From Stegostoma tigrinum (lineage: Eukaryota), in the NCBI RefSeq assembly GCF_030684315.1, contig NC_081383.1, positions 26,147,942 to 26,211,941 of the forward strand: a DNA stretch of 64,000 bases. Reading direction: 5' to 3'. Within the stretch, counting starts at the first letter, position 1. The number at the start of each line of letters is the position of its first letter. Under the pieces are notes generated by a model. That model was not told the origin of the DNA. It saw only the letters and a list, made by a program, of their open reading frames with translations, and ran no database searches. Shown here piece after piece: positions 1-64,000 of the stretch. The translations under genes were made by a program, and so were the position numbers.

Positions 1-596
1 TTGTTTGTCAATTGTCAAGACCACATACAAAGAACTCTTCACATCTCCTTTACAACTGTTGCCATCATCTCCTTTGTTTGCATTTGCACATTTTAAACAC
101 ATAAACAGCTCCCTTGCTGATAAACAGCCTAAAATTCTATTCATTTTGGTCACGTTGTCATCGTTCCACTTTAGGTTTATAAGAATTCAGCAAAACTACT
201 GAAACGTTCCAAAAGAGTGTGGCTTATAAACCACATCCAAATTGTTCAACAAGTACACTCAATAGAATATTCTCATTTCTCTTACTTAATACTTCGTTCC
301 CACTGGTACTTTTATACTTAGGGCAAAATTTTTGTATAACTTCTCTTGAGTTGTGAATATCATTGTGTGTCAGTGCAGCCCACACTGATCTGAGCATTGA
401 AGTACCCCACAGAGTGTCAATGCCTCCTAAGAATTCAGGCTGTCAAGCAGAACTATATTCCCCAAAACCAGAAGCATACCCAGTAAAATAATAGAAATTT
501 TGATGAAGATGGTTTCTCCCGAGAAACAATGAATGAAACAAGCTTCTTTGAAAATAGCAATGGATGAGGCAATACCATCCACAAAGCAGTACTTAC

Positions 597-689
597 CCAT
601 TGTTAGGGTGCCATTGGTTGCTGTATGCACTGCTTCAATAACATTTTTAGGTGGCAATGCAACAATATGATAGGCTGAGCCAACGAGAC
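597..689 (-). CDS. NDUFA11: NADH:ubiquinone oxidoreductase subunit A11, coding exon 2 (gene continues beyond the left edge)
   Basis: 93-nt exon, ctcttctctag|GT...ATGG|gtaagt, translating (G)LVGSAYHIVALPPKNVIEAVHTATNGTLTM. Phase 1 matches exon 1 and the sequence matches vertebrate NDUFA11 as recalled. Confidence 0.93.
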
Positions 690-1249
690 CTAGAGAAGAG
701 AAAGTACAAGATAATCACATCAAAATTTCACATTCTGTTGAAAATGACTACTATTAATACACTAAATGTTCCCTGCCTTCCTGGACCACAAACAATTCTC
801 AAATGTTATCCACAAGCCTTCTATCTCTTTCAAGAAAGAGACAGATGGAGCTCTTAAAGATAGTGAAATCAAGGATTATGGGGATAAGGCAGGAACAGGA
901 TACTGATTCATTATGATCATGGCTGATCATCCACAATGGTGGTGCTGGCTCAAAAGGCCAAATGGCCTGCTCCAGCACCTATTGTCTATTGTCTAACCTG
1001 AGTTAGAAGATCTAAAATATGATTGCTCTGAAGATTTATCTTTGTTTCAAACTCAAATAATCACATAGCCAAGTGAAAAACCTAACTAAAAAACAAAAGG
1101 TGCATTCCATCCAATCAACACATACACATGTATGAAAGTACAAGAACTCACTAAACGATTCATGTCTTAAACTTAAACAAAAACAAGACAAGGGCATTAA
1201 AACAGAATTGCCTCATCTAGAATGGGAAAATAGGTGAAATGGTAAGATG

Positions 1250-2500
1250 GTTAAAAAAAAAATCAATAGCACACATGCAAGAAGTTTAATAACTCTCAGC
1301 AAAGACGTGTTCCATTGAGAAAACGGCAAACCAAGAAAGTTAAGGACGTTATCAAAAGTACAAAATAGAAAGTTAGCAGTAAGCCAGGGCATCGGGGAAG
1401 CTTCAGAACCAGCAAAAGGATGCCTTTTTAAAAACAAAGAGAGAAATGAGCAAGAATTAGAAAGAGACTGTCATGGTTTCCACGAGTATCTAAAGAGAAA
1501 AGAGTAGCTAAAGTAAACATTGGTCCATTATGAGGAAGAGACTAGGGAATTATGGATGGATTATAAGGAAATTGCAGAGACCTTGGCCTTTGTTTCTGTC
1601 TTCACAATAGAACTTACAAAGCATCTCAAGAATACTAGATAATCAAGGCTTAAAGCAGAGCAGGGAGCTACAATTTATCATAATCATTAGAGAAAATGTA
1701 TGAGGAAACAATGGAAGTTAAAGGCTGACAAGTTCCCAGATCTGATAGCCTACATCCTAAAATGTTAAAACAACAGGCTGCAATCTTCCAAACTCCAAAC
1801 ATTTTGCCATGGCTATTGGAAAACTGGAGTTTGGAAAAGCCAAGATTGGAAAACCACAGCATACATATTCAGAAAGGGTGGAGACAAAAAGCAGCCAACT
1901 ACAGGCTAGTTAGCCTAAGTCTGTCCTTGGCAAAAAAAAGAGAATTCAATATTAAGGAAGCAGTAGCAGGACATTTAGAAAAGCAGTTTACATGTCATGC
2001 ATAGTCAACAAAAAGGAAACTGCGTTTGACTAGTTTATTAGCAAGCAGATGGACAAAGGAGTACTAGCAGATACAGTGTAATCAGATTTCCAAAAGACAC
2101 TCAGAGTACCAAACAAAAGGTTACTACTTAAGCTCATGGTTGGAGGGCTGATGCAGTAACGTGACTAAAGGTTCGGTTAACTAACAGGAAATAAGAATCT
2201 TGATAAAAAGGTAATTTTCCAGTTGGAAAACTGGAAAAACAGGAGGCAGAAAGAATCAGGGCTGGGCCTCAGCTATTTATAATCAAAATCAAAAATTTAG
2301 ATAAAAAGAACCAAATGCATTGTAACATCAACAAATTTAACAACAAGATGGGTTGGAAAGCAAGTGCGGGTAAGATGAGTGTTTGCAAAGGGATACAGAC
2401 AGGCTAAATGACTGGGCAGAAAGCTGGCAGATGGAATTTTGGGGAGCAAAATATAATTTAAATGGTGAGGAACTGCAGAATGCAGTTGAGGGAGGGGTGG
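1250..2500 (+). mobile_element. Highly decayed CR1-type LINE fragment in NDUFA11 intron 1
   Basis: Remnant RT-region peptides such as NYRLVSL and QRDTDRLNDWAESWQMEF, with many stops and frameshifts. Boundaries approximate. Confidence 0.7.
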
Positions 2501-3459
2501 GGGTGGCTAGATGTCTTTGTATATTGGTGTCACATGGAATCAATGACAAGAGTACAGATGAGACGTGAGCTGAAAGATGATTGTCCAGTCTGAGTGAAGC
2601 TGAAACAACAGATAAGCAATCTGACAAATACAATGTCAATTGAGCTGTCAAGAGATTGGAGGAAAGAGCTGGGTGGCATTAACTGACATAAAGAAGCAGG
2701 CCCAGAGTCTAGAGATGATGTTGCTAGGAGTCACCATGTAGGTGACAAATTGGGGAGGGCAGGGGCAAATGTTGAGAGCCTAACAGTGCAGAGACAGGAA
2801 GAAAAGCTATTGCAAGAAATCATCTGTCTAGTGGGAAGAGACAAAAGGGAAACCAAGAGAATCTCATCTGATCAGGCTGGAGAAGAATAACATGATGAAG
2901 CATGTCAAAGGCTTCTGAGAGATAAACAGTTAATACACATGGGTCAAGGCAAACATCACTTCCAAATGCCAAGATTATTAGTGGGCACCAGTCCTGATTT
3001 TTGCATTAAAGGCAGATAGAGCAAAAGAGGTCCATGCTCTGATGTACAGGACAAAATGAAGTTGAAAGAAAACATACATGGCTTCAGAAAAACTGTATAC
3101 CTAAGTTACATGAGACTAGAGGTGGGTTTTATTCACTATCACAGATGAGCCAGATTCATCCCTGAGAATATGCTCATAAAATCTAAAATGGGAAACCATC
3201 TTGTTCTAAAGCAGTTACAAGCATCTGAAGTACCAGCCGCTCTAAAAGTGTGTCATAACACATCTGTGCAGATTGATTAAAAAGATATAAATGTCCCGTT
3301 ACAAATTACTGTTCAATCAGCTGCCAGCATCTTTTCAAGCTGGGCCCGCCAGGCCACCCCGAGCTGAGCTTGTACATGAAATAAAATGTTCAGTGCCTCC
3401 TGCCCAGTACCACCACTTTGTAAAGGTTAAAGTTTCAAATGGAGCTCTTCCCTTCCCCC

Positions 3460-3840
3460 TCCGTACTACTCCCGTTTCCACCGCCTGAGCTCAACACTCA
3501 CCGAGGCCGGCCCCAGCCTGTGTAGCGGCCCAGGTTTTGGTGGGACAGTGCTCTCCATCTGCCGAGTCCCAGTAACCCATAGCCGAGCCGAGCGCCTCAA
3601 GGACACGGTCACTGGGGAAACCAGACAGATATCGCGAGAAGACGGCGTCCGGCGAGAATCACGTGATCGACGGCGCGCATGAGCAGTGATGTCGCCCTCA
3701 GTCGACCCTGGCGATACTCTGGCGTTGGAGTCTGGCTGCTGTGCACCAAAATGGTCCAACTTCGAGGCCAACCTTGAGGGGTGGACTGAGGTGGATTAGA
3801 TGCGCCTTAAAGTTGGGGCTCGCAGAGTTTCGGATGGGCT
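3460..3840 (-). promoter_or_regulatory. CpG-island promoter of NDUFA11
   Basis: CpG-rich segment with TATCGCGAGA (BANP/ZBTB33-type motif, 3630-3639), E-box TCACGTGA (3659-3666) and NRF1-like GCGCATGAGC (3675-3684). Confidence 0.7.
3502..3580 (-). CDS. NDUFA11: NDUFA11 coding exon 1
   Basis: ATG at 3580 gives MGYWDSADGEHCPTKTWAATQAGAGL, then G|gtgagt. Typical fish NDUFA11 N-terminus (MGYWD..G..C..KTW), inside a CpG-rich island. Confidence 0.93.
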
Positions 3841-3989
3841 GAGGTTCAGGGTGGGAGATCAAAAACAGAAAATGCTGGAGAAACTGAGCAGGGTCTAAAG
3901 CAGTATCCTGAAGGTCACTGGACCCGAAACGTTAACTCTTAATTTTTTTCTTCACAGTTGCTTTCAGACCTCCTGAACTTTTCCAGCGC

Positions 3990-4715
3990 TTGCCCCCACA
4001 CCACCTCCCTCACCCTCATCCCAGGCCCCAAGATGACTTTCCACATCAAGCAGTGTTCACGTGCACATCCGCCAAAGTGGTATACTGCATCCGCTGTAGA
4101 CGGTGTCGCTCACTCTACGTTGGGGACCGCTTTGCAGAACACCTCCGCTCGGTTCGCAATAAACAACTACACCTCCCAATCGCGAACCATTTTTACTCCC
4201 CCTCCCATTCCTTACACGACATGTCCATCCTGGGCCTCCTGCAGTGCCATAATGATGCCACCCATAGGTTGCAGGAACAGCAACTCATATTCCGCTTGGG
4301 AACCCTGCAGCCCAATGGTATCAATGTGGACTTCACAAGCTTCAAAATCTCCCCTCCCCCCACTGCATCCCAAAACAAAACCAGCTCGTCCCTGCCTCCC
4401 TAACCTGTTCTTCCTTACGCCTATCCCCCTCTCCCACCTCAAGCCACACTTCCATTTCCTACCTACTAACCTCATCCCGCCCCCTTGACCTGTCCATCCT
4501 CCCTGGACTGACCTCTCCCCACCTATACGCTCCTCTCCACCTATCTTCTCCTCTATCAATCTTCGGTCTGCCTTCCCCTCTCTCCCTATTTATTTCAGAA
4601 CCCTCTCCCCATCCCCCTTTTCTGATGAAGGGTCTAGGCCTGAAACATCAGTATTTGTGCTCGTAAGATACTGCTTGGCCTGCTGTGTTCATTCAGCTCC
4701 ACACTTCGTTATCTC
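3990..4715 (+). mobile_element. Penelope-like retroelement 3' fragment (GIY-YIG endonuclease remnant plus terminal repeat with hammerhead motif)
   Basis: ORF 3990-4403 contains VVYCIRCRRCRSLYVG..RFAEHLRSV..LPIANHF..LGTLQPNGIN, followed by a pyrimidine-rich tract and CTGATGA-GGGtctagGCCT-GAAA at 4622-4645. Confidence 0.85.
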
Positions 4716-7700
4716 ATTTTCCAGCAACTTCTGTTTTTGTTTCTAAGCAGCATCTGTTGAGAAAGGTGCAGAGTTTGTGTGTCGAGGCCTTTCTTTCTTC
4801 ATAGATGCTGCCAGACCTGCTGAGTTTCACCAGTATTCTCTGGTTTTATTTTGTTTTAGTTCAGATTTCCAGCAGCTCGCTATTCTGCTTTTCTGTCAGT
4901 GTGGGAAACATTGAGTAGTAGGGTATTACAATGTGGATCGGCTATACTAAATTGCCTGTCGTGTAGTGTTCAGGGATGTGTAGATTAGGCAAGGCTGGAG
5001 GTAATACAGGCATTACAGCATTCGAGAGGGTTAAAAAAAAACACCTGTAACAAAAGTTATACTTTGACGTGAACATACGGAGCTCCATTTTTGAAATATC
5101 AACGAGTCAGACCAGTATGTGTTGCTTGCAAGATTTACTTTCCATATTTCTATCTGGGTAACAGGTGGATTGGGACAGGACACGGACAGGTACGTTTGCA
5201 ACGAGGTGGTAGGTAGTCTTGGGTAAAGGGTCACATCTCAGCTCAGGATTAAATGGGTTGGTGAGTTCGCAAGTAGTATTGTTCAGCCTCAAAGTGTACT
5301 CATGGCAGAGATGGAGTTAGTGCATTGGGATTGGGAATGCCTTTACTGTTAACTGGGGACGAAATTTCTACTCCAGATGAACAGTGACAAATGAAAGGTA
5401 CTGCAGCAGTCCGACGGTGGTGGTGATGAGGTCTGAGTGTCAGAAGCATACACGTAAATAAATAAATGTATTATGAGATAATGTCACTGAGGGACACCAT
5501 TGACACAAGATATAGAAACAGAAATCACAATTGGCTGCTGATGTCCCAATGCCTCATTTAAAACTGTATAAGAGCAGTTACTTTGTTGTGTTGTTTGTTG
5601 ACCTTTATTCAGAGGCAGAGGAGTGTGCATCAGCCCCCAGTTTAGAGTTCAAGTGGGAAATAACTCTAATCACAGTTATTTTCGGGTCTTCAAAAGAGAA
5701 CCATGCTCTGGCTGGAGCCATCTGTAAGTGACAGTTGGTGGTTAGAGAATTCAGTTCACAGACAGATTAGTATTTTTCACACAAGTACAGGGAATAAAAT
5801 ACCTAATGTATTTCAACTCACTAGTTACAACTGTAATGAGTGATGTAACATTCCTGAACAGCAATCAGTTCAGTTTGAAGTTATAAATGTGGTCAGAGGT
5901 AATCAAATTATCTATTTTTTATTTTACATATTACAGATACTGATTTCACTGTGTAAACTTTTGTTTATTTGTATCTATTGCAAATAAAACTATTTGATCA
6001 TTTTGTAAGAGTGTCTATCAAATTTGAATTCTGCAAATAGAAGATAATTTGTAATATAGAATACAATATGCTCCAAGAATAGGGGAATGAAGCAAGTGTT
6101 CTTTGTTCCAGTCCCAAAGCTGTGCTTATTATTCATTTAGATATTGGGCAGAAAAAAATGTCCAGATTACAGGGGACAGATCTGTTTGCAGAGATAACTA
6201 ATAATTCAGATGTCTGATGTACAAACTCCAGAATTGTGACAGTAAGGAAGTGCAACCACAAATTTTCACATAATGAAATTTCTAACACTGAATGACTTGA
6301 ATAAGAAGTTCATTTGTTTTTGCAGATGTTGGTTGGTGGTGAGGGAGATTTTAGCTAATACGCTGATAAAATTCCATAGTTGTTTCGAACAGTGTTACAG
6401 AATTTTTCTATATCCATCCGGAAATGCAAGCAAAGCTGGTATATAATTATGAAGCAATCCATTCTCAACCCATCTTGAGATTTTGCATAGGTTGCATTTT
6501 TTTTGTGATATTATCATTTTATACACCTGAAATACTGTCTTCTCACTTTTAAGGTTACGGAATGGTAAATCTATCAAGTCTTCAAATTTGGAAGATACCA
6601 TATGAGTCAACTCAATTTTCAGCATTTTAACACCAAAAACTTGCATGTAAAAGAGCTTACATTAGCCAGTCCTTATTTTATTAAGAGGCACACTAGCCCA
6701 AACCTATCACATCATAAAATTGAAACTTTCTCTACTTGCAAAACATCACGTTCAAAGCCACTCGCAGCTATGCACAATTACCACCGTTATAATTAAACTC
6801 ATACCACTGTATGATTAATCATGGAAAATTATAATCATAACTTGTCTCTTAAATATATCTTAGTCTTAGCAGATTTATTTAATTGTGGACATAAGTACAG
6901 AGCAATGTTCAATATCCAGAATTGTAATACAGTTAGCAAGGTTAGCTTACAGTTTACATTCAAAATAACACAGAAAAATCTAGACTACTTCCAAAATTAA
7001 AACATAAATAAACATAAAACTTCTTCCCTTAATAGGTACGTGCATGTAGCTTTGGTGCCTGACTGGTGCTGAAAAGCTAGTTTCTTTGGCTGTTGACACC
7101 ATCCACACTGTTGTCTTCTTTAATTATCATCATCTTGTTCACTCTTAAGTAACAAAACATTTACTTCATCTATTTATGCCAAATACTACTGCTTTCCTTT
7201 ATTTCAGTTTGGAGATAAACATTAGTGCTAAAACAATCTGCTTTTGAGTTTACTGTATTTCAACTGAATTCAATTAAATTTTCAACATGCACTCCATCTT
7301 TCAGAAATGCATTTTAAAAACATTCATTTTCTAGCTTTTCTGGAATTGTACTTAAATATTTTTATCCCTACTTTCTAATTTTGTCTGGCCTCTATGGGGG
7401 TTAATTTGATTTACTCCAATCAGGGATTGTAATGAACCCAAACTCAATAAATGGAATGCAAATATAATATGTTGTGCCGCATGCTCATTGTAAGCAATAA
7501 CCCCATTACATTTGTAGTCTAGCACTACTTAAAGCTGGCCTGTATTCCTTACAACTCGTCTGCACCTGTTGAAGGTGCATTGTGGATACCAAGATCATAG
7601 AACAGTACGCAATGCAGTAATCAAAAATAACAAAGCATTGTTTTCACATGGTCTGCTCGAGGTCTTTGTCAAGAGATTAAACAGCACACAAATGTCCAGT

Positions 7701-8269
7701 TTTTCTGAAGAAAGGTCTCGAAATGAAACCTCAGCTTTCCTTCTCCTCTGATGCTGCTTGGCCTGCCGTGTTCATCCAGCTCTACACCTTGTTATCTATA
7801 AATGTCCAGTGCTGTTGGGGCATACTCAGAAAGTAATGGCAAGAAATAGTAAGCACACCTCAAGCAATGCGTTCAGGAACAGATTTGCTCCCTCAAGACA
7901 GTCTACAGATCAGCCTTTAATTTTGTTGATATTGCTAATCTCTGCATTTGAATTTGTTTGAGACTGAGATGTTGTAGCTGTGGTGCCATCCAAATGGAGA
8001 TTTTGTCCATAATAAAATTATCTTCATTCAATAGTGTGTTGGAAAATCATAGAATCCCTACAGTGCAGAAAGAGGCCATCGGCCCATCATGTCTACAGCA
8101 ATGCTGTGAAGAGCATCCCACCCAAACTCAGCCCCTTACTCTGTCATGCCTTGGCTTCAATGAAGATAAACCAATTGTGTTCTTAGAACTGCACTATTGC
8201 TATAGTTAAGGCTGTTAACTTTCATCAGATTGGGTTTCATCATCTTTTTCAGCTAATTCAATTAATCAC

Positions 8270-9200
8270 AGTCATACAGCACAGAAACTGGCCATTCGGC
8301 CCAATGCATCTATGCTGACCAGATTTCCTAAACTGATCCAGTCCCATTTGCCTGTGCTTAGCCCGTATCTCTAAATCTTTCCTATCTATGTACCTGTACA
8401 AATGTCTTGTAAATGTTGATTGTACCCACCTCTATCACTTCTGCTGGCAGCCCATTCCATATATGCATCACCCTCTGTGTGAAAAAGTTGCCCCTCATTT
8501 CCCTTTTACATCTTTATCCTCTCACCTTGAAAATGTGTCCTCTAGATTTGGATCCCCTACCCTGGAGAAAAGACCTTGGCCATTGACCTTATCTATGCCC
8601 TTCATGATTTAGGGGCTTTATTCTGTTCCTTTACTCTTTTGCTGTTAGCACATTTGTAGAATCTCTTTAGATTGACCTTTACCTTGCCTGTCAAAACTAT
8701 GTCCCCTTTTTGCCCTCCTGATTTCCTTGTTAAGTGTACTCTTGCACTGTCTATAGTCCTGAAGAGATTCTCTTGATCCCAGCTGCCTATACTTTATATA
8801 TGCCTCCTTTTTTTTTGACTAAAGTCTTAATCTTTCTAATCATCCAGTGCCCCTTTCTTCTGCCACAGCCTTGCTCCTCAGACTAGCAGGAACATGTTGG
8901 CCCTGAGCTCTCCTTATCTTGCTTTTGAGAGCCCACCACATGCCAGACATCTTACCTAAAGACAGTCTTCCCCAAATGACTTTTGAAAGTTCCTCTCCAA
9001 TACCATCAAAATTGGCCTTGCCCTAATCTAGAACTTCCAATTTGTGGACCAGACCTGTCCCTTTCCATAACTACCTTAAAACTAATAGAAGTATGGTCAC
9101 TGGTCCCAAATTGCTCCCTCACTAACACCTCAGTCACTTGCCCTCCCTTATTTCTAAAGAGGAGGTCAAGGTTTGCCCCTTCTCTGGTAGGGCCATGAGC
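8270..9200 (-). mobile_element. CR1 LINE fragments (3' end and endonuclease-region remnant)
   Basis: Reverse-strand CR1 3' end at 8270-8610; PTREGANLDLLFRN..EQFGTSDHTSISF endonuclease motif at about 9000-9200. Confidence 0.75.
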
Positions 9201-11767
9201 AGAAAACCTGCACTGTTTCATAAGAGCATTATTTACAATCCCTTTTGGGGTGCAGTATGACAGGGAGATGAAGCACAGGCAGTGCAGAGAAGAAGCAAAG
9301 CAGTGAAGGAGGAAAAGGAAAGCTCTCAATAGAAGGCTGTGTCCACCAAGGATCCTCAAGGAGAATTTCTCCTACCTTTACCTTAGCTAGAAGCTGTATC
9401 AAGGGTTTCTGTGATTCAGCACAGCAGTGTTTGTTGAACTGTGCCACCTCCTTCAATCAGACCTACAGTGATAGAACAGGGCAAAGATAAAACTGGAGAT
9501 CACTGGCTCCAAAATGTCTAAAACTTGGGATCCTTCTGGGCTCGAATTGACAACATTGCCAATATCTCTCAATTCATTCTAAGTCACAGAAAGGCCAGGA
9601 GAGGAGACTTTACAGTCTTTTGGCAAACTAGAGAAAAGTAGGAGAAGTGGTCATGTGGCTTTCCCAGGGTGTTGAGATTCCCACTGGTGTGAGGTGCTTC
9701 AGACTCTCCTCTTTGACTGTCATATAATTCAGGCCAGCCAGCCTGGACCTGTCATAGTAATATCAGAGCAAGTCAGTATTCACATTATCAAAACAGTACT
9801 CTGGTCTATTCTTTCAATGTCTAGCTGTCAGGAAAAGTTCTGATATTGCAGTACAGTAGATCAATGTCAAGTTCTGTGTTTTTGTCAGTTTCATGACCGC
9901 AGTGTTAAAAGTAACCTACTGCCCATGGTGTATTGGCCTGACTGTTTGAAGGCTGGCAATATTTAGGTCACCTTTTAAGGTCTTTTTGCTAGAAATGACT
10001 TATCAGTTATCCTTCTGAATGCTTCTGAATGATCCCACAGATATCCAACAATTGATCAGAATCAAGTTTACACTTGAAACTGCCTACGTCCCAATGTCTT
10101 GTTGTTTTACCAGTCACCCATTGTAACAATGTAACAAGCCTGAAGAAAGGTAATACCCGAAATGTTGACTCCTCCTTTCCTCCAGATGCTGCCTGGCTTG
10201 CTGTGTTCTTCTAGCCTCCTGTTTATCTACGTTATGCTTTCCAGTTTGCCTGCAAAAAAAGGGCTGAAACTTGTACAGGATTGGATTTAAAGGAAAGTAT
10301 TTTAAATCAAATCATTCTCACCTCCTTGTCTGTTATTTTGTTATCCAATGATAAGCACAATATGAAAGTATCACCATTAAGAACAACAATCTTTGAATGT
10401 CTTACACTAGATACTATTGAAGCTTGAGTTTGAGGGTCCCCATTGAAATTAATTAGAACCTTCAGTAATGAAGTAATTTGGTTGTACATCAGCTGGGTTG
10501 AGGCTCTTAGCAGCATAACTGTTTTTTGCTAATCCTCCACACTTTCTTAGCATGTACTTTCTGACCAATAATACAACTATACAGTTAGGACAAATCTTTA
10601 GGCACGTCTCTTCACCATAACTATAGAGTGATAGAACACACAGGCACAAGAGAGAACAGAGTAGCGAGAGAAAATGATGCAGAAAATCCATCAATAAGTT
10701 AGGTAATGTAGAATGGGAGTGACATGTGAAGAAACTTAGCTCTTGCTTTTTAGAAGACCTATAATTATTTTCTTACTTCATTTGTATAGCTGTATAGTAT
10801 GTGCACAAATGAAAACATGTTTTCACAATAGTCAGTTTTCATGAAACTGCTCCGTTAAGCAACTGTTGGGATTTAAATAGCTGTCATACGTGTATATAAA
10901 TGTTGTAATATGTAGCTCAGGTTGTACTCACTAAAGCAGTATTGAGGGAGTACTGCATTGTTGTAGCTGCTGCTATCCCATGAGATGTTATTCAAATTTG
11001 CCTCTGCTGACTTGGCTGATTCACGTGAAAATAAAAGATGCTATCACATTATCTGAAGAGGTGTGATTCATTTCCCTGGTATCTTCCTCAACCAAAATCA
11101 TAAATACTGTCATTCACCTCATCGTTGCTTGTGAAATCTTGCTTAGAGAAGAATGCTACAATATAATAGCAATTACTGCACCTGAATGTGAAACATGTGA
11201 AATTTTTTGAGAGATGTGTCAACATCTCAGGCAATAGCTAGGCTTTTTGGTGCTTTTGATTGTGTTTTTGTTTAACCTAGTTGTGGCAGGCAATATTTAA
11301 GCACAAGCATTTAAATCAATCTCTCTTATCCCAGTGTTGGAATCATACCTCCACTTCCTCTGTTGTGAGTACTTATGAATAATAGACCTTTATTTAACAT
11401 TTTTGTTAAAAAGTGCAAAATTTAAAACTACTTCCTTAATTATCTACTTGATTTTAAATTGAATATTCATCCAGAATGTATCCACCAGGTTATTTCTTGA
11501 AATGGCTGCTGGAATTCTAATGATATATGAGGCACTGTGAGAAAACTCACCATTTTCTTTATTCTCAGAGAGCTATTATGGACAGTGCCTCAGCAGGGCA
11601 TACCTGCATCCCAAATATTTAATGGCTATTTACATATGAAATTGGGAGAGGTTCTTAATACTCACTGCCTCATCAGCCATCTCCATCTTCAACCTTGGCA
11701 ATATTTAGCTGCAATATTTCATACCTTGTTAGAGTAACATTGGTGTGTGTGTGTGTGTGTGCTGAAT

Positions 11768-12517
11768 CTACAGAATCAGACACATCCGTGAAGTCTGTGC
11801 ACGTACTTTGGGACGCTTCTTCCTGTTTTCATTCAGCCTGGCTTTTGCAGGACAATTGTTTATCATGGCAGGACCCTCTGAATAGCGCCTCTTCTGGCTC
11901 CGGTGGTGAAGGATACGGTAAATCCCAGTGATGGGACTGTGACAGTCCCAATGAGGATTATTGCAGATGTGCTCCTCCGTGATTCCCAGGTGCCTCAATG
12001 CATTCTTCACCTCCTTTTCCTCTTCGCTTAGAGAGAGAGAACTGGCTAGGTGTGCCGGATTCAAGTGGAATGGTTGGTATGGCTCAGGACATTCCATTCC
12101 CTTCAGCCATGGACTGTCCAGGATGTTGGCCAGGGTGAAGCGGTTTATTGGATTGGTTTGAAGAATTCCATGAATTAGTTTCTGGCAGGGATCTGATACA
12201 TAGGCTGGAATTGTGTACGACCCGAGTAAAATGCACTTTTTCAGCTTCCTGACGGTTTCCGCATGGAAAGGCAAGGTTGCCGTCACCATGAAGTACAGTA
12301 GGATGCCCAGAGCCCAGATGTCCACGTGAATTCCAAAGTAGCTATTTTCTTTAAAGAGTTCTGGCGCTGCATATGGAGGAGAGCCGCACGAAGTGTTTAA
12401 GAGTTCCGACAAAGGACACACAGCACTGAAGCCAAAGTCACCCAACTTCACACAATTAGCAGCTGAGTACAGCACATTTTCTGCTTTGAGATCCCGATGG
12501 ATCACATTGTTGTCATG
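11768..12517 (-). CDS. NIM1K: NIM1-type serine/threonine kinase, last coding exon
   Basis: ttttcag|CAT acceptor; [23 protein letters not shown] and DIWALG motifs; ends CLIL-stop. 750 nt. Confidence 0.9.
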
Positions 12518-13150
12518 CTGAAAAGGAAAATGCAAAGTTACGCAAATCTGAATTGGGGAAGGAATAGATGAGAAAAGTGAGAAGTTGACAGGTTATAAGA
12601 AACGTAGTAGGAGCACCAGAGCTATCACCAGCTCCAACTGCATCACTCCATTCCAATAATGACTTCTCCCCAGAGCATAGCCAAGATTAACATTTCTGTC
12701 TGTGGGCTGGATTTTCCAACAAGTTTCAGGGCTCTGATGCTCAGACCAAATTGGGATGCTCTAGCCTACATGTACCACTAATGAGACTGGCTAAGCAGTT
12801 CTCTGGGAGTTAGAATTCTACATGATTCTTTAGGCCTTCCTTATCCGAATAACTTTATCTGAGTAAAGTAGGTAATTCTTCTACAGCTCCCGGAGTGCCA
12901 GAAACAAATGGATTGAATTCAACAATACACTGACTATTTGGTAATCTTCTCTTCAGTTTCTGTTAAATCTACCCAGTCTTTTCTGATGGGTCTGCACTGT
13001 GGATTTCTTTCCTACACTGCATTCCTTTCCTGCATCCTGGATTCCTTTTTTGCAAGCAAGTTCTTTCTGGCACTGTGGATTCCGTTAGTCAAGCACAGTT
13101 GTAGGCATTTAGAAGATGAGGAGGATAAAAACCAACAGTGATTATATACT

Positions 13151-13835
13151 TGAGATAACAGAGTGTAGAGCTGGATGAACACAGCAGGCCAAGCAGCATC
13201 AGAGGAGCAGGAAAGCTGACGTTTCGGGTTGAGACTCTTCTTCAGAAATGGGGGAGGGGAAGGAGATTCTGAAATAAATAGGGAGAGAAGGGGAGGTGGA
13301 TAGAAGATGGATAAAAGAGAAGATAAGTGGAGAGGAGACAAACAGGTCAAAGAGATGGAGGTGGAGCCAGTGAAGGTGAGTGTAGGTGGGGAGTTAGGGA
13401 GGGGATAGGTTGGTCCAGGGAGGACGGACAGGTCAAGGAGGCGAGATGAGGTTAGTGGGTAGGAGATGGGGGTGAATTTGAGGTGGGAGGAATGGTTAGG
13501 GAGGCAGGGACGAGTTGGGCTGGTTTTGGGATGCGGTCAGGGGAGGGGAGATTTTGAAGCTTGTGAAGTCCACATTGATACCCTTGGGCTGCAGGGTTCC
13601 CAAGCAAAATATGCGATGCTGTTCCTGCAGCTTTCGGATGGCATCATTGTGGCAATGCAGGAGGCGCATGATGGATATGTCATCCAAGGAGTGGGAGGGG
13701 GAGTTGAAATAGTTTGTGATTGGGAGGTGTAGTTGTTTGTTGAGAACCGAGCGTAGGCATTCTGCAAGGTGGTCCCCAAGCCTCCGCTTGGTTTCCCCAA
13801 TGTAGAGGAGGCCACAACAGGCACAGCGGATACCC
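13151..13835 (-). mobile_element. Penelope-like retroelement 3' fragment in a NIM1K intron
   Basis: IRCACCGLLYIGETKRRLGDHLAECLRSV..LGTLQPKGIN GIY-YIG remnant; closely similar to 3990-4715; hammerhead-like motif at 13216-13245. Confidence 0.85.
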
Positions 13836-16178
13836 TGTGATATATACCTTCCAATCAAGTTTAGTTGACATCTTGCTGTTTTACATTTTAAAAATTTGTC
13901 ATGTTTTAAAGCTGAGTTTTTTTTAGTCTTTGGTCTAGCATTTTTTTTGCCCATTCCTAATTGCACTTTAATTGAGTGACTTGCCAGGCCATTTCAGTGG
14001 GCAATTGAGAATGAACCACATTACCGTGAATCTGAGGTCACATCAACATGGCAAGATTTCCTTCTACAAAGGATATTGATAAGCCTAATGGATATTTTTA
14101 ACAGCAATCAATGATAGTTTTATGGTCACCTTTACTGAGGGTAGTTTATAGTTCATATTTATTAATTAAATTATAATTACTTTAATTTCCAAAAGCTGCT
14201 GTCATGACATTTGAACCTGTGTCCCCACAGCATTACTCTGAGCCTAAGAACTTTCTAGTCTAGTGACAATACTACAAAACTACAGTTTCTATATCCTTTT
14301 TTTGATTTTCATAGAGGTTTCCTTTATGAATTGTTCTTTGTTCCTTTGTATTGTTCTTTTCTTTCTCTGGGTTGGTGGTGATGAGGTTTTGAAGGACTCA
14401 TAGAGGTTCTGGTCCCAGATAAGACAAATCCTATAAGCTTACTTGTATCACTGAAAAGTCAGGCCTCAAAGGACACAACTGATCACCATTGATCAGACGG
14501 ATCAATTATCAAGCTGAAGTGGGTGATGATGGCGCAGTGGTAATGTCCCACTGAATTCTCAAGTTGATACTTTAGGGCTGGCATGTGGCACAGTGGCGGT
14601 GTCCCTATACCTCAACCGAGAGAATGAGGTTCAAGTCTCACTTGCTTCAGAGGTGTGTATTTACATCCCTGAACAGGTTGATTAGAAAAATAGGCTACAT
14701 TTTTTTTAAAATTATCAAGCCGTTGGAGTGACAATAATTTGTTCAGGCCAAAAAATAAGGCCATGATTACACCTGACTTGGGATAAGCTGAAAAACAGAG
14801 ATATTTGAAGCTTTCTTCATGAGCCGTCCTGCTCAGCTGTGACTCCTTTCTTCCTGACCCCACATCTAGTTTGGAGGCTACATATGTCATTTTTTGGTTA
14901 CTGGTGTTTGTCTTTAGTGTGCCAGCAATGATTACCATCTTTACTTTTCAAAGATTCTAGCAATGTTGATTGCCACAGGGAGAAAGTTTGTTGGATATAG
15001 GATGAGTATGTTTCCTCAACCTGCAGAAAGCTTCAGGATTGTAACATTTAGACTGCTGGCTAGGAAACTGGTTAAAAGCTATGCTGGTTTTCATATCACT
15101 GCTAGCTTACTGCAAATAATCTTAGATACTTTTAATATCATAGGGCATGGGTCTATGTACCCAAGTTGCTAACTGGCATATTCTTACCTCAGAGGAAGTT
15201 CATGAAAATGGTTCTACTGTTACAGTTTAACTGCGATCACACCTACGTCAATATCCTTCCTTAAGCATTTGGCTTTGTGGGGGCTTTTCACCAACAAACA
15301 TCTCAAACTGTTCCAAAAGCTCAATGTCCTTATTTCAAGGAGTCTCATCTGTCATCATAGCTAGACATGATTTTCAGACAATCCAGGCTTTGCGGTCTTG
15401 CAGTATGAACTGATGCTGTCTTCATTCAGGACAATGTCATGGTAGTTAGCTACTTGCTTGTACTCAGGTACAGTCACATAGTGCTATGTATAATATTGTT
15501 CAGACGATCTCTGCATTTGAACTTGCTTCACCAGCCTGCTCACAAGTGTCCGACTTGATAGAAGCAGATGAAGATGATGATCAGGAATTAACATTGCTCA
15601 GGAAGCTTGCTAGCAAATACCATCTTGATCACTGACCTTGGTCGTTCTGAAGAAACCCAAGGTAAAGAGACTTGGTCACATGCCAATTGATCATGCAGTG
15701 TCATATCAACAAATGAGCATCACAGGTAACTCCAATTCATTTTAGTGAAGGATAAGTCTTTTAACATATGAGTAGTATTTGGATGAGGGCAGAAGAAGAA
15801 AAGAATGACATACCTTGTAAGGTCTTCTTCAATTCTCTGAATGTTGTGGCAACCTCTACACTATGCTGCTACCTGGTCATTCCATAAGGACTTTGAAGTA
15901 TATAAAATTGACACTGCTTTCTTCCTCTCACAATATCCTCTGGCAGTCTGAAAACTAAATGCAATCTGGTGGATATGTCAGACTTTAGAAATGATGCAGG
16001 AACGGAAAGATTATATTGACAATCTACCTTAAACCATTTGTCTTTAGTATGAGATTGTCCATTAGGTGAATATTTGGTATCAGTCTAACTCAATCATGCG
16101 TTAAAAAAAGGCAATATCACTTGAATGATGACAATACAAGAGGCTTATTTTTAAAGCTAAGACTACATATCCACTTAC

Positions 16179-16447
16179 CATGTGTTTAACAGCCGATACA
16201 ATCTGAATAAATATAAATTTACTCTCATATTCTGAGAGACGTCCATTTGTGGAGATCTTGGTGAAAAGATCCCCTCCATCTGCATACTCCAAGACCAGGT
16301 ACAGTCGGGATTGTGTTTCCAGCATCTCATACAGCCGGATGATATTTGGATGATGAAGTTGCTCCATACACAGAATTTCATTTATGAACAGTTGTTGTGA
16401 CTTCTGGGTTACTTGCTTTTTATTCATGATTTTAATTGCTACCTTGT
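16179..16447 (-). CDS. NIM1K: NIM1-type kinase, coding exon 2
   Basis: tag|AC AAG GTA GCA ATT AAA (DKVAIK)...LHHPNIIRLYE...KHM|gtaagt. 269 nt, phases 1 and 0 fit the neighbouring exons. Confidence 0.92.
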
Positions 16448-19027
16448 CTACAAGTTACAGAGAAAAAGATATTCATTACTTTATTATTGATATCAGTCAT
16501 AACATTTCAATACATCAATATATATCAACATTTCAATCAAGTACTGAGGCACAAAACACTTCATAATGCAACCTGATCGTACATCAAGTAACTGGAGCTT
16601 GCAAAACAATTGAATATCAGATTTATTGATTAGGCTACAGGTTGAGAGGTTACACAAGATGCTAGAGTGAGGGGAATGAAGAGTTTAGATGGAGATTGTA
16701 GGTAAGAAAACAAAGGATCAAAACAGAATGAGTACCTTAACTTTTGAAGTGTTATGCAGCAAAACCAACGTTCATCATAGAAGACAAGATTGCAAGGTCA
16801 TCAGGACTTGATGTGGTATATGATACAAACAGCCAAGTTTGATGTGCTAAAAAAACTAATTAAGGCAGAGAAAGGGATCATTTGATCCATTAAATCTATC
16901 AGCTGAAATAGACTGAAAATGGCGAGTGAGCAATGAGCCTGGAATTAATCAAGTCTGAAGGCAATAAAGGCATGAATTAACTTTTTTTTGGATGCTAAAT
17001 TAAATGAGGCAAGAGCAGAAATAAATAATGTTGTTGAAGTGTAAATGATTGATCACATTATGGAGAAGACATGGGTCGAAACTTCAACTAGGGAAAATAG
17101 GACCCTGAGCAGGCAAACAATTCCATTGAACTGGACAATTGAAGACAGACATTGGAGGGTAACCCAGTTACCAACCGTGTCAAAGGCTGTGAAAAAGCTG
17201 AGAAAGATGAAGACGTATAATTGCACCATGGCCATTTTCAGAGCAAATGTAATTACAGAATCTGGCTAGGAATACTTCACCAAAATGAAGAGATGCAAGC
17301 ATGGAATTACATCAAATTGAAGAAAGGTTTGGAAGGCAGAAACACATTAAATTAGTATGGAGAAGATGAGGCAACAATTTACAATCACAAAGAGGTTGAG
17401 TTTTTTTTAGAACAGGACTTCTCAAGTGTGGCAGCTTTGAAAGGGAGAACAACAGTATCTGAGGGCCTAATACAATGGGCATGAATGTCGAGAAGGGAAG
17501 TTGGGTTTCACAGTTGTGTAGTCAAGGAAGCAGAAACTGGTTCTTGTGGATAAAAGAGGAGGAAGGAGAGAAACTAGACAAAAACACTGGTTCTGGGCTC
17601 TGCTGGGAGAAACATGGAAGAGAGCAGAATTTGACCTAGTGGCTAGGGAGAAGCAATGCAGCAAAAGTTGAACGATTGGTTTCAGTCTCTATTACAAACA
17701 ATTATTATTGAAGGTGAGAATGGTGAGGCACAGAGGAAATGTGTTAAAGGCAATTGTTGGTCTTTAAGAGAAAAAGCCAAGAGCTATCTTTGCCTTCCTG
17801 AATTGGTGAATAGTTTTGGCAAATGAGGTTGAATTGGTTGGTTCTGCTAGATCTGTTGATATATAGCTAGATGAGCTGCATGAAACCTAAGATTAAATCT
17901 GTGGCGGGTGAAAACATTGAGAAAGAAGACAGAAAGCAAGGCTTTTTGAGAGACAGGTATATGAGAGGTGTGGTAGAACACACTGAAGGCTGCTTAAGTG
18001 ATGAAGGTCCATGAAATCTTTGAATGAAGGAAGGACACCAATCCTTGCAGCTAAAGCTAAATTGTTCACATTATGGTGTGGGCCACTCTTGCCAATGGCT
18101 AAGAGGTTGAATGGCCTACTCCTGTTCCATAGTTCAAAGCTGAGTGTGCCTACGTAAGGAAGGATTTGGTGGTACCACAAGAACAACATTTATTGATTAA
18201 CACAATCCTATCATGAAAATACTTTTAAAGAAACATTTGACTAAGTACTCCAACTAAAGAGATCAAGTTGACCCTTCTAATTTGAAAATATTTTTAAAAA
18301 TGTTATCTTCATTACCCCAAAACTGGCAAAAAAAACTTTGAGAAGAAGCTGTTGTCACCATCTGCAGTGTAAAAATCCAAGTGAATGTTAACTGCAGTCA
18401 ACTGGCGCTGAACACGAAATCATAATAAATGATCTTCGCTGATAGTGGTTGTGTCTATGATAATCAATGGGTGTATTCCTCGTGCAGGTTTTCTAGTACT
18501 CTAAATGTGCCATGTTTTCAAATTAACATGTGTTTGTTAGTCTCTGTGCTGCAGAAACCCCAGATCTAAATGCCTCCATCACAGATGATGGCTGCTGCTA
18601 ATGAGAGTTCATTATCAATTGAATGGAGGTGGATGCTGAAAAAGTGCAGTGCACAGAAACTCAGCAAATCCAGTGGCATCTACAGAAAGCAAAAGTTCTT
18701 TGGAACAGTCATAATGGATATGTTCTGAAGAAGAGTTAAATTGGACTTGACATGGTAGCTGTATATCTCTCCACAATTGCTGCCAGGTCTGCTGAGTTTT
18801 TCCAGCACTTTCTGTTTTTATTTCAGGTTCTCAAATTGTCAGTTTAATAATGTCAAAGATTAGTAGTAATTATTAGCAGTGTTTTCCTCTGTTAGTTTTA
18901 ACCAGTCCTTAAATAGATGGTTTGAAGATGCATTGCTTGATGCATTAAGCTCTGTACTATTTCATTTTGTTTTGCTTCTAATATAATGTTATCACTAACA
19001 TTAACATTATTAGTTATTATAATATTT

Positions 19028-19357
19028 GGGGTGGCATGGTGGCTCAGTGGTTAACACTGCTGCCTTACAGCGCCAGGGACCCAGGTTTGATTCCACCCTC
19101 ATGAGACTGTCTGTGTGGAGTTTGCACATTCTCCCTGTGTCTGTGTGGGTTTCCTCTGGGTGCTCCAGTTTCCTCCCAGAGTCCAAAGATGTGCACACTA
19201 GGTGGATTGGCCATGCGAAATTGCCCATAGTGTTCAGGGATATGTAGATTAGGTGGGCTGTAGGGGGATGGATCTGGTTGGGATGCTCTGAGGGTCGATG
19301 TGGACTTGTTGGGCCGAGTGGCCTGTTTCCACACTGTAGAGATTCTATGATTCTATT
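19028..19357 (+). mobile_element. tRNA-derived HE1-like (V-SINE) element
   Basis: A box GGTGGCTCAGTGG and B-box-like GGTTTGATTCC, V-SINE-type core (gtgtggagtttgcacattctcc..gggtttcctc), CR1-like tail ending (attctatg)n. Confidence 0.85.
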
Positions 19358-19535
19358 ACGTCATTTTTCAATACATTACAGAATCACAGTATGGTGCTAA
19401 CTTATTGCACAGCAGACAGATTTTTGTATATAATCTCGATACCAGCATGAATTGTCTCGCCTGAAAATAAAGACAACCTCTTTAATCAGCCAGACTTCTC
19501 AGTACGTAGGATAGGAGTGGGTCAGGTAGACAAAC

Positions 19536-19824
19536 CTTTTGTTAAGCAGTGTATTCCAAGCTTCACTTTGGAGAAGTTCCCAGTACCAATTTCTCCACGG
19601 AGCTGGTAAAATCCAATCCTTTTTCCAAGCATCAGTTCATTTTTTACTTTCTTGCTATTCTTCATGTCATAAATAACTTTCTCAAATGGTGAGAGTAAGA
19701 TATTTTGCTCGTCTTCTTGCTCCTTCTCATCCATATGGTGTTGTACCTGCCATTTAACACTTTGTGTTGTGCCGAGGTGACCACTCAAACTCTTGTTGTG
19801 AACAGATAAATTTGCTACAGCCAT
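19536..19824 (-). CDS. NIM1K: NIM1-type kinase, coding exon 1
   Basis: ATG at 19824; ..SPFEKV..ELMLGKRIGFYQLRGEIGTGNFSKVKLGIHCLTK G|gtttgt. Joined CDS is 1308 nt (435 aa). May be a NIM1K paralogue rather than the 1:1 orthologue. Confidence 0.88.
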
Positions 19825-20744
19825 CAATAAGGTTCACAGGGTGTATCTAAAAAACAAGAACTTCTTCATCATTCCTCAAAAAAAGTCTGTCAAAGCTGGC
19901 AAGCAGAAGTTCCCCTTTAAAAAAGCATCCCCAATGCATTGGTTGCTCCTCGATGAATCAAGTTTTACTTTAGTTCCACATGGGCTCACTTCTTAGAAGA
20001 TCCTTCCCAAACTTGCATTTGTTAGTTTCTTACTGCAGGAAGTCTAGGTCTAAATGCTTCTGCCACTGATTATGGCCAGTACCAATGAGACAAAAATATT
20101 GCTATTTCATCATCATTATCATTTCAATGGAGGTTGAAAAGCCATCACTTTGTCTCCCTCTTGATCGGAGAATCTTTTAATGTTTTAGACAATGACTGAA
20201 CATACCCTGTGATGACACGGGAAAAAAAAATGTAACTTTGATAATGGACAGTCAGTAGATCTGAAGAAAATATGTTATATGAAAAGGGGCCACAAAATCC
20301 ATTGGTTTATAAAATAGCAAGAGATCAACCCACAGAAAACTATCTTGTATTGTTGAAAAACGGTGATTAGAGTGTCTATGTTCAACAACTCATGCAATAC
20401 TAAATTATTTCCCCTGCCACATATACATCCAATTTTCTTTTAAACTTATTGAACACTTTCACTTTCACCACCCTCAAAGGCAGCAAGTTCCAAGCCATTA
20501 CCATTCAATGCTTTAAAAAAATTCACGCTCATTTTCTTGTCCAAAATATTAAGTCTGTGTCACCTATACCTGGTGCCACTGGAATATGAGGACTGATTTT
20601 CTTCAGAGGCGTGAGGGTTTTCTGAAACTTCAGATGTCAGCCAAGTATATGGCTCTACTCTTCAAAGAGTGACAATCCCATTCTTCCTGTGACCGTTTGG
20701 TGTTCCTGCTTTAAAGCAAGGTGTTGGTTCACTGCTAAATAAAA

Positions 20745-20937
20745 ATCAAAAGAATTGTGGATGCTGTAAATCAGAAACAAAAACAGTGATGCTGGGAAAG
20801 CTCAGCAGGTCTGGCAGCTTCTGTGGAGAGAAATCAGAACTGAGAAAGGGTCACTCAACCCGAAATGTGAACTCTGATTTCTCTCCACAGATACTGCCAG
20901 ACCTGCTGAGCTTTTCCCACAATCTCTATTTTTGTTA
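20745..20937. mobile_element. Short hairpin non-autonomous Penelope-derived element
   Basis: Inverted arms (aaagctcagcaggtctggcag / ctgccagacctgctgagcttt) flank a degenerate CTGA..GGG..CCCGAAA motif. Related copies near 3860-3990, 18630-18825 and 26875-27290. Confidence 0.65.
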
Positions 20938-21981
20938 CAGGTTCACTAATGCCCCTCAGGTAAGGAAATCTGCCATCTTCACCTTGACTGGTTTACATGT
21001 GACTCCAGACCCACAGCCATGCAGTTGACTCTCGACTGGCCTCTGAAATGAAACAACTCACTTGTATCATTCGCTATAAAGTCTCAAGAAACAAATGGAA
21101 CCAGACAGACTACCTGGCTTCCACCTAGGCACCAGAAAAGACAATAGCAGAAATAGCCCTGCTGACCCTGCAAAGTCCTCCTTACTAACATCAGGGGACT
21201 AGCGCCAAAATTGTGAGAGCTGTCTCACAGACTAAACCAACATGCTTGTCATTGCCTATCAGTTATGTTTCAGTGAGTATGACTATGTCCCAGACTCTAC
21301 TATCACCATCCCTGGTCATGTCCTGTCCCACTGAATAATACCAAAACAGAAATGAGGACCTTCAAACAGCAAATTATATTTTTAAAACCTTCCTGACAAC
21401 TTTACTGACTGTATAAAGACTGCGTATTCTTATGTAGTTCTACACATCACACCAGCACCATGCAAGCCAGCTGATCGGTACTCCTAATGATTCAAGCTAA
21501 ACAGGTTAAAGTCTTATTGGTGAGATCCAGCAGATTGGGGTGCCTGCTCGTGATGTAGGCTTGGCTGATGGATCATAAAAGAACACTACCTAAATCTCTC
21601 ACTCCACTGTTGCCTACCATGTTCCAATTATTGAACCCTTTCCCATGACTAACCTTAAGTTCAAAAGGACCTGTAAGATTTCTACCCTATTCCCAATTCT
21701 CAAATAATCAAAGCTGAATTGAGGCTACACAGCAACATACAACAGGTATTAAGTAATTGCTAGATAAGAATAGCACTAACCTTCAGATTTGTTATGGCAT
21801 TAGTAAAGAAAGCCTTATAATCAAAGTACATTAACAATGTCTCCAGCCAGTTGTTACATAATAATTTTAGAATTAATTTAAATTGATGAAATTTATTCTT
21901 TAAACGTGCCCAAGTTTGATTTTGTAACACTGCGCTATCAGTGAATAAGATAGCATATCATAAATTCGTAGGAATAGTTAC

Positions 21982-22276
21982 CTGTTTCATTGAATTTGTA
22001 TAATATTACTTTCTTCTCCATCTGTTGTAGCTTTATGTTGATCTTTTGGTTTTTACGTGTCCTGCCGCATGAAGTGCCTTTGCATCCCACTTTTCAGTAT
22101 TGCCTGCTGTTCACTGCTCCTGTGTCAGTTGCACATGGTGGAGTCTAAAAGGGTTTCAATCTCTGGTGAATGCTACAAAGAACAGACAGAAATGTTCTGC
22201 TGTCCGGATTAATCTTGCTCAGTTACTCACAGTCTTAAGGATGAGGATTAGTGCAGTTACTTTGCCTTTTTATATG
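21982..22276 (-). promoter_or_regulatory. Putative TATA box and non-coding first exon of the NIM1K-like gene
   Basis: Minus-strand TATAAAAAG near 22266-22274, a CAG|gtaact donor near 21982, and a polypyrimidine-cacag acceptor near 20208 upstream of the ATG. Inference only. Confidence 0.35.
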
Positions 22277-23294
22277 TGACCTGGTTATTCTTAACAGGAT
22301 TTCAAGAACTACTGCCTGACCTAAAATGACTAGGTTCTATTTATTTAAAGGTGTCATTAGTGCATTTATTTCTTTTAATAGAATGCAATCATCTTAAAAC
22401 AACCTACCCTTTGTTATTGACTGTACTCCACATGCAAAGCTCCTAAAGTGATTTCTCACACTATGCTACCAGTGTCACTTCTCACACAATACCAAATTAT
22501 ATTGATAAAGGTAAAGTCAACATTGCCCCAGAGGACAAGAGGACTGCTCTCTCATTAGACAGACATGACTGCTGATGAATTTAACTTGAGAGTCACCATG
22601 GCTCAGGAAAGGGCGATTGAGGAGGTGGGACTTCTTAGCCAGTAAGGGAATTGAACCCACACTGTTGGCATCACTCTGCATCGCAAATGAGCCATGCAGC
22701 CATTTGAGCTTATATTGATATAATGTCTACAACATAGGAAAAGACCTCCCAAGAGCCTGGACTGGAATATAATCAGACAAAAGCAAAGCAAAATTGATTC
22801 AGACTGGTCCATGTTATCGGTACAAAATAGTCTCTATGCCCATTAGCAATTTATTTTTCATAACATTAGCCTTTATTTTCCATTGACTTGGAAAATGACT
22901 GTCAGGATACTTAATTTCAAACAGAATTAAAGAAATGAGATTAGGAAGCATTTCTCCAACTACTGCTCTGTGAAAGTAAATTGGGTGTGTGGAAAAATCA
23001 GCTGTTGATTCACTCAGGATCTCTTTTACTTTGCAGATGTAGAAAGGTTTTGCTCATGAGACTTTAGGCATGTCTGGTCAAAGGGCGGTGTGTTGCATAA
23101 GGAAGCTGGCTTGAAAGAGTTAACTTGAAAGCTTTGGAATATCTTCACCCACTGATGTGTAAAAGACTGGCTTGTCCCTCATTCAGTCAGCATCTTATTA
23201 GTGAGATCTACAGTCATGTAGCATATACCTGGTTACTATTGCTTAAGAGGTAATGTTAACCAGTCATAAGCTAACGTAACCTGTTATCTTACCT

Positions 23295-23650
23295 TTTTTT
23301 TGCTTTATTCGTTCATGGGATGAGGGGCATCACTGGCTAGGCAGCATTTATTGCCCAATCCTAATTTCCCAGACAGCAGTTAAGTGTCAACCACGTTGCC
23401 GTGCGGCTGGAGTCACATGTAGGCCAGACCAGGTAAGAATGGCAGTTTCCTTCCCTAAAGGGCATTAGTGAACCAGATGGGTTTTTCCTCTAATTGACAA
23501 TGGATTCACTGTAATCATTAGATTCTTAATTCCAGATATTTATTAAATTCAAATTCCACCATCTGCAGTGGCAAGATTTGAACCTGGGTCCCTAGAATGT
23601 TATCTATGTCTCTGGATTAACAGTCCAGTGATAACACCATCACTTCCCCA
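23295..23650 (-). mobile_element. tRNA-derived SINE (SacSINE/DeuSINE-like family)
   Basis: About 340 bp with a reverse-strand tRNA-like head (GGTTCAAATC B box). Closely similar copies at about 13930-14275, 27345-27612, 31012-31342, 51153-51500 and 56588-57038. Confidence 0.75.
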
Positions 23651-26600
23651 CTATTATGTAATAAATCATAACCTACTACTGATCTGTGGCTCATCCTTCT
23701 AATACTTAAAGAAGCATTGGTGGCAACGTATTTAACTGAAGAAGATCTTGTCACGACCATGCGTCAACTGTGAACATGTCAGAAGTGAGGCAATCCATCA
23801 TAACGGACCCCAGAGTTTAAAAACCAGGCAGGAAAACACACCGACGCTTCATCAGAGGCTGCACTGAGGATGTTACCCAGCACAGTAACAAAACGTCTGC
23901 AGAACAACAAAACAGTTCAGTGAGCCAACCAACCTCAACGCCCACAACCCAAGCTACAGATCTACTCCAAAACCTTAGAGCATTGCCATCTATTGTGGAG
24001 CAAAGTGATTTTTAAAATTTGTTCGCAGTGTGAGTGTCATTGGCTAGGCCAGCATTTATTGTCAACCCCTAACAGTTTTTGAAAAGGTGGTGGTGAGCCA
24101 CCTTCTTGAGCCACTGAAGCCCCCCCTGTATGATGTCGGGACCACTACAGTGCAGTTAGAAAGAGAGTTCCAGGATTTTAACCCAGCAACTGTGAAGGAA
24201 CAGCAATGTAGCTCTAAGTCAGAATGGTTTGGCTTGGAGGAGAACTTGCAGGTGTAGGTGCTCCATATAGCTGCTGCCCTTGTCCTTCTAGGTGATAGCA
24301 GTCATATATTTGGAAAGTGTTAACGAAGGAGGCTTGGTGAATTACTGCAGAGCATCTTGTAGATGGTATTTGGGATGCGCAAAAGGCCACAGCAGGAGGA
24401 ACATAGAGGTTTGTGTGTGTATGTCCCATTGCTACTGCAAAGTACAGTGCTTGTATGTATATGCATCCATGTGTATGCCTGTCTGTTTTATAATGCACCG
24501 GTGAAGAGACATTTTAATTTGTTAAATATGCTACATAAGTATGAATTGTTGTTGTTCTCTATTTTGCCCACTATAGTGTGATTTGTGAACTCAAGTATTC
24601 TTGCCCCCACCTTATGCTTAACTTTCTGTCTTTGTCTCTCTGGGCCAAACACTTGTGTCAGACGAGATAGTGAACCCAGCCTGAGCCATGTGTTCAGGGT
24701 GAACCCAGCATCCAGGTTGATTTGACAACTTATACAGAAGCATCAGAAACAAGAATTTTACCTAGACAAATTTTCAACAGAATAGAAAGAGATAATTCAG
24801 ATATGTACCTGAACTTATTGAGTGGGCCACTCTCAAGTGATTTGTAACTCATCTAATTTGTAAAATAATGAGCAACAGGAGCATTACTCCTGTGAAGAAG
24901 GGGTAAATTATGTTGGGTGGGGTGATGGGAAGTAAGTTGTTGCTGCATAAATTAAAAGCCAACTTGGAGAGGAAGCAGGCTATTGAATTTTCTTGCACCA
25001 TCCGTCAATGTGTTAAATTCAGTTAATCATCCCCTTTCATTTTGCTTCTGCAGGACCAGGAGCAGACAAGGCAGAATTATTTCCAAGCACTGAGTAACTT
25101 ATAACTAACTCCATTATAAAACAATAGTTCCATCCATTTCCCTGGTAGCCAAAAGACCAAAGTAAAGATCTATTTTTTTTTTTCTCAGATGCTAACTCAC
25201 AGGTATTAATGGGACAGATCACGTGCAGGGAATGACAATGAGGTATTCACAGAAAGAAAAAGAATGGAACGGGTCATAATAGCCTTGTGTGGGGAGATGT
25301 CAGTGGTTCTGGATATCTCAAGATTGCATGCCATTATTAGAACATAACTGACCGGACAAAGTAGGTAAGATTAGAGAACTACTACTTCTTTCAATTCGCT
25401 CCAATTCTTCCAACACCATGGAATAAAAACCCTCATGCTCCATGCACCATTGGTTAATGATTTGTAACACCCCTTCCACTGGAAGCTGTGTTTGGAATTC
25501 ACTCTAACGCCCTTCCTTGCACACAACAAACTGCCCTTTTGGCAATAGATGTATGATCATGTATTTCCCAGCAGTTGAAAGATATCTGTCCAATGCTCAT
25601 CTTAATCTAATAATACTATTCTTACTGCAAGACAAAATGGCGCACTGTGTATTGGGAAGGCTTCTTGTGGATGTAATTGCGCTCACAGTGAACAAGCAAT
25701 GGAGTTAAAGAGCGACTTTCACCCAGAAGGCCACAGATTATGGAAATGGGCAGTTAATACTGAATTACAGAGCACAAGGAATTCTGAAAAGTAGATATAA
25801 AATTCATTTTATCTCATCTAGCTTTTCAGAAGAATGACTAACTTTAACTGCAGCGTCAGTGTGTTCTGATTTGATGTGCGTTAGTCTGATGAGCATCACA
25901 CTATGTTCCTGACTTGGAATGCAAATGCCAAAACTTCACTTTCCTCATAAGGTATTTTTAAAAATAATAAATCTCAGCGCTGAGGAGAAAGAACTGGGCA
26001 GTGGAAATTATTGAAAACTTTCAACACAGTAGGCTGAATAACCTGCTAAAGTACTGCAAATTCTACAAGAAGGAATTATTTTCCTCCTTGTAGAGACCAA
26101 TGGTGTACAACAGCTTCATTTCAGACAGAATCATTCTCCAGTCTCAACAGTGTAGCCTAGGCCAGTGTGTTCTCCATTTTGGAATCAAAGTTGGTGTTCT
26201 GGGACAGGTATGAGAGCACTGCATTCCAGCCTTCACAGATGTGAGACCAACTACTCGGAAGCAACCTCAACATCGATATCTGATTGCTCTAAACTCCACC
26301 TTGAACATGAAACAATCTACATCACCCTTTACCAATCTGTCTTGACCTAGGACAAAATTATCATCCCTCCAAGAGAGTCCTGGAATCTCCAAGGATTTAA
26401 GATCAACATTTCCAGGACACTCTTGGAGTGCATTCAGCCACAATTTACAACTTTAAGCCCAATCAACCTCTTCCATTCTGAGCACTGCAGAAGCAAGTAT
26501 TAATTCACTTCTTTGTGAGTATGTGACTACAATGGAGGGAGCGCAGAGGAGATTTATCAGGATCTTGCATGGGTTAGAGCATTTTAGCTACGACAAGAGA

Positions 26601-27814
26601 TTGGATGGGCTCAAGTCATTTTTTACAGAGCAGAGAAGGTTGAGGGGGGGACATGATTAAGACATATGAGGTTACGAGGGGCATCGACAGGGTGGGTAAG
26701 CAGCTGTTCTCCTTAACTGAAGGATCAATGGCAAAGGGCCATAATTTTAAGATACAGGGCAGGAGCTTTAGGGATTTGAGGAAAAACATTTTTCACTCAG
26801 AGGGTGATGGAAACCTCAAATGCACAGACTGGGAGAGAAGAAAAGATGGGAAATCTCACAACTTTTAAAAATGGAAAGAACTGTGCATGCTGTAAATCAG
26901 AAACAAAAACAGAAATTGCTGGAAAAGCTTAGGAGGTCTGGCAACATCTATGAAGCAAAAATCAGCATAATTTTTCCAGTCCTGTGACCCTTCCTCAGAA
27001 CAGATGATAGCTAAGAAAATGTTATTTTATATGCAGTAGATAGTGTGGGGGAGGGTGTAGGGAATAAATGATAAGTGGGAATAGGGCCTAAAGAGTGAGA
27101 AGAACAATTGGACAATGAAGTGGATAACGATCTCACTAGGATAGTGACTAACTGTTGAAGGAGACTAAACAGAGACATTTTGCTAGCCACTGTCAATTCT
27201 GAGGTAAGGTCACCAAACTTGAAAGGATGACTCTGATTTCTCATCACAGACCTGCTAAGCTTTACAGGCAACTTCAGTTTTTGTTTCAACCTTCAAAAAT
27301 GCTTGGATAAGCAACTGAAACGTCATAACACTCCAGGCTATTTTTTCCAATTCATTCAGAGGATGTGGGCTACACCAACAATCATTACCATTGGCAGTTC
27401 AGAGTCAACAACATTACTGTGGATCTGGAGTCACATGGAGACTGCAGACCAGATAAGGATTACAGTTTCTTTCCCTTTTGTTTGCCTGACAATCAACAAC
27501 GGTTCATTGTCATAACTAGACATACAATTCCAAATTTTTTAAATTGCCCAGAACATTACCTGGGTCTCTGGATTAATCGGCTAGTGATACTATCACTAGG
27601 CCATCACCTCCCACTACGAGGGAAGTGCTGGAAAGTGGGATCAATATAGCCTGGTCGGCAAACTTAATGAACCAAAACGTCTCTACTTTGCTGTGCTTTA
27701 AACAAAGAAAAAGAACTGTGAATGCTGGAAGCACTCATCACATCTGGCAACGGCTGTTGAGAATCTCCAGCATGGTCCCTTCTTGTAACTGAGCTTTGCC
27801 CCTAATTGCAGCCG

Positions 27815-28057
27815 ATTGATTGGGTAGAAAAGTTCATGTTGCACCATCTGATTGGACCACACCCCTTCCCCCAGTCGTGCTATTGGACTGTTTGCGCGCC
27901 CTTTGATGATTGGCGTTACTGTACTGTGTTGTGATTGGTGCTTCTGTCCAGTGTCGTGACTGGCCCGCCTATGCTTGCTGTGATTGGTGGAGGGGTGACT
28001 TCGCGTTCTGATTGGTGGTTGTTGGGGGCGGCAGGCGGCGTGGCGGGAAGGCGGCTG
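27815..28057 (+). promoter_or_regulatory. POLE4 CpG promoter with clustered inverted CCAAT boxes and an E2F-like site
   Basis: ATTGG at 27819, 27851, 27882, 27909, 27934, 27983 and 28011; TTTGCGCGCC at 27891-27900. Confidence 0.75.
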
Positions 28058-28243
28058 ATGGAGGAGCGCGAGAGTGGAGTGGAGCCGGGCCAGAGCCTAC
28101 AGTTGGAGGCCGAGGTGGACAGGCTGGGCCTACAGCATAAACTGCTGCGGCTGCCGCTGAGCCGGATCAAGGGGCTGATGAAAGCTGATCCCGATGTCTC
28201 GCTGGCGAGTCAGGAGGCTGTGTTCGCCATCGGCAAGGCCACG
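28058..28243 (+). CDS. POLE4: DNA polymerase epsilon subunit 4 (histone fold), exon 1
   Basis: MEERESG...RLPLSRIKGLMKADPDVSLASQEAVFAIGKAT|gtgtgt, the characteristic POLE4 histone fold. Confidence 0.93.
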
Positions 28244-29472
28244 GTGTGTGAGTGAATGGCGGCTTCCCCGACCACCACCCAGCTCCCTCCCCTGCCACCA
28301 CCACCACCGCTCCAGGCCGTAACAGTCAGTGTGGCCGGACTGCCCTCGCGGGGACAGTTCGCTCGGTCGTTGCCCGTGTTTCTTGTTTGGTGCTGAGCTC
28401 AGGGCTACTTGGTGAGGGTACATAGTATATTTACCACAGTAATCTCCAGGGGTAAATTACGAGTAGAGATAAGGATAAACGTAAAATACTGGACACTTCA
28501 GATCTTCTTCGGTGTAGCTATTCCTTGAAGAAAAATAATAATGAACTAAACATCCTTTATTCTAGAAGTGTGACCACTAAAATAAAAACCAAACGTTGCT
28601 GCATTTTTTTTTGAAGAGTTATTAAAGTGATGTTCCCCGCCACCCCCCTCCATAGATGCCACCAGATTAGAGGGCATAATCAAAGCCGTAGAGCCAGACT
28701 TTTGAAAAGTAATGATACCTATTGACATACAAGGGTAGTTGAAGTTTTGACCCCCACCTCCAAGCAGTTATAGAAATAAGTTAGAGGCCATTCAGCTCCT
28801 TAAGCCTGCCCCACCACTCTGTAAGATTGTGGCTGATCTGTGACCTAAATCTGTCTACCTGTCTTTGGCCTGTATCCCATAATACCACTGCTTAACAAAA
28901 AGTTGCCTGTTTCACATTTGAAATTAACAACGATTCAGCGTCCACTGCAGTTTGTGATAGAGAATTCCAAACATGTACCACCCTTTTTGTTTAGAAGTGT
29001 TAACTTCTGCATTCATGTACTCTAGTCCTGTAGATATAAAGGCAAGAATTAGCTTTCATGATTATTTTCTGCACCAGTTTGTGACGCTTTTAAACATTTA
29101 GATTTTAAATATTTTTAAATCTAGGTCAATAATTTTAAGGGATACGGGGCAAAAACAGACATGGAGCTGGATTCTGGATCATTTAATCCCTGATGACGGT
29201 GACAATGATTGTCTTGCATAAGAATACTTTAATTTAGTTTAACTCTTAAGGAAACTAGTATCTTGGCATCTGTTTATTGTTTAATAATGAGGCAAAAGCA
29301 ACTTTCCTCATTGTGGAGAGAAACACTGGGAGGAAATGCTACTCCTGCTCAGGACAGAGATGAGAGCTGTATGAGAACTGGAGCAGTATACTGGGTTCCT
29401 GGAGAGAGTGAGTGTATACTGAGCAACCTGGGTACTACAGTGACTGAACACTGTATTTGGTTTCTCCCAAAG

Positions 29473-29557
29473 GAACTTTTTGTTGAAGTGATTGCGAAGG
29501 ATGCATACTCATTTGCTTTGCGGGGCAAGCGTAAAACCATCCAACGAAAGGATGTGG
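29473..29557 (+). CDS. POLE4: POLE4 exon 2
   Basis: aag|ELFVEVIAKDAYSFALRGKRKTIQRKDV G|gtgagt, 85 nt. Confidence 0.95.
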
Positions 29558-29654
29558 GTGAGTCTGTCAGCGGTTTGTTATTCCAGACTGTTTTTGCCAG
29601 CATTAAAAAGGTCTTTGCATTACAATGTATGTGAGTGGCTGTGTTTTCAAGTCA

Positions 29655-30560
29655 GAGTCATAGAAAAGTACAGCATGGAATCAAACTCTTCGGTCCAACT
29701 CATCCATGGAGACCAGATATCCTAAATTAATCTAGTTCCATTTGCCAGCATTTGGCCCAAATCCCCCCTCAACCCTTCCTTTTCTTATACCCATTAAATG
29801 CCTTTAAAATGTTGTAATTGTACCAAGCTCCTCCACTGACTCTGGGAATTCATTCCATAGGTGCGTCACCCTCTGCATGAAAAAGTTGCCTCTTTGGTCC
29901 TCCTCAAATCTTTCCCCTCGCCTTAAACCAATGCCCTCTAGTTTTGGACTCGCTTATCCTAGGGAAAAGACCTTGACTATTCACCCTATCCATGTCCCTC
30001 ATCATTTTATAAACCTCTATAACGTCACCCCTCAGCCTCTGACATTCGAAGGAAAATAGCCCCAGCCTATTCAGGCTCCCCGTACAACCCAAACACTCCA
30101 TCCTTGACAACATCCTTGTAAACCCTTTCAAGTTGCACAATATGCCTCCTATAGGAGGGAGACCACAACTGAATGCAGTACTCCAAAAGTGGCCTAATCC
30201 ACGTCCTGTCTGCTGCAACACGATCTCCCAGCTCCTATACTCGATGCACTGATCAATAAAGACATGTGTATCAAATGCCACCTTCGTCACCTTGTCTACC
30301 TGTGACTCCACTTTCGAGGAACAATGAAACTGCTCTGTGCAAGTCTCCTTGTTCGGCATCATTTCCCAGGACCTTACCATTAAAAGTATAAGGTCCTCAC
30401 ATTTATCTAGATTAAACTTTATCTGCCATTCCTCCGCCTGTCTAATCAAGGTCCTGTTGTACTCATAGGTAACCTTCTTCACTGTACAGTACACGGCTAA
30501 TTTTGATGTCATTTGTAACTTGCTAATCATACTTCCTATATTTACATACAAATCATTTAA
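29655..30560 (-). mobile_element. 5'-truncated CR1 LINE in POLE4 intron 2
   Basis: ORF remnant ..WQIKFNLDKC..RLRGDVIEVYKMMRDMDRVN..SKTRGH followed by a CR1 3' UTR. Confidence 0.85.
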
Positions 30561-30672
30561 GTGCTGAGCTAATCTTGTGTGAAGGTGGGACTGCAGTGAT
30601 GAAATAGTCAATTGTTGGTTTGTTTGGAAGTTGTCAAAGTTGCTAGATATTGTATTTTTATTTCTCTTTCAG

Positions 30673-30714
30673 ACAATGCAGTTGATGTTACAGATGAATT
30701 TGCATTTTTGGAAG
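30673..30714 (+). CDS. POLE4: POLE4 exon 3
   Basis: tttcag|(D)NAVDVTDEFAFLE G|gtgagt, 42 nt. Confidence 0.93.
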
Positions 30715-31011
30715 GTGAGTCCTTCCTCCTTATTTAACAGCCATAACGTTGTTTTGTTTTGTTGTTTTCTCCTGTCAGTCCTTCCTACACCAGTGGAGAA
30801 GGCACTGCCGCTGCAAGGTGCAGCAGATAGAATTACCTTGAGTCGAGCTACTGATGTGAAGGCTGAAACTAGTTGACTTCCACAGTCTGTCAAGACTGTT
30901 GTTAATCTTTCACATGAACAATTATTGCATTAATACAATGTACCCTCCATTCACTCAATTACTTTTCTAATCTATTTTTAAAAGCACCTTTAATCAAATT
31001 GTCGGGACCAT

Positions 31012-31342
31012 TTTTATTCATTCACATGATGAGGTGTCACTGGCTAGACTGGCATTTATTGCCCATCCCTAATTGCACAAAGGGCAGTTAAAAGTCAACC
31101 ACATTGCTGTGGATCTGGAGTCACATGTAGGCCAGACCATGTAAGGATGGCAATTTCCTTCCCTGAGTGACATTAGTGACCAGATGTATTTTAACAACAA
31201 TCAACTGTATGTTTATGATCATCATCGAACTCTTATTTCCAAATATCTATTGAATTCAGATTCAAACCTGGGTCCTCGGAACATTACCTGGGTCTCTGAA
31301 TTAACAGTCCAGTGATAATACTACCAGGCCATCGCCTCCCCT
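31012..31342 (-). mobile_element. tRNA-derived SINE copy in POLE4 intron 3
   Basis: Same family as 23295-23650. Confidence 0.75.
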
Positions 31343-33079
31343 TATTGATGTACTTCTGAGGTGCATGGGACTTGAACCCTGATCTTCTGGCCCACAGGTG
31401 GAGCATTACTAGAGTGCCACAAGATCTACTTAGCCTGTTCTTAACTATTGACAGAAGTTTTGCTTGAATCATATTTTGGTGTCGCAATCCACAGCTTCAC
31501 AGTTCTGTCAATCTTAACTTTCTTGTTTATAATCTTTTTGTCCTTCTGTACATTGTCACACCGCTTTCTGGTTTAAGTCATCACTCATAATTGTACTGTA
31601 TCCAGTTATGATCTTGTGATTTTATTCACCATGTCATTTTGACTCTTATTTTAAATCTCTTAAAACATAATATTCTCTTAGTTGATCTCTTTACAGTTTT
31701 ATCCTCCTGCTTTTAATGTCTTATTTACCTGAAATCAACATCATTCTTCATTTCCACATTGCCTGGCCTCCACTTCAATTACTAAGTTATTACATTTCTG
31801 ATTCAATTCTCCATCACAAGCAACTCAAAATAATTAATTGGCTGTGAACTACCTTGAGACATGCTCGGATCACTGTGAAATATTAATGCTGTTTGTTTCT
31901 TAGAATTAGCTTCATTATCACATGCACTCATGAGCACAGTGAAAAGTTTATAAGTCACTACTTATGGCACCGTCTTAGCTACAAGGACACCTAAGCACTG
32001 ATTCTTGGGAATAAATTAGAAAAATACAAACTCATAGGAATAAAATAGGAAAAAAAAGGAATCAAAAGTTCAGAAATACAGCCCTTCCACCCCAGTCTGT
32101 GGTGGTACCTAGCCTCTAGACTACAAAACGAATAAAGATTTACATGAATAGAGTTCACCTTCTGAACAAGGGGTGTACACACACACACATACAGGGCTTT
32201 AACATCTCTGCAAGGTCCTCAGTCAGAAGCCCTCGCTCCGGGCACTGCCTCTGCTGAGTCCATGCTTCAGGCAGCACCACCACTGCATCCAAAGACTACC
32301 GAGTCCCTACTGCAGAACTACCACAGGTAGGAGTCCTCTTCTTGGCACTGCCATGGCCAATGACCCATCGAATCCCCAAGTCCAGACTGTAGCCTTACAG
32401 GAGTCTGGAGTCTTCGCTCTGGGCACAGTCATCACTGTAGCCAACCAATACCAGTCCAGTTTCCCCATGATATTAGAAGATGAAGAGAAAAAAGAAAGAA
32501 AAGACAAATGAAGGGAAAAAGTAGAAGTAAACTAAGCAGAAGAGCTCTGGGCCGCTGGGTTTAGGAGCCCACATGCTGTGTTGCATGCCGCCATCTTGAG
32601 AAGAGATCACAAATACTGCATAACTTTGCCTTTTTGACCTTTATTTATTTCAGATTTCTGCATCTGCAGTGTTTTGCTTTTGATTTAATTAATCTTTTTC
32701 TGTTTCTCCCCTGCCCCCTCAGCCTTTTTCCTTCTGCACAGTGTATGGTTGTGTCACATGTTCTCTCATGGTTATCTATCTTGAGTATATAATTTATTTA
32801 TTGGCACTTTTATTAGATGTAATGGGAAAAGTAGTGTGAGTAAAGAAAATTGGTTTCCACCCTGATTTTAGACTATGATTCTAAATGACCTGAATCTTCA
32901 AATGCCTAAGTTATTTTGATCCAAGGAATGCTGTTATCTTCCCCAGGTTCTGGTGGTGATGCTGCAACTCTGTAAAGATAGGCATTGCAATGGTTACTGC
33001 TTCTTGGATTACATTTTGTTAACGTATCTGCTTCATATGTATATGTTCCAGACAATTTCAGTGCATTTTATTCTTCTAG

Positions 33080-33093
33080 GAACTCTGGATTGA
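33080..33093 (+). CDS. POLE4: POLE4 exon 4 (terminal)
   Basis: ttcttctag|GA ACT CTG GAT TGA gives the conserved GTLD-stop end; total 108 aa. ATTAAA at 33262 and AATAAA at 33356 follow. Confidence 0.9.
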
Positions 33094-36077
33094 ATTGGAG
33101 CCAAGCTTCACTAGCAGCCACACATTGACTGTAACTGGAGAGCTGTGTTTAGAGATCTCACTGTATAAGTGTATGTATATTTTGTATAATTTTGTAAAAA
33201 GGTAGTTGTACCTGTTACGAGTTAGTGATTTCCTGATGTGAATGTTTGCAATTATGAATACATTAAAAGGTTTTGTAATTTTTATCTTGAATACTGCTGT
33301 TGATCATAAGGCCTTTCAGTCATGCTGCTGCTGAGGTTAGGATATGCATGCATACAATAAAATCCCAACAAGTAAGGTGGGATCAATAGTTTACGCAAAA
33401 CAGATCATCGCTTGAACTATATCACTGATACAAAACTAGCAGCAGCACCTAATGATATATCATCTTTAGGAGGTGTGCTGAGTGAGTGAAAAGTTTCAGA
33501 GCACAGGCTTTTACATTATTGCACTTGCACTGGATATGATCTGAAATCTGTACTGTTTAAGACTGGAAATCTAACTGCTTTGACCCTCAGTTAATTCCAA
33601 CCTGAAACATTCCAATATACGTGCTATTTTATCACTTCACATTAGTTACAAATTCACTTGCAAGTGAACTTTGTGCTTTGCAGGAGGATGTTATGTATTG
33701 AAATACAATTATGTAATTTGGTCAGTGATTTCGAACGACCATAGTATTTATTGTACTTGAAGTCATCTTTGTGTCACCTGAGGTACACAACAGTCATACT
33801 CTGTATGCTTTTCTTTTGAACCAGGATCACTCCAACCCCACAGCCCACAATTTTCATTTCTGTCAGCCCGTTTGTGTATCTGATGGTAATGTACTTGAGG
33901 AATCCATTTTAATAACTACTAGTAGAGTCCTTGGTCAATAAACAGTACATTTGTTACTACGTGCACAGTTTTGTGCTGTTCTGTCAGCTGTGCAATATGG
34001 GTTTGGTGGTGAAGGGTGAGAATTGTAGGTTAAGTTGTATAATGTGTAATATCTTCATGACCTATTTTCAAGTGATAATCATCTTTGTATAATCCCTCCT
34101 AACCTAATTCCACTAATTTAATGTGCCCTGTGCTGTATCATGTTCTGTCTGCCCTTTCCACCCCCCAAATGACATGAATACAAAAGTTCTCCAATAAATA
34201 CAATTAAATTAACATTGACCATTATTTGTTAAACTGGATTCAGAGTTGTTTGTAATACCTATTAATGCCAGTGGCCTGGAAGAGTCTGGTTTGAGAGTCA
34301 AGTTTTAAACGATAATTATTGATTAAAGAAAACTGTACATTACGTTTTTGACTAAGTTCAATTTTTATGACATTTGTAACTGTTAATGAGTCTTTCATTT
34401 TTCCCACCTTTCATTGTTATAGAACTGTTTGTCTTTGTCAGGTTAACTAGATCTAGGCCCATGTCCTAGTTTTGCTACACCTTTCTTTTTGAGTGTTCAT
34501 CACGCCCAGTAGTACAATAGTTAATTTTTGTTCGTTGTTTTTTTTCTCTCATTGTTTTCTATTTAGCCCTTGATTTTAGGTTATTGGTCCAAGTCTTATG
34601 CATGAGCGCACGCAAGGCTGACCTTTCAGCCCCATGTTGTAACAAATAAAAATATTACATTAATATGTTGTTTGGAGAGTGGAAGGAAAACAGGGCTGAG
34701 AGTGCAAAGCATAACAGTAAGAAATTCCTTAAGCATTTTATCTGTGAGAGGTTATTTAGAAAAGAGCTGGGAGACTTCACAATGTAAATAGATTTAAACT
34801 ATGACCTGGTTAAGAAAGTAAACTTTTGCTTGACTAAAGTCATCAATCCTAACCTGTCTGAAAGTTTTTATTTTGGAGTAGATGGAATTTATCCCTGCAT
34901 ACTAAATAGAATAGTTGTGTAATTGAAGATGTGACATTGGCAATCATTGAGGGTGTTGATAGACAAAAGGGAGAGACCATAAGATTTTAAAGGGGTTAAC
35001 ATGATTTCCATATTTAAATTGATTTTTATTCTCTTAAAGTAGTCAACCAGAGTTTATGAAAACCAGTCAGGAGGCCCCAAACCCAAAAGTTATTTGCACC
35101 ACTGCCAGTCTGTGTCTCCTTTCAGGAATGAGATTTTGCTAAGAGGTGGGGATTTGTTTGAAGAGGTTTGGGTCTTTGTAACAGTCTGAATATAGTAATT
35201 TGTTTCAAATAAACAAGGTGACGCAGACTTTGCATCCTTTGTGCATAAGATTTTGAGAGATCAGGAAATTCACCTCTTCAATTGTATATGAAAGAGGTAG
35301 ACCAAGAATAATGAGGTGAAGAGGACAGTGAAACAACAAAAATGGGCAATGTCTTTACACCACTTGAAGGAAAAAAGATACTGGAGTTTTTTGAAATAGT
35401 GAAAATAACAGAAAAGCAGTGAAGGAAGATGAGAATATCGTTTGGGCAGTGAGACACCAAGGATCAGCAAGAAAACTGAATTGCAATTAGTTTTTGGAAA
35501 TGAGAATAAACAAAATAGTGAAGACTTGGGATTATAATAATAGGAGAAAAGTAAATAATAAACAATAGCTTGAGAGAGAACATGATTGAAGGTTGGAAAG
35601 AGACAAGATAACTTCAGTGAAGGAATGTGAAATATTGAAAGAAGATAACTGAAACAAGACAGAGATCATATTGTTTATTCATACTTCATTTTTGTTTGAA
35701 AGTTTGTAAGTGAAGTTACCCAATCCTGTTATGCTATATTTATTTATTCTGTATAATACATCAATTTACATTGATCAATGCCAGAATTACTCATGACCTT
35801 GATATATTAATACATCTCAATAACATTATGTACACATGCACATTTTACAACTCCATCTGTAGTCTGCATACTTTAGGGAGTGACTTTTTTAAATCCATTT
35901 TTCAAACCAACACTTTACTTGCATGGTATGGGGTTTTTGAAACGATTGCTATTGATCCCATTGCTTCCAGATCTCCTGAGGATGCCGGTTTCTCACCTCA
36001 GGAACCAGTCATATGCAAAACTGCCATGGTGATGGTTCCTTGCCTTGAACACCTCTGAATGAGGGGTTGGTAATGGG

Positions 36078-36481
36078 TTAATGGCACCCACAGCTTCCGG
36101 CAACCATGTCATCATACTGTTTCAGGACCACATTTTCATCATCATCAAAATAGAGAAGATTAATGGAGAAAAGTTTGTCTGGGATACAGCACGGAGAAGC
36201 TACATCATTGGCTAGCTTAAGAGCATTGATAATGGACTGAACAGTGGCATGGTTGGTAGGTCTCATATTTTTGCCCAGTGGGAAGACGCATGCTCCTTTA
36301 CAATGATAAGCATTGTACCCTCGAGGGGAGATAATCCAACCAGACCAGCCAATCTCTTCAAAGTCTACATATAGATGATGTCTCTGACATCCTTGGAAAT
36401 GTAAAGACCTTGTGTTCCGGTTCTGGCTTGCTTTGTTCTGAAGAATTCTGTGAGAGATAAATGGATTCTCTGTGCCCATAT
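36078..36481 (-). CDS. admp: Anti-dorsalizing morphogenetic protein, exon 5 (mature TGF-beta/BMP domain)
   Basis: cag|AT..; furin site RNTR, then the 7-Cys domain CQRHHLYVDFEEIGWSGWIISPRGYNAYHCKG..MRPTNHATVQSIINAL..PCCIPDKLFSINLLYFDDDENVVLKQYDDMVAGSCGCH, diagnostic of ADMP. Confidence 0.95.
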
Positions 36482-37951
36482 CTGTAAGTGTGGAGTATAA
36501 TGAGTTAAGTCATCTTATGTATTCAGGGGCCGTTTAAAAACAAAAATCTTTACTTTCCCTCAAGATACCAGCACCATCTGTTAAAAAAGCAAATGTTGCA
36601 GATTTTGGACATTGAATATTTCCAGCATCTTTCTATTAGCTTGCTTTTTGGAGAAAGAAATAAAGTTAATTTGACCTGAATCTTGTACTGCGTTTCAAAG
36701 GAGACTGTCAGACCTAAGTATCTGCTGTTTTTATTAATGACCTATGTATTGAGTATGTCAGCAAGGATTTAATTCTTTTTAATTCTCATACTTAGTGTCA
36801 CCATGACTGAAACCAGTTTTTGGAAACTGGTTGGATCCTGCTGTGCTGGATTATGGTAATACTTCAAGTGAGAAATCTTTAGATTTGTTAGCTTAATCTC
36901 AACCAAGCATTACTATAGGGAGGTAGAGGGAGAGAATAGCTTTGACCTTTACAGCTGTGAGAGTGCTAACAACTTAAACCAACCATGGGTTTACCAAATA
37001 CATTAGCTCTCTGGCTCAAAACCGTCAAGTGTGCACTGTGTTGCAGTTATGTTTTCAAACTCTTCCCAGCTAACCCTGTAAATGACTCAGTCGGCTTCCT
37101 TGCTTTTTCTGGCATGGTATTACCTTACAGCAACACGTTGACTGTTACAACTGACTTTACTCCGGTTCCTGTTTTGTAGAAGTCTTTAAAGTAGTAGAGA
37201 ATGAACCCTGTTTCAATCAATTCACCCAATGTAAAACCATGTAACTTTCCCTCGCTGTGAACAGTTTGGCAGCGCTTTTGAGTGTACTTGCAGTAGATGG
37301 ACTGTTGCTGTTCAGGGTGGCACCTCACCATCTTAGGGCAGGGCAACAAATGCTTGTTTTGCAAGTGACACCATTATTCCATGAAAGTATTAAACGTTAG
37401 TTCTCCAGTGCTTCACCCAATCTGCCAATGTCCTCTGGATGTGGATTAAATGCGAAAGCAGTTTAAAATTTTAAAAAGCCAATACATATCTGCATGAAAT
37501 GTAGGGTATTAATTAGGATTAGAAATAAATAGCTACCGTGTAAGGTGAAGGAAAATGAATTGGCTATCCTGTCTTTTATAGTAGTAAAGTGTTTTATAGC
37601 TTTTCTCTGCCTCAGTCTGGCAGTCCTGAGTGTAAATAATTTAGTCTGAAATAATGTAACAAATTAGGAACTAGAGCTATAACTTTCCATGGTGTGTACA
37701 GCTGAGCACAATACCAATGGATGCATGAAGCCTTCAAACCATCAGGAATTTAAAGTTCGTTACTTTTTATATAAATGAATAGAATTATAGTTTTGACTCT
37801 TTAAATGAATTTGAAAGAAGACCATCCATAAGGGACCTAACTGAGATTGAAAACAACTAGTTGAAGTATGATTCTTATGAGACCTTTCTGTAGATGTGTT
37901 TACAGCGATAAGGTGGATCATCATCTTTGGTACCAATCATAAGGACTTCAC

Positions 37952-38147
37952 CTTTTAATGACGAGGAAGTAGTAATTCCTCTCCTCTCCTCATCTGTGAA
38001 GAGGACCAGCATTGGTTGCTTGCTGCTGTGATGGTCTCTTGCTGTGGCAAAGCGGACAAAATGATTATTTGTCTGCTGCCCGGCCAGAGTTTGCACAATG
38101 ACCATCAGGCCCTTGTTGCTCTTTTTATCGTGTGTCCATGTGTACAC
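37952..38147 (-). CDS. admp: ADMP exon 4 (prodomain)
   Basis: cag|VYTWTHDKKSNKGLMVIVQTLAG..VRFATARDHHSSKQPMLVLFTDEERRG..K G|gtgaag, 196 nt. Confidence 0.92.
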
Positions 38148-40555
38148 CTGCACAAATAAAGAAATCTTTCATCATCTAATGCAGCAAGTGTTTCACACAG
38201 AGTAGGATTCTTGTGTCATATCTCCTGAGCCACTGCTAAGTCAACTGTGGCAGATGTCAGATACAGAACGAAACTTGGAATGAGAAAAGGGAGTTATGTG
38301 CCTTCGCCTTCAATCTCAGAACAGTAGATCCTACTGCACAACAGTGAGATTTCCAATTTTCACTTGCAAGACAGACACATCTGAGGTTATTGCGCCTAAT
38401 GTTGCTTACCCATCTAGAGCGAGGAAAATCCTGAATGAATTGTCAGTATTCTTGAAAAACAAGTTTTTGACCTCCATTACTAGAATACCTGTTTACTTTG
38501 TGTGATGTTCATATCTCTCTTGTTTTGCACATTTTAAATCTCTGTTCTTGTTTTAGTATCCTGCATACATTGGATTAATTTTATCAAATATATTGTTTAA
38601 TATCATTAAATTTATGCGAGGCCCAACTCAGTACTTCAAGGTTTTAAAAAGTCATTCCTGATGAACTCGATTTGTTCTGAATTAATCTCATGACTTTACT
38701 TTCTACCATTCCAGTAGATTAAATATTCCCTTCTTTAAAACCAAAACAGTGCTGGGCATAGCTTCAGATCAGGATGCTATTTATTTCACAGTTTTAGCAC
38801 TATACTTTCTGACATAATTGGTTACAGAATATAACTAAGCATTCTGTTTTCTTTATAGTTAATGGTTTACCATGTGTGAAAAGACTATTGTTGCTCTGTC
38901 TTTCTGCTTTACCATACCTTACCCAACAGTTGTAGGAAATTTATTTTTCAATCACCCCTGCAGCCTTGAGGTGAGAATTAATTTGGTGCCAAATCATAGT
39001 TGGGTACCTGCTATTGAGCCACAGATGATTAATCCAGTCTAGTTTACGTTCTAATTAGTTTGATTATTTCTATACAGCATTGACTGACATGAGCTGTTTA
39101 TCCTCTCAGTCAAATATAAATTTGTTAATGTGGTTCATTACACCAGATCGCAGCTGGCATCTGTATGCTGGTTGGTCTGCACAGTGTGCCCTAGCATATT
39201 GCTAAAGGCTGAAGTATGGTGTGGTTACTCTACAAATAAAATAGCATAACAAATAAGAATAATAATATTGTCATGTGTGTAACCAGGAGAAACACCTTCC
39301 TAACTTCTAACCCGTCAAGGTATAACAAGATTCTGTGCATTTCCTACAATATATTTTTCTACTTTATACTAAAAGGACTGTAAAGTTTAACTTTTAAAAG
39401 TTCTTTTGTTTTTCTATTTTGTATTTCGACACCTTTGTATCTGAGATGGGGACTTTGTATAGTTTACACCGTACTCCTATATTTGTGTACTTGAGTACAC
39501 GTAGCAATTATAAGTTACTCCTAGAAATCTAATCAGCATTAGTTCACCTACTGCTGCTGATATAGCAGCTATAGGTTTGATTATTCTCACAACTGTAATG
39601 ATCAATAGCAGGACATAGATGTTTCTGTGGAACAAAAGGGCATTCAGTTTTTGAATGGCGGGTTCTCAAAGCAGTCCAGTCAGTCCCGCTTCCCCCGTTT
39701 GATCCCTAGCTGTACAATTTTCTTTGGCAATCATTTGGTTGTTTCCATGTCTACCACACTCAGAGGCAGCATGTTTCTGGCTATTACCACTGGGTTTAAA
39801 AAAAGTCATCTTCTCATTCTTATGTGTTCCATAGACCTTGTACCATCAGCTATGGGGAAGTGTTTGTATTTTCTTAGCTTATTTAATCAAATTGGGATCT
39901 TGATTCCACTATCATTTCCAAGGAGAACAGCCCAAGCCATTGCAATCTACTTTGTAAATAATCTCCTCTGTACCCTGTTAATGGTCTTCCCATCTTTTAA
40001 GTGCCATGACTGGAACTGGACACTACTGTAATTATGGTCTAACCAGAGCATTCAAAGATTGAGTGTAACCTCCTGTATGTTTAATGTAGGACTTTCAAAG
40101 AGCTGATAGAAAAAGTAATGTTTGTGGAAACTTGCAATTTTAACAGTAAACTCTTATTTGCATAGACCATTTAAAATAATTTACATTTTGTAGTGTATCT
40201 GCTCTTAAGATTGTGGAGGCCTTACAAAAGGAAAATGTATTTCCTTCACAGATTATTCTACACTAATATTGCAAGGTCCTGTCCAAGCCACTCACTACCT
40301 TGACTTGGAAATATATTGCTTTTCCTTCACTGAGACTAGATCAAAATTCTAGTCTTCCATCCCTGATAACATTATGGGTCTATTAATATGTCATGCCAAA
40401 TAAATATGGCATCACTTTGTGGGGAATGGTACAAGTCAACATGGTCCCTGTTGCAACTTGAGAGGGCATAGTGATTAGTGATCGTGTGGATGTGGTCATG
40501 TTTCAAAAATTAATCCTCTAAGTATTATTGAAGGTTATGGTGCACTGTAACTTAC

Positions 40556-40678
40556 AGCCTGGGTGATTGTGAAGACCTCCCACGTGCTGTCATGGACTGC
40601 TAGTACTCTGGATGACAGCAATCGTTGTCCCTCTGCTGTAGATGTGTTACTACTGTCCAGTATCTGGTAGACACTGAC
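40556..40678 (-). CDS. admp: ADMP exon 3 (prodomain; absent from the ORF track)
   Basis: tag|VSVYQILDSSNTSTAEGQRLLSSRVLAVHDSTWEVFTITQA|gtaagt, 123 nt, phase 0 at both ends. Confidence 0.92.
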
Positions 40679-41420
40679 CTAAAATAGAGTTCACAGCTCA
40701 GCCAAGTTGTTACTGCTAGTTATATTTCAAACAAAGCCAGAAAACAATCAAAGTGAAATCATTGCACTGCTCCTGACCGATTAATTAGAAATTACAATTA
40801 CGAAGGACTCGTAATTACTGAGCTCGGTTTGATTCATTTCTTAGTTCTTCCTTCTTTCCTGTCAGATACTTTGGGAGAGGAGAGAGAAGGTGCAATATCG
40901 AAGTTAGGCGCAGTCTTGACATTTTTGCGTTGTCTATCACACTAATTTCCAATGAACCTTGTATATAAAACGTGGCAGAATCAGTGTAAACAATTGGGGT
41001 CCGATGATCAAATTCAGATATTTCTTTTCTGAGGTATAGCAGCTGATGTTTTAGGGCAGTTCCTCATTCATAAATAGAACGTACACTTGACACTTTTGGG
41101 GCCAAGTGTAACATTGTGGAACTGGATGAGTGAGAACGAGGAGCTTCTCATATCTATTTGGGAATAATACGGAGAATATTGTTAAACGGCCCTGTCAATT
41201 CACCCACGGTGGGAGGACTTCTTAAACTGCAGAGAAAGACTTCTGGATCTTTGTTTTTTTCGGAATTACGTTCTCACTTTTGTGCCCCTTTGAATTTCTT
41301 TCCGGCTTACTTGCCTCCGCCCCTCTCACTTTCTTAGACTTCAAGACAGTCTGAGAGAAACTGTGTTCTGTCCCTTACTGTGGGTTAGTGTCGATCTGAA
41401 GAGCCTCGCACCGCCCTTAC

Positions 41421-41563
41421 CTGACAGAAATGTTGCCTGTGGTGCAGTGTGTCCCGAAAGAGCCGACCTCTCAATTTGAACAGATGCAGCTCAGCGGAAA
41501 GAATGGTTTCGCTTTTAGCCACACTGGACAGGTTGAAAAAGAACTGGAGTTGCTGACTGCGAC
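41421..41563 (-). CDS. admp: ADMP exon 2
   Basis: cag|(S)RSQQLQFFFNLSSVAKSETILSAELHLFKLR..HFCQ|gtaagg, 143 nt. Confidence 0.93.
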
Positions 41564-41660
41564 CTGGGAAAGAAAACATGCAAAGATGAGCAAGGGAAGG
41601 TTGGGGTTGGGGTTATCAGTAACTAACACTTGAAGCGACTTGGAACCGCTAGGGTCTCAC

Positions 41661-41940
41661 TTCTATCCAGGAAGCTGCGCACCGTGTTTCCCACCAGTAG
41701 ATCGGGTTGCTTAGTCACTCCGTCCACGTCTGCCACTGCGTTGTAAAGGTCCAGCATATACTGAGGGGGCTGGCGGACTCTGTGAGGGGACTGCGGGGCA
41801 TCCACCATCCCGAACACCTCTAGCAGCCTCTTTAGTGCCTGGGAGCGGACTTGCTGGTTGTGGCCAGGCAGACTTGCGGCGCAATTCGGCCGCAGAAATA
41901 TGAGGAGGAGCAGTAGCGAAGCTCCGAGTCTAGAGCACAT
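41661..41940 (-). CDS. admp: ADMP exon 1 (signal peptide and prodomain start)
   Basis: MCSRLGASLLLLLIF signal peptide; ALKRLLEVFGM..QPPQYMLDLYNAVADVDG..GNTVRSFLDR A|gtgaga. Joined CDS is 1146 nt (381 aa) with no stops. Confidence 0.93.
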
Positions 41941-44900
41941 GGCACACCGTCAGCAGGGAGTGGAACAGCGGTCATCGAGGCAGCCTCAATATAATGGAAA
42001 CCCAACCCCCTGTGCAGCCTATTAGAGTGGAATATGCAAACGGACAATTAGTGAGTGTGAGGGGTTCGGTCTCTCCTGCTAACGAGGTGTGACTCCAAAG
42101 CCAGGAAGGACCTTGCTTTTCAACTGTAATACACATTGACCCCGGACTCACATGGAGGACCTCCCTTCCGATTGTACTGACACGGTCGGGGCCACTTTCT
42201 AAGCCCTTGCGTGATTAATTTTCGCTAATGAAACCATTAACTGTACAAACAGAGGGTGCTGACAGGGACAAGGTCAGAGAAATAGCTTTGGAAGAATTGT
42301 TAAAGAGTGGAAAGGGTAAATAAAACTCAAGAAAGACTGGATTAGCAAAATACCTCAGGTCAGAGAGCTATCAGATGTTTAATTAGAAACTGTTGGGATA
42401 AGGGCAAAAGTGAGTCCAGTTGTTGTGATAGTCGTATGTAGATACTGTGATGTAAAACGAAAGGATCGTTTCTTTCTCTCTAAACCTACAAGCAATTGCT
42501 GTTCAGGTGGGCACTACAGAAACACAAAGCATGAGGAATCTGTGGGACAACATTCTGTTGCATTTCACGTGTAACAAGTGTAATGACATTCGGTCCATCG
42601 TGTATAGGAAGAACTTTTGAATGAAGGACAATTTTTTTTGGAAGGAAGGAGAAAAGATACAAATCTGTATACTCTTCTGCGATAGGGGTGATTGCAGTGT
42701 CAGCCCACTTCGTCTAAAGAAGCTGCCAGATTGCAATGTGCCCTTTCACCTCCTTTGACTTTCCATGTCTTTTCATCTACCCCAGGCTTCCTTTACTCAA
42801 ATGCGCTGGAGCATTCAAATAGTTTGTATTAACATTAGATGGGAAATGAAAACCTGTATAATGCTATTCATGGTGCAAAACTCCTTTTACAGCTAAGGAG
42901 GTACATTTGAAGGCCAGGATAATAAAATGTGAGGCTGGATGAACACAGCAGGCCCAGCAGCATCTCAGGAGCACAAAAGCTGATGTTTCGGGCCTAGACC
43001 CTTCATCAGAGAGGCCTTTTGGTGGCATGACTGGCAACATACCTGTAGCAAGAACCTGGCAACAAATCATCTCATTTAATAGTACTGGTTGAAGGATATA
43101 TATTGGTCAGTTATTGGGAGAATTATACTGCTGAAGTATAACAAGAGGTGTTTAGTTATCAGATCCTCTTGGTGCCTCAGAATGAAATAGTTTTTTGCAT
43201 TTGAAGAAACTGCGTTTTTTGCAACTGTGGAGAAGTTTTGACAAATGTCAAATTTCCAAAGCTTCATTTGTTTGTTTACCTCTGCACGGACTGTACAGAA
43301 TTGGTTTAGAATATTTGTATATATTTCTGGATATTTTTTATGAATAAAGTGTATATTTTGAAAAGTGGTTCAGGTGATAGATCATTACAGACATGCAGTA
43401 ACAGCACAAAAGGAAAAAAATTGTGCACAGTAGAAGTTGGTCTTAAAAACAAAGTGCTGGAAACAGCAGATCTGGCAGCATCTTGTGACAATAAATTGCT
43501 AATGAATGGCTGATCATTTCTTTGGATTACGATCAAGAATGAATATTACTGCTTTCAGTTTATGCTGCTTGGCTTTCTAAAAAACTTTTTATATTTATGC
43601 TTCAAAGTGTTGCCTACAAAAGCTTAAATTACTTCTTTGAATATATCTGTGGAAATAGTGATTTGTTAAGGTGATAGGGCTCCAGGGGCAGCAAAGAAAA
43701 AGTAAAGCAAGAGAGAACAATAGCTAGATCATAAAGACAAACAAAGCCTGACAACAAACTAAAAGGTATGATTATATCTGAAGTAGAAAGGGGTTTGAAG
43801 AGTAGGGCTGTATGTCAGAAAGAATACAAATGAAATGGACTTCCGAAACTGTCTTTATCTCTTATGATCCTATGTCTAATGGGAAAGAACAACTTTGGAC
43901 ATCTGTTGCAAAAAAGTACCTCTAATGTGACACGAATGAGAATCACTGCTTCAGAGCCAGGATGAACCAATCTTCAAAGATCAGATTCAATCCGATTTGC
44001 TCCTTGTATTTCTTACTCACAGATTTGCTCTCTGTGTATTGCGTGGCTTGGAGGTTTGCACTGTTCTTATTGTTTACAGCAGGGATGTTGAGCCTTTTTA
44101 CACAAGGGGCCACATTTCAATTTCTCCCTCACTTTAGGGGAGGGGGTGTAGTTCAGTGAGCAACTTTCAGAAAGATGATGTTTACCAAAAACCTATTGTG
44201 GTAAACATCATGTGAATCTCAGAAAGTCAAAAGCAATGAAGTAATAATTTAACTGAATAATTGAAAAAAAAGGTCCATTAAGAAATGCCAAGGGCCAGAG
44301 CTAACCAATGAAACCTCTCTTTGTGTCCATGGAATTCAACAGTAGGAGTTGGAAGTGGGTGTCTCCCAGTTCGTAATTTATTTTGTCCTGCAAGCTTTAT
44401 GGATAAGCTTTGCAAGGTGGAGGGTGGGAAGAAAAGGTAAAGGACAGGTATATGTGTGTCTGTCTTTTTCACTGATCTACCCATCCTGAAAGATCCCCTG
44501 GTAGCTCATTATTGAGCCTATCAGCAGCAAACATAGGAGAAAACTGCATCTTATTGGAGTAGCAGCTCCTAGCAGAATGTTCCAGTTACACTTATCTCTA
44601 TATGTAAAAAGGCTCAGCATGCAGTATATCTGGGCAGTTGCGGCCTGTTGGCCTAGCCTAGGCAGGAATAGGCTATTTAACATCTTGAGCTTTTTTGCTA
44701 TCAATTTAGGACTGATTTGGCACATTTCATTTGATGATTTTATTGAATAACCTTGACAATCTCAATTTTAAAAATTGTAATTGCCCCAACATTGTAGGCT
44801 TTTGAGGAAAGGAGTGCCACATTTCAGCAAACTTAGTATGAATAAATATTTTGCTTCTGAATGGCCAAGCAACATTTTTCAGATTGTCCTGAATTTCTCA

Positions 44901-46129
44901 GCCAGAGGAAATCACTTACCTATATCTGCAAAATCAACACCAGAACTAAAATAACTCTCACTCTTTTAAACTCAAGGTAATATAAATTAACCTTTATGCA
45001 ATTTGACCTCATTACTTAACCTTTTAAGCTGAAATAGCATTTTGATTATCTGTTCTGTAACCCCTAACAGGTTAATGCATCCCAGACACGTTGTACACTG
45101 GATCAAATTGTAAACTTGCTGGCATGCAGAAGTCATCATATTTTCTTATCATAGGTTAAATCTTTTGAAAGAGATGAAATAAAGTTTCTGGGTTTCCTTT
45201 ACACTGCTCACTAAATGACAAGGGATGCTCATTCCTCACCACTTTATAAAGGGTCATTTGAGGCCATTTGAAAAAAAAGAGAAGTGCTAAAATAGCAGAT
45301 CCCAGCAATATCAGCATACAAAAGAAATTTATCAGGCCAGGCTGGAGAATCTTTTTCTACTGGAAGAGTGCAAGACCTTCTGTTAACCCACAGTTGGGAA
45401 TCTGAATAATAATGGCAGTGAAGAATTTCCTCACTGGTAGAAAATTAGGGACTTTATGATCATAACCCAGGCCTGATTTCTAATACATCTATTTGTTTCT
45501 TGCTAAACGCCACACTCCTGGCACAGCTTCAAAATAGTTAGACAATTATGCCTTCATTTTAGGGAATCCCTGAGGATTAACAACGTCTAGCTTCCTCTCC
45601 AGTTTGAAAGGCTCTAAAATGCTGATTAGACCAATGTGTGATTGGCACACTCTGTCATGTGTGGGACAGATTGTTCATATGGGTACATATTTGGAGATTT
45701 GTGTTACTCTCTTCAGCACTTCAACTTCCCCTGAGCACATTCCTGGTCAAATCACTGGATGTGCTGGCTGCCCTCATGAACTAGCCTTCTCCTTCTTCAG
45801 TTATAAGCCAGGGTTTACCATGAATTGGTAGGGATGTTTGATCTTTCAGGGTAGCTTTGAGGACACTCCTCAAATGTTTTAGCCATTATCTTAGGAGACT
45901 TCTGCTATGACTGTGAGTAGCTGTAACTGGAACTCCAAGTAGAACAATTGCAATGAGCAATTTGAATGATGTGACCCATTAGCAGAAACTGTTCTTTAGT
46001 GACTAGCATCTTGATGCTGGGCAGGTTAGATCCCAGATTTGATCCTTGGTGAGAAAAACTTTGCATGGTGTTTACAAGGTGTAACCAAATTAGTGTAATA
46101 TCTGTAACACTCATTATTGCCTCATAACT

Positions 46130-46720
46130 GTATTGGTCAGTGCATTGAGCTTAGGAGTTGGGAGATCATGTTGCAACTGTGCAGGACATTAGTTAGGTCA
46201 CTTTTGGAATACTGTAGGAAGGATTTTGAGAAACTTGAAAGGGTTCAGAAAAGATTTACAAAGATGTTGCCAGGGTTGAGGGTTTGAGCTATAGGCAGAG
46301 TCTGAATAGGCTGGGGCTATTTTCCCTGGAGCGCCAGAGGCTGGCAGGGGTGACATTATAGAGGTTTATAAAATCATGCAGGTCGTGGATAAAGTGAATA
46401 AGCAAGGTATTTTCCGTGGGGTGGGGGAGTCCAAAACTAAAGGGCGTAGATGAGAGGGGAAAGATTAAAAAAGGGCCTAAGGGGTAACTTTTTCACACAG
46501 AAGATGGCATGTATTTGGAATGAGCTGCCAGAGGAAGTGGTGGAGACTGGTACAATTACAACATTTAAAAGGCATCTGGATAGGTATATGAATAGGAAGG
46601 GTTTAGAGGGATATGGGTCAAATGCTGGCAAATGGGACTAGATTAATTTAGGATATCTGGTCGGCATGGATGAGTTGGACCGAATTGCCTGTTTCCATGC
46701 TGTACATCTCTATGACTCTA
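46130..46720 (+). mobile_element. CR1 LINE 3' fragment
   Basis: GNFFTQKMACIWNELPEEVVETGTITTFKRHLDRYM C-terminus and (ctatgact) tail. Confidence 0.85.
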
Positions 46721-47599
46721 ATTACTGCTGTTTGTTACGTATGAATAACACCAACAGTTATATAATGTCAAAATTTGCAGATGGCATGAAACCTAAATGT
46801 AATAACCACTGAGGAGCAATGTTTCCTCCATGTTCTCTGGCCGTGCACACCGATCAGTGTGCCAAAGCATCGACTTCTGGAATTTCAGAGTCACTGCCAT
46901 TCATGGACCTTGGGGGTCTGTGCAGAAGGAAAATAAGCAGAGGAATATCACTGAGGAGGCTAGTAACAGACTTAAGGAAGGCAGACAAACTGGAAAATAG
47001 GAAGCTGAATTTTAACACAGATGTGTAAAATGATGCATTTTGCAAAGGATGAATGAGGCAGTTTATATACTCAATGCTACAATTTTAAACGTTGCTTGGA
47101 AAGGTGATGGAAACAGGTTCAATTTTAGCATTCATTATGGAATTGAAAAAGTACCTTTACAGGGCTATGGGGAAAGAGCAGAGAAATGGGACTGATTGAT
47201 TGGTTTGTTCAAAGATTTGGCACAGGTTTAATAGGCTAAATAGTCTTATTTGTGCTACATCATTCTGTAATTCTGTGATAATCAAGAGAAATATCTGCCA
47301 AATATTTCTTGGCAAAAGAGAACACTGTGCATTTTTCTGGAAGAACACCTTTAAGCACTTCTCTTTTCACCTAATTTTGTTACTTCAAAGGCTAGTCAGC
47401 AATTTGTTCTTTTTCTTCTGATATTCACATTGAAATCCAGCCTGGGAAAAGGGGACATTTCATCTCCCTGTCAGGGATATAGAGCAGTTTAGCCCTAATT
47501 CTGAGTGTCTCCATTCAATCTAGTTCAAATTGGTAGTCTCACTTAGAAATTTGGACATCAGAAGTAACAGTTGAGGATGATCTGAGGTTAAGGTAATGG

Positions 47600-47872
47600 T
47601 AGTAATAAAGGAGATAGTAAGAACTGCCGATGCTGGAGTCAGAGACGACACAGTGTGGAACTTGAGGAACACAGCAGGCCAGACAGCATCAGAGGAGCAG
47701 GCAAGTTGATGTTTCGGGTCAGAGCCCTTCTTCAGAAATGATCTTCAAAAATAAATTTTCTTCAGAAAACCTGATTTCTGAAGAAGAGTCCTGACCCGAA
47801 ATGTCAGCTTTCCGGCTCCTCTGCTGTGTTCCTGCAGCTCTGCACTGTGTTATCTATGATAGTAATAAAGGA
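47600..47872. mobile_element. Penelope-derived hairpin element with two opposed hammerhead-like motifs
   Basis: Inverted arms at about 47640-47738 and 47775-47855; 13-bp direct repeat tagtaataaagga at 47600-47612 and 47860-47872. Confidence 0.75.
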
Positions 47873-48814
47873 CTTTTAATTACATACTATCTTTCATGTT
47901 TCCACAACACTCCCAAGTGTTTTATAGCCATTGTAATTTTTAAGTTTACTCTGTTGTAATGTAGGAGGATTTCAACTGTACATCAGGTATGGCTGTGTCA
48001 TAAATACATTCTCTGGAAATGGATTGACAGTTTTGATACATCTGGTGTTCAAGGTATCTCCTTCCATGCACTAATGAACCCGGGTTGTACCTGAACTGTG
48101 AGTGTTTGCTGATGACAATGGAGGATAACATAAGAAATAGTCAATTTGTTGTCAGTGATGTTCATCAGCTTAAGCACAGAAGAAGAACCAAATGCCCAGA
48201 TTTGCACTGATTAAACTCAACTGAAAAGTTCCATTACAAAAGACTACACACTGCAGACAATAAATGCTATAAATGGAGTATGGTTTCACGTTGCTTCCAT
48301 GAGTTTTATTCATTTGAATTATCTGATCGTCTTAAATGTTCCATTACAGAAACATTTCAGGACCTTTTCAGCGAACCACTGCTTGTGAACAGTTTTAAAG
48401 GACCATTCTGCTGCGAGCTAGCTGTCAGCATCCAACAATGATGTTCACCGGTGGCAGGAGGAAATCAGTAAAACTTAATTTAGTTATCACATTTGATTAG
48501 TTATATTTTTATATCCATCAATTAGTGTCAAGAACAAAAAGGTTTCATTAAGCAATTCTTACTTTATTGGTTAAACATCATTAATCTGAAATTGAATAAA
48601 TGAGTTGAGGTGTCTCTGTGGTAGCTAACTTATCAGAAACTGCAACTTGAAAGACATAACAATGAAGTCAATACAGTATATGGTGGAAATACTCAAGGAG
48701 TCTGGCAGTTTTGTGGAACAAGAAACAGTTAGTGTTTCAGCTCCAGGGATGGGTAGTAAAAACTGACCTAGCCATGCTTAACTAAATAATTCAAAAAACT
48801 TTTAGAATACCACG

Positions 48815-50956
48815 TACAATTCTGGTCGGTCTTCTCTCAGAAGGATGTTGTTAACATGAAAAGGTGCAGAAACGATTTATAAGGATGTTGTTGGGATTGG
48901 AGGATTTGAGCTATAGGGAGAGGCTGAATAAGGTGGGGCTTTTCTCCCTGAAGTGTCGGAGACCAAGGGGTGACTTTTTTGAGGTTTATTAAGTCATGAA
49001 GGGCATGAATAGGGCAAATAGCCAGGGCTTATTTCCCATGGCATGGGAGTCCAAAACTAGAGGGTGTAGGATTAAAGTGAAAGGGCAAAGATTTAAATAG
49101 GACCTGAGGGGTGACTTTGTTTTGCGATTTATTGTCACGTGTATTTTTCCAAAAAAGCACAGTGATAAGTTTTATGAGTCACCATATCACAATGCCTAAC
49201 TTAATGACCGATGTCAAAAATAGTAAAATTTCATCACAGTTAAATGAATGACTCCTAGGTTTCGGGAATGCTGGAAAACTAGACCAAGACCACCATGCAG
49301 TGCTGGGTCGAGATAGCCCTGCTATGCCAAGACAAGACCCCCACACTGGGCAACTGGAAGACCCTTGCTTTGGAGGCAGCTTTTGGACAAAACCTGTACC
49401 ATGGGACTAGACTTTCAGGCCGGTCTGCTGGAATAGAACGAAGAACAAAGAACAAAGAACAAAGAAAATGACAGCACAGAAATGGGCCCTTCGGCCCTCC
49501 AGGCCTGCGCCCATCCAGATCCTCTATCTAAACCTGCTGCCTAATTTCCAATGATCTGAATCCCTCTGTTCCCTGCCCAGTCATGTGTCTGTCTAGATGC
49601 ACCTTAAATGACGCTATCATGCCTGTCTCTACCACCTCCGCTGACAACGTGTTTCAGGCACCCACCACGCTCTGCAGAAAGAACTTCCCACGCATATCTC
49701 CCTTAACCTTTCCCCTCTCACCTTGAAATCGTGACCTCTAGCATTTGAGCCCCTCACTCTGGGAAAAAGCTTCTTGCTATCCACCCTGTCTATACCTCTT
49801 AATGATTTTGTAGACCTCAAATCAGGTCCCCCCTCAACCTCCATCTTTCTAATGTAAATAATCCTAATCTACTCAACCTCTCCTCATAGCTAGTGCCCTC
49901 CATACCAGGCAACATCCTGGTGAACCTCCTCTGCACCCTCGCCGAAGCATCCACATCCTTTTGGTAATGTGGCAACCAGAACTGTACACAGTATTCCAAA
50001 TGTGGTCGAACCAAATTCCTATACAACTGTAACATGACCTGCCAACACTTGTACTCAATGCCCTGTCTGACGAATGCATGCCGTATGCCTTCTTGACCAC
50101 TGTATTGACCTGCGTTGCCTTCAGGGTACAATGGACCTGAACACCCAGATCTCTCAGTGTATCAATTTTCCCCAGGGCTTTTCCATTTCCCGTGTAGTTC
50201 GCTCTTGAATTAGATCTTCCAAAAAGCATCACCTCGTATTTGCCTGGATTGAACTCCATCTGCCATTTCTCCTCCCAGCTTTCCAATCTATCTGTATTGT
50301 GCTGCATTCTCCGACAGTCCCCTTCACCATCTGCTACTCCACCCATCTTGGTGTCATCTGCAGTGACACCCAGAAACCATCGAAGAAGATCTCCATACCG
50401 TGATAAGAACGCCACTCAAGGTCGAGACCATCCCTCTTGGGCAAGACCGCCACATCGAGCACCACCACGCTAGGAGACTGCCCCGCCAGGTATTAGGCTA
50501 ATACTGCCAATCTGGGCTGTTGAAAGCTACCTTGTTTCTGGGCCTGGGTCAGAGAAGATGCCTTCCATTGGTGTCATTAAAAGAAGGTAAGGTACCATAA
50601 TAATTTGGAGTTTGCTGTGTGTAAATCCTCCTTGCCTCACCCCTTGTAAAGGGAGTCTATAAACTCCATCCCTGTCAGTCCAGAAGAGACATTCACAATA
50701 TTCTCTCTCTCTCTTTAGGCACAGAATGACCACACAGACAGTGGTATATGAATAGAACGAGATGCTAGAGGAAGTGATGGAGGCGATAGAATTACTACAC
50801 TCAAGAGGCATCTAGATGGGCATATGAACAGAAAGGATTGAAAGGGATAGGGGCCACATGCTGGCACATGGGACTAGGTCAGAATGGGATGTTTTGCCAG
50901 CACGGACGAGTTAGACCGAAGGGTCTGGTTCTGTGCCGTATGACTTTATGATTCTA
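48815..50956 (+). mobile_element. Old CR1 3' fragment split by nested insertions (pieces at about 48815-49117 and 50745-50956)
   Basis: CR1 sequence stops at gacctgaggggtgacttt and resumes at cacacagacagtggtatatg..gaacgag..gaggaagtgatggaggc in the same orientation. Confidence 0.65.
49437..50362 (-). mobile_element. Younger 5'-truncated CR1 LINE
   Basis: ADDTKMGG RT motif, WQMEFNPGK, LYRNLVRPHLEYCVQFW..RVQRRFTRMLPG, and a (ttctttg)n tail at 49437-49468. Confidence 0.9.
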
Positions 50957-51102
50957 AAACAATGGTCGATTGTCATCCTTGAGTGGCGTTCTTATCACGG
51001 TATGGAGATCTTCTTCGATGGTTTCTGGGTGTCACTGCAGATGACACCAAGATGGGTGGAGTAGCAGATAGTGAAGGGGACTGTCGGAGAATGCAGCACA
51101 AT
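50296..51102. repeat. 126-bp inverted duplication (50296-50421 and 50977-51102)
   Basis: Arms are reverse complements with one visible mismatch; explains the duplicated MAFLSRYGDLLRWFLGVTADDTK ORFs on opposite strands. Confidence 0.9.
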
Positions 51103-53000
51103 TTTGTCAGAGTTGAACAAAGAAAATGTTTCTGTAAAAGTCTTTTTTTCCCCTTTATTCATTCAATGGATGAGGGTGTCACTGGCCAGGCCAGCATTTA
51201 TTGCCCATCTCTAATTGCCCAGAGGGCAATTATGAGTCAACCACATTGCAGTGGGTCAGGAATTGTAAGTAGAACAGACCAGGTAAAGATGACAATTTCT
51301 GCCCTAAAGGACATTATTCAACCAGATGGGTTTTTCTCACAATAGGCAGTGGATTCATGGTCATCATTAGACTCTTAAATCCAGACATCTATTGAACTCA
51401 AATTCCACCATCTGCTGTGGTGGGATTCAAATCTGGGTCCCCAGAATATTACCTGGGTTTTTGGATTAACAGTCCAGCGATAATACCACTGCCTCCCCCT
51501 TTATTTATTAACACAATAGAGGTTATTTACCGTCTGATGCATGTGGTATAAATAATCGTGTCACGCACGTCACCTTATCAGGCTGTTTGCACTTGCTCAC
51601 TATGGTTTGCTGCCACCATCGTCTTGTTGAGTAGGGATACACAGGAGCATATTTGGGAAACCAGTTGCTACTAAAGCAAAGAGGCTGTTGTCCTTGATGA
51701 GATGTGTACAGTTTCTAGCATGCGATAAACCGCATGTCACACTGAAGTGTTAGACATTGTTACAGAGACTATGAAGAGGACATGAATGGTTACCCTAATG
51801 CCCCTACCATGTCTGTATGACTTCATCATTGTAGGTGGTCCTTGAAGCACTCCACCATAATAACCCTTTCAGACCCTACATCCTTATGCAACAGTAATGT
51901 TTAATGTGAAACAGATGGATCAACATATTGAATACAGAGCTATTGCCGCTCAATCAAGAGTAGAACAGCCGTTGAGAACAGTCCTGTGTCGCTTATTTTC
52001 TTTCCTTATATAATTGCTTTTAAATGGAATCAACCCAACTTAGTACATTCAGCCCAATCGCAGTTGCTACACATGGAGCTCAGTGCGTGGGCCTGAAATT
52101 CTAACTGGGCCCGAGCGAAAGGTCATTACTGGAGGATCTGATGGGTTAGAATCTGGGCTCCATTTCAAATCTGCCCATACTCTTAAGAACTTTTCCAAGG
52201 ATTCAAACAGGGTCAATTCTACATTTGTCTTCTGCCATGCTAAGTCAAGTAACCTAGGCAAATCCAAGACTTCTGTTTGGTAGCAAAACAAATTCTAGCC
52301 AGAAGCTGTCATGAATCTCATTGAAGTTCCAGGAGAGGACCTAGAAAATGTGTAGCCATTAATAGATTGCAGAGAGGATCAATTACTTTCTGGAACTTCC
52401 CTTTGGAACTGAATATTTCATCACTGCACAAGTCACTGGGTCCTTGGCTTCCTATCCTGTCAGAACCCAGCTTACTCACAGGTTGCTCGAATGAGTGCTA
52501 TTGAGCTGTTTACAGTTGTGGGCCTCTGGCTCCAAGTTTGCATTTTACTCCAGTTATTTGATTAGCGAGCAAGTCAAAGACTCAATACCTAGTTTGTGCT
52601 GAGCTAGCAATATTTATTAATTGATCTTCCTGCCCTGAAGAAAGTGTGAAGAACATAACTAGGGCTTATTGCAGTTGGCTCAACAGAAATCTCTCTAATA
52701 GCTCTTGCTGGGATCCAGGTGAGGATAACAATTGGATAATGATTTGCAGAAATCAAAATCATGGGTGAGGTAACCGTGGCTTTGAAACCCATTCAGTTGT
52801 CTGGAAAAAGAGCAGTCCACAATCCATATAAAAAGGAAGACATGACGCAAGGCAGTTGATTGGCTGTTAGCGTTGTGGTAATCTCTACTTTTACTGGTTC
52901 TGCAATGTGGCTGTGAACTGGATATCTGACAACTGACAGCATTTTCCTGCATTAATGATCACTGTTGGTGTAATTCTACTTTCTGTCTCCATGTTCACTA

Positions 53001-53139
53001 TTATATCGTCCCATGGCATTTGCCGAATTTGATGAACTTTCCAGGTCAGCTCCTGAATGCGAGAGTTTCATATTCCTGAGGGGAACAACCATTCGATGAG
53101 CTGTCTTCACAAATCAAGCGCTGGTCCTTCTGAGAATTC
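53001..53139 (-). pseudogene. pnhd: pinhead terminal exon (disabled)
   Basis: tttttttgag|G AAT.. translates (R)NSQKDQRLICEDSSSNGCSPQEYETLAFRS*PGKFIKFGKCHGTI*, resembling the recalled Pinhead C-terminus (C.PQ.YE...FRSR.G...CKC). In-frame TGA at 53048-53046; acceptor is GAG. Confidence 0.75.
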
Positions 53140-53265
53140 CTCAAAAAAAAATGGGACGAGTTATCTACATCTTCGATAAAGAGAACAGATTTCACTTATG
53201 GAACTTTGGGTAAGTATTAGCAGTGAATAGGGGACATAACTTGAAACTTTGACAGTGAGTACCTC

Positions 53266-54949
53266 TAAGATGAATATGAGATTTAGGATGGAGAGCAGTA
53301 GCGATATTTTACAAGAGCTCATAAGGCTATTGAATGCACTACTAGTACCAGGATTAAAGCACAGACCATAGTGTATATTATGTACAAGTTTCGCCAAAAC
53401 TCTTGCAAAAATATTAATGGATTAATCAATATTTCAACACATCACAATCTTGTCAAAAATCCAACCAGCCTTTAAGTACAGTACATTCAAAACGCAGCTG
53501 AACAGTTACTGCATCACCGTCTTTCATAAATGTCCTTTCAACTCACCAACTGACTATCTGCAAGAGCTAGAATTACACAGGCCCCCTTAAGTTGAAGTAA
53601 ACCAAACTCAAAAAGACACACAGATCATGGCAGGAAGGTCAGCATCCTAGATTTCATATTCTGAAACAGACCTGTAAAACCAAGCTGAACTGTACTGTTA
53701 AGTTTCCACAGAATATAAGAAATCAAATAGCAATAAGTGATATTTTCTGCACAGTAGGACAATTGCAGAATTGTTCCTCTCAATAGAAATTATTTAAAAT
53801 TGTCTATAATAATAATAATCTAAATATTATATCTCTACCAGAGTGTCAAGCATAAGTCATTTACAGAGGTTAGATGTCTCTTTTGTTGACTTGCACAAAG
53901 CTGGATACCTCAGTAAATTCCACAGAAATTGGATACTCCTGAGAGAAATACATGAAGATTGGATACAGTACCAACAAATAATGTTGCGTATAAACTGTAT
54001 TTTGCCTCTAACTTTGTCTTGACTTGCTGAAGAACATTATATTGTTTATTCTGTGTAAGGTAAATGTCACATTTTTAAATCATGTTTTAATACTGTAAAA
54101 CCTATGGCCCAATGTCTATAGTACTGAATAGAAAGATGAGGTATATCATTGCAATTAAGTGAAGGCTACCTTGCACACTAAAAGTCTGGAGATTTTAGTT
54201 GAACATAACAATGGGAAGGATCTTGTACATTCAACATAAAGATCTCACTAATAATTTAAGGATCTATGGATATGTGAGCCTTCAAAAGAATTTCCAGTGG
54301 CACATCACTTCGGCATGTTTGTATTCCACTGACACGATTTTAGCATGGCAGTAATTTAAGCTGATACTTTCTCTGAAATAGTGATCCAATGAACACTTTT
54401 GGAGTGCACTGAACATTCTGCTAATTATCTTGTGATATCTTCAGATAGCTTTGCAAGAAAGGCAGTATGTAAATCTTTTCAATAAAGCAATAAAAGAACT
54501 CTGATTCTTAATATCATAATAAAATAATGGATTACCTTTGGCTTTTGTTTTTCTCTCTTGAGGTTTCTATTTCTGTACTACTGTTTCTTATTTTAGCATT
54601 AAAGCAAATTCACTTAATCCCTTGTGCCAGCTTTGTTTCCAAATCCATTTAATTCACTTTCTTTTGAGCACCTAACCAACTTGCTTTTAATGTTGACATT
54701 GACAGTAGAATTTCCCCAGAGATTCTCCTGATCTCCCTCTGTAACTTTGCCAGAAATTCAGAGAAATAGCATAAACAGCCACTTAAGCTGTTGCTGTGGC
54801 ACATCCATTAATGTTTTGGCGAAACTTGTACATAATATACACTATGGTCTGTGCTTTAATCCTCGTACTAGTAGTGCATTCAATAGCCTCATACGCTTCT
54901 TGTAAAATATCACTGCTGTTCTCTATCCTAAATCTCATATTTAATCTTA
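53266..54949. repeat. About 135-bp inverted repeat pair (53266-53400 and 54813-54949) in the last pinhead intron
   Basis: Direct comparison: the inner ~75 bp has one mismatch and overall identity is roughly 90% by eye. Confidence 0.85.
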
Positions 54950-55337
54950 TGTTCCCTCATTTTGAACCCTCAATCTGGAAAAAGATGTTTTCCATTAATT
55001 AAGTTCTATCTTTTCATGACAAAAATTAATAAATTAAGTCATATTGAACTTTCTTCAAACACAGCTAAAAACTTGCATTTTTCATCACATTTGCCTCCAC
55101 ATTTGTATTTTCTTGGCAGGCAGGCAGTGTCCTGTTAAACCCTCCTTGTATCCTCTATTGTCTTAAAAACTTTACTAAAGTGTGAAACCAGAATCTGCTC
55201 AAAATACTTCTGCTATGATTTTACTATGGTTTAATATACCAGTGCACCTTGACTTTTGTACTCTCTATCTTGAGGTAGAACACAGCATGCTATTGGCCTT
55301 TTACTGGCCTATGTTGTTTGAGGTGGAGCAAACCTGA

Positions 55338-55595
55338 ACTCCTAAATTTGGCCAAGATAACAAAGTGTGGAGCTGGATGAACACAGCAGACCAAGCAGCA
55401 TCTCAGGAGCACAAAAGCTGACATTTCGGGCCTAGACCCTTCATCAGACTCCTCTGATGAAGGGTCTAGGCCCGAAACATCAGCTTTTGTGCTCCCAAGA
55501 TGCTGCTTGGCCCGCTATGTTCATCCAGCTCCACACTTTGTTATCTTGGATTCTACCGCATCTACAGTTCCCATTAGCACTCCTAAATTTGGCCA
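55338..55595. mobile_element. Penelope-derived foldback element with 17-bp target-site duplication
   Basis: Arms 55352-55448 and 55453-55549 are near-perfect reverse complements around a 4-nt loop; actcctaaatttggcca occurs at 55338-55354 and 55579-55595. Confidence 0.85.
55454..55482 (+). ncRNA. Minimal hammerhead ribozyme-like motif (representative copy)
   Basis: CTGATGA a GGG tctag g CCC GAAA catc: conserved CUGANGA and GAAA boxes around a short stem II, as in Penelope terminal repeats. Activity not demonstrated. Confidence 0.6.
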
Positions 55596-55837
55596 CTCTT
55601 GCTGACTGCAAGTACAGTTCATATTTTTGAAATACTTTTGCTACAGTGCAGGCAGAATTTGTCTCTTGGGTTTGGACCAAGTCTCTATGGGCAGCAATAC
55701 CAACTCATTTAGTGCCCAAATTTACCAGCTGTCATGACATTCACCAGGACATTAACATTAGCGAAACTCAGTATCAGACTATCTTTCGGAAAACATGTCC
55801 GTGGGGTGGGGAACATACCTGGACCAACCGTGCACAT

Positions 55838-55896
55838 CTGAAGTGACAGCCATTTCCTGCAGTACACACTCCCAAACATCTGCCAGTATTGATTTC
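55838..55896 (-). pseudogene. pnhd: pinhead penultimate exon (disabled donor)
   Basis: ttacag|EINTGRCLGVCTAGNGCHF(R), 59 nt, matching the recalled EIDVGRCLG.C..GN.CLLR. The donor reads AG|atgtgc instead of GT. Phase 2 joins the terminal exon correctly. Confidence 0.8.
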
Positions 55897-56006
55897 CTGT
55901 AACATTATCACAACAAAGAGGTTCGGTCACGACAGGAACTAATGTGATGCACAAAAGCCAAACACTGAGCAAACTGCAGCTGCTGAGTAATTAACACCTC
56001 CAGTAT

Positions 56007-56187
56007 CTTCAGGCCCTCTTCCTTCTCACCGCTGGAGTTAATGGTGATCACAAAGTAATACTCCACATGGGGCAGTCTGGAACAGTTCTGTCTCACCTCA
56101 CACAATTCCACAGTTTGAATAAACTCTAATCCATTTGGATTCTCAACACAACTGTTTCAAATTTGGTGGGTACACATCCCAAGCCAC
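56007..56187 (-). pseudogene. pnhd: pinhead internal exon (frameshifted)
   Basis: ctgtag|GT GGC: GLGCVPTKFETVV, 1-nt deletion near 56146, then ENPNGLEFIQTVELCEVRQNCSRLPHVEYYFVITINSSGEKEEGLK. Matches recalled CVPTKF..VE.PN..E.IQTV..CE....C.R.P.VEY....G.KEE.LK. The donor reads AAG|atactg. Confidence 0.82.
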
Positions 56188-57734
56188 CTACAGGGAGTAA
56201 ACAAAACAAAGGCAATATTTTGAGGAAAGAGATTGGCTTTCTTTAATGATGATATTCCCCTAATTTCTTCGTTAAGGATTAACTCAGAGAACATTACATT
56301 AGCAGAACCTACTTTAGGAGGGAGCTACACAGTTGTACCTCAACAGCAGTGAGCACTTGTATCTAATATGGAGAGGACGCTGTAATTTTGGGTACAATGA
56401 TTAGAAACTTAAATGTTATGCAACTTTTCAGCCTTGATCACTATCTGCAAGTCTTTTTAAAATTCTGCCATGAATTTTATATAGCTATTTTGTTTATTTT
56501 CTCCATAAGATTAGGTGTCCCCATCAATCAGTAGCAACCTATTGTCCTGTCCCTTATTCTCGCTCTTACTGCTTGTCCCTTATTTTTCTTTATTCATTCA
56601 TGGAATGAGGGCACTGCTGGCTAGGCAACATTTATTGCTCATCCCTAATTGCCCAGAGGGCAGTTAAGAGTTAACCACATTGCTGTGGGTCTAGAATCAC
56701 ATGTAGGCCCAGACCAGGTAAGGATGGCAGTTTCCTTCCCCCAACATCTGAAGAAGGAATAAGACTCCAAAAGCTTGCGTTTTCAAATAAACCTGTTGGA
56801 CGATAAATTGGTGTCATGTGATTTCTGACCTTTCCTAAAGGGCATTAGTGGACTAGATGGGATTTTCGCTGACAAACAATGGAGTCACGGTGATCATTAG
56901 ACTTATAATTCCAGATATTTATTGAATTCAAATTCCACCATTTGCTGTGGTGGGATTTGAACCCAGGTCCCTGGAACATTATCTCAGTCTCTGGATTAAC
57001 TAGCCAGCGCCTACCCTCCAAGCCATCTTCTTCCCCCATCCTGATTTCAGTTAGGATGGAGTCTAATGTCTACTGAAACTCCTCTCGAAGGTTACTGATC
57101 TTGCATTACATAAATTAGAGTTAATGAAAATTAAATTTGGCAGCGATGCAACAGGCTATCATTAACTATCATCCATTTTACTGTATCACATGGGCAAAAT
57201 CCACCACCACTCTCTCCCCCCCCCCCTCCCCGACCCTTACTCCGAGAATACACATCAAGACCCATGTAAATTACATAGCAAAGTTTCATAGTGGATCAAA
57301 TTTTCCTCGACCCATGGTGGTAGACTTGGAGTTAGGACGGGTCAGCTTTGTGCATGGGAAGTGTGCCCATAATGAATTCTCCTTAGTTCACTTCGTGGCA
57401 GCTCTTCACACAGTGTCTGGTTGTTTAAAACATGTCTAATTCCTTTCCTCACAAAACAGCACTTGGCATTAAATTTCTTTTTATGGAAACCTCTTATGGT
57501 TACAGTTACAGACAACAATGACCTCTCTTTCAGTGAAAGATAGTGCATTTAACACTGTTTTATAGGATAGACATCAAGAAATGGTATGTGTACTTGTTGA
57601 GGAATTCAAAGTGACAGGTCAGAAGGATCAGATATCATCCCCAGTAAAGAATCCAAGATAAACATCTTATCCTGTGAATGTGGAATGGAATATGATTAGA
57701 ATGTGCAGCTTGTTACCATGTGGACTAATTGAAG

Positions 57735-58020
57735 AACAAAGTGTGGAATCAGGCCATCAGCCCAAATTGACCCTCTGAAGGCCATCCTGCCCAGACTCAC
57801 CCCACATCTCCCATGGCTAATTCACCTAGCCTGCACATCCTTGGCAATTTAGCACAGCCAATAAACCTAACCTGCACATCTTTGGACTGTGGAAGGAAAT
57901 CCACACTGATACAAGGAGAGTGTGTAAACTCCACACTGGCAGACGGTCACCTGAGAGTAGAATTGAACTCAGGTTCCTGGTGCTGTGACACAGCAACACT
58001 AACTGCTGAGCCAATGTGCT
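57735..58020 (-). mobile_element. HE1-like SINE, reverse orientation
   Basis: Reverse-complement similarity to 19028-19357. Confidence 0.8.
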
Positions 58021-59309
58021 GCAATAGTTTCGTATTGCAGGGGAAGCCTAATAGTGTAAGGAAGAAAGAAGTGGAAGCAAGGTGACCAGATTTCAAAAGT
58101 CAAAACTGGAACCCTTTAAAAAGTCAAATGAGAAGTTGACACATCAGTTGCCAACAACAGGAGTCTGCAGAGGTCTTTTGAAGGTGGGAGGGGATGTGAT
58201 GACATCTCCCAGAATGTTTCAGCCAGAGTTGGCAATCCTTTACTGTAGATTGTTTAAAAAGGCATCTCAGCCTGAGGATTTTGGGTAATCCAAGATAGAG
58301 GGTGGGAAAAGAATGTGGATGTAAGAGTTGCTCCTTTTTTAAGTTGTTTTCAGTGTTGTAGCTGATTTCCTCGAAATCTAGGAGCAGTAGTTGCTGTTTT
58401 ATAAGCTGTGGCATTGTTTTGGAACTTTGTGGGAAAAAAAAATCAGAACAACAGCACTTTTATAGGTGAGGAAGAGATGAAGGTAGTGGTAGTGACCAGA
58501 TGGGAAGTGATTCAAATGGAGAAAGAAACCCACACTGCTGTTTGTCCCAGAAGTGAGTCTGTCCGCTATTGCCTCTGGTGTTCTCTGGACGTTGGAGTTT
58601 GTCTTCATGCAAAGGCTGGTGGATGTATGGAATGAGCTTCCAAAGGAAATGGTAGAGGCTGGTACAATTACAACAACATTTAAAGAGGCATCTAGATGGG
58701 TATATATAAATAGGAAGAGGTTAGAGGCATACGGGCCAAATACTGGCAAATGGGACTAGATTGATTTAAGATATCTGGTTGGCATGGACTGAAGTGTCGA
58801 TTTCCATGCTGCACATCTCTGACTCAGCAATAGAGCCATTGGCATGAAAGCCATAGTGACTTGCCCAGGGGGCAGTAGAGAGAGAGCTCTAAGTCCTCTG
58901 CATACAATACAATGCGATGCAATGTAATTAATTGTTTTCAGGAAGAAGGATGAAATTTCCTACAGATTTTCTCTGCCAGAGCCAGTTTGTATTTGACAAT
59001 GAAAGGGGAGAATGTGAACCATGTATATTCAAATTATTTTTAGGATGTTATTGGGCCATCAGGATATTTAATGAAAACTTGACTTCTAGTAGTCCAAGTG
59101 GAACAATAAAGTGTTAAGTATAGTTGTGGCAGGAAGGACATGCCATGCATAAACATCAGAACAAACCAACTAAATTAAATGGCTTGTTCTGGTGCTGTAA
59201 ATCCTTTGTAATTTCTGTTCCTTTGTTCTACCCAAAGACTTGGACAGTGACGTTTATAGGAGAGAAAATAATGCCTGAGCTGGAATTTTCTCTTTTTTTG
59301 TATCCTCAG

Positions 59310-62300
59310 TGAACTCATTCTATGAGATCCACTTGGCTGACATCATTATAATCACGACATCCCTCCACCTCTGTGTCCAAGGACACAGGCCGGTCCTTTT
59401 TTTAAGCTCCACCTGGGGTTTTAGCACCAGGTCAGGTTTCTCCAACTCTGCCTCAGATACAGGATTTTGCCTGTTGTGTTCAGAGTGCCTCATTGTCTTC
59501 TTCAGGCAGCAAAGGCCTCCAGGCCATGATATCTGCCATGTCCATCTCAAATTCCAAGCTATGTCAATGCCTGATGGAGAGGGAGAACCCAGTTCTAGAA
59601 CACTCCGAAAGGCTGTCGAAGCGCTGGGCATGTTTTGCTCCTGCACCATTTGCGAGTTTGCAGCTTTCATGTGGCGCGTGTGCTTGTTCAGAACTGTCAC
59701 ACCTACCCAAAATTTATATGTCAATGGACATGACTTCACATTGATCATACCTTTTACCCATGTAGGGCTCTTCCTATGATTCCAAAACCAAACTTTCTTC
59801 TCTTGAAATAACTGCCTCTCTCACTTCATGAAGTCTTGGGTCTGGCATTGGTGTTGCTGATGCAATTTCACCCTGCCCCACCCCCAGGTCCTGGAAGATC
59901 AGAATTAACCTGGTAAGAAGTTTTCTTCCCAATAACAACTCTGTGGAGCTATCCTTGTAGTTCCATGAGGGTTGGTCTAACAATCAAATAGGAACTAGGA
60001 CAGTTTGGTATCTAGGTAAGATGTAGGCTGTTTCTTTAAGCCTGCCTTCACTGTTTCTACTGCTCTTTCTGATATTGTATGGTGGATGGCCTGGAGCTGC
60101 CCTTATGTCAAATACCATTCAATCTTAGGAAATACTCAAATTCCCTGCTGATAAATGATATCTGAGATCAACACATCCGGGTGTCCGTTTATTGAAAAAG
60201 ATGTGTGCGGTTTCTCTATCGTCGTCTCCGTGAATGAACGCAATGCAAGTCCAGCCACTTTGAGTGGATGTCCACAATGCCTAAGAATAATGAGTCCCTG
60301 AAAGGACCTGCATTGTAACCAAGTCCAGGGTTTGCCCAGCCATTCCCATGAACGTGGGAGAGCCACTGGCAGTAATTTGTGTCCTTGTTGGCATTCTGGG
60401 CACTGCCCCACCAAAGCAGCTATGTCTGTATCCAATCCTGGCCACCAGACATAACCTATCACCAACATCCTCATTTTGGAAACTCCTGGAGTTCTGCTAG
60501 TATCTGGCAGCAATCTGTGTTTTGGACAATCGCACTTGCTCCCACAATAAGCTGTCCTTTATTATGATCTGGTCTCCCGGGTCCAAAAAGGTTTCAATGC
60601 TGGTTGTGACAACTGGTTGGTTTCCCCCATCACCTTTAGCTGTTTCAGTTTTGCCAGGCCAGGACCGGATCTATCTGCGTCCAAAATCTGATGTTGTCAG
60701 CTGTGACTGGAAGTGTGTCAAGAAAATTTAAAACCATTACCGACTCTCAGTGGTGGTACTCCTGGTGGTGCATCTGTCAGCGATGAGTGGCTCATTGCAA
60801 CCACATTTGTTAGTTGGCCTCCGACATGGTGTTCCAACTTGTAACTAAGTACACTTAGTATTAGAGCCCACCTCTGAATTCTGCCTGAAGCGATGTGTGG
60901 CATCGCCTTGTCCTCTTTAAAATAGGCCTTGCAGATGTTGATCGTCCATTATTATTACAAATTTACTTCCTTAAAAGGTATCGGTGGAACTTCCCGATTT
61001 CAAATACGACCGGCAAACCTTCCTTGTTTATCTGGGCATATTCACACCGTCCATTAGCCAAAGTCCTGGTTGCATATACTATTGCATGCCCCTTCCATTG
61101 GCCCAGCTATGAGCTAACACTACTCTGTGCCATGCAGGGAGGTATTGCATGTCAATACCACACCTCGCTTGGAATCAGTGTATCAACACCTTACAGGATG
61201 ACAGCTGTTTCTTCACTTCCCTGAAAGCTGTGGCTTGGCTATGTGACTATTTCAAGGCTGACACCTTTTCAAGAGTTGATGTACAGGTGCCAGAATGGAG
61301 GACAGCTTACGTATGAATTTTCCATTCTAATTCACTTGTCCAAGGTAAGACCGAAGCTCCAGTGCAGATGTTGGGGAGCTGGGGCACCTTTGACCACCCT
61401 CACTTTATCTTCCAATCAGTGTAACCCAGTCTTGACAATACTATAGCCCAAGTAGGTCACTTGGGGTGCCTGGAACATACATTTTTTTCTTTCCAAGGCA
61501 CACACCTGCCTGGGAGAAATGCCTATGGACTATATCCAAGTTCTCTAAGTGTACTTTATTGGTCTTCCCTGTAATTAACATGTCATCTAAATAATTGGCA
61601 ATGTGGGTAGACCTTATAAAATATGTTCCATTGTCCATTGAAAAATTACACAGGTTGATGATTCCCCAAATGGCAGTCTCATAACTGCAATTGCAAGTGT
61701 GGCTTGTATAAATCCTCTATGCAAGGTGCTTGATATTTATCCAGCTGCAAACAGCAGTTTACCATTTGTTTAAACTGTTCACAAGGGCAAACTGACCATT
61801 CAGACTTCAGAATTGGTACGGCCAGTGCTGCCCATTCTGCAAACTGGATTGATGCGATGATTCCTTCACTTTTCATTCTTCTGATTTCTGCCTCTCCTTT
61901 TAGCCATAATGCAAATGGCACTGCTGCAGCTTGCAGAATTGTGGAATTTGGGTGGAGTAATTTTGGATTGGGAGGCAGGAAATTAGAATTTGGTATTTGG
62001 TAATGCTGGGGTGTGGGGTTAAAGCATTTTGTGGTCCCTTTAAAATATGTGCTTTTACTATGCTTAGACATTTAAATAGATGTCAATGAGCAGCAGATTG
62101 AAAGTTTGCAGGTACATAGAGAGCACCCGAATTGAAACTTGTATCAAAAGGCCGTACAATTAGCAAGCCAGGTAGCAGTTTTGTTACCGAGACAAGTTTG
62201 AAATTTAGCCAATCATTTTGAACTAGGCGCTTAAATACCAAATACCAATTTAATTTAAATCTGATTTTTTTGACAACATAGGACCAATCCTAATGTAAGA

Positions 62301-64000
62301 AATTAATAGGCCATCAAGAGTATAAATGAAAAAGGCAGTTGGACAAAGATGGGGAGAACTAACTGCCAACTGCCAGAGTTAACAACTCCCAGCTCTCAAG
62401 AAAATTACTGGCTCTCACAGTCATCTCTAAATCTTAAAGAAAGCACCATCTAAATATCAAAGGCACCAATGGGACAACTAGTTTATATTTCTGACAGAAG
62501 AATTGTTGCAGAAGGCATTCCTGACAGAGTATTAACACAGAAGGCACAGAGCATTCCAGAAAACAAATAAACTGGCTGTAATTCTGAGACTAAATTCTAT
62601 TTTTTAAAATTTATTTTATATAAGTGTGACTTATATTTATTGGAACAGCTTAATCTTAGAATCTTGTTTTATTCTGGAATAGTTAGTGGTTAGAAGGTGT
62701 TTCCTCAGTTTAGTTAATTTGTTCACTGTTAGAGTTACATAACCAAATTGTTACTTGTTGACTGTAAAGAGAGAGTCAAGTTTTTTATTTTAGTTAATCA
62801 AAAGAAGTTGCTGAAAGACAAGTTACAGCAATTTTCACACTCCTTTTACAGATTATTAGGGTGAGGTGCTCCTCTTTAGGTGTTTCAATTTTAGTTCTTT
62901 GGGAGGGGAGTGGTCAAATTCCACTTTTAACAAATTGCTTCCTGGTCCACAAGCAAGGTGACCTTGACTCCTTTGAAAGTCTCTAGACCTCCCTCAAAAA
63001 CTTCTGTTTTTTTTTTAAAAGAACTCAAGCAGCCATTTTCTAATAAAAAAAATTGAGCTAATCTAGGTAAACCTTCCTCAACCAATTCTGCCCCATCAAG
63101 ATTGGGCTTGAACCTTTTGCTACAATTAGTGACAAAAGCAGCATCTGTTAATCATAAGAGACCCGAACCAAAGTTGTACCCTTAATCTGTAAGGTACGCG
63201 ATATAAATTGGTGGTCTAGCCAAGATCTTACACAAACTTAAGGGCTGGATTCCAAAGTAAATTTTGCTATTGACTGGTTCTACAATCACTGAAACAGCTG
63301 CACTAGAATCAACCTCCATTACAACCGGGTGACCATTTAACCAGACGTTTATTTTGATCAATTCTGATTTGGATGTTTTCAAGCAATTTAACTGTTCCAA
63401 ACCTTTCCAAGCTCTCCTGGATACCAGCCTATGAGTTATGTTACTCATTTTAAGTCTTGTGGGATTCTTGCACTGTCTTGAGTCGGCATACCAGCAGCAA
63501 CTACAATATCTTTCTGGCCTGGATCCTGAAGAAAATTTGAACCAATTAGTCAAGATTTGCCTTTGTTTTGGGTTTTGCTGTGGGCTGACCTGGAGTCCCT
63601 CGTCAGGAGATGTCCTGTGTAATTGCTTTCACTGTAGGGGTGTTCCCAAACTCAGTCAGACTGGGGAGGGTGTCCACTTCCATCGGAATACCCCGCAACT
63701 CTCATGCTCCACTTGCCACATTTTCCACTGGTAATGCCAGTTATCATGCCTTTTTGACACCTGGTTGTGCTTCAACTCACAGACACTTTAGCATGATTAC
63801 ATCATTAGTCCCACATACCAAACAGTCTCTCAGCATCTCATTAAGGGTTAAACCAAAGTCACATGCATCTGCTGGGCATCTTAACCTAATCAATAATGCC
63901 GATACAGATTTCACCTTATTCTTGAATTGCTAAGTAAAACCAATAGCGTCTCAGAATTATCAGTGGCTTGCGGTCATAACTCTTGAAAGGTTTTAAGATC
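59310..64000 (-). mobile_element. Decayed Gypsy/Ty3 LTR retrotransposon (gag-pol remnants), interrupted by an insertion at about 61960-62930
   Basis: Protease (VWLNGHPVVMEVDSSAAVSVI, about 63300), RT (WAALAVPILK; YLDDMLITG, about 61580), RNase H (RIQRWALILS) and integrase (GVSKMR..YVWWPGLDTDI..CPECQ) in Gypsy order, with many stops and frameshifts. Confidence 0.88.

Follow-up and report, generated by a model that had tools for sequence, protein, structure and literature searches.

A decayed and probably still transcribed pinhead gene upstream of an intact admp gene in the zebra shark

In the zebra shark Stegostoma tigrinum, the gene pinhead (pnhd) is probably a transcribed unitary pseudogene, which was left in place upstream of admp and whose loss was buffered by Admp. 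The window, a stretch of 64,000 nucleotides of contig NC_081383.1, contains an intact admp gene and, upstream of it on the same strand, the last three exons of pnhd (residues 191-321 of ~322).

The admp gene and the pinhead remnant

The admp gene encodes a protein of 381 amino acids (CDS of 1146 nt) in five minus-strand exons, the introns of which all have GT..AG ends. The translation of the joined CDS is identical to P0122, the Stegostoma tigrinum ADMP isoform X1.

41661..41940, minus strand: admp coding exon 1, with the ATG at 41940, the signal peptide and the start of the prodomain (Pfam TGFb_propeptide)
41421..41563, minus strand: admp exon 2, with AG/GT ends, in the joined CDS
40556..40678, minus strand: admp exon 3 (123 nt), absent in the annotated isoform X2
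37952..38147, minus strand: admp exon 4, in the joined CDS
36078..36481, minus strand: admp exon 5, with the mature TGF-beta domain and the stop (Pfam TGF_beta, E 4.6e-35; 100% to Stegostoma ADMP)

The intact ORF, the presence of both prodomain and mature domain and the closest relationship to annotated ADMP identify the product as an ADMP of the TGF-beta family. It shares 95% identity with ADMP of the whale shark and 88-91% with that of the bamboo and epaulette sharks. Its branch length of 0.113, compared to 0.062-0.111, contrasts with that of the pnhd remnant, which reaches 0.26 compared to 0.09-0.15 for other shark pnhd.

Using five intact shark pnhd proteins as queries, tblastn matched the window only on the minus strand at 56188-55813 (E 1e-27 to 1e-30) and 53159-53007 (E 3e-8 to 9e-13), while the next-best match outside the remnant had an E of 0.39. 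A pnhd profile search returned the same two places, with all other matches at E 0.32 or above. Pfam gave no match even for intact pnhd proteins (P0001, P0005).

56007..56187, minus strand: pnhd remnant exon A (residues 191-251); with 181 nt it lacks one base, which results in a frameshift near 56146
56005..56006, minus strand: exon A donor, now AT, ancestrally GT
55838..55896, minus strand: pnhd remnant exon B (residues 252-271), with an intact acceptor and a donor at 55837-55836 that is now AT and was presumably GT ancestrally
53001..53139, minus strand: pnhd remnant exon C (residues 271-321), with an early stop (TGA) at 53048-53046, a deletion of 15 nt near 53036, loss of Cys279 and Cys316 and the terminal TAA at 53003-53001

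The remnant carries six lesions in 379 coding nt and has lost two of the nine universal Pinhead cysteines; the frameshift, the stop, the two AT donors and the cysteine losses are incompatible with a functional Pinhead protein. Its identity to eight shark pnhd proteins is 71-75% (122 columns), whereas these proteins share 80-95% among themselves; identity to coelacanth and Xenopus is 52%. Among 89 invariant columns, 19 are changed in the remnant (three of them an X at the breaks and three gaps), compared to one to four in leave-one-out controls. In a free tree, the placement of the remnant had no support. The signal peptide and residues 1-190 of pnhd found no match in the window by tblastn or profile search; since the window ends 7.8 kb upstream, the 5' exons and the promoter may sit beyond it. 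Part of the upstream sequence is occupied by a decayed retroelement, which we take to be gypsy-like.

59320..63628, minus strand: decayed retroelement upstream of exon A (Pfam RVT_1, E 1.8e-5; Integrase_H2C2, E 2.2e-8)

The pnhd lesions are fixed in the species, as a unitary pseudogene requires. Contigs of run X2 show no difference from the window at any lesion site, and run X5, which derives from another sample and study than X2, confirms the stop and the 15-nt deletion. It is highly improbable that the decay is only apparent, caused by assembly errors or by an undamaged second copy of pnhd in another part of the genome. The search for a second copy was confined to the window, and X2 may be the window's own assembly sample; however, X2 and X5 agree letter for letter at the lesions they cover, and assembly errors do not typically produce in-frame deletions, CpG-type stops or losses of cysteines. 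Furthermore, the 15-nt deletion is shared with organism B, a related species, and no Stegostoma pnhd protein was found among the protein matches (5 hits; best 120 of 188; 8 of 32 named). The loss of coding function predates the divergence from organism B; the excess of amino-acid changes is too loose for a finer date.

The distance from the terminal stop of the remnant to the admp ATG is 11,060 bp. The identities of the two genes, their order, the common strand, the distance of about 11 kb and the decay of pnhd, all proposed by the first-pass annotation, could thus be confirmed by tblastn, the profile and the joined CDS.

41941..53000, no strand: pnhd-admp interval of 11,060 bp, presumably containing fragments of LINE and SINE type and without a recognised protein gene

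The claim that no recognisable gene lies between the pair also held, since none of the 12 ORFs of at least 75 amino acids in the interval reached the curated cut-off of any Pfam family and Rfam had no match in the window. The LINE- and SINE-like assignments are our assumption, made independently of a repeat library; 20% of the interval sequence recurs elsewhere in the window. No exact GGCGCC Smad1 site and no longer Smad silencer pattern was found in the 36-64 kb part of the window, where degenerate GC-rich sites may be present.

Transcript footprint and divergence of the remnant

Four of 20 listed sequencing runs, none of which is on record as RNA, were compared over the region 52000-56400. 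X19 and X20, two runs of the study that also produced X5, contain almost none of the sequence words of the locus. For run X5, the transcript structure is deduced from its contig edges and the strand from splice sites. Its cover on the pnhd remnant falls in exon-shaped pieces. For the bin depths of 6.28 and 161.2, the sole single-piece solution is 55819-55898 at a depth of about 308. X5 record 22 matches 52027-53132 without any difference at a depth of 300, and the colinear projection of its 141 unplaced letters places the end of the last exon 14 nt past an ATTAAA motif.

55819..55896, minus strand: putative transcript exon, an extended exon B with the cryptic donor CAG|GTATGT 19 nt further on
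51886..53129, minus strand: putative last exon of the transcript, with the cryptic acceptor CAG at 53132-53130 and the projected end 14 nt past ATTAAA
51900..51905, minus strand: candidate polyadenylation signal ATTAAA near the projected last-exon end

The 80-nt piece begins and ends, and the long piece begins, at minus-strand AG, GT and CAG sites, which have background frequencies of 0.069, 0.054 and 0.022. From the three letters that the end of the exon has in common with that of the intron, the long contig is predicted to start exactly at 53132, and the two pieces are similar in depth. Exon A and the introns lack cover, which would agree with exon A, whose donor is dead, being skipped, although this absence in itself proves nothing; the only strict-consensus upstream donor fitting the X5 edge lies within exon A. 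Taken together, the footprint strongly suggests a spliced, sense and probably polyadenylated RNA of the remnant, which would use cryptic splice sites. An absence of transcription, which would have spoken against a residual cis role, is thus not indicated, as the X5 footprint is of the kind expected of a sense RNA with spliced exons. X5 could alternatively be a DNA library obtained by capture, amplicon or reduced-representation sequencing, in which case the remnant would be silent and synteny wholly passive. The kind and library of X5 are not on record, and among the 15 of 484 joints listed, all are repeat-derived and none links the two pieces. Given that the edges fall on splice dinucleotides, that the start at 53132 is predicted exactly and that the depths are alike, this explanation is very unlikely.

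In the visible part of the transcript, the longest ORF starting with ATG encodes 85 amino acids, and the old frame stops after 53 codons. The transcript thus has no sizeable ORF in this part, as is required of a fossil lncRNA. The interval between the genes is probably not silent, because the putative last exon extends at least 1 kb into it. Two features of the transcription unit run counter to our preferred reading: it apparently continued to be spliced and to form a 3' end well after the reading frame had broken, and it lies on the same strand as admp and ends about 10 kb before it, as a transcription-dependent switch needs.

In the comparison with organism B over 52000-56400, 233 substitutions and 16 indels were counted, of which 40 and 12 were listed. 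Divergence amounts to 82/1275 (6.4%) in the last exon, 53/1037 and 61/880 (5.1-6.9%) in the intron and 52/819 in the piece with exons A and B, and is flat across the pieces (chi-square, p 0.38). In the piece with exons A and B, which is net two letters longer in organism B, 52 substitutions contrast with 39 expected under coding constraint (p 0.03). The remnant therefore appears to evolve at the neutral rate, judged with modest power from 4.4 kb of a single species pair tested in whole pieces, where a short enhancer would escape. The non-coding conservation looked for at the remnant was thus not seen in the comparison with organism B. In run X15, which derives from organism C, cover was present in six of 30 bins and was nearly all repeat. 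Two lineage-specific insertions were tolerated in the last pnhd intron.

55341..55581, no strand: two inverted copies of a short high-copy repeat within the last pnhd intron; missing in organism B (X10 record 1 joins 55340 to 55582)
53275..53425, no strand: inverted copy of about 150 bp of 54813-54941 in the last pnhd intron; missing in organism B

The inverted repeat formed by 53273-53400 and 54813-54941 was also considered as a pair of transposon ends, which was rejected because organism B lacks the left arm alone.

Linkage and the control of admp

From the arrangement of the two genes, a retained regulatory role had been proposed as one possibility. However, any unitary pseudogene shows preserved synteny, and linkage alone needs no selection. 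The underlying cis mechanism was ascribed to both Ciona and zebrafish, and only the first part of this holds. In Ciona, transcription of Pinhead is reported to repress Admp in cis (Imai et al. 2012, Science 337:964, as cited in PMC6989304 and PMC8188501). As in Ciona, pnhd of the zebra shark lies immediately upstream of admp on the same strand and the pnhd unit is apparently transcribed, but the shark protein cannot be made, the gap of 11 kb is repeat-rich, and ventral expression, the position of an enhancer and repression of admp would be predictions here. For zebrafish, PMC6989304 describes the seesaw between the two genes as a direct repression of separate enhancers by BMP/Smad1, which acts in trans. 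According to the same source, loss of zebrafish pinhead leaves the DV axis intact and raises admp without ventral spread of admp, and the mutants are small deletions, which the authors think leave chromatin conformation unchanged. For this reason, the zebrafish mutants leave the cis model untried, too. Zebrafish and zebra shark have the same gene pair in the same order, and the compensation described in zebrafish could make pnhd dispensable; however, both zebrafish proteins are functional and the coupling is by BMP/Smad1 feedback, and the GGCGCC site of zebrafish admp has no exact match in the 36-64 kb part of the window. In Xenopus, Pnhd together with Chordin raises admp (PMC8188501), and the paper notes a Xenopus result that conflicts with the Ciona model.

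We favor the explanation that the coding function of pinhead was lost in the carpet-shark lineage, while the remnant stayed at the original gene position. In some tissue, the old transcription unit would still produce a non-coding sense RNA that is spliced via cryptic sites near the decayed ones and polyadenylated. As suggested by zebrafish genetics, admp would be under BMP/Smad repression and rise as BMP activity falls, so that Admp would cover for Pinhead and make the loss of the protein tolerable. Control of admp would involve neither the linkage nor the RNA; admp would owe its dorsal restriction to its own regulatory DNA.

A different proposal is that a cis switch has survived: the ancestral pnhd promoter would be active in the ventrolateral gastrula, and transcription would take an enhancer from admp or overrun it, thereby keeping admp dorsal, so that the locus would have lost its protein function but retained its role in chromatin. 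The tandem same-strand order without an intervening gene, the Ciona mechanism and the X5 footprint, with its exon-like shape, three edges on splice dinucleotides and projected end past ATTAAA, are all in line with it. The flat divergence is also compatible, since a switch that acts through transcription itself does not depend on a conserved RNA sequence, even though the lack of sequence constraint on the remnant counts against the idea. X5, however, gives no tissue or stage, and the first exon may be new. Moreover, no cis effect is shown in the vertebrate papers considered here (PMC6989304, PMC8188501), the zebrafish seesaw depends on Smad1 sites in separate enhancers and the effect of Xenopus Pnhd and Chordin on admp points in the opposite direction. 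We consider such a switch unlikely. The remnant could also host short admp enhancers in or around the last pnhd exons, with the RNA as a by-product of active chromatin. Selection on enhancers was proposed as the main cause for the retention of lncRNA fossils of lost protein-coding genes (PMC5577775), and the recognisable part of the remnant is the one nearest to admp, both here and in the Mobula model. This 3' bias may, however, be an effect of annotation, because 5'-truncated models occur where pnhd looks intact (P0002, P0003). Divergence is flat by piece, no long block of 52039-52553 is free of substitutions in organism B (40 of 233 listed), and the zebrafish admp enhancer is promoter-proximal, at -633 to -210 (PMC6989304). 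Hosted enhancers are thus unlikely. The remnant resembles the fossil lncRNAs of PMC5577775 in being a syntenic remnant of a lost gene with a spliced RNA, which in the shark is deduced from X5; their transcription is conserved across mammals, whereas the shark case comprises one run and one species, and its exon homology is plain.

Loss of pinhead and its meaning for axis patterning

The pnhd model of the bamboo shark C. punctatum comprises 133 amino acids and that of the manta Mobula birostris 154 amino acids. In each, seven of the 44 invariant exon A columns are changed, compared to zero to three in others, and the C. punctatum model reads through the exon A intron and has Val where the window gives Ile. 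Judged from these changes, both models also look decayed. In contrast, pnhd looks intact in eight shark species. The accession numbers of pnhd and admp are neighbours in Carcharodon, Scyliorhinus torazame, Mobula and Latimeria, which fits adjacency, with the strand not given. No report of pnhd loss in sharks was found in the literature searched. Even on the plain reading of a buffered pseudogene, carpet sharks and probably rays would have lost an axis-patterning gene while keeping admp, a loss that is apparently new to the literature.

Mammals have lost both pnhd and admp, which was read as co-evolution (PMC8188501; for the loss of ADMP, PMC3296468). Pnhd is thus lost in mammals and zebra shark, but shark admp is intact and conserved, and the loss of pnhd with retention of admp runs counter to a strict co-evolution of the pair. 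It parallels the loss of noggin1, which is missing from most elasmobranchs examined and of which syntenic pseudogenes occur in sharks (PMC10869764). In both cases, an early patterning gene of the BMP pathway decays in sharks and rays and leaves pseudogenes in syntenic place; unlike noggin1, pnhd looks intact in eight shark species, and its apparent decay concerns carpet sharks and one ray or more. The main text of PMC10869764 mentions neither admp nor pinhead.

It is conceivable, though improbable, that carpet sharks, and perhaps rays independently, have split the two proposed jobs of pinhead, with the secreted protein gone and the locus, transcribed from its old promoter in the ventrolateral gastrula, still holding admp off in cis. 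If true, this would be the first vertebrate Pinhead-Admp switch to survive as pure non-coding transcription, and it would explain the linkage of the pair, which is reported from arthropods to vertebrates. The claim of cis-repression across animals rests on Ciona, whereas the zebrafish and Xenopus papers considered here invoke proteins and BMP feedback (PMC6989304, PMC8188501). Small coding mutants cannot separate the role of the protein from that of transcription; a dead protein with an apparently live transcription unit is a natural separation of the two. Embryos of bamboo and epaulette sharks can be studied in the laboratory. The remnant could thereby test whether reading pinhead, rather than its protein, controls admp.

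The pnhd remnant and the intact admp gene

An 82-residue frame at 56156-55911 retrieved five pnhd-named proteins, all from sharks, among 23 candidates; aligned back, these match only three minus-strand places in the window, which together cover residues 191-321 of the approximately 322 of pnhd. Residues 1-190 were not found in the window, which ends 7.8 kb upstream of the remnant, and much of these 7.8 kb is decayed retroelement.

56187-56007, minus strand: pnhd exon A, by alignment of shark pnhd proteins
55896-55838, minus strand: pnhd exon B, by the same alignment
53139-53001, minus strand: pnhd exon C, by the same alignment
41940-36078, minus strand: admp, five exons with GT..AG introns, 1146 nt when joined

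The pnhd reading frame is dead. Exon A has 181 of the 182 nt needed, one base being lost near 56146, and the donors behind exon A and exon B both read AT. Exon C carries a TGA at 53048-53046 where eight of eight shark pnhd proteins have arginine (presumably CGA to TGA), has a 15-nt deletion near 53036, and lacks Cys279 and Cys316, two of the nine cysteines common to eight sharks, coelacanth and Xenopus. The remnant shares 71-75% identity with the eight shark proteins, among which pairwise identity is 80-95%, and 19 of 89 invariant columns are changed (three are X at breaks, three are gaps), compared with one to four in leave-one-out controls. On a fixed tree, its branch measures 0.26 substitutions per site versus 0.09-0.15 for four sister tips; the ADMP branch measures 0.113 versus 0.062-0.111.

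In this gap-free vertebrate DNA of about 40% G+C, admp is intact. Its translation is identical to P0122, the zebra shark ADMP isoform X1, with identities of 95.0% to whale shark, 88-91% to three bamboo/epaulette sharks and 83-86% to seven other sharks. The annotated isoform X2 lacks exactly the 41 prodomain residues of 40556-40678, an exon skip common to zebra shark and Chiloscyllium punctatum.

Reality, age and distribution of the decay

Four of 20 listed sequencing runs were compared with segment 52000-56400. X2 (organism A), whose species label is that of the best-matching runs and which may be the window's source sample, shows no differences over 52000-55348 and 55534-56400, every lesion included. 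X5, from another sample and study, shows none over 52027-53132, including the stop and the 15-nt deletion. In X10 (organism B, about 6% diverged), a single colinear contig of 5608 nt was found, whose exon C piece holds only nine gap letters in all; thus, organism B shares the 15-nt deletion, and the loss of pnhd predates the split from organism B. In X15 (organism C), a contig of depth 2 shows no differences at 54491-54733, where organism B differs by 5-7%, likely through contamination or mislabelling.

Near-full or clean pnhd models were found in eight shark species (best 120 of 188 profile matches, plus cluster look-up), which we take to represent five orders other than carpet sharks. The same set held no such model from a carpet shark or ray; ADMP is annotated in five carpet sharks and seven rays or skates. 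Two further chondrichthyan models were reached via the exon A frame (8 of 32 matches looked up). In that of C. punctatum (133 aa), exon A is in frame, and the model continues through its donor into the same intron and stops; it has Val where the window gives Ile at the donor, so the ancestral donor was GT, and Cys226 is missing. That of Mobula birostris (P0270, 154 aa) comprises exons A-C only, lacks Cys220 and Cys290, and has an accession adjoining that of M. birostris admp; among the matches listed, it is the sole ray or skate pnhd, though seven have ADMP. In each of these two models, changes affect 7 of the 44 invariant exon A columns (controls, 0-3). Gene models are a pointer only, since P0002 and P0003, shark pnhd models, are truncated although their sequence is clean, and the further 68 of 188 matches may include fragments. 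We read these data as decay of pnhd across carpet sharks, where it may have been lost once or repeatedly, and as decay of separate origin in one or more rays; an independent loss in batoids is possible. Callorhinchus (chimaera) is absent among the best 120 matches for both proteins, which may reflect annotation, ranking or loss.

No report of pnhd loss in sharks or rays was found among the literature listings searched; the locus may already be flagged in genome-paper supplements, in the synteny figures of Imai et al. (2012) or in database annotation; the available text of three reviews (PMC8034876, PMC8753366, PMC11226491) adds nothing on sharks. Many bird pnhd-like proteins are annotated among the matches listed; in the accessible parts of two papers, an expressed bird homologue was not found (PMC8753366) and pnhd is counted among genes missing from warm-blooded animals (PMC6871517).

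Transcription and constraint

X5 comprises 62.5 million letters of contigs whose kind is not on record and which carry no strand, end or level information. A single contig spans 52027-53132 at depth 300, and bin depths of 6.28 and 161.2 have one sole one-piece solution, 55819-55898 at a depth of about 308. At one end this piece opens on the acceptor AG of exon B; at the other it stops directly before a strong donor (CAG/GTATGT), 19 nt beyond the dead one. The long contig starts with CAG, 10 nt beyond the old weak acceptor, and its start at 53132 is predicted exactly by three letters common to the extended exon B and the intron end. Its last 141 letters are unplaced; colinear projection puts their end at 51886, which lies 14 nt beyond ATTAAA; positions of this class make up 3.4% of the region. 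No row joining both pieces occurs among the 15 of 484 shown, all 15 from a repeat. The pattern is consistent with a sense RNA, spliced and polyadenylated and longer than 1.3 kb, and the remnant is probably transcribed. Such an RNA would end about 10 kb ahead of the admp ATG; the old frame would be preserved across the junction and stop after 53 codons, and the longest ATG frame in the visible part is 85 aa. PMC5577775 describes lncRNAs originating from lost genes.

Divergence from organism B is flat: 82 of 1275 sites differ in the putatively transcribed last exon, 53/1037 and 61/880 in intron pieces, and 52/819 in the piece holding exons A and B (chi-square p 0.38). These 52 differences lie closer to the 49 expected under neutrality than to the 39 expected under coding constraint (p 0.03). 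The last intron also carries two insertions that organism B lacks.

Linkage and regulation

The first-pass annotation correctly described a decayed pnhd in tandem with admp, and its coordinates and account of the interval hold: 11,060 bp separate the pnhd stop from the admp ATG, with no match at cut-off in a Pfam scan of 12 ORFs and none in Rfam. One fifth of the interval recurs within the window. A 141-nt inverted repeat in LINE-like sequence (50281-50421 and 50977-51117, 94% complementary, 555 nt apart) is a local inversion or duplication.

According to part of PMC12111056, one teleost neighbourhood contains pole4, nim1k-like, admp and pnhd, as the window appears to:

27935-30730, plus strand: POLE4-like gene, converging on admp
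11768-19833, minus strand: multi-exon protein kinase (Pkinase E 2.8e-35)

The former rests on histone-fold Pfam matches under cut-off and a 60% match with an exon found in two bird models that bear the name POLE4; the latter, named by resemblance, is probably the nim1k-like gene. In these bird models (P0062, P0117), a POLE4 exon is fused to the front of pnhd. If the fusion mirrors gene order, those birds carry pole4 upstream of pnhd, both on one strand, unlike the window, where pole4 faces admp; the pnhd-admp pair would then have inverted as one unit.

According to PMC6989304, the two genes stand in tandem in animals from arthropods to vertebrates, zebrafish gastrula pinhead is ventrolateral, and pinhead loss leaves a normal axis, with admp raised and no ventral spread. 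That paper credits the cis mechanism to Ciona, and in zebrafish it has Smad1 directly repressing both genes; the zebrafish cis precedent had thus been misquoted. The Smad1 hexamer used in zebrafish admp has no match in 36-64 kb of the window. As far as the text of PMC8188501 extends, Pnhd antagonises Admp in Xenopus, and an admp transcription result conflicts with the Ciona prediction.

The reading we favour, with some confidence, is that the pnhd protein was lost and a passive pseudogene, probably still yielding residual spliced RNA, was left beside admp. Admp would cover for Pinhead through BMP/Smad feedback, as borrowed from zebrafish, so that the loss was cheap. A pseudogene stays in place unless rearranged away, so the linkage needs no explanation, and synteny is no evidence of function. 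The first-pass interpretation is thus half right: probable transcription keeps a surviving switch alive and testable, doubtful as we consider it. An enhancer host role for the region seems unlikely: the flat divergence argues against sequence-dependent function at the scale of pieces, which leaves room for short enhancers or for an effect of the act of transcribing. A silent locus is very improbable given the X5 pattern, and we give equally little credence to the decay being an artefact, the lesions recurring in X2 and, for the stop and the 15-nt deletion, in X5.

Shark noggin1 pseudogenes likewise remain in syntenic place (PMC10869764, in part); here, the remnant lies in tandem beside admp. 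Mammals lack both genes, according to part of PMC8188501, whereas admp is intact in the window. The remnant pair would represent a variant of the known Pinhead-Admp tandem.

Follow-up and report, generated by a model that had tools for sequence, protein, structure and literature searches.

Does the zebra shark, Stegostoma tigrinum, still make the secreted protein Pinhead? The window, a stretch of 64,000 nucleotides of its genome, carries an intact admp and, upstream of it, three minus-strand segments that the original prediction read as the remains of a pinhead gene (pnhd). We asked whether these segments descend from pnhd, whether the gene is dead and single in this genome, how old and widespread its loss is, and how the loss could have been tolerated.

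Structure and neighbourhood of the pnhd remnant

The three segments are exons 5 to 7 of a seven-exon pnhd gene, and their junction phases (0, then 2) are those predicted. Exons 1 to 4 lie 6–14 kb past the window's right edge, with additional lesions (contig coordinates below). The original prediction had three of the seven exons in view.

56007..56187, minus strand: pnhd pseudo-exon 5, residues 191-251 of Pristiophorus Pinhead (tblastn and frameshift-aware alignment)
55838..55896, minus strand: pnhd pseudo-exon 6, residues 252-271, open frame (tblastn and frameshift-aware alignment)
53001..53139, minus strand: pnhd pseudo-exon 7, residues 272-322, stop at 53003-53001 (tblastn and frameshift-aware alignment)
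56188..64000, minus strand: in-window part of pnhd intron 4 (13.9 kb in all, rich in repeats)
G000:C38:26218326-26218060, minus strand: pnhd exon 4, beyond the window
G000:C38:26218963-26218821, minus strand: pnhd exon 3, beyond the window
G000:C38:26224189-26224101, minus strand: pnhd exon 2, beyond the window
G000:C38:26225567-26225498, minus strand: pnhd exon 1, beyond the window

The homology goes well past what chance would give. In a search of 5.8 billion database sequences the exon-5 frame matched five shark proteins named pnhd (E 3e-18 to 6e-17). Used as tblastn queries, these five proteins recovered exons 5-6 (E about 1e-27 to 1e-30) and exon 7 (E 3e-8 to 9e-13), significant alignments that leave the pseudogene reading standing. 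Exon 5 is 73–80% identical to intact shark Pinhead, and about two thirds of the aligned remnant residues are those of the shark consensus. The start ATG and all seven exons persist; together the exons span residues 1-321 of the intact orthologue P0003, and exon 1 can still be aligned to the hydrophobic N-terminus of Pinhead. A Pfam search of two pnhd pieces matched no family.

The remnant has six introns (110–13,931 nt) and sits at the orthologous locus, which rules out a processed pseudogene. The exon 6/7 boundary falls inside an Arg codon in read-through models of other vertebrates, so a junction at the nearby canonical sites is not ancestral; it may serve as a cryptic bypass. U12-type AT-AC introns have the donor consensus ATATCC; the donors here lack it and the acceptors are AG, and we rejected this class. 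A 166-aa open reading frame at 59320-59820 was also rejected as a pnhd exon, as it had neither a Pfam match nor tblastn support.

Three neighbouring genes place the remnant:

36078..41940, minus strand: admp, intact, five exons (41940-41661, 41563-41421, 40678-40556, 38147-37952, 36481-36078)
27935..30716 (ends approximate), plus strand: POLE4-like gene, synteny marker
11768..19833 (ends approximate), minus strand: NIM1K-like kinase gene, synteny marker (Pfam Pkinase, E 3e-35, and open reading frames)

The admp gene is intact, as predicted. Its spliced frame is open over 381 aa, its four introns are all GT-AG, and its product, with the Pfam domains TGFb_propeptide and TGF_beta, is identical to P0127, the named Admp of Stegostoma tigrinum. 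Compared with 16 other cartilaginous-fish models, its TGF-beta domain (103 sites) differs at 1–9 positions. A piece of bird POLE4 matched the POLE4-like gene by tblastn at 29470-29577 and 30672-30716 (Pfam CBFD_NFYB_HMF, E 9e-4, is below the cut-off). By its sequence the kinase is a putative NIM1K-like one. The remnant lies in tandem with admp, directly upstream on the same strand (11,060 nt from the pnhd stop to the admp ATG) and near the POLE4-like gene, the position of an orthologue. Passages of PMC12111056 describe pole4, a nim1k-like gene, admp and pnhd together in teleosts, and the tandem pnhd-admp order matches the accounts given there and in parts of PMC6989304. No lipase-family gene adjoins pnhd (the nearest of 41 genome matches on the contig is about 18 Mb away), so the teleost link to lpl is not kept in the zebra shark.

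Judged by sequence and position, the remnant is a pnhd orthologue by descent and not a working member of the family. It resembles the Pinhead genes of sharks, Latimeria, teleosts and Xenopus in sequence, in its seven-exon order and in its same-strand place upstream of admp, but differs from the working genes in a frame of at most 27 codons, the loss of 4 of 20 cysteines and a repeat in a splice donor.

Lesions, copy number and constraint

The seven exons carry five frameshifts (exon 2, -1; exon 4, -2, -1 and +2; exon 5, -1), three in-frame stops (a TGA and a TAG within exon 2, a second TGA in exon 7), an insertion in a donor, two AT donors and four lost cysteines. With ancestral splicing the first stop comes after 27 codons, and we infer that such a transcript would encode a signal-peptide stub and be degraded. 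Of the conserved cysteine framework, 16 of 20 positions are still Cys, every one of them downstream of a break in the frame.

Most of the predicted lesions were found as described. Exon 5 has a 1-nt deletion at 56146-56145 that leads to a TAG at 56128-56126, and the two predicted Cys losses in exon 7 are Cys279>Arg (CGC, 53120) and Cys316>Gly (GGC, 53024). The TGA at 53048 stands where eight of eight intact shark models have Arg; that it arose from CGA, as had been suggested, is presumed. The two donors read as GT>AT are indeed AT (at 56006, where the Chiloscyllium model has Val, GTN, and at 55837), and a GAG acceptor precedes 53139. The changes at the exon-6 donor and the exon-7 acceptor nevertheless count for little as lesions: splicing from GTATGT at 55818 to the acceptor TCTCAG, whose last base is 53130, would keep the frame. 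An apparent third GT>AT donor, at exon 4, proved to be a 373-nt repeat inserted with an 8-bp target duplication. The C-terminus, predicted to be shortened, lacks about one codon at its end and another at the start of exon 7; the main loss is internal, a 15-nt deletion at 53033 that removes five residues.

Long-read assemblies frequently contain indel errors, and lesions of this kind could in principle be errors of assembly or consensus. Short-read contigs of run X4, from the same organism, matched the window over 52900-53400 and 55527-56300 with 0 differences and 0 gaps, which refutes this for exons 5-7. X4 is one of four public runs (two samples) that hold 95–96% of the window's words, and may come from the assembled individual. 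No RNA run was among those listed for the window. The 15-nt deletion also occurs in a close relative (organism B), the adjoining admp is free of errors, and polishing cannot produce missense decay or a repeat insertion. We regard the chance of such an artefact as negligible. Run X15 (organism C) covered no pnhd exon; its single unique contig was identical to the window.

The remnant is the only pinhead gene detected in the genome. All six matches of a genome-wide shark Pinhead query fell at the pnhd locus, as did three of a Xenopus query, whose two other matches had E values of 0.85–0.94; a DNA query gave one match. These two protein queries and one DNA query revealed no second copy, with best candidates scored in an assembly that may be incomplete. 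That scope is what would favour a dead duplicate whose working counterpart lies at another locus or was missed by the assembly. We consider this very improbable, as all three queries point to the pnhd locus, the remnant sits next to admp and pole4, where an orthologue belongs, and no protein identical to any pnhd frame of the window was among the database matches listed. Models with intact cysteines in eight non-carpet shark species indicate working orthologues in outgroups (function is inferred from conservation). The evidence thus supports the predicted unitary pseudogene, and on its coding lesions the zebra shark is a candidate natural knockout of Pinhead.

The pattern of substitution is that of a gene released from selection. 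Near-invariant Pinhead sites were changed at 15 of 62 positions in the remnant versus 20 of 492 pooled over eight intact shark models (p 6e-7), whose counts are lowered because these same sharks supplied the consensus. Within the remnant, near-invariant (15/62) and variable sites (41/116) had changed at rates that did not differ significantly (p 0.17). Core cysteines were lost at 4 of 17 positions, versus 4 of 2068 in 122 other models. The terminal branch of the remnant (0.44) is far longer than those of intact sharks (0.01–0.09); that of Admp is 0.026. Between the zebra shark and organism B, exon 7 differs at 7 of 139 listed sites, five of them non-synonymous, versus 105 of 1713 in introns (p 0.71). 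By these site-class and exon/intron comparisons the remnant appears to evolve neutrally. A metagenome scan for orthologous pnhd DNA gave 157 pattern matches, none of them confirmed.

Age and probable spread of the loss

Organism B shares the 15-nt deletion of exon 7 and very likely the TGA at 53048, judged from the listed differences (6 of 20 in this piece are not listed). It keeps the base deleted in exon 5, and so is without that frameshift, and has neither Cys279>Arg nor Cys316>Gly. The shared lesions indicate that the loss is older than the zebra shark as a species, and imply that these older lesions were fixed. Constraint would have been lifted before organism B split off, but no earlier than about the time at which bamboo sharks diverged. 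The prediction that this shark lineage lost Pinhead and kept Admp is supported; the loss itself goes further back and probably reaches beyond a single lineage.

Among the 120 of 179 matches listed (proteins of at least 177 aa), carpet sharks and rays contributed no full-length Pinhead, yet Admp is on record in five carpet-shark and seven ray species (12). The only Pinhead models found in these groups were Cys-deficient fragments, of 133 aa in Chiloscyllium and 154 aa in Mobula. They lack 1 of 5 and 2 of 9 cysteines that were lost in 4 of 2068 cases elsewhere, and have long branches (0.21 and 0.25). Repeated loss of pnhd in carpet sharks and rays is therefore likely on these comparisons, as is a separate loss in rays. 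The remnant and the Chiloscyllium fragment share one clear derived residue, versus 13 and 10 private ones, and are not grouped in the tree (support 35–59), so that carpet sharks may have lost the gene once or more than once. No Callorhinchus entry stood among the listed matches for pnhd or for Admp.

Alternatively, the loss could be limited to Stegostoma tigrinum and organism B, the short models being working genes that were badly annotated or assembled. Chiloscyllium and Mobula are known here from protein models, not DNA, three of the eight intact shark models are also N-terminally truncated or mis-modelled, 59 of the 179 matches were not listed, and proteins below 177 aa were outside the search range. 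We nonetheless find a loss so confined unlikely, given that both fragments lack cysteines that are almost never lost and lie on long branches, and given the contrast with the Admp record. A broader proposal is that the pinhead-admp pair was repeatedly uncoupled in sharks and rays, always by loss of the Pinhead protein (one or two events in carpet sharks and a further one in rays) with Admp kept, and that the remnant may persist as an element serving admp, either cis-regulatory or non-coding. We advance it tentatively, at slightly less than an even chance.

Tolerance of the loss and its meaning

We consider it quite probable that the only detected pinhead of this genome was broken by frameshifts, stops and splice lesions beside an intact admp, and that the loss was tolerated through Admp feedback in early dorsoventral patterning, a buffering step proposed by analogy. 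According to passages of PMC6989304, zebrafish pnhd single mutants are normal with admp up-regulated, and double mutants are dorsalised; the loss is for this reason less surprising than the original prediction held. If BMP/Smad signalling represses admp in sharks, as the zebrafish data suggest, losing Pinhead would remove a ventral pro-BMP and Chordin-clearing activity and admp would rise. The raised admp would restore the gradient and make a pnhd null nearly neutral; pnhd could then decay, and admp would become the indispensable arm. Passages of PMC8188501 report that Xenopus Pnhd binds and antagonises Admp and that the notochord becomes narrower when Pnhd is knocked down; from this one would expect tolerance to arise by another route than Admp buffering.

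Another proposal is that Pinhead was an Admp antagonist and was replaced in carpet sharks by another cystine-knot antagonist, Dand5. The predicted structure of the intact orthologue P0003 (not of the remnant; pLDDT 80.7) gave no Foldseek match at E<=0.001, the top rows being of the TGF-beta family. In the VIA comparison the model most resembled Gremlin-1 (Z 6.9, rmsd 4.9, 91 aligned) and NBL1 (Z 6.1, rmsd 4.0, 81 aligned), which would fit such a replacement. These values are middling, however, and tied with other cystine knots (the 12 structures scoring Z>=5 all belong to cystine-knot proteins, each below Z 8). In favour of replacement, the zebra shark genome has six open loci recognised at the level of the DAN family; against it, Dand5 is mainly known as a left-right inhibitor of Nodal. 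Among cartilaginous fishes, passages of PMC12344233 report Dand5 retained only in Orectolobiformes, a pattern that mirrors pnhd among sharks, but one clade is one data point, and rays, without Dand5 in the same account, are seemingly Pinhead-less too. We find replacement by Dand5 improbable.

The protein could also be dead and the locus alive as a cis-regulator, transcription through the remnant or internal enhancers setting the admp boundary as reported for Ciona. Passages of PMC6989304 (citing Imai 2012) attribute the mutually exclusive expression of pnhd and admp to a conserved mechanism acting in cis, and the retained ATG and 7/7 exons would fit it. Exon 5 diverged at 8 of 59 residues, versus 79 of 221 in five other exons (raw p 0.0008), but it was chosen post hoc with the data already seen, and is the best-conserved exon of intact sharks as well. 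Chiloscyllium differs from the remnant at just five positions over the first 27 codons of intron 5; in exon 5 itself the difference is 12 of 59 residues, about the same as in the intron. Against organism B, 55803-56299 is no better conserved (25/497 versus 105/1713, p 0.39). We think a live cis-regulator unlikely, though less so than a role for Dand5.

The loss of Pinhead has partial parallels. In mammals pnhd and admp were lost jointly, which passages of PMC8188501 interpret as coevolution; that too is a natural, lineage-wide loss of Pinhead, but both genes are gone, whereas the zebra shark keeps a strongly constrained admp and a readable pnhd remnant. The zebrafish pinhead null likewise lacks Pinhead, has an intact admp and is viable (PMC6989304, in part), but it is experimental, whereas the shark loss was fixed over evolutionary time, with putative compensation. 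Nodal1/2, Dand5 and Vg1-type genes, like pnhd, act in signalling before organogenesis and have disappeared from some lineages of cartilaginous fishes while others retain them (PMC12344233); that review mentions Admp once, for mammals, and its passages contain no pnhd decay in sharks or rays. We found no report of pnhd loss in sharks or rays in the literature searched; species lists of the cited papers and of Imai 2012 may bear on its distribution.

Pinhead is viewed as a redundant pro-BMP partner in zebrafish, as an Admp antagonist in Xenopus and as one of a coevolving pair in mammals. A loss of Pinhead only, with close relatives keeping it, separates these three views and makes it possible to ask what maintains the linkage, protein function or shared cis-regulation. 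As a unitary pseudogene whose intact counterpart has mild single mutants, the remnant refines this picture and does not overturn it. Passages of Yan et al. name animals without pinhead as the place to seek compensating ligands. If the loss is as proposed, carpet sharks, among them the bamboo and epaulette sharks bred in laboratories, would be standing natural Pinhead nulls with the catshark as intact control, a means to test whether Admp covers for Pinhead. The readable remnant, with its dateable repeat insertion, would also allow the loss to be timed.

Lesions of the pnhd locus

The window contains a real unitary pseudogene of pnhd beside an intact admp, as the original prediction had proposed. 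The three minus-strand segments it named were correctly placed, with phases joining 0 then 2. The homology to Pinhead that it proposed for them was also right, because the longest open piece of segment 1 had five protein matches (11 candidates), all from sharks and all named pnhd (75-80% identity), and these five proteins recovered the three segments by tblastn, with no match below E 0.3 elsewhere in the window. We found no second copy in the genome: the six matches of the intact Pristiophorus Pinhead all fell inside 25 kb at this locus, and the Xenopus protein gave three matches there and two unconvincing ones elsewhere (E near 1). The window corresponds to G000:C38:26147942-26211941; when neighbouring stretches are included, pnhd spans 24.6 kb and has seven exons, of which four lie past the right edge of the window. 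The exon 6/7 junction falls within an Arg codon, according to read-through models of other vertebrates. Intron 4 contains decayed frames at 59300-63700 (protease-, RT- and integrase-like) that we take to derive from an LTR retroelement.

Lesions of pnhd (minus strand; positions outside the window are window coordinates extended past 64000)
Exon 2: 1-nt deletion near 76242; TGA at 76190; TAG at 76178
Exon 4: acceptor reads CAA (an AG three bases further could substitute); frameshifts at 70319, 70177 and 70157
Exon 4 donor: 373-nt repeat inserted, G000:C38:26218059-26217679 (window 70118-69738, extended)
Exon 5 (56007-56187): 1-nt deletion at 56146; donor AT
Exon 6 (55838-55896): donor AT
Exon 7 (53001-53139): acceptor GAG; TGA at 53048; 15-nt deletion at 53033

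The 1-nt deletion at 56146, the TGA at 53048, the two AT donors and the GAG acceptor had all been predicted and are all present. However, the exon 6 donor and exon 7 acceptor changes are weak evidence, because cryptic sites at 55818 and 53130 would join these exons in frame. With the ancestral splice sites the frame ends after 27 codons, and we infer that the remnant produces no Pinhead. The lesions of exons 5-7 were recovered in independent data. Contigs of four of the 20 listed sequencing runs were compared with the window, and those of X4, a run of the source organism (it carries the organism label of the runs that best match the window), showed 0 differences and 0 gaps over 52900-53400 and 55527-56300; X4 is a separate data set, though it may come from the assembled individual.

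The exon 4 repeat sits exactly at the donor, displacing the original GT by 381 nt. Scored as present or absent, it can serve to date the loss. It is high-copy, with inverted arms about 94% alike, and is flanked by an 8-bp target duplication (direct repeat). Its family accounts for 43 blast pieces in 264 kb, including one copy in pnhd intron 6 (55574-55354). The decayed frames at 3936-4488 and 13496-13993, presumably of a GIY-YIG/Penelope-type retroelement, are probably related to this repeat family.

Constraint on Pinhead and Admp

We classed Pinhead sites by their conservation across 114 bony-vertebrate models. The pnhd read-through carried a residue other than the shark consensus at 15 of 62 near-invariant sites and at 41 of 116 variable ones (p 0.17). 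Eight intact shark models, pooled, did so at 20 of 492 near-invariant sites against 120 of 911 variable ones (p 1e-8). Sites are not independent in either comparison, and the consensus was built from these same eight models, which lowers their counts. Four of 17 core cysteines are lost in the window, versus 4/2068 over 122 other Pinhead models; this set leaves out Cys268, which varies in intact sharks, and Cys41/42, often missing from models. Cys268 is absent in five galeomorph shark models (Mustelus, two Scyliorhinus, Cetorhinus and Carcharodon) and nearly always retained in bony vertebrates. In the Pinhead tree (exons 1-2 excluded), the window had a terminal branch of 0.44 and intact sharks 0.01-0.09.

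The neighbouring admp (36078-41940, minus strand) has five exons with GT-AG introns and encodes 381 aa, identical to the Stegostoma tigrinum protein named Admp, an identity that assigns the window to the zebra shark. Over the 103 sites of the TGF-beta domain, the protein has one difference from Rhincodon and 3-9 from 15 other cartilaginous-fish models, and its terminal branch is 0.026.

Age and spread of the loss

The introns of organism B, a close relative represented by runs X7 and X12, are about 5-6% diverged from the window. By this comparison the 56146 deletion and the losses of Cys279 and Cys316 are recent, because organism B is intact at all three. The 15-nt deletion of exon 7 is, on the same contigs, common to both, since the only gap of organism B in 52900-53274 lies in the T-run ahead of the exon. 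The exon 7 TGA is very likely common too: no difference is found at 53046-53048 among those listed (14 of 20 in the piece; one contig per run in this bin), despite five listed neighbours. Exon 7 differs at at least 7 of 139 sites among the differences listed, five of them non-synonymous (pN 0.047, pS 0.076), which is intron-like. The remnant is unlikely to keep a cis-regulatory role: exon 5 diverged less than five other pnhd exons (raw p 0.0008), and 55926-56187 (exon 5 with the first part of intron 5) looks less diverged than the others, as a possible overlapping regulatory element might, but comparison with organism B shows no extra conservation of this region (p 0.39). The available text of 10.1101/2022.10.17.512540 estimates the split relevant to the whale shark at around 50 million years ago; if organism B is the whale shark, the loss would predate it.

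Among 120 listed of 179 Pinhead matches there were six cartilaginous-fish clusters (eight species) and no carpet shark or ray. Admp is recorded for at least five carpet sharks and at least seven rays or skates (120 of 889 matches listed, nine clusters opened). An unfiltered Pinhead search (150 of 172 matches listed, 10 checked by name) added two short models. That of Chiloscyllium punctatum (P0266, 133 aa) covers part of exon 4 and exon 5, reads into intron 5 and carries Cys226>Arg; that of Mobula birostris (P0256, 154 aa) covers the last three exons, with Cys220>Trp and Cys290>Tyr. Both carry protein-coding annotation. Judged from protein models only, they are likely decaying pnhd genes in a bamboo shark and a ray. 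The Chiloscyllium tail agrees with 22 of 27 codons of window intron 5 and starts with Val, which, in this comparison, shows the window's AT donor (56006) to be the derived state. The window and Chiloscyllium have one clear derived residue in common and 13 and 10 private ones, respectively, and their grouping was not recovered in the Pinhead tree, which counts against a single early loss. Constraint thus seems to have ended near or after their split, in one loss or two. Pinhead was probably lost, with Admp kept, more than once.

Probable buffering by Admp and losses elsewhere

In zebrafish, a dip in BMP signalling raises admp, so that pnhd nulls are normal; pnhd/admp double mutants are dorsalised (available text of PMC6989304; reviews PMC8034876, PMC8753366). 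The simplest reading is that Admp feedback buffered the loss in the shark: a zebrafish-type feedback would have rendered a pnhd null nearly neutral, after which pnhd would have decayed and admp remained constrained. In Xenopus, Pnhd is described as an Admp antagonist (PMC8188501, in part). The structure predicted for an intact shark Pinhead (pLDDT 80.7) has middling similarity scores to cystine-knot proteins and does not discriminate between a ligand and an antagonist.

We regard replacement of Pinhead by Dand5 as very improbable. The portion available of PMC12344233 (section 22) reports Dand5 among cartilaginous fishes in carpet sharks only, the opposite of how pnhd is distributed among sharks, but rays are likewise without it. 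The genome has six DAN-family loci, all with open frames.

What is new relative to the joint loss of pnhd and admp already known in mammals (PMC8188501, same portion) is that Pinhead was lost while Admp was kept. We found no report of pnhd loss in sharks or rays in a literature search largely confined to main texts outside subscription journals, nor in the accessible parts of PMC11226491 or PMC12111056. For birds, the passages available from two papers report that an expressed pinhead was not found (PMC6989304, PMC8753366), contrary to the bird Pinhead models that exist in the protein database. Several bird-type models (P0056, P0085, P0265, P0269, P0292 and P0302) have been merged with POLE4 during gene prediction or seem truncated. 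Some birds may therefore have a decaying Pinhead, and this could account for the disagreement in print.
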